24,000 bases of DNA from an uncultured Pseudomonadales bacterium (GCA_964464985.1 CAYXJQ010000007.1:8150-32149), one strand, 5' to 3'. Shown: positions 1 through 24,000, counted from the stretch's first letter. Numbers and translations: made by a program. The notes: a model not told the origin generated them from the letters alone.

Positions 1-2740
1 GATATTTATTAGTATTGTTATTTGTAGCTTCTGCATTACAAACAGTTCCACCTCCATCTTTAAAACAAAACTTTATAGCTCTTTCAATAAAGTCATCTGT
101 AGGATAACTGTTCATCACATCAAAGTAGCGATTTCTAATTTTTTCAGCATCATCTGGTTCTGAGGGTCGATTACAGGTAAATTCAACAGTATCCATGCAA
201 AAAATTAAGTCCATTTCTTGATGTTTGTCATCAATCCAGTTTACGGGGTAGATATGATCATCACCCTCTACGCTAACTGGGCAATAGCCAGCTGAACGCC
301 AGCGAGTTGGTCTTTCCTGACCAGTGTAGTCTGAGGTGCAGTTACCATTTCCTGGTCCATTGTAGCGAGCCAAACCCATTAAGAGAGTTTCGTAATCAAG
401 CTTTACTTTTTCTGGTGGTAAATTTTTCATGTTCATTTTGTCTTTTAAATGTTCCATGGCAATAGTAGCGTCTTCTAGTAAAGTGCCACGCAGAGGACCT
501 CCGTCGAGCAGTGATTGGTCTGGACTCATGCCACCCTCTATCCAATGAATTCCTGCGGCAATTTCACATGGTATGCCCGTAGTGGCTTCTACTTGGCCAT
601 AAACATCGATTAGCTCTGCAGTAACTTTTGGAATAACATAGGTAGCAAAATCACTTAAAGCAATTTCTGGTATTTCTTCATAGTTGGGTAGATCTTCAAC
701 TTTGCTAAAAGCTAAACCTTCACAATTTGCTTCTAACCTGCCTTGAGCGCCTCTACAACGACCTAAGAATAGATCCTCAACTCGTTCGCAAGAAGCTATG
801 TACTCAAAAGCATCATCGGCAGTGCTGCGAACAGTGGTTTGAATTTTTCGAATAAACCAACCAAGTCCGAAATCAGGAAACAATAGTCCATGTTCTGGCG
901 AACCAGCGGTAGTGACACCGAAAGCTTTTTCGTCACAAATTTCCACATAAATAGGATTGCCTAGAGAGTCTGTGGCGCCATCAGGATCTGGTTCTAAGCG
1001 ACAGTTGGTTTTCCAAGAAAAACCATCGCTATCGCTATAAGTCGCATTACTATTTTTAATAGTGTAATATTTTGGAATAACTCCGGTTTTATTTTCCATA
1101 TCGACTAAAACATTGTTTTCTATTAACTGAAAAAGAGAATCTTTGTTCCAAAAAACAGCAAGCGATTTATTAACATCTTTGACGTTTTCGCCAATTGGTA
1201 AAACCAAATATGCTTTAACTTGTGCTTTTTCTCCAGCATCAACAATTGGACTACTAACAGTGATATCCCAAGAAAAGTTGGTTTCTGTTTCACTATCTAA
1301 TCGATCCAACAACTCATTGTTAAGGGGATTATTTTTATAAGGATTGCGAGCAGTGTCATCGAAATATTTTGCAGCAGGGGTAAAAAGGTCTCCGGCTTTT
1401 TCAAAGTGTAAATCGTTGGTATTAACAATATCTTCGATAGTAGTTTCTGTTTCTGGATCTTCTAAATCGATAACGCTTATAGCTTCAACCGAGCAAGATG
1501 GTTTAGCACCGTTAATAATATCAATCAGAGCATTTTCTAACATATTGTCGTAACTTCGTTGACATTGAGGCATGCCAGCACACTGAATAACCTTGTCTTT
1601 TTCAGGCCAAGAATTAGCTTGAGCTGCTGAACCAATTAACAACTCTCTTTCCCAATTTTGATCATCAAGGTCTTGAATATTTTGTTCATTGCTTTGTAAA
1701 ACGAATTTAGTTAATTCTAAACTATCAACATTATCTAAAATGCGTGATTTGTTAGTGGCAAATTCAGGAATTTTAAAAGCAATAAAGAGTGGTGCGTCTT
1801 TTTCATGTAAACCACCGTCTGTTTGCAAGAATTTCAATTTATTGCCGACAGGAGTTTGTCTGGGTACAAGAACTAAAAAAGCTAAACGATAAAGATTGTC
1901 TAAATCAAAACTAACTTTTTGAATTGCTGCTCGATTAATAGCGTAAGTTTCAGTTAAAGCCGGACTTTCTTCTTCTGGATATAGATCTCTACAAATGGCT
2001 GAATTTCGTTCAATTCTTGAGGCGTTTGCTAGTTCGGGATGCATATTGTCAAGGCGTTTTTTAATACCTAGATAATCAAAATTAGCACTAGGAATTCCTA
2101 GTGTTGCATTAGCCTCAATTTCAACTTCTTTGTTTAAAAAACAATTAATAAAAAATTTATCACACAATTCTCCAATAACATCTAGATTGTTTTTTTTGTA
2201 AAAACATTGCCAATAAGAGCTTAAAAGGCGTCCTGCCACTCCAGTTGCGTTTAAATAGTCTTCGTTAGTGAAAGCTTCTTGTAAATTAGCACCGAACATA
2301 CCTTCGAAAGAATCGTTTTTATCAGTAGATTCATTGTCTTCCATGCCACGCAACAGAGGGATGTGAGCATTTTCTAAATTGAGGTATTGGGGGCTGGTAC
2401 CACTAAAGTATCTCAGGGTATTAGGAAACTCTGTAAAATAATCGACAATATCTCCCCAAGCACTAACATCAATTAACCACTCTTTTGAAGCGCAATGTGC
2501 TTCATAGCCTTGGTCAGAAACCATGTTTGACAAAAGAGCAGCATAAATATCGCTATTACCCATGTTTGGGTCAAGAATTAAAGGCAAAACATTGTAAGCA
2601 GCTGAATCTCTTTGGCTTGGACTAAGGTTAAAGGTAGTGGATTCTGTGGCGTTTTGAGCTAAAACAGCGTTTGAGTTTAAATTAGCCAACAAAAAAATAA
2701 AAAACAGGATGATAGTGGTGAGCTTGATAGCTTTAAACAC
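1..2740 (-). CDS. Large secreted cysteine-containing protein, truncated at its 3' end by the window edge (>=913 aa visible), with an internal lytic-transglycosylase-like (SLT/VirB1-like) segment
   Basis: It is absent from the supplied ORF track because its stop codon lies left of position 1. My hand translation of the minus strand from GTG at 2740..2738 stays open down to position 2, and the nearest in-frame upstream stop is TAG at 2776..2774. The N-terminus VFKAIKLTTIILFFIFLLANLNSNAVLAQ looks like a signal peptide. The translation reads as a plausible protein throughout and has many Cys. The segment IPCEIAAGIHWIEGGMSPDQS...LMGLARYNGPGN (about nt 330-620) resembles the SLT catalytic-Glu and AYNxG motifs. 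It lies 38 nt downstream of the two pilin-like genes on the same strand. Confidence 0.7.
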   Translation of the reverse strand, partial: MFKAIKLTTIILFFIFLLANLNSNAVLAQNATESTTFNLSPSQRDSAAYNVLPLILDPNMGNSDIYAALLSNMVSDQGYEAHCASKEWLIDVSAWGDIVDYFTEFPNTLRYFSGTSPQYLNLENAHIPLLRGMEDNESTDKNDSFEGMFGANLQEAFTNEDYLNATGVAGRLLSSYWQCFYKKNNLDVIGELCDKFFINCFLNKEVEIEANATLGIPSANFDYLGIKKRLDNMHPELANASRIERNSAICRDLYPEEESPALTETYAINRAAIQKVSFDLDNLYRLAFLVLVPRQTPVGNKLKFLQTDGGLHEKDAPLFIAFKIPEFATNKSRILDNVDSLELTKFVLQSNEQNIQDLDDQNWERELLIGSAAQANSWPEKDKVIQCAGMPQCQRSYDNMLENALIDIINGAKPSCSVEAISVIDLEDPETETTIEDIVNTNDLHFEKAGDLFTPAAKYFDDTARNPYKNNPLNNELLDRLDSETETNFSWDITVSSPIVDAGEKAQVKAYLVLPIGENVKDVNKSLAVFWNKDSLFQLIENNVLVDMENKTGVIPKYYTIKNSNATYSDSDGFSWKTNCRLEPDPDGATDSLGNPIYVEICDEKAFGVTTAGSPEHGLLFPDFGLGWFIRKIQTTVRSTADDAFEYIASCERVEDLFLGRCRGAQGRLEANCEGLAFSKVEDLPNYEEIPEIALSDFATYVIPKVTAELIDVYGQVEATTGIPCEIAAGIHWIEGGMSPDQSLLDGGPLRGTLLEDATIAMEHLKDKMNMKNLPPEKVKLDYETLLMGLARYNGPGNGNCTSDYTGQERPTRWRSAGYCPVSVEGDDHIYPVNWIDDKHQEMDLIFCMDTVEFTCNRPSEPDDAEKIRNRYFDVMNSYPTDDFIERAIKFCFKDGGGTVCNAEATNNNTNKY

Positions 2741-2778
2741 AAATTTAATTATACAAGAAGTTAGGATAGGGAGCTAGT

Positions 2779-3381
2779 TTAGTTACCCAAGATTTTAATG
2801 CCAAAAATAATTTCAAGTAGTTGAGCAATCCAGTAAGCAGCAAACAAGATGATAAAGCCAATAACTGCTGTGGTAATCATTTGCTTGCCTTCATCAATAC
2901 TTTTTGAGTTAGTGGCTCCAGTTAACATTTTTAAACCAGCTAAAATTAGCATTACGAATAAAATGATGCCTGCGATAGGAAAGGCAAATCGCAAAATCTC
3001 AGTGATGACACCACCTGGAGTAGAGAGCTGATTAGCTTTACTAGAGTATTGTTTAAGAGGATTAAATTGATCGAGCATATCTTTGTTGACTTCAGGGATA
3101 TGAGGAGTTGGAGTTGGAGTTGGAGTTGCTGGGCTAGCATGACAGTTGTCGTTATAATACCAACCACAACACCATTTCTCTACGCCTCCAACGATCCCGA
3201 CTTCAATTTTTGCAAATTCATGATTTGCACAAATACAATCTGAGTCGAATTGACCAGTAGTTGCTCGGTACATATATGTACCGCAATCAATTTCTGCAGC
3301 ATTAACCTGTTTAATATTGAGAAAAAAAGATAAAACAACGATGTTTAAAGCAGTAACTAGTAATATTTTTTTCTTTTTCAT
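2779..3381 (-). CDS. Secreted Cys-rich protein with a PT-repeat linker and a C-terminal VirB2/TrbC-like (CPR 'T4SS pilin' family) two-helix hairpin
   Basis: 200-aa ORF. The signal peptide is MKKKKILLVTALNIVVLSFFLNIKQVNA/AE. A ~65-aa ectodomain with 6 Cys is followed by a PTPTPTPTP linker. The C-terminus is FAFPIAGIILFVMLILAGLKMLTG-ATNSKSIDEGKQ-MITTAVIGFIILFAAYWIAQLL, that is TM1, a short polar loop, then TM2 opening with IxxAxIG, as in VirB2/TrbC-type pilins. A GGAG Shine-Dalgarno sits ~6 nt upstream. The start overlaps the upstream gene's stop as ATGA. Confidence 0.8.
   Translation of the reverse strand: MKKKKILLVTALNIVVLSFFLNIKQVNAAEIDCGTYMYRATTGQFDSDCICANHEFAKIEVGIVGGVEKWCCGWYYNDNCHASPATPTPTPTPHIPEVNKDMLDQFNPLKQYSSKANQLSTPGGVITEILRFAFPIAGIILFVMLILAGLKMLTGATNSKSIDEGKQMITTAVIGFIILFAAYWIAQLLEIIFGIKILGN
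3104..3127. repeat. Perfect hexanucleotide microsatellite (GGAGTT)x4 encoding the PT linker
   Basis: Read directly at 3104-3127. It is in frame within CDS 2779..3381, where it encodes PTPTPTPT on the minus strand. Confidence 0.9.
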
Positions 3382-4301
3382 AATTCTCCAAAACCTGGTA
3401 TTTTGATGACGGATACTCCTATAAATTGCAAAATAGTTACAGAAAAAATAATAAATAATAGGCCAATAATTGCTGAAGTGATTAGCTCCTTTGCCTCTTG
3501 AGTTTTTTTAGGATCACCTTGAGAGGTTGAGAGCATGAATGCTCCGACTAAAATCATAATTAGAACTATTGCTCCCGCAATGATGATGCCTATTTCCATA
3601 ATTGTTGAGATAATTCCTTCGGTCGTTTGGGGAATACATCCTACAGCCGTCCAAATCCCTCCATCATTAAAGCAGCTAATGCAATTATTTAGAGCTTCTC
3701 CCTGATTATTCGATAGTTGTTGCAAACACAAGTTATAGCCCTCACCATCAGCTTCGGTTGGAGAAGTATTGCAAGAATCATCATCACAGCTAGCACTAGT
3801 CTTAAACTCACCGCTGGTTTTAATATGGCAAAGCCAACTCATTTGAGCAAGGGTGAAATTTTTTGCATATTTAACCATTGCAAAATAGGTATTATCTTTA
3901 TCTGAGGATGGCGGATCAAAAGATGTGCTGGCTGAGCCATTGTTGACAGTAACTTTTTTAGGGCTACCCACTAACACTTGGCTTTTAGGACCTGTTTTTT
4001 TATAAATATAAAATTCCACCTTGCCAGTAAAGTATGAGGGATCACCGTGGAAAACAATATTTTTTAATGAAATATTAATTTTACTCGAATCAGTTAAGCA
4101 GCTGCCTGGAAAATAGCAAGTTTTTCCACCTCTATCTTGAGTAAAATGAAAATCTGTTGCAGTAAAGTGTTCATCAACAGGAAAATTATTTACACTACAT
4201 TTTCCGGTACCTAGTTCAGCTGCTTTGACGTTTATATTAAAATTTTCAGATCTTAGTAATAAAAAAAGCAATATTATTAAGATTTTTGTAATTCTTTTCA
4301 C
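3378..4301 (-). CDS. Secreted Cys-rich protein with a C-terminal VirB2/TrbC-like (CPR 'T4SS pilin' family) two-helix hairpin
   Basis: 307-aa ORF with a GTG start. The signal peptide is MKRITKILIILLFLLLRSENFNINVKA/AE. A ~200-aa ectodomain carries 10 Cys. The C-terminus IIIAGAIVLIMILVGAFMLSTSQGDPKKTQEAKELITSAIIGLLFIIFSV is a close match to the T4SS-pilin hairpin pattern (G.F.L.TS.GDP.K...AK..I..AIIGL). It is the first gene of the minus-strand operon. Confidence 0.8.
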   Translation of the reverse strand: MKRITKILIILLFLLLRSENFNINVKAAELGTGKCSVNNFPVDEHFTATDFHFTQDRGGKTCYFPGSCLTDSSKINISLKNIVFHGDPSYFTGKVEFYIYKKTGPKSQVLVGSPKKVTVNNGSASTSFDPPSSDKDNTYFAMVKYAKNFTLAQMSWLCHIKTSGEFKTSASCDDDSCNTSPTEADGEGYNLCLQQLSNNQGEALNNCISCFNDGGIWTAVGCIPQTTEGIISTIMEIGIIIAGAIVLIMILVGAFMLSTSQGDPKKTQEAKELITSAIIGLLFIIFSVTILQFIGVSVIKIPGFGEL

Positions 4302-4364
4302 ATTCTTATTTTATCTTAAAAATGACTGATACAAAAGATCAAAATTTTATGTAAAATAAAGAGA

Positions 4365-6143
4365 GTGATTAGACTGCCACAAAATTTTTTTCAACCAAGT
4401 AAATTGTTTTTTTTAATTGTTTTATTAGTGTTAGTTTTGTTATCATTTAGTTCAAAACTTTTGTTTTCAGGAGTTTATGCTCTTGATGAAGTAGACAAAA
4501 TTCAACAACAAATTGACCAGCTAGATGAGTTAAAAAAACTTTCTGAAGCCGCTACTACGCCATTAGAAGCTGAGGTAGCAACTTTAGAATCTCGCATTCG
4601 ATCGGCTCAGACAGGTATTAATAGTGCTAAGGTTCAAGCGACTGAATTAGCCACCAGTATAGAAGAGAGAGAAGAGGATTTAGCTTACCACTATCAACTT
4701 TTTGCCAATCGAATTGCAGAAAGTTACAGACGTATTCGTAGCTATAATCCCTTAGTGTTAATTTTTACTAGTCAAAGTGCCACCACCTTGACAAAAAACC
4801 TAGCTTATCAAGAGTCAGCTAAGGTTCAGGACGATCGCTTGATTCGCTCAATTTCTGAAGAACTAAAGCAATTAGCTAGCGATAAAAAAGAATTGGAAGA
4901 AACTGAGTTGCGTTTAGCTGCCCTACAAGTACAACTGGATGAACAGGCAGACTTTTTTAAAGGAGAAATTGGTAAAGCGAAGAGTTATCAGGCAGAACTG
5001 AGTGGAAAGATTGCCGAGCTTTCAGCTAAACAACAAGCAATTTTGAGTGCTCGTTCTGGTTCTTATACTACCTCTGTAGGAGATGTGCCTTTAGCAGATG
5101 ATTTTAATGCCTCAATTGCTTTTAAAGCACAAGCTCCAAATAATAGTTTTGCAGTATTTTCTTTTGGGGCTTATACACATCGAAACGGTATGAGCCAATA
5201 TGGAGCGAAAGCTAGAGCAGAAAGTGGTCAGTCAGCTGAACAGATATTATTAGCTTATTATCCAGGATCGCGTTTGGAGAAAAACTATAATGCCATGGAT
5301 CAAATTAGTGTTGATGGTTATGGTAGTATTAGTTTTGAGGGTCAATATTTACAAGGTATTTATGAGATGCCAGCTTCTTGGCACACCGAAGCACTCAAGG
5401 CTCAGGCAATTGCAGCTAGAACTTATGCTATTCGCTACACTGACAATGGTGTTCGATCTATTTGCGCTACTGAGAGCTGTCAAGTTTTTAAAAATAGTCC
5501 CAAAGGTGGTGATTGGCAAAAAGCAGTAGATGCCACAAAAAATTGGGTGTTGCTTGATGGTAGTGGCAATCCAATTTCTACCCAGTATGCTTCTACCCAT
5601 GGTGGTTATACTAATTTTATAGGTTGGGATTTGGATGGTAGTTATAGTAGTGGTTCGTGGAGTACTATAGCTTGGGAGAATCGAGCTAATAGTCCTTGGT
5701 TCTATAAATCTTGGTATCGATCTGGTTATTCAAGTAGTGGTGCTAATTGTGGCCGCAGTCATCCTTGGCTTTCTCAAGAAGATTTTAGTGATATTCTTAA
5801 CGCTTACATCGTGCGACAAAATCCTCAGGGAGCAGACACTGAAAGAATTCAGCCAGTAACAATTAATGAATGCCAAATTGGTGGTGGGGGTGGCAATCCC
5901 TTTTCTAATGCGGAATTGAGAGATTTAGCTAATAAGTCTGGCGGAGCTGTTACCAATGTTAATTCGGTGAGTGTTAGTCACAATAGTAATGGTCAGACTA
6001 GTCAAGTTAGTTTTAGTACCAATCGTGGCAGTATAAGTATGAGTGGTAGTGATTTTAAGACGATTTTTAACTTGCGTGCCCCAGGATATTTGCGAATTCC
6101 ACAGAGCAGTTTTTCTTTTTTTAACATTGAACACAAACAATAA
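4365..6143 (+). CDS. Membrane-anchored coiled-coil protein with a C-terminal SpoIID/LytB (amidase-enhancer) domain
   Basis: 592 aa with a GTG start preceded by AAAGAGA. There is an N-terminal TM segment (LFFLIVLLVLVLLSF), then ~190 aa of heptad-like coiled coil. SpoIID-type motifs follow: YTHRNGMSQYGAKARAESGQSAEQILLAYYPG and EALKAQAIAARTYA. Confidence 0.85.
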   Translation: MIRLPQNFFQPSKLFFLIVLLVLVLLSFSSKLLFSGVYALDEVDKIQQQIDQLDELKKLSEAATTPLEAEVATLESRIRSAQTGINSAKVQATELATSIEEREEDLAYHYQLFANRIAESYRRIRSYNPLVLIFTSQSATTLTKNLAYQESAKVQDDRLIRSISEELKQLASDKKELEETELRLAALQVQLDEQADFFKGEIGKAKSYQAELSGKIAELSAKQQAILSARSGSYTTSVGDVPLADDFNASIAFKAQAPNNSFAVFSFGAYTHRNGMSQYGAKARAESGQSAEQILLAYYPGSRLEKNYNAMDQISVDGYGSISFEGQYLQGIYEMPASWHTEALKAQAIAARTYAIRYTDNGVRSICATESCQVFKNSPKGGDWQKAVDATKNWVLLDGSGNPISTQYASTHGGYTNFIGWDLDGSYSSGSWSTIAWENRANSPWFYKSWYRSGYSSSGANCGRSHPWLSQEDFSDILNAYIVRQNPQGADTERIQPVTINECQIGGGGGNPFSNAELRDLANKSGGAVTNVNSVSVSHNSNGQTSQVSFSTNRGSISMSGSDFKTIFNLRAPGYLRIPQSSFSFFNIEHKQ

Positions 6144-6148
6144 AAGGA

Positions 6149-7993
6149 CTAAATTCCTTGTAAGTATTTAGCACTCCAAGGTCGATAATTACTATAATAG
6201 TAGTCTTCACGAATGATTTCTCCAAATTTGTCGCGAATAATATTCGTAAATTCTGCCTTAATTCCAGAACTAGCCCAATCAATCTGTTTAATTTTTCCTG
6301 TTGGTAAGCTGGGGTCTGGAATGTAAACTGGCTCTAGAGCAGCTTGGTAGCCCCAGGACTTACAATTAACAATCTCACTAGTTCGTCCATCACTGGTGCC
6401 ATAAATTTTAACTGTCATATAGAGTTTTTCTGAATCACTCTGAAATTCTAGTAGAATGTGGCCGGGAGTATCATTGATAAAGCGCAAATCAACGTTGCCA
6501 CTATAGACGGTGGCATCAAAACCTGGTTGTCTGTTAATTTCATAATAACTGACACGATAAGAATGGGGAAGTCGTCTAGTAATCTCTACGCCCGCATCTA
6601 AAAGGGCTCGAAAGAGCGTGCTACTAACTTGACAGACGCCACCACCGGGAGCCAAATGAGTGGCCCCGTCTCGGATAATGTAAGCTTCGCGGTAACCGGT
6701 AGCACTACTAACATCGCCTAGAGCCCGATTGAAAGAAAATTCTTCGCCAGGAGGAATAACAATCCAGTTGAGAATTTGATTAGTTAGATCAACATTAAAA
6801 ATACGACTGGCAATTGAGCCATAATACCAGCTTTCGCCAAAACCAATAATTTCTTTAATTCCAAAATCGTTGGTTTGAGCAAGAGTAATTTCTGCTTCTT
6901 GGCTGGCCATATCTAGTTGAAAAAAATCTTGGTCGTTTTCTTCAATTTCTTTTAAATCTTGTTCATTTTCTAGGATTTCTAAAGCTTGAATGATTTTATT
7001 TTTTAATTTATTTTCGTTAACCCTTAAACCTTTGAGATCAGGGGTAAACTGATCAACTGCAATTTGTTCTTTTTCATCACGGTGAAATTGAAAACTGGCA
7101 TTTTGTGCGGGGCGATTAATGTGAGTAGTTTTATCCTCGATTAAATTGATTAATTCCTCTTCATCAAATAATTTTTCATTGATTCCATCTGGGAATTTTA
7201 GAATACTTATTAGTTCACTGTCGTTAAATTCAATGCGCTGATATTCTCCAGTGAAGACTAAGCGTTTTCCAACTATAGTTTTAGTCCTATTAAGTGCTTT
7301 TTCTATTTGTTCTTGATTGAGAGCAGCACTGCTTGAAGCGATAATTGCCTCTATCATTAAATCCTTTTCTTCAAGTTCTAGCCAAGGTGTTTCTAAAATT
7401 TGATAAATTTTTTCCTGACTTTCTTGAACAAGCAATTGTCGTCCATCCGCTCCTGGATTAATTAGTAAGGATTGTGGATTTCCAGAATAATTAAGAGTGG
7501 CGCTGGCCGGCTGTCCAACTAAATCAAAGCGCTTGGCTAATTCGGCCAGCGCCTCTGTCATTTTATTTTCCTCAATGCTGGCTCGGGTGTAAAAATGTTT
7601 CTTTTGCCATATTTTTTGTAGACGATTAAAAAAGTTTCCTTCTTTGCCAAAGGCCATCGCTTCATTTAGAGTCTGAGTAAAATTGTCATTCAATGTTAGC
7701 TGAATGTTTGTTTCTTCAATCGAATTAGGATCATATATAATTTGTAAAGGTAATTGATTGCTGACTGTTAACCAGTTGTCAGCCAATTTAGTTTCTGCCT
7801 CGCTTAAATTTAAGCCAGCTATTTTTACTTGGTCAACATAAGTTCCTGGATAAAAACGGTTTTGATAATGCTTAATATAGATTTTGATTAAAATTGTTAT
7901 TCCAATGATAAAAACTAAACCAAAACTTAGTAAGTAAATTTTCTTTTGATGGCGATAAAAGCTCGTCTTGATTGCTTGCAAAATTTTATCCAT
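6149..7993 (-). CDS. VanW family cell-wall-associated protein
   Basis: 614 aa with an N-terminal TM anchor (IYLLSFGLVFIIGITILIKIYI). The characteristic VanW core is present: FSFNRALGDVSSATGYREAYII...GGGVCQVSSTLFRALLDAGVEITRRLPHSYRVSYY. Confidence 0.85.
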   Translation of the reverse strand: MDKILQAIKTSFYRHQKKIYLLSFGLVFIIGITILIKIYIKHYQNRFYPGTYVDQVKIAGLNLSEAETKLADNWLTVSNQLPLQIIYDPNSIEETNIQLTLNDNFTQTLNEAMAFGKEGNFFNRLQKIWQKKHFYTRASIEENKMTEALAELAKRFDLVGQPASATLNYSGNPQSLLINPGADGRQLLVQESQEKIYQILETPWLELEEKDLMIEAIIASSSAALNQEQIEKALNRTKTIVGKRLVFTGEYQRIEFNDSELISILKFPDGINEKLFDEEELINLIEDKTTHINRPAQNASFQFHRDEKEQIAVDQFTPDLKGLRVNENKLKNKIIQALEILENEQDLKEIEENDQDFFQLDMASQEAEITLAQTNDFGIKEIIGFGESWYYGSIASRIFNVDLTNQILNWIVIPPGEEFSFNRALGDVSSATGYREAYIIRDGATHLAPGGGVCQVSSTLFRALLDAGVEITRRLPHSYRVSYYEINRQPGFDATVYSGNVDLRFINDTPGHILLEFQSDSEKLYMTVKIYGTSDGRTSEIVNCKSWGYQAALEPVYIPDPSLPTGKIKQIDWASSGIKAEFTNIIRDKFGEIIREDYYYSNYRPWSAKYLQGI

Positions 7994-8043
7994 AATAGAG
8001 TAATAACAACTATTATATTTTATTGTAGTGCTTTTATACTTTT

Positions 8044-9969
8044 ATGCCAAATCAAAATCTGCCTCAGCCTAATATACCGGGTCAATCCAACAATCAAGTT
8101 CCTGTTTCTTCTACACCACCAACTACTGACAATTCAGATACATCGACAACTACTGTTTTCCATCAACCAACGCCTGGCATCTCTTCAAGAGAAAATCCGG
8201 CTGGTCGGCCACCGGCCAAACCTACTTTAACTCCAGACAAATCCTTGTCAGAACCAGCACCTTTGGGTTCTTCAGCAGTTGAGGATAAAAGTAAAAATAC
8301 AAACCTTCCTCAGGATAGTCAAAAACTGACTATGTCTCAAGATTTATTTAAAAGTGGAGCTGTAGCAAAACCACCCCAGCCTCAGTTTCCTAGTGGAACT
8401 AAATTGGCAACAGAGGCCACTACTTCTCCAATGAATAAACCTTTAGCCGATAATCTTAGTAGTTCTTCCAGTGATTTAGAGTCAAATCAGCCAGCGTCTC
8501 CGCCAAGTTCACCAACTCAAGCAGTTTCTCAGTCAACACCTTCGGCATCAGTTTCAAACACTCCTCCAACAGAAGACCCAAAACAAGCTAAAAAGATAAA
8601 AAAAGAAACTGGTAAAAAAGGCAAGCTCTCGTTGCCTAAGCCAATACTAATATTACTTGGCGTGTTAGTATTAGTGCTAATTGGTTTTTTAGTTTTTAGA
8701 ATTATCTCTGGTCAAGATAGTAGCTCGACTCCAACTCCAACTTCATCGACAGAAAATCAAATTAATGAGCCGGTTCAGCCAAAAGAAGTTGTTAATATTA
8801 TTTATTGGGGTTTATGGGAGGATGGAGAGATTTTGAGTAGTATTCTTAGTGATTTTGAAGCTCAAGAAGGAATTCGAGTTGATTATCGCAAACAATCTCA
8901 TCGGGATTATCGAGAGCGATTAGAACAAGCTCTCATTTCAGGTAGTGGACCGGACGTGTTTCGCTATCATATAACTTGGACACCGATGTTGAGAGAGCAG
9001 TTGGCAGCTATGCCTACAAGCATTATGTCTAATGCTGAATATCAACAAACTTTTTATCCAGTTGCCTACGATAGCTTGCAATTAGAAGGTCGTATCGTTG
9101 GTATTCCACTTATGTATGAAGGGTTGGTGCTTTTTTATAACAGAGAAATGTTACAAACTGCCAATATCAGTGTACCTACTACCTGGTCTGAATTGCGTAG
9201 CGCTGCTAACCAGCTAACTGTACCTAGTAACGTTAGCACTCGTCGGGATAACAATATCACTCAGGGAGGTTTGGCTATTGGTAATGCTAGTAATGTAGAA
9301 CATTTTTCAGATATTTTAGCCTTATTAATTTTGCAGAATGGAGGGGATCCGGCTGATCCAACTAGCCAGAATGTTGAAGATGCTCTAACTTTTTATACTA
9401 ATTTTTTAAAACAAGACAAGATTTGGTCAAATGATTTACCTAATTCAACGGTAGCTTTTGCCAGAGGTGAGGTGGCGATGATGTTTGCTCCGTCTTGGAG
9501 AGCCCTGGATGTTATGGCTATTAACCCTGAATTAGACTTCGCTACAGCACCGGTTCCTCAACTATCTAGTGAAGAAAAAATTACTTGGGCTAGCTTTTGG
9601 GCTGAAGGAGTTAATAAAAACAGTACTAAACAAGAAGCAGCTTGGAAATTTCTAAGATATTTATCTTCACAAGAAGTTTTAAGAGATTTTTTCAATAGTG
9701 CGAGTCTAATTAGGCCTTTTGGAGAAATTTATCCTCGCACTGACATGGCTAGTGATTTAAGTGAAGATCCCATCTTATCTGCTTTTGTTGAAGATGCTCC
9801 TTTTGCTCAATACTCTCCTATGGCTAGCAGAACTCATGACAATGGAATAAATGATCAAATTATTCAATATTATGCTGATGCAATCAACGCAGTATTAATG
9901 GGCACACAACCAGCTAAAGCTTTAGAAGATATCAGCATAGGTGTAAATCAGGTTATAGAAAGATATTGA
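8044..9969 (+). CDS. Membrane-anchored extracellular solute-binding protein (ABC family-1 SBP fold) with a ~200-aa Pro/Ser/Thr-rich N-terminal tail
   Basis: 641 aa. Residues 1-~190 are low-complexity P/S/T/Q. A Lys-rich stretch (KQAKKIKKETGKKGK) then precedes a single TM (ILILLGVLVLVLIGFLVF). After a TPTPTSS linker comes an SBP-like domain (NIIYWGLWEDGEILSSILSDFEAQEGIRVDY..., GEVAMMFAPSW). No permease or ATPase genes are adjacent. Confidence 0.75.
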   Translation: MPNQNLPQPNIPGQSNNQVPVSSTPPTTDNSDTSTTTVFHQPTPGISSRENPAGRPPAKPTLTPDKSLSEPAPLGSSAVEDKSKNTNLPQDSQKLTMSQDLFKSGAVAKPPQPQFPSGTKLATEATTSPMNKPLADNLSSSSSDLESNQPASPPSSPTQAVSQSTPSASVSNTPPTEDPKQAKKIKKETGKKGKLSLPKPILILLGVLVLVLIGFLVFRIISGQDSSSTPTPTSSTENQINEPVQPKEVVNIIYWGLWEDGEILSSILSDFEAQEGIRVDYRKQSHRDYRERLEQALISGSGPDVFRYHITWTPMLREQLAAMPTSIMSNAEYQQTFYPVAYDSLQLEGRIVGIPLMYEGLVLFYNREMLQTANISVPTTWSELRSAANQLTVPSNVSTRRDNNITQGGLAIGNASNVEHFSDILALLILQNGGDPADPTSQNVEDALTFYTNFLKQDKIWSNDLPNSTVAFARGEVAMMFAPSWRALDVMAINPELDFATAPVPQLSSEEKITWASFWAEGVNKNSTKQEAAWKFLRYLSSQEVLRDFFNSASLIRPFGEIYPRTDMASDLSEDPILSAFVEDAPFAQYSPMASRTHDNGINDQIIQYYADAINAVLMGTQPAKALEDISIGVNQVIERY

Positions 9970-9984
9970 TAAATAATTAGTTAT

Positions 9985-11016
9985 TTATTCAAGAATTTCC
10001 AGAATTGCCTTGGCTACTTTATCCTTATCATGTCTTAGTAAACTATGACTGTGACTTTGGTCATGACTGACTAAAATTGTAGATAATAAGTTACGTCTTC
10101 TAATTTTTAATTTTGCCCAATCAATTTTAGATAATTTTTTGTGTTTTTTAGCTTGATTGAGATTATCAAGGACTGGCCATTCATTTTGACTGGTATAGTG
10201 CTTAATTACCCTTGGGGTAATTTTTTCTCGATTAATAAGAATATAGTCTGGTTGGCGTTGACAATATTTAGTAACTTCTCCCAAGTGGTCTAGGGCCGAC
10301 ATTTGATGGGTTTGAGAAAAATGCGTCATTAAATTAAGAATATACACAAATTTTCCTCCAGCATTTAAATTATCTTGCAATGCTTTCGCAAAACCCTTAA
10401 CTAAAGAGTTGGCCAATAAACTAGCATATAGATCGCCCGGACCTAAAATGATTAAGTCTGCTTCTTTAATTGCTTGAGCAGCTCGATGATAAATTTTTTG
10501 GGGGCTTTTAAATTTTATTTTTTTAATTTTTTGACCGCCGAGCTTTGGATCATCTAAATATTTTTCTCCAATAATTTGCCGATCCTCATAATCTATTACC
10601 AAGTCAGCTGCCTGTTCGCTGATCGGGTAGACTCGACCAGCAATTTCAAAAATTTTACTGGCAATTTCAATAGCTCTGGCAGAACTGTCTTTACGTTGTT
10701 TAGCTAGATCTTCAAGCGCTGTCAAAATTAAGTTGCCTAAATTATGTCCCTTAAGACTAGATTGTTCACTGAATCGATACAAAAGGATGTCGCGAATTAA
10801 AGGTTCATTTTCTCCAGTTGCTAAGGCAGCTAAGCATTGGCGTAGATCTCCAGCTGGTAGAAAACCAAATTCATCACGAAGTCGACCAGTAGAGCCACCG
10901 TTATCCGAAACTACTACAATAGCAGTGATTGCTAGTTGAGGATATTGTTTTAAGCCACTCAAAACTACTGCGGTACCAGTTCCACCACCAATAACCACTA
11001 TTTTTTTCTTTTTCAT
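9985..11016 (-). CDS. yvcK: YvcK/CofD-family protein (UPF0052, gluconeogenesis-factor-like)
   Basis: 343 aa. The N-terminus KIVVIGGGTGTAVVLSGLK...ITAIVVVSDNGGSTGRLRDEFGFLPAGDLRQCLAAL is the typical YvcK/CofD signature. Confidence 0.85.
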   Translation of the reverse strand: MKKKKIVVIGGGTGTAVVLSGLKQYPQLAITAIVVVSDNGGSTGRLRDEFGFLPAGDLRQCLAALATGENEPLIRDILLYRFSEQSSLKGHNLGNLILTALEDLAKQRKDSSARAIEIASKIFEIAGRVYPISEQAADLVIDYEDRQIIGEKYLDDPKLGGQKIKKIKFKSPQKIYHRAAQAIKEADLIILGPGDLYASLLANSLVKGFAKALQDNLNAGGKFVYILNLMTHFSQTHQMSALDHLGEVTKYCQRQPDYILINREKITPRVIKHYTSQNEWPVLDNLNQAKKHKKLSKIDWAKLKIRRRNLLSTILVSHDQSHSHSLLRHDKDKVAKAILEILE

Positions 11017-11058
11017 TTTGCCTTTTTATTTTAACAGATCATTGGTTAGAATAGGTTT

Positions 11059-11544
11059 ATGGACTTACCAGAAGAACTAAAGATAATTTTACGAGTGAGA
11101 CAGCGCAGTCATAGCCAACTAACACTGGTAACTGGAGTTTTTGATGTTTTGCACCATCAACATCGGCAGTTTCTACAAGCTGCTAAAAAACTTTCTAGTA
11201 TTTTACTAATAGGTTTAGAAACTGATCAGCGAGTCAGACAATTAAAGGGTCGAGGGCGACCAATTAATTCTGTAGCCAAACGTAAAGAAAATCTGCAACA
11301 ATGGGGTATAGCTGATGTTATTTTTGTTTTACCAACTAATTTTGATCAGGAACAAGTGAGACGATCTTGGTTAGAGCTTATTAAGCCAGATTATTTGGCT
11401 GTATCTAGTCATACTCCCTTTTTAGCTATTAAAAAGAAGGAGCTTAAAGCTGTAGGTGGTAAAGTTAAAATAGTTCATCAATTTAATCCTCAGGTTTCTA
11501 GTAGTAAACTAATTAATAAAGAAACTAAGTTAAAAAAGGAATAA
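11059..11544 (+). CDS. Cytidylyltransferase-fold nucleotidyltransferase (RfaE domain II / heptose-1-P adenylyltransferase-like)
   Basis: 161 aa. TLVTGVFDVLHHQHRQFLQAAKKLSSILLIGLETDQRVRQLKGRGRPINSVAKR parallels the GxFDxxHxGH...KG..RP motif block of RfaE-II/TagD-type enzymes. The HxGH motif here reads HHQH. The gene ends 4 nt before radA, so the two are probably co-transcribed. Confidence 0.7.
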   Translation: MDLPEELKIILRVRQRSHSQLTLVTGVFDVLHHQHRQFLQAAKKLSSILLIGLETDQRVRQLKGRGRPINSVAKRKENLQQWGIADVIFVLPTNFDQEQVRRSWLELIKPDYLAVSSHTPFLAIKKKELKAVGGKVKIVHQFNPQVSSSKLINKETKLKKE

Positions 11545-11548
11545 TTAC

Positions 11549-12922
11549 ATGGCTAAGTCAGCTGCAACTCAATTTGTTTGTCAAAACTGTGGAGCTAGTT
11601 ATGCTAAATGGCAGGGTCAATGCACGGAGTGTCAGCAGTGGAATACTTTGGTTGAAGAAATATTGACTCAACAAAGTTTAGGAAAAAAGTCTTCAGTAAA
11701 ACTATCTAAAACAGCTTTAAGTAAAAAAATGCTGAATTTTTCTCAAGTCGAGCGTCTAAGCGAAGCAAAACAGCGCTTTCCAACAGCTATTGGAGAGTTA
11801 GATCGGGTGTTGGGTGGAGGTTTGGTGGCGGGAGTAACTATTTTAATTGGTGGAGAACCGGGAATTGGTAAATCTACGCTTTTAACTCAAATGGTGTTAG
11901 CGATGGCAGCTAATAATAAAAAAGACTTAAATATTTTTTATGTGTGTGGCGAAGAAAGTCCCAATCAAATTAGTTTACGTATAGAAAGAATGTTAAAAAA
12001 TAGCCAAAGTAAAAATTTACGTGGCAAGCTAAGTCAATCACTACAATTTATTACCAGTAGTGATGTGGATGAAATTACTGCACTGATGTCAACTAAAAAA
12101 CCAAATTTAGTGATTGTTGACAGTATTCAATCAGTGACAACCAGTGATTTGAGTGGGGCTAGTGGCAGTGTTGGGCAAATTAGAGAATCCAGTGCTCGAT
12201 TAATTGATCAAGCTAAGGCCTTGGGGATTCCGGTATTCTTAGTTGGTCACATTACTAAAGACGGAGCAATAGCTGGTCCTAAAATTTTAGAACATATGGT
12301 TGATACAGTTTTACTGATGGAGGGAGAGAGATCTGGTCAATTGAGAATGTTGCGTTCATTGAAGAATCGCTTTGGGGCTAGTGATGAAGTGGGTATTTTT
12401 CAAGCTGTGGATTGGGGTTTAAGTGAAGTTAGCAATCCAAGCGAACTCTTTTTAGAAAACCAAGATCAAGCTGTTAGTGGAGCAGCCACTGTTTGTGTTA
12501 TGGAAGGTACAAGACCTTTGTTGGCAGAGGTTCAAGCGCTAGTTGTTGCTAGTCAATTGGCAATGCCACGTCGAGTTGGTCGAGGAATTGACCTTAATCG
12601 TATTCAGGTCTTAGCAGCTGTTTTACAAAAGCATGCACGTTTAGCCTTAAGCAATTATGATGTTTTTGTCTCAGCTGCTGGGGGATTCAAGCTCAGTGAG
12701 CCAGCTGTTGACTTAGGTTTAGCAGTAGCAATTGCTAGTTCGCTGTCAGCAAAAAAAATTCCGCAAAAGACAGTTTTTATTGGTGAGATTGGTTTGTTAG
12801 GGGAGATTAGACAAGTGGCTTATTTTGAACGACGAGTAAAAGAGGCCAAGCGCTTAGGTTTCAAAAAGATTGTTTCCGCCAAGACTCACAAGCATATTAG
12901 TCAAGTGATTAAATCACTTTAA
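11549..12922 (+). CDS. radA: DNA repair protein RadA/Sms
   Basis: 457 aa. It has the N-terminal zinc finger CQNCGASYAKWQGQCTECQQWNT, Walker A GGEPGIGKST, the RadA-specific KNRFG motif and a Lon-protease-like C-terminal domain. Confidence 0.95.
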   Translation: MAKSAATQFVCQNCGASYAKWQGQCTECQQWNTLVEEILTQQSLGKKSSVKLSKTALSKKMLNFSQVERLSEAKQRFPTAIGELDRVLGGGLVAGVTILIGGEPGIGKSTLLTQMVLAMAANNKKDLNIFYVCGEESPNQISLRIERMLKNSQSKNLRGKLSQSLQFITSSDVDEITALMSTKKPNLVIVDSIQSVTTSDLSGASGSVGQIRESSARLIDQAKALGIPVFLVGHITKDGAIAGPKILEHMVDTVLLMEGERSGQLRMLRSLKNRFGASDEVGIFQAVDWGLSEVSNPSELFLENQDQAVSGAATVCVMEGTRPLLAEVQALVVASQLAMPRRVGRGIDLNRIQVLAAVLQKHARLALSNYDVFVSAAGGFKLSEPAVDLGLAVAIASSLSAKKIPQKTVFIGEIGLLGEIRQVAYFERRVKEAKRLGFKKIVSAKTHKHISQVIKSL

Positions 12923-13101
12923 TTTTTTAGCTAAATTTAGTAATTTCAAAATTTTAGGAGTTTTCCCTAGTTTTTCGCAAAAATGTGATTTTTTATTTTA
13001 ATGTGGATAACTTTGTTTTTTATCTCAAGTTATTGTCTAAAAAAAATAATATCGGACATCTAAAAAAAGCTGTTTTTTAAATTATAGGATATCATTAGTG
13101 C

Positions 13102-13129
13102 TTGTAAAAATTATAAAAACTGCTAAAAT
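13102..13129 (+). promoter_or_regulatory. Candidate sigma70-type promoter inside the radA-rho spacer (TTGTAA-16 nt-TAAAAT)
   Basis: The -35-like TTGTAA is at 13102-13107 and the -10-like TAAAAT at 13124-13129, with a 16-nt spacer. AT-rich DNA produces such matches easily. Confidence 0.25.
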
Positions 13130-13135
13130 TATTTT

Positions 13136-13554
13136 TGTCTTAGTACTTTAATTAAAACAGGAATTTCTAGCCGTTTTTCAAACGCTTAGATTAGTCTTTA
13201 GATGGATATAGATTAGTTTAAGGATGTTTTGAAAAAGGGTGGAATAAAAAATCCATCCCGTTTAAGTCTTGGGTTTTAAGGCAGTCAAGAACCTAAACAG
13301 AATGGATTGTTGAGAACATTGTTACCGCTGATAGTTCACAAATAACAATGTAATCCTGTCGTTGTTGAAAAATATCAACAACTGATCGCTTATTAAGCTA
13401 GCATTTTTTGTCGTCTTTGACAATTCTCGCTTAAGCTATAAAAAGCTATCAAAAAGTATCATAGCCGAGTAAAGCTGCCTACACGAAGAACTTTTTGTGG
13501 AATCTCGGTCGTTGGGCAGGCTACCGAGACTCCGCAGAAAGTTTTTTATTTTTT
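13136..13554 (+). ncRNA. Candidate structured non-coding transcript or long leader (unclassified)
   Basis: No ORF of >=60 aa exists on either strand. There are perfect hairpins at 13316-13351 (9-bp stem ACATTGTTA/TAACAATGT) and 13361-13382 (8-bp stem GTTGTTGA/TCAACAAC). The region ends in a strong plus-strand intrinsic terminator. I could not match it to tmRNA, RNase P, SRP or tRNA signatures. Confidence 0.3.
13491..13554 (+). terminator. Rho-independent terminator, plus-strand orientation
   Basis: The 5' arm 13491-13509 pairs with the 3' arm 13523-13541, giving 11 bp + 7 bp around a 1x1 mismatch, with a 13-nt loop. The stem includes two G.U pairs (T13498-G13534 and T13495-G13537) that would be C.A mismatches on the minus strand. 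It is followed by TTTTTTATTTTTT. Confidence 0.6.
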
Positions 13555-13562
13555 CTTTAGGC

Positions 13563-13591
13563 TTGATTTTTTCTCGTTTTTTTGTCATAAT
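13563..13591 (+). promoter_or_regulatory. Candidate rho promoter (TTGATT-17 nt-CATAAT)
   Basis: The -35-like TTGATT is at 13563-13568 and the -10-like CATAAT at 13586-13591, with a 17-nt spacer. It sits immediately after the terminator and ~90 nt upstream of the rho ATG. The rho ATG is preceded by GAAGG at 13670-13674. Confidence 0.35.
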
Positions 13592-13681
13592 CTCCTTGGT
13601 TTTCAGTTCTTATTAAGTGATGCCCCTTTTTTCTTATCTATTTTTTCAAAAAATGAAATTTATTATTTAGAAGGTAATTTT

Positions 13682-15019
13682 ATGCAAAACAGCCAAGATG
13701 TTTCTGTCAAAACTAGTGATACAAAAACTGACACTAAAGCAGAATCAGTTAATAAAAGTAAATCAACCACCCGGATGATTCGACGCCGAGTTGGTCAAAA
13801 TAACAATTCAAAAACGGATGATCAAAGAAAGACTCAGTCTGAAAACAAGGAAAAATCTACAAACAATAGTCATCAAAATATGAATAAAAATGAAGAAACC
13901 ACAGTTACTGGTATTTTAGATAATTCTAAAGACGGACATGGCGTGTTGCGTCCAGAATTTTCTGAATCAGAGCGTGATGCCTATATTGCTAGCTCACAAA
14001 TTCGTCGTCTTAGATTGAGACCTGGTGATTTAATTAGTGGTCCAGCTCGTCAACCCAAGGATAATGAGCGTTATTGGGGTTTATTGCGAGTAGATAGCAT
14101 TAATGACCGATCAGTAGAGGAATATCGCCAGTTAGATCGAAAAAAATTCTTAAGCTTAACTCCAGTCTTCCCAGATGAGCACATTAAGTTAGAAATAGAT
14201 GTTGAGCCTTTATCCCTGCGCCTAATTGACTTAGTAGCGCCAATAGGTAAGGGACAACGTAGTTTAATTGTTTCTCCGCCAAAAGCAGGTAAAACCACCA
14301 TCCTTAAAGATATTGCTTTGGGAGTAGCGAAAAACAACCCAAAAATTCACTTAATGGCAGTTTTGGTTGGCGAGAGGCCAGAGGAAGTAACGGACATTCA
14401 TCGCCATATTGCCATAATTACTGATGGTAAGGGCGAGGTGGCAGCTAGTAATTTTGATGAATCGGCGCAAAATCAATGCCGAGTTGCTGAGCTAGCTTTG
14501 GAAAGAGCCAAGCGTTTAGTTGAAGAAGGTCAAGATGTATTAATTTTATTAGATTCGATTACTCGTTTAGCGAGGGCTTATAATCTAGCTATGCCAACTT
14601 CAGGTAGAACTTTGTCTGGTGGTTTTGATCCAGCAGCTCTTTTTCCACCCAAAAGATTTTTTGGAGCAGCTCGTAATTTTGAGGTTCCAGGATCGCTAAC
14701 TATTATTGGCACAGCCTTAGTAGATACAGGTTCTAGGATGGATGACTTAGTTTATGAGGAATTTAAGGGTACAGGTAACCAAGAGTTGCACTTGGAGCGT
14801 TCTTTAGCTGAGAGACGAATTTACCCAGCAATTGATGTTCAGCGTTCTGGTACTCGTCGCGATGATTTATTAATTGATCCAGTTACTTATCAGTCTATAA
14901 TTACTTTACATCGTATGCTAGATATGTTGGGTAAGGATGAAAGAACTAGTACTTTAATTGATAAATTAAAAAGGACTAAGTCTAATAAAGAATTTTTAGC
15001 TTCTCTCAAGGGCGGTTAA
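13682..15019 (+). CDS. rho: Transcription termination factor Rho, with a non-canonical low-complexity N-terminus
   Basis: 445 aa. From residue ~76 it aligns by eye with E. coli Rho: GILDNSKDGHGVLRP, SSQIRRLRLRPGDLISG, Walker A PPKAGKT, ERPEEVT, LLDSITRLARAYN and RIYPAIDVQRSGTRR. Confidence 0.95.
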   Translation: MQNSQDVSVKTSDTKTDTKAESVNKSKSTTRMIRRRVGQNNNSKTDDQRKTQSENKEKSTNNSHQNMNKNEETTVTGILDNSKDGHGVLRPEFSESERDAYIASSQIRRLRLRPGDLISGPARQPKDNERYWGLLRVDSINDRSVEEYRQLDRKKFLSLTPVFPDEHIKLEIDVEPLSLRLIDLVAPIGKGQRSLIVSPPKAGKTTILKDIALGVAKNNPKIHLMAVLVGERPEEVTDIHRHIAIITDGKGEVAASNFDESAQNQCRVAELALERAKRLVEEGQDVLILLDSITRLARAYNLAMPTSGRTLSGGFDPAALFPPKRFFGAARNFEVPGSLTIIGTALVDTGSRMDDLVYEEFKGTGNQELHLERSLAERRIYPAIDVQRSGTRRDDLLIDPVTYQSIITLHRMLDMLGKDERTSTLIDKLKRTKSNKEFLASLKGG

Positions 15020-15024
15020 GCTTT

Positions 15025-16173
15025 ATGTTAAATAAAAACTTACATCAGCGTAGTCATAGAAAATCTAGACCTTTTGCCAAAGACTTGCAGGATTTTATTG
15101 TTTTTTTAAGAGCGTATGTCAAAATTCGTCTTTATGTGCTCTTTGATTTTTTTGAACGCCTCAAAGATGGTTTAGTTGCTGTTTTACATCAAAAAAGAGG
15201 TAAATATACCAGGCCATTTTTGCATTTTGGAACCATTGCTCTTAGTTTTGTGATGGTGATTTTTGGCCCACGTGTTTTAAGTGCTAGTGAGGAAGTGCCA
15301 GACGGTCAGTTGGTTTTGGCTACGCCTATTTTAGCAACTTCTACGGCTAGTGCTCCAGATTTTTATACCTATCAAGCAGAGGAGGTTCGTCAATATCGAG
15401 GTGGTGAAATTATTTCTCACGTTGTTGAGGAAGATGAAACCATTTCTAGTATTGCTGAAAGATACGGCTTGCGCAGCGAAACCGTTTTATGGGCTAACAA
15501 TTTAACAGAGAAAAGTACTATTAAACCTGGTCAAACTTTAGAAATTTTACCGGTTGATGGGGTAAGACACAAAGTTGTTCGAGGAGATACTATTTATTCG
15601 ATCGGTAAAAAATATGGTTTAAGTGGTTCTCAAGTACAGATGATTGTTGACTATCCTTTTAACGAGTTTCTTAACGATGAAACTTTTGATTTAGTAGCAG
15701 GACAGTTTTTAATGGTTCCAGAGGGAGAATTAAAACCTGTTGTAAGTATAGCAAGCACTTCTCGTAGTACTTTTGGAACAATTACTCCAGACGCAGGTAC
15801 TGTTTCAGCAACTGGAGCATTTATTTGGCCAGCTAGCGGAGGTATTAGTCAGGGCTATACTTTTTATCACAAAGCAATAGATATTTCTAATCGAGCTGGA
15901 GGGGCAATTTTGGCTGCTGATGCTGGTGTGGTGACGGTTGCCGGTTGGGTTGATGGTTATGGCTATGGCAATCGAGTAATGCTTGATCACGGGAATGGTT
16001 TTGTAACTCTTTATGCCCACTTAAGTGTGGTTCAAGTACGAGTTGGTCAAAGAGTAGGACGTGGCGACGTACTTGGTCAAATGGGTAGTACTGGTCGAAG
16101 CACTGGTACTCACCTCCACTTTGAAATTCGCCAAGGTGGCGCATTACAAAATCCACTTAATTTTTTGAGATAA
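15025..16173 (+). CDS. Membrane-anchored peptidoglycan endopeptidase with two LysM domains and a C-terminal M23 peptidase domain
   Basis: 382 aa with a TM segment FGTIALSFVMVIFGP. The LysM-like repeats are HVVEEDETISSIAERYGLRSETVLWANNL and HKVVRGDTIYSIGKKYGLSGSQV. The M23 metal ligands are HKAIDIS and GSTGRSTGTHLHFEI. It starts 5 nt after the rho stop. Confidence 0.9.
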   Translation: MLNKNLHQRSHRKSRPFAKDLQDFIVFLRAYVKIRLYVLFDFFERLKDGLVAVLHQKRGKYTRPFLHFGTIALSFVMVIFGPRVLSASEEVPDGQLVLATPILATSTASAPDFYTYQAEEVRQYRGGEIISHVVEEDETISSIAERYGLRSETVLWANNLTEKSTIKPGQTLEILPVDGVRHKVVRGDTIYSIGKKYGLSGSQVQMIVDYPFNEFLNDETFDLVAGQFLMVPEGELKPVVSIASTSRSTFGTITPDAGTVSATGAFIWPASGGISQGYTFYHKAIDISNRAGGAILAADAGVVTVAGWVDGYGYGNRVMLDHGNGFVTLYAHLSVVQVRVGQRVGRGDVLGQMGSTGRSTGTHLHFEIRQGGALQNPLNFLR

Positions 16174-16182
16174 GGTTATTTC

Positions 16183-17400
16183 ATGATTGATTTAGTTACT
16201 CTTAAACTAATAGCTGGCAACGGTGGTAGAGGAAAAATTTCTTTTCGTCGTGAAAAACATGTACCTAAAGGTGGTCCCGATGGAGGTGATGGTGGCGATG
16301 GAGGCTCTATCATTATTCGGGCTAGTAATGCTATTTCAACCCTACGTCAGTATGCAGGAGTTAAAGAAATTACAGCTAAAGATGGTCAAACGGGTCGTAA
16401 GCGCAAGCAACATGGGCAGCAAGCTAAGGATATATTAGTTGAGGTTCCAGTGGGGACTACTGTAACTTTATTGGCAGAAAATAAAACTAGTGCTTATCGA
16501 AGACAGCGTTATGGTTTTGTTAATGAAGATGGTAGTCAAAGATTATTGAGATCGGCAGATTTACAACTAGGCCAAGTGCCTAGTGGCCATATTGCTCGTC
16601 AGCGTTATTTTATTGATTACGATGTGGCTGATGGTAATCTCAATTTAGAACCAGATAAAATTCAAGTTTTAGCAGAACCAGAAGAAATTTGTCAATTAAT
16701 GGAGTCTGGTCAAGAACTAGTACTTTGTCAGGGAGGTTTTGGTGGACGGGGTAATACCCATTTTAAAAGTAGCAAAAAGACTACTCCTCGTGAAGCAGAA
16801 CATGGTACTTTTGGGGAACGAAAACTAATTAAATTGGAATTGAAGTTATTAGCAGACTTAGCTCTTGTCGGTTTTCCTAATGCTGGAAAGAGTACTTTCT
16901 TATCAAAGGTGACTGCCGCTAATCCTAAAATAGCTAGCTATCCTTTTACTACTTTAGAGCCCAATTTAGGAATTATGAGAGTGAAAAAATCAACTCAAGA
17001 AATAGTGGTGGCTGACATACCTGGTTTAATTAAGGGTGCTAGTCAAGGAAAGGGCTTAGGGCATGACTTTTTGCGCCATATTGAGAATTGCCAAGCACTA
17101 ATGTACGTACTTTTTCTAGAGGAAAGCACTGTATTTGATAGTTCTTTGTCACTTAAAGATAAAAGCCGACTGCTTTGGGACCAATATCAAAGCCTTAATT
17201 TAGAGCTTAGTCAACACGATGTTGGTTTGTTAAAAAAACCGAACATAGTGACACTTAATAAAACGGATTTATATTCTCCAGAAGAAATAGAGATTTTTAG
17301 GAAGGCTTTTAAAAAACAAAAAATTGACCTATTAAGCTTTAGCGCCATTACGGGTCAAGGTTTAGAAAACATAGTAGAAGCTGTTGAAAAGCTGTTTTAG
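16183..17400 (+). CDS. obg: GTPase Obg/CgtA, with an enlarged Obg-fold domain and no C-terminal extension domain
   Basis: 405 aa. The glycine-rich Obg fold is GNGGRGKISFRREKHVPKGGPDGGDGGDGGSIII. The GTPase motifs are G1 GFPNAGKST, G3 DIPGLI and G4 NKTD. Confidence 0.95.
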   Translation: MIDLVTLKLIAGNGGRGKISFRREKHVPKGGPDGGDGGDGGSIIIRASNAISTLRQYAGVKEITAKDGQTGRKRKQHGQQAKDILVEVPVGTTVTLLAENKTSAYRRQRYGFVNEDGSQRLLRSADLQLGQVPSGHIARQRYFIDYDVADGNLNLEPDKIQVLAEPEEICQLMESGQELVLCQGGFGGRGNTHFKSSKKTTPREAEHGTFGERKLIKLELKLLADLALVGFPNAGKSTFLSKVTAANPKIASYPFTTLEPNLGIMRVKKSTQEIVVADIPGLIKGASQGKGLGHDFLRHIENCQALMYVLFLEESTVFDSSLSLKDKSRLLWDQYQSLNLELSQHDVGLLKKPNIVTLNKTDLYSPEEIEIFRKAFKKQKIDLLSFSAITGQGLENIVEAVEKLF

Positions 17401-19481
17401 TTAAGAGTTTCTTCTTCAGAAGTTAATCTATTTTCGCGTAATAAATTTGAGGTTTCTTGTTCGTTGAGTAGGTTAGTGAGGCTAGAATCTTCTGTTGCCT
17501 CTAATAATGGTTCTGCTCCTGGATCAATTATTTCAGGTTCTAAATTCAAAACTTGAGATTCAGCTTGTGGTTGAAGCGCTTGTGTTTCAGCTTGAGTTCG
17601 TAATTGATCAGCTTGTTCACTGACTATAACTAATTCTTTTTCAACTATAGTGTAATCTTCTAAATCAGTTTCCGGATTGATAAGGATGAGGGCTTGTTGT
17701 AGAGCATTTTCTGCCTCTAAAATTTGTCCGCCTTGAATGTAAGCTTGAGCCAAATTGTAGTAGGCAACAGCTAAATCTGGTTTTCTCTCAATTGCTTGAA
17801 TAAAGAAATTGCTTGCTTGTTCCCATTGTTCAAGTCTCATAAGTAATAATCCGAGATTCATTCTAATTAAAGGATCATTGGGACTTGTTAGAACAGCTTG
17901 AGACAGAGATTCAAAAGCCAACTGGCTAGCATCTTCGGTAACTTCTAGAAGTTGTAAATATACGTTGGTTAACACCAACCAGTTTTGATAAAATTTTGGT
18001 TGTAAAATTGTTGCCGCCCTAGCTTCGGTAATAGCAACATTAATTAATTCTAGTACTTGCTCTTGATCTACTGGAGTAATATCTGTCTTGTTTGATAGAG
18101 CTATTGCCAACTCTAGAGAGGTGGTTGCATAATTTCGTCGCCAAATTGCTGAACGGTTAGCTAAGTTGCGTGCTTGTTCTTGTTTAATAAAAGCAAGGTT
18201 AAAATCTTCTTTGCTTGCAGCTACTGTAGCTTGGTAGGTGGCAGCATGAGCCGCATAATTTAGGGCAAGTTGATAACTTAGAAAAATCACTCCCGTCATA
18301 AACAAAAGTGAAATTGTGGTGAAAGTATAGCGATTGGCTTTATTATTAGGTTGTAGATTAAATGGATCAAAAAGATTATTGAAGGAAAATTTTTTAATTT
18401 TATAGTTATCTAAATTAGCTGCCAGATAGAAACTGATGACTAAAGCTAATAAGCCTAACATCAATATATTGAGAGGTAAAATTATTTGCCAGATAATTGC
18501 TGTAATAATAAAATATTTAAGCACTTGAGCCCTTTGAGTTTTTTTAATATTTACTAAAGCTATAGTTCTAGATACGAAGAATAACCAACTCAAAAACGCT
18601 AATAGGCCACCACTTACAATTAAAGTGAGAGGAAAAGCAGTGGCGCTTTCAAAACTAAGTTGCCAAAACTCAGAAGTATTGAGCCAAGCTGGTTTAAGTA
18701 AATGAAAAGCTTGTCCATAACTATTTGGGCCAAAACCAAACAAAGCAGTGCGACTAACTACCAAACTTTCTCTAGCAATAGCTATGCTGGCTGGAAGTGG
18801 CAACAATATTGGACTAGTTTCTTGGCTGGGTAGAGCGGCATATATATTAATGCCCAAGCCAATAACTAAGGTAGCAATGATTGTTTTTTGCAAGATGCTT
18901 GATCTTTGGTTTTTAGATAAAACATTGGTCATTATTAGGGCAGAGAGTAGTTGAATGTTTAACAAAACTCCACCACTTAGGCTAAAAGAGAGGTTGTTGG
19001 GAAATTCAAAAACACTTAGTTGGTTAAAAATTTGACTAAAACCAAATCCGAACAATTGTAGTATTGAGCCAAAAACAATAATTAGTCCAGCAACATTAAG
19101 AACCTGTATTAGTTTTTGACTATGGTCTTTTTTGATTAGGGTTGGCGCGAAAACGATAATAGTGGCGAAACTCAAGAAAAAACCACCCCAGCCAACCAAT
19201 TGATCGAAGGGGTATTGATGAGTAACCAAGCTACTCAACAAGATACTTCCAGCAAAAAGAATTAGAGGTAATACTAAGGGATTAGAGCTAATTAGCCACT
19301 TTTTTTCTTTAAAACTCTGCACGATGTAAGTGGCCAGAGTACCTAAAGCTAAGAAAAATAACAGTATGCCTTTGGTATTAACGAAAGGATTATTAATGGA
19401 GGGGATTAAAAAAACAGGTAACAGAAATACTAAGATTAAAGTGAACAAGGTAAAGGCGTTTGTTTTATTGTTTTTAAACAT
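17397..19481 (-). CDS. Polytopic membrane protein with a C-terminal TPR domain; candidate Wzy/WaaL (O-antigen ligase/polymerase)-like or GT-C-type glycan transferase
   Basis: 694 aa. There are roughly 10-12 hydrophobic helices in the first ~410 aa. The motif ARESLVVSRTALFGFGPNSYGQAF resembles the R...(P)xFGxGxxxF motif of O-antigen-ligase-family proteins. TPR-like repeats are present (DLAVAYYNLAQAYIQGGQILEAENALQQAL), followed by an acidic tail. The family assignment is tentative. Confidence 0.6.
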   Translation of the reverse strand: MFKNNKTNAFTLFTLILVFLLPVFLIPSINNPFVNTKGILLFFLALGTLATYIVQSFKEKKWLISSNPLVLPLILFAGSILLSSLVTHQYPFDQLVGWGGFFLSFATIIVFAPTLIKKDHSQKLIQVLNVAGLIIVFGSILQLFGFGFSQIFNQLSVFEFPNNLSFSLSGGVLLNIQLLSALIMTNVLSKNQRSSILQKTIIATLVIGLGINIYAALPSQETSPILLPLPASIAIARESLVVSRTALFGFGPNSYGQAFHLLKPAWLNTSEFWQLSFESATAFPLTLIVSGGLLAFLSWLFFVSRTIALVNIKKTQRAQVLKYFIITAIIWQIILPLNILMLGLLALVISFYLAANLDNYKIKKFSFNNLFDPFNLQPNNKANRYTFTTISLLFMTGVIFLSYQLALNYAAHAATYQATVAASKEDFNLAFIKQEQARNLANRSAIWRRNYATTSLELAIALSNKTDITPVDQEQVLELINVAITEARAATILQPKFYQNWLVLTNVYLQLLEVTEDASQLAFESLSQAVLTSPNDPLIRMNLGLLLMRLEQWEQASNFFIQAIERKPDLAVAYYNLAQAYIQGGQILEAENALQQALILINPETDLEDYTIVEKELVIVSEQADQLRTQAETQALQPQAESQVLNLEPEIIDPGAEPLLEATEDSSLTNLLNEQETSNLLRENRLTSEEETLN

Positions 19482-19547
19482 ATTTTCCAGGCTAGTTAAT
19501 TGTTTTTTTTACTAGTTTATACTACACTAAATACACAAACAATTTCT

Positions 19548-20270
19548 ATGTTTAATATAGCGAAAAAAACTCCTAAAGTGAAGCGGCAGTTATCCAAAAA
19601 ACTAGAGAAAAAGTGGCAAAAAGGTGTTACTCTGATAGAGGTATTAATGGTGGTGGCCATTCTTTTAGTGTTGATGATAGCTCTTTATCATACTATAGGT
19701 CGTGAAATAGATAAATCCAGGGATGCTAATCGTAAAAAAGACCTGAAAGAAATAAAAATTGCGTTTGAGAATTATTATAATGATCATGGCTGTTATCCTC
19801 AGGATAATATTTTAGAGAATTGTGGGGGAGGGGAATTAAGACCTTATTTGCCAGAAATTCCCTGTGACCCTTTGGGTTTTCCTTATTTATATTTACCAAT
19901 ATCTGATATTTTTGCTAATAATAACTGTGGTGGCTACAGAGTGCTAACTCGTATAGGTATTCTTAATGATCCTGATATAGAAGCAGTTGGTTGCCCAGAG
20001 GGCTGTGGAGGGATACCAGCGGGAATTTCTTCACCAGAAAGCTATAATTACGGCATAGCTGAAGGACTGGCGCTTGATCAAACCCCTCCGCCAGTAGATA
20101 CGATAGATCCTTCTTTATGTACTCCTGAAGCTCATTGTTATTGTTGTCCTGCTCCAGGAGACCAATGCAATTCTTGGTGGCCAGCAGGGGGAGGGGTTTG
20201 TAGTGTGGGCGGACCATACAGGACACTAGATGATTGTTATAACAACACAGAATGCAATCAGTTTTATTAA
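19548..20270 (+). CDS. Type IV pilin / pseudopilin-like protein with a long basic leader and a Cys-rich C-terminal region
   Basis: The track ORF starts at TTG 19500, but I prefer ATG 19548 (MFNIAKKTPKVKRQLSKKLEKKWQKG/VTLIEVLMVVAILLVL). It has a class III (prepilin) signal with G at -1 and E at +5. The GspG-like block RDANRKKDLKEIKIAFENYYNDHGCYP follows. The mature part has 14 Cys. Confidence 0.8.
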   Translation: MFNIAKKTPKVKRQLSKKLEKKWQKGVTLIEVLMVVAILLVLMIALYHTIGREIDKSRDANRKKDLKEIKIAFENYYNDHGCYPQDNILENCGGGELRPYLPEIPCDPLGFPYLYLPISDIFANNNCGGYRVLTRIGILNDPDIEAVGCPEGCGGIPAGISSPESYNYGIAEGLALDQTPPPVDTIDPSLCTPEAHCYCCPAPGDQCNSWWPAGGGVCSVGGPYRTLDDCYNNTECNQFY

Positions 20271-20285
20271 TTTTTAAAAGTAGTT

Positions 20286-20834
20286 ATGTTGACAAAACGT
20301 CTAAATAAACAGCAATTATCCTCAGGATTTACACTATTGGAATTATTGGTGGTCATGATAATCTTAGCTTTGCTGGCAGGCATAGGGTTGATGTCTTTTG
20401 GTACTGTACAACAAAAATCTAGAGATAGTGCTCGTAAACAAGATTTAACCAGTATTTCTAAAGCGCTAGAGCTTTACTACAATGATTACGGATCTTATCC
20501 TCTCTCTAGTCCCATAGATGGACAAATTGAGGGCTGTGGAATGGATGCAGAAGAAACATGTGAGTGGGGAGAAATTTGGTCCAATAGTTCTGATGACACC
20601 TTATACATGAACATGCTGCCCAAAGATCCTTTGGTAGATTGGAAATATTACTATCGTCAAGTGAACAGTGGTTATTATCTTTTTGCTCGTTTGGAAAATG
20701 AAGAGGATCCGTCGATAGCGCTTAGTGGTGGTGATCCAGCTTTTTATGCAAACACTAATTGTACTGGAGAAAGTGATAGTTGTAATTATGTGATTAAGAG
20801 TAGTAATTTGAGTGAAGAGCCTACAATATTTTAA
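20286..20834 (+). CDS. Type IV pilin / pseudopilin-like protein
   Basis: 182 aa. The prepilin signal is MLTKRLNKQQLSSG/FTLLELLVVMIILALLAGIGL, followed by RDSARKQDLTSISKALELYYNDYGSYP. It has 4 Cys. Confidence 0.85.
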   Translation: MLTKRLNKQQLSSGFTLLELLVVMIILALLAGIGLMSFGTVQQKSRDSARKQDLTSISKALELYYNDYGSYPLSSPIDGQIEGCGMDAEETCEWGEIWSNSSDDTLYMNMLPKDPLVDWKYYYRQVNSGYYLFARLENEEDPSIALSGGDPAFYANTNCTGESDSCNYVIKSSNLSEEPTIF

Positions 20835-20857
20835 AATTAATGGGCAAGGTTTAAACT

Positions 20858-21331
20858 ATGATAAAAATTAGCAAGTCTAATCAAAGAAAAAAAGCTTTTA
20901 CTCTTATAGAATTATTAATAGTTATTGCTGTAATAGGTGTTTTAATAGCAATAATTTTACCTAATTTAATTGGAATGCGTGAGCGAGCAAGAGACAGTAA
21001 GAGAAAAAATGATTTAGCACAGCTAAAAACTGCTCTTAGGATGTATTTTAATGATTATAATAGTTACCCCCAGTCTTCTATTGATGAAAAAATTTGTTGC
21101 AGCGATCCCATTACTTGCGATCAATGTATTGACAGTATTTTTGCAGTAGCTGGTCAGACATATACCAAAGACTTGCCTGAAATCTATACATATACACCAA
21201 GAAATGCTGGACAAGGTTTTTTATTGAGTACCATCTTAGAGAATGCTTCAGATAAAGATATAGAAGCTAGTGTCGCTCGTTGTCAGGTGGTTTCATCAAC
21301 ACCCAACACTTTCTACATTTGTGAAGATTAA
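20858..21331 (+). CDS. Type IV pilin / pseudopilin-like protein (Ala at the -1 cleavage position)
   Basis: 157 aa. The prepilin signal is MIKISKSNQRKKA/FTLIELLIVIAVIGVLIAIILPNL, followed by ARDSKRKNDLAQLKTALRMYFNDYNSYP. It has 6 Cys. AAGG lies ~10 nt upstream of the ATG. Confidence 0.85.
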   Translation: MIKISKSNQRKKAFTLIELLIVIAVIGVLIAIILPNLIGMRERARDSKRKNDLAQLKTALRMYFNDYNSYPQSSIDEKICCSDPITCDQCIDSIFAVAGQTYTKDLPEIYTYTPRNAGQGFLLSTILENASDKDIEASVARCQVVSSTPNTFYICED

Positions 21332-21340
21332 TGATTCACA

Positions 21341-22489
21341 TTAAAGGTTTAGGCCTTCTAGATTGATGCCTTGGAATTCTAAGCCGCCGCCTTCACCGTC
21401 TTCTCCAATATTTAAGGCAGGTGTTTGACACCACTCTCCAGTTATTGAATTCTTGACAATAGCAATTTGATATTGATATTTGTTGCCTGCAGTCGTTGAA
21501 TCATCAGTATATTCGCGCAGGGATGAAGAGACATTAGTATCCAAATCAGTAAATCCTGCATCATTAACATTGCGTTGGATGATGAATTTTTCTACGTCTG
21601 TCAGTTCTGTATCCCATAAAATTAGTAGTTCTGTATTTTCAGCATTTCTTTTTAACAAGCAACTGGTTGGACGTTTCGGACCAAGATTGGCTGTGGTAAA
21701 ACTTCCAGAAGTAGACCAATTACCTACACCACCCTGATTGTCAGAAAATCTAATACGCCAATAATAAGTAGTGCCGTTAAAAGATAGGGTGCTACCGCCA
21801 TAAGTTATGTTAGGAGATCTGGAGCCAATAGCTGTATCAGTCATAGTTTGCAAGCCACTATCCCACATGCTGGTGCCATCAAAGTTTGTTGAAGTGTTGA
21901 CTTGAACCTGATAGTAAGTGCCATAGTCTCCTGTATTTGGATCTTGAAAAACAGCGCTAAAATAAGGGCTAGTGGTTTCAACTCCAGTTGGATTAGTTAG
22001 TCCATTTGCTAATAAACTAGTTGGAGTTGTGGGAGGAACATTCATACTAAATGAAGCAATGCTTGACCAAGCACCTTCTGTATCTTCTCTATCGTAGAAT
22101 CTAATTCGCCAATAATAAGTGTTCCCATCTAAAGATAAAGTATCTCCAGAATATGTTATATCAGGAGACCTGACGCCAATAGCTGTATTGGTCATTGAAA
22201 CTTTACCGCTATCCCACATACTACCAGATAGATCAGCTGTTTCAAAAACTTGTAGTTGATAATACATTCCATAATCATCTGTATCTGGATCTTGAAAAAC
22301 AGCGCTAAATTCTGGCGAAGTATCGGTAATGCCAGTGGGATTTGTTTGACCCTCGCACAAAAGAGATGTTGGAGCTGTAGGTGGGGTGCCATAAGAAGCC
22401 TGAGCTGAACTAGTCATAGTTAAGTAGGCTAAAGTTATCACAATTGAGTAGAAAACTTTTAGGGTTTTCTTATTTTTTTGTTTAATCAT
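21341..22489 (-). CDS. Secreted protein with two tandem FN3-like domains of the rhamnosidase-N-terminal type plus a third FN3-like domain
   Basis: 382 aa with the signal peptide LKVFYSIVITLAYLTMTSSAQA/SY. Residues 36-149 and 152-266 are paralogous repeats matching the pattern SP.FSAVFQDP....YG.YYQ.QV.......MWDSG......TAIG.RSP.ITY.G.TLS..G.TYYWRIRF.D. This echoes the P.FSW...Q.aY.i.v...lWDSGkv.s....v.Y.G..L.s...YyW.V motif of GH78-associated FN3-like domains. The start overlaps the upstream gene's stop by 8 nt. Confidence 0.8.
   Translation of the reverse strand: MIKQKNKKTLKVFYSIVITLAYLTMTSSAQASYGTPPTAPTSLLCEGQTNPTGITDTSPEFSAVFQDPDTDDYGMYYQLQVFETADLSGSMWDSGKVSMTNTAIGVRSPDITYSGDTLSLDGNTYYWRIRFYDREDTEGAWSSIASFSMNVPPTTPTSLLANGLTNPTGVETTSPYFSAVFQDPNTGDYGTYYQVQVNTSTNFDGTSMWDSGLQTMTDTAIGSRSPNITYGGSTLSFNGTTYYWRIRFSDNQGGVGNWSTSGSFTTANLGPKRPTSCLLKRNAENTELLILWDTELTDVEKFIIQRNVNDAGFTDLDTNVSSSLREYTDDSTTAGNKYQYQIAIVKNSITGEWCQTPALNIGEDGEGGGLEFQGINLEGLNL
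21692..22384 (-). repeat. Intragenic tandem duplication of two ~345-nt units, each encoding an FN3-like domain
   Basis: Unit 1 spans 22043-22384 and unit 2 spans 21692-22036. My hand alignment of the encoded peptides gives 71 identical residues out of 114 aligned positions with one 1-residue gap. Confidence 0.8.
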
Positions 22490-23168
22490 TCTGTCTTTTT
22501 ATAAATTTTTGCTTTATTTCTTCTATCTTATTAACTACTTTTTCGTTTTTACTGAGTATGACGCCACCTATTATTAGGCCTACAATAATGACAGTTACAA
22601 TTAGATATGTAACTAATTGTTTAGTTTTAATCTTACTGAGCCAATTAGTTTGAGTAGCAAATAATTTATTATTTTCATCTTCTGGTTCAATTTCTGCAAA
22701 GTCTTCTCCTAGAGATAAAGTACTTAAAGTCACTTCTTGTTCATTTGTATCATTCTGAGTTTCTAAACTAGAAAAATTTTCATTTTTTTCTAATTTAGCC
22801 TGAATATTATAAAAACCATCTTCTAAATTTAAAACACTAAAGAGTACAAACCAGTTCCCATATTGGTCAACAGTTGTTTCTAACTGTCTTTCTCCAAAAA
22901 TGATGGTGATTTTGGCTCCTGGTTGGGCTTGACCAGCTATTTTAACTGCATCGCCCTCAGTTACATGCACTCTGTTTGATTGGGTTTTATCGACAACCTC
23001 ATTATTAATTGCGACGTAATCTAGTATTGGTGCTGAATTTTGATTATTTTGACTAACAGATAGCGTATTAGCTTTAATCCCATTTGAATAAAAGAATCCA
23101 AGCCCAAGAATAATAAGGCCGATGATAATTGGGAGGTGTTTTTTTTTGGTTGGGTGAAATTTAGACAT
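22482..23168 (-). CDS. Bitopic surface protein: N-terminal signal/anchor, Ig-like beta domain, acidic spacer and C-terminal TM anchor
   Basis: 228 aa. The N-terminal hydrophobic segment is LPIIIGLIILGLGFFY. The segment VHVTEGDAVKIAGQAQPGAKITIIFGERQLETTVDQYGNWFVLFSVLNLEDGFYNIQA resembles bacterial Ig-like (Big) domains. The C-terminal TM is LVTYLIVTVIIVGLIIGGVILS, followed by a basic tail. Confidence 0.65.
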   Translation of the reverse strand: MSKFHPTKKKHLPIIIGLIILGLGFFYSNGIKANTLSVSQNNQNSAPILDYVAINNEVVDKTQSNRVHVTEGDAVKIAGQAQPGAKITIIFGERQLETTVDQYGNWFVLFSVLNLEDGFYNIQAKLEKNENFSSLETQNDTNEQEVTLSTLSLGEDFAEIEPEDENNKLFATQTNWLSKIKTKQLVTYLIVTVIIVGLIIGGVILSKNEKVVNKIEEIKQKFIKRQND

Positions 23169-23280
23169 TTTTTTAATTTAAACTAATACTATAATAATAA
23201 CAGTTTATTGTAAGTTTTACATTTTGAAAACAAGCAATTGATGCATGATGCTTTTTTGTGATATTTATACATAATTATAT

Positions 23281-24000
23281 CTAGTTAATAATCCACCAAT
23301 TAAACTGAACATCTTTGTTTAAAGCAAAATCAAATCCAACAGTAAATTCTGCTTCATTTTCAGCAGTAAAGTCACTATCTAACAATTTATTTTTGATATA
23401 AATAACTTGATTATTTGTAGATGTGAGTGGTGTGATGTAAATCATGCTGTTTTCACTAAGCCGAGTGGTTTTAATTTTTACTTCAGTTTGACCTGCAACA
23501 ATTACTGCTTGTCCAGCGCTGTTATTGTTGATATTTGCAGAAGCACTGGCATCAGCAGAAGCACTGGCATCGGCAGGCATCTGATCAACCTTCAGGCCAC
23601 CGCGCAGAGTTAAATCTCCACTAGCCGACATTGTCGCTATTGGTTCTCCTTTTTCATCTACAAATTCAAAGTTATTTTCTCTAATTACCTCTTCACCTAT
23701 TTCATTAGCGACTGCCTGAGCGAGTTGAACACGGATATTTTCATCTGGATTATTGGCTTTAATAAGGTTGGTGAGTAAAGTATTCTTTACCTTTAGTTCT
23801 TCACCAACTTCTAGAGTACCGGCTACTTTTAGATCACCACTGATGTTGACTAAACCATTTTCGTTTAAAACTAATAAATCGGCCATCAGCGAGAGGCGAC
23901 CTTTGCCAGACGGTTGAATAGATAAATCATAATTATCGTTATTTTGAAAAGCTATATAGCCGTCACCCATAGTTAAACCTTCTCCAACTAATAAAGTTTG
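23281..24000 (-). CDS. Beta-strand-rich hypothetical surface protein, truncated at its 5' end by the window edge
   Basis: The track gives 23281..23970 from an internal Met. The frame stays open upstream to position 24000 (..QTLLVGEGLTMGDGY..), so the true start is probably outside the window. It contains G/V/L-rich short beta-like repeats (LVNISGDLKVAGTLEVGEELKV), a DASASADASASA repeat and the C-terminus ..FTVGFDFALNKDVQFNWWIIN. Confidence 0.65.
   Translation of the reverse strand, partial: QTLLVGEGLTMGDGYIAFQNNDNYDLSIQPSGKGRLSLMADLLVLNENGLVNISGDLKVAGTLEVGEELKVKNTLLTNLIKANNPDENIRVQLAQAVANEIGEEVIRENNFEFVDEKGEPIATMSASGDLTLRGGLKVDQMPADASASADASASANINNNSAGQAVIVAGQTEVKIKTTRLSENSMIYITPLTSTNNQVIYIKNKLLDSDFTAENEAEFTVGFDFALNKDVQFNWWIIN
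23537..23577. repeat. 18-bp tandem repeat of ~2.3 copies (GCAGAAGCACTGGCATCA/G) encoding DASASA units
   Basis: Copy 1 spans 23537-23554. Copy 2 spans 23555-23572 with one mismatch. A partial third copy follows. The repeat is in frame within CDS 23281..24000. Confidence 0.85.

Follow-up and report, generated by a model that had tools for sequence, protein, structure and literature searches.

The first 4,301 nt of the window (the whole 24,000-nt stretch of DNA analyzed here) carry three co-directional minus-strand genes, encoding proteins of 307 aa (pilA), 200 aa (pilB), and 931 aa (Table 1). pilA and pilB overlap as ATGA, and 38 nt separate pilB from the third gene; no terminator-like sites were found between the three. 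The layout is as the first-pass annotation had described it, and the cysteine counts that it gave (10 in pilA and 6 in pilB) were also exact; the Pro/Thr linker that it reported is in the 200-aa protein. It had further pointed to a gene of at least 913 codons absent from the ORF list. The frame from 2740 to 2 is indeed open for 913 codons, and the full 931-aa gene lies at 10642–13437 of the source contig (L001); it was missing because ORFs extending past the window's edge are left out of the list. All three N termini resemble Sec signal peptides, with a basic n-region followed by a hydrophobic core, and sequence reading and hydropathy place putative cleavage sites at VKA↓AE (pilA), VNA↓AE (pilB), and VLA↓QN (931-aa protein). 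A search of the intergenic region upstream of pilA gave no convincing consensus promoter.

Table 1. Features of the pilA-pilB locus, with coordinates in the window and residue numbers in the encoded proteins
Feature	Coordinates	Strand	Description
pilA	3378..4301	-	ORF, GTG start, 307 aa; signal peptide, Ig-like beta-sandwich, Cys-rich connector, C-terminal PF18895 hairpin
pilA signal peptide	4221..4301	-	aa 1–27; cleavage probably VKA↓AE; hydrophobic aa 7–25; modelled helix aa 2–20
pilA hypervariable beta-sandwich ectodomain	3795..4202	-	aa 34–169; strands modelled at pLDDT 94–97
pilA conserved Cys-rich connector	3633..3788	-	aa 172–223; motif GIWTAVGCIP; columns in alignment A1
pilA VirB2-type helical hairpin	3405..3623	-	helices aa 227–259 and 264–299; loop SQGDPKKTQEAKE
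pilB	2779..3381	-	ORF, ATG start, 200 aa; signal peptide, 6-Cys module, PT linker, conserved pre-hairpin segment, PF18895 hairpin
pilB 6-Cys module	3142..3285	-	aa 33–80; pattern C-G..C-x-C..C-C-G-W..C
pilB Pro/Thr linker	3103..3135	-	SPATPTPTPTP, aa 83–93; SPATPTPTPTPH
pilB VirB2-type helical hairpin	2788..3012	-	aa 124–198; loop GATNSKSIDEGKQ
Big secreted partner protein	1..2740	-	GTG start at 2740; aa 1–913 of 931; 20 Cys in window part
Conserved core of big protein	746..2572	-	aa ~57–665; aligns to P0060 and P0062; many invariant columns, alignment A2
C-terminal helical domain of big protein	2..745	-	aa 666–913 in window; candidate lysozyme-like wall hydrolase; pLDDT about 86–96
Divergent intergenic region, pilA/SpoIID-like gene	4302..4364	.	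63 bp; presumed promoter region of the three genes

The C-terminal hairpins of pilA and pilB had been recognized as a T4SS pilin motif common in CPR bacteria, and both proteins are members of PF18895 (T4SS_pilin; 71-position model, gathering cut-off 26.6 bits). In the Pfam search, pilA scored 30.4 bits over aa 229–294 and pilB 34.2 bits over aa 124–189, each covering model positions 7–71. The second family named in the first-pass annotation, TrbC/VirB2 (PF04956; gathering cut-off 27.9 bits), was not reached: pilB scored 18.9 bits (E = 0.0018), and pilA gave no match. The pilA hairpin also resembled the NCBIfam "Mbov_0395 family pilin-like conjugal transfer protein" weakly (28.6 bits; cut-off 40). 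A profile built from 42 hairpins and searched against all PDB chain sequences found no pilin, the best match being an ABC permease at E = 0.29. Homologues at E ≤ 1e-3 numbered 639 for pilA and 3305 cluster representatives for pilB, which places these features far beyond chance. Neither protein matched N_methyl or T2SSG in Pfam, the families of type IV pilins (T4P/T2SS-G), whose N-terminal class III prepilin signal carries the N-methylation motif. Genuine type IV pilin genes are located elsewhere in the window, at 19500–21331.

pilA and pilB are Sec-exported proteins in which a disulfide-rich ectodomain lies between the signal peptide and a C-terminal VirB2-like PF18895 hairpin of ~70 residues. 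The mature part of pilA, ~280 aa including the folded N-terminal domain, belongs to a protein modelled by AlphaFold2 at a mean pLDDT of 87.5. Its beta-sandwich gave only weak, generic Ig-like matches in the PDB (best E = 2e-3). In the connector, C177, C192, C207, C210, and C222 are invariant or nearly so (alignment A1), and short helices are modelled at 187–195 and 201–212. Hydropathy marks two long hydrophobic stretches at the C terminus of each protein, 227–263 and 270–304 in pilA and 123–158 and 167–198 in pilB, whose mature part is ~172 aa. Among the best 150 of the 3305 pilB-family representatives, the hairpin is the extreme C terminus in all 150, and the Cys count is even in 134, consistent with extracellular disulfides. 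Median length in the same 150 is 207 aa, so that N-terminal extensions are common and the fused architecture belongs to the lineage as a whole and is not special to this locus.

The ectodomains have been replaced or have diverged beyond recognition between close relatives, whereas the hairpins are strongly conserved. Compared with the closest genome, the N-domain of pilA is about 20% identical and that of pilB about 36%, against 87–96% for neighboring genes. At least seven sequence types of the pilA N-domain occur among 120 homologues, and in pilB orthologues the 6-Cys module is repeated in tandem 0, 1, 2, 3, or 4 times (0/6/12/18/24 Cys). Across the class, pilA-type hairpins remain 57–83% identical; in distant relatives the pilin C-modules share 57–68% identity, compared with 46–62% for SpoIID and 43–46% for the big protein. 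Many Gly, Ser, Ala, and Glu positions of the hairpins are invariant, and a hairpin this constrained is not expected of a mere anchor. The fast-changing, disulfide-rich outer domains of both pilin-like proteins probably make contact with host cells.

The gene for the 931-aa protein was directly downstream of the two pilins in every syntenic locus. The protein has 65 homologues and no family match in Pfam or NCBIfam; its roughly 600-aa core, modelled at medium to low confidence, did not match anything known. The C-terminal domain contains the motif GIPCE..AGIHW.EGG with invariant E, H, and D (alignments A2/A5), and lysins and transglycosylases dominate its top Foldseek ranks, with every match at E > 1. 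In 4 of 32 distant syntenic orthologues the C-terminal domain is SLT_3 (best E = 5e-14), and one of the homologues, P0060, has both SLT_3 and GH5-like domains. Profiles of the window-type tail and of the SLT_3-type tails did not resemble each other (hhalign probability 0.7%), and no SLT, CHAP, or M23 domain was detected in the window protein. Across the orthologous loci, the conserved core is followed by one of three unrelated types of C-terminal domain. In one lineage, represented by P0062 (locus L060), the core (roughly 480 aa) is fused to a pilA-type connector and hairpin at the same genomic position, which links the big protein physically to the pilins. The 931-aa protein is probably a secreted protein in which a conserved core bears an enzymatic head, exchangeable between lineages, at its C terminus; it is a candidate for peptidoglycan cleavage.

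The three genes open a chromosomal type IV secretion (MPF-FATA-like) cluster of an ultrasmall Microgenomatia (Patescibacteria/CPR) bacterium. A T4SS-like apparatus had been suspected beyond the left edge of the window, and genes that fit it were found: one for a 583-aa VirB6-like polytopic protein (N-terminal hydrophobic segment, polytopic core at aa ~154–403) about 1 kb away on the source contig, and those for PrgI/VirB3, a TrsD-like protein, and VirB4 in orthologous loci. The source contig itself ends before VirB4, inside a homologue of x1112, a roughly 1100-aa conserved protein encoded upstream of PrgI. In relatives x1112 has a weak Peptidase_M23 match, making it a second candidate hydrolase further downstream. 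Gene order in relatives is pilA, pilB, 931-aa protein, VirB6-like, PrgI/VirB3, TrsD-like, VirB4, dnaA. Synteny of the first three genes in related genomes, which the first-pass annotation had proposed to check, extends with the T4SS genes following to about 45 Microgenomatia loci; the order is kept in 36 loci from genomes and 15 from metagenomes, and every complete locus has two adjacent pilin genes.

Individual assignments in the cluster differ in strength. One of 18 VirB6-like orthologues matched TrbL/VirB6 (E = 5.2e-6), and the protein had no match among PDB sequences. In orthologous loci PrgI scored 27.6 bits (Pfam cut-off 27), and the TrsD-like protein was weak in NCBIfam (27.4 bits; cut-off 200) with a precomputed match to TraC-like PF26593. 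VirB4 of locus L049 (731 aa) matched P-loop_TraG at 90.7 bits and AAA_10 at 45.3 bits; it is encoded 13.8 kb downstream of pilB and is followed directly by dnaA, then dnaN, rnpA, and yidC. Two genes on the opposite strand break the cluster, and synteny is equally strong for the T4SS genes and for the SBP-VanW-SpoIID block that flanks them; therefore, conserved order near the origin is no proof of a functional link.

A monoderm-type T4SS is also present on the patescibacterial chromosome of Candidatus Southlakia epibionticum ML1 (SEML1_0006-0019; Wang et al. 2023, PMC10633639). Its components and their relative order are as here: VirB4, a small gene next to it, PrgI, a protein of roughly 1000 aa, a TrbL/VirB6-like protein, and PF18895 pilins; it contains neither a relaxase nor a coupling protein. 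SEML1_0008-0019 is essential, as are the small PF18895 pilins inside the cluster (PMC10633639). ML1 belongs to the Saccharimonadia and has six pilins (about 126–138 aa where lengths are given) in which the PF18895 match never reaches beyond residue 180, whereas the Microgenomatia locus studied here has two, of 200 and 307 aa, with folded Cys-rich ectodomains and the conserved 931-aa secreted partner. Quinonero-Coronel et al. (2025; PMC12102498) used the same PF18895 model to detect arrays of VirB2-like pilins in Patescibacteria; these are tandem pilin genes near virB4, especially common in Microgenomatia, with the cluster close to dnaA. Three genomes with the orthologous locus are Microgenomatia with VirB4 in that dataset. 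As to the earlier suggestion of an unusual T4SS-like apparatus, the system itself is known: clusters with PF18895 arrays are already published (PMC10633639, PMC12102498). PMC12102498 treats PF18895 matches as pilins and discusses sequence divergence within arrays; its main and supplementary text describe no ectodomain fusions, 6-Cys repeat, N-domain replacement, or 931-aa partner. We found no published description of the pilin ectodomains (Ig-like in pilA, 6-Cys in pilB), of their hypervariability next to conserved hairpins, or of the 931-aa partner with its exchangeable C termini and, in one lineage, its fusion to a pilin hairpin.

Canonical VirB2, TrbC, and TraA pilins (PF04956; T-pilus, RP4 pilus, and F-pilus) share with pilA and pilB a signal peptide, two long hydrophobic helices, and a short basic loop, and they are encoded with VirB4 and VirB6. 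Once mature, VirB2/TrbC pilins are essentially the hairpin alone (roughly 50–80 aa). Unlike them, pilA and pilB have 95–200 residues of folded ectodomain before the hairpin, miss the TrbC cut-off, match no solved pilin in sequence, and come from a monoderm host. The 931-aa protein invites comparison with VirB1-type wall hydrolases of Gram-positive T4SSs (TrsG, CD419, and PrgK-like, with SLT and peptidase domains): like them, it is large, has several domains, is secreted or associated with the membrane, and is encoded within a T4SS cluster, and some orthologues end in the lysozyme-like SLT_3, although the window protein has none of the hydrolase domains searched for.

On balance, we lean towards a T4SS cluster whose ectodomain-bearing pilins form a pilus or stub for host contact, with the 931-aa protein as a secreted accessory. 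After signal peptide cleavage, the hairpin would span the membrane, its two ends facing out and its basic loop (GDPKK/NSKS..GK) facing into the cell, as for VirB2, and the VirB4/VirB6/VirB3 machine would extract hairpins and stack them into a short pilus or stub. We infer that pilA and pilB may polymerize into such a decorated pilus, which could serve as a display or adhesion filament. Both termini are on the outer face of solved VirB2 pili, so the Ig-like domain of pilA and the 6-Cys modules of pilB on their PT stalk would face outward and act as variable determinants of host contact. pilB would be the likelier shaft subunit because its length is near-canonical in some lineages (142–162 aa); pilA orthologues are never below about 207 aa, which suggests a minor or tip adhesin subunit. 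The 931-aa protein, presumably co-transcribed, would probably open the bacterium's own wall or that of the host at the contact site by cleaving peptidoglycan.

A less probable but serious reading is that the hairpin is a two-pass membrane anchor and that pilA and pilB are unpolymerized surface adhesins or envelope proteins that may dock to the T4SS channel, the T4SS working without a pilus like those of other monoderms. To our knowledge, a pilus made by the T4SS of a patescibacterium has yet to be observed, and we know of no solved conjugative pilus with a bulky domain on every subunit, nor of conjugative pilins with large ectodomains. Pili are generally missing from Gram-positive-type (MPF-FATA) systems (PMC12102498, PMC10633639), the hairpins share no sequence link with solved pilins, and the same hairpin is found on cargo of 83–564 aa, even on the big-protein core, as for a generic anchor. 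However, anchoring alone would need no more than a single helix or a lipobox, and the modelled pilA helices, at 33 and 36 residues, exceed a plain membrane span. The hairpin, with its invariant small residues and conserved loop, is also better conserved than neighboring housekeeping proteins, and its small counterparts in S. epibionticum are essential parts of a T4SS cluster (PMC10633639).

The synteny of the SBP-VanW-SpoIID block, the divergent transcription of pilA and SpoIID from 63 bp apart, and the possible wall hydrolase activity of the 931-aa protein would also fit a role with the SpoIID-like, VanW-like, and M23/LysM genes in envelope growth or division, T4SS proximity being frozen order near the origin. 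We regard this as very improbable: in 1135 assemblies, from classes that differ in gene neighborhood, members of the pilin domain family lie close to virB4 (PMC12102498), the S. epibionticum cluster combines pilins with VirB6 and VirB4 while SpoIID is not listed in it, and hypervariable surface domains suit interaction with a foreign partner better than housekeeping wall synthesis. It is improbable, too, that the 931-aa protein is a modular polymorphic effector aimed at the host, with pilA and pilB as membrane-bound partners for its export or presentation. Unrelated C termini after one core are typical of polymorphic toxins, and the P0062 fusion and the enzymatic domains of P0060 point the same way. 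Against this, the signal that the protein carries is a Sec signal peptide and not one known from T4SS substrates, and its gene is followed not by a small immunity-like gene but by one for a conserved cytoplasmic protein of 265–335 aa on the opposite strand. The C-terminal types also track phylogenetic groups and are constant between close relatives, the orthologue in L005 being 88% identical over the full length.

The three co-directional minus-strand genes at the left end of the window were recovered as the first-pass annotation described them: two ORFs, here labeled pilA and pilB, that overlap as ATGA, followed after 38 nt by the start of a third gene. That gene, said to encode at least 913 aa, was absent from the ORF list because it runs past the window edge, and it is complete in the source contig, the 44.6-kb JGI contig MLSed_10001099 (L001), where it encodes a 931-aa protein. 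By sequence reading and hydropathy, all three products start with a basic n-region and hydrophobic core that lead to an AxA-type site, in agreement with the signal peptides proposed earlier; the putative cleavage sites, also read by eye, are VKA/AE (pilA), VNA/AE (pilB) and VLA/QN (931-aa protein). The cysteine counts (10 in pilA and 6 in pilB) and the PT linker likewise matched. No terminator-like site was found between the genes, and a promoter and terminator scan of positions 1–4600 gave matches at chance level.

Coordinates of the features discussed, in the window and in orthologous loci (L-numbers)
Feature	Record	Position	Strand	Details
pilA	window	4301–3378	minus	307 aa; GTG start
pilB	window	3381–2779	minus	200 aa; ATG start
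Third gene of the trio	window	2740 to edge	minus	913 open codons
Third gene, complete	L001	10642–13437		931 aa
Space between RadA-like gene and rho	window	12923–13681		~760 bp; no ORF ≥90 aa
Prepilin-like genes	window	19500–21331	plus	three consecutive genes; 256, 182 and 157 aa
Ig-domain and lyase-like genes	window	21341–23970	minus	three genes
Conserved cytoplasmic protein	L001	13444–14322	minus	~265–335 aa including orthologues; no known domain
Large charged protein	L001	16207–20106	minus	719–1388 aa including equivalents
Two genes at the third-gene position	L060 (JGI Ga0675942_0008722)	1505–4628		387 and 567 aa; second is a fusion
SLT_3-type tail	L040	12008–12493		translates with a run of X
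dnaA-dnaN-rnpA-yidC beside the cluster	L049	18178–22971		replication origin region

The C-terminal two-helix hairpins of both smaller proteins, assigned at first to the VirB2/TrbC-type T4SS pilins, matched the Pfam T4SS_pilin model PF18895 with 30.4 (pilA) and 34.2 bits (pilB) against a cut-off of 26.6. The matches span model positions 7–71 and lie at the extreme C terminus. The TrbC/VirB2 half of that assignment fell short, with pilB at 18.9 bits under a cut-off of 27.9. Judged by these scores, both proteins are members of PF18895 at the sequence level and not of the canonical TrbC/VirB2 family. Both also gave a weak NCBIfam match, under its cut-off, to the "pilin-like conjugal transfer protein" of a Mycoplasma ICE, and a profile built from 42 hairpins found no solved pilin by sequence. 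Assignment as type IV pilins or T2SS pseudopilins was ruled out because the N_methyl motif is absent.

At E ≤ 1e-3, searches with pilB returned a family of 3305 cluster representatives. The top 150 all have the hairpin at the C terminus and are 83–564 aa long (median 207 aa); in 134 of them the number of cysteines past the signal peptide is even. By these lengths and counts, N-terminal domains, probably disulfide bonded, are common in the pilB clade. In pilB orthologues the ectodomain consists of a 6-Cys unit, C-G-x(10-20)-C-x-C-x(15-35)-C-C-G-[WFY]-x(5-10)-C, present in 0, 1, 2, 3 or 4 copies (0/6/12/18/24 cysteines) and followed by a linker, a conserved LNPL...LSTPGG segment and the hairpin; pilB of the window has a single copy, at residues 33–80. 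An AlphaFold2 model of pilA from 83 homologues (mean pLDDT 87.5) predicted an N-terminal signal helix, a beta-sandwich at residues 34–169 (pLDDT 94–97), a small Cys-rich helical connector at 187–223, and hairpin helices at 227–259 (33 residues) and 264–299 (36 residues). Foldseek comparison of this model with the PDB produced generic Ig-like matches alone, the best at E = 2e-3, so no specific adhesin or carbohydrate-binding module family can be named.

Comparison with the closest genome (L005) revealed a marked contrast in conservation between hairpins and ectodomains. Identity was 87–96% for the flanking SBP, VanW and SpoIID genes and the 931-aa protein, and 70% and 84% for the C-terminal modules of pilA and pilB, respectively, but only ~20% for the pilA and ~36% for the pilB N-terminal domain. 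In distant genomes the pilin C-terminal modules (57–68%) are better conserved than SpoIID and the 931-aa protein (43–62%). The pilA N-terminal domains of 120 homologues fall into at least seven sequence groups, and the group differs between the window and its closest genome. In a local phmmer search, the pilA N-terminal domain was confined to proteins encoded at the pilA position.

The first-pass annotation saw no VirB4, VirB6 or VirD4 gene in the window and noted that the operon continues to the left. Beyond that edge, L001 completes the 931-aa gene and then encodes a cytoplasmic protein of 292 aa (opposite strand), a polytopic 583-aa membrane protein, a charged protein of 1299 aa (opposite strand) and a large gene of which the contig end leaves only the start; none of these genes beyond the edge had a Pfam match. 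Among 18 orthologues of the 583-aa protein, one matched TrbL/VirB6 (E = 5.2e-6). Two relatives whose 931-aa protein is 88% identical to that of the window (L005 and L049) continue with a conserved protein of ~1112 aa, a 135-aa membrane protein, PrgI/VirB3 (27.6 bits, cut-off 27), a 374-aa TrsD-like/TraC-like protein and a 731-aa VirB4 (P-loop_TraG, 90.7 bits; AAA_10, 45.3 bits), with dnaA, dnaN, rnpA and yidC directly beyond. The ~265–335-aa protein between the 931-aa gene and the VirB6-like gene is always on the opposite strand. The large, highly charged cytoplasmic protein, also encoded on the opposite strand within the T4SS cluster, has no predicted membrane segment and measures 1299 versus 748 aa in genomes otherwise ~90% identical.

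Loci from one-genome-per-species contigs (36) and JGI metagenomes (15) were mapped by ORFs and HMMs, and the synteny of the trio held, with one invariant gene order: SBP (−), VanW (+), SpoIID (−), pilA (209–439 aa), pilB (142–357 aa), the large protein (853–1199 aa), the ~290-aa protein (−), the VirB6-like gene, a variable large protein (−) and the ~1112-aa protein. The records are titled Pacebacteria, Woesebacteria or Microgenomatus, and Table S1 of PMC12102498 assigns three of these genomes to class Microgenomatia and records VirB4 for them. Other records with the locus (L009, L011–L014, L016–L018 and others) are titled "uncultured Pseudomonadales bacterium"; the locus is clearly patescibacterial, and the titles of these TPA MAG records look like a mislabel. 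In L054 and L008/L059 the cluster lies at 12–50 kb of 805–841 kb contigs. A mobile-element, phage or defence origin was rejected: PHROGs gave nothing notable, the flanks are housekeeping genes, and dnaA is adjacent in relatives.

Clusters of this kind have been published. In Southlakia epibionticum, SEML1_0014–0019 carry PF18895 (381–417 nt where a length is given, the domain ending at or before residue 180; Wang et al., PMC10633639 supplement), and the order VirB4, small gene, PrgI, 999-aa protein, VirB6-like gene and pilins mirrors that of the present locus (PMC10633639). Quinonero-Coronel et al. (2025) ran PF18895 and PF04956 across 3035 genomes and reported VirB2-like pilins from 1948 assemblies, along with 441 arrays of 2–11 genes, mainly in Microgenomatia and Saccharimonadia (PMC12102498); they also noted closeness to dnaA, with which the origin proximity seen here agrees. 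A recent review describes the patescibacterial systems as unique among monoderms in their potential for making pili (PMC12857230), and in a structure-clustering preprint PF18895 was the dominant Pfam domain among freshwater-specific clusters. The T4SS as such is therefore already known. What appears to be new is the ectodomain-bearing, hypervariable pilins, of which we found no description in the searchable literature, together with a repeated 6-Cys unit and a conserved partner of modular build.

For that partner, the 931-aa protein, 65 homologues were retrieved. No known domain was detected in it, and neither the sequence nor its family profile had a match in a PDB sequence search. A conserved core (residues ~57–665) is followed by one of three tail types, among which hhalign found no relationship (probabilities <1%). 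An SLT_3 lysozyme-like tail occurs in 4 of 32 orthologues (best E = 5e-14); one homologue, P0060, combines SLT_3 with a weak, sub-threshold GH5-like (Cellulase) match. The X run in the SLT_3-type tail of L040 reflects bases that are masked or given as N in the public entry. The window protein ends in a confidently modeled helical domain (pLDDT ~86–96) with invariant Glu, His and Asp within GIPCE..AGIHW.EGG. Lysins and transglycosylases ranked first when the model was compared with the PDB and BFVD by Foldseek (all E > 1), a hint that the tail may be a wall hydrolase; the tail profile had only a chance match in the PDB (E = 0.4). In L060, at the corresponding genomic position, the core is joined to a pilA-type connector and PF18895 hairpin, either as a natural fusion or as a rearranged gene.

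The finding is real and the first-pass interpretation was essentially right. Four points are established: the domain composition, a hydropathy compatible with the topology, the conserved synteny with VirB4 machinery, and the difference in conservation of hairpin versus ectodomain. A bolder reading, less likely than not, is a "display pilus": a monoderm T4SS would build a VirB2-type filament whose subunits bear domains for host recognition that are exchangeable and locked by disulfides (an Ig-like sandwich, 0–4 six-Cys modules or, in one lineage, a ~480-aa core), cassette-like replacement of these ectodomains would set Microgenomatia host range, and the co-encoded modular hydrolase would open the wall at the contact site. 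In the reading that we favor, the VirB4/VirB6/VirB3 machine would take the hairpins as substrates and stack them in the manner of VirB2 pili. The subunit chain of the T-pilus forms a U whose two termini face outward (outer diameter 76 Å, C5, rise 13.4 Å), which by rough arithmetic leaves ~640 Å^2 of shaft surface per subunit; an Ig-like footprint of ~1000 Å^2 would fit only with its center at a radius of at least ~60 Å, which the 50-aa connector or PT stalk could supply. On this arithmetic full decoration is conceivable, with mixed filaments just as plausible. Because pilB shrinks to 142–162 aa in some lineages and pilA never falls below ~207 aa, pilB is favored as the shaft subunit and pilA as a minor or tip adhesin. 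As a secreted accessory, the 931-aa protein would be transcribed along with both pilins and probably act on the wall.

The hairpin could instead be a static anchor from which pilA and pilB never polymerize; its strongest support is that one hairpin bears cargo of widely differing size, and the strongest objection is that the hairpin helices are unusually conserved and long. We regard this reading as rather doubtful. A polymorphic effector system with the 931-aa protein and its alternative tails at the center is improbable, and a cell-wall housekeeping role shared with the neighboring SpoIID and VanW very improbable.

The T4SS is the only machine whose essential role in epibiotic life has been demonstrated in a cultivated patescibacterium. 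If pilins of the large, uncultivated class Microgenomatia do carry hypervariable folded domains on a conserved polymerization or anchor module, this would point to the pilin array as the organ of host recognition. A display pilus would be a type of surface filament so far undescribed among conjugative pili. Ectodomain type should then track host, antibodies or nanobodies against ectodomains should block attachment, and decorated filaments should be visible by cryo-ET; the 931-aa partner and the L060 fusion (P0062) offer handles for biochemistry.

Elsewhere in the window, the long space upstream of rho is perhaps an extended rho leader; neither a tRNA nor an Rfam family was matched anywhere in the window, this space included. 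The genes at 19500–21331, with an N_methyl prepilin motif and weak T2SS-G similarity, make up an array of type IV pilins; the 24 kb thus hold a second pilus system, unrelated to the T4SS pilins. Of the three genes that follow, one encodes two Rha78A-like N-terminal Ig domains (108.8 bits) and another has a weak K1-lyase C-terminal match; these may be surface glycan-active proteins.
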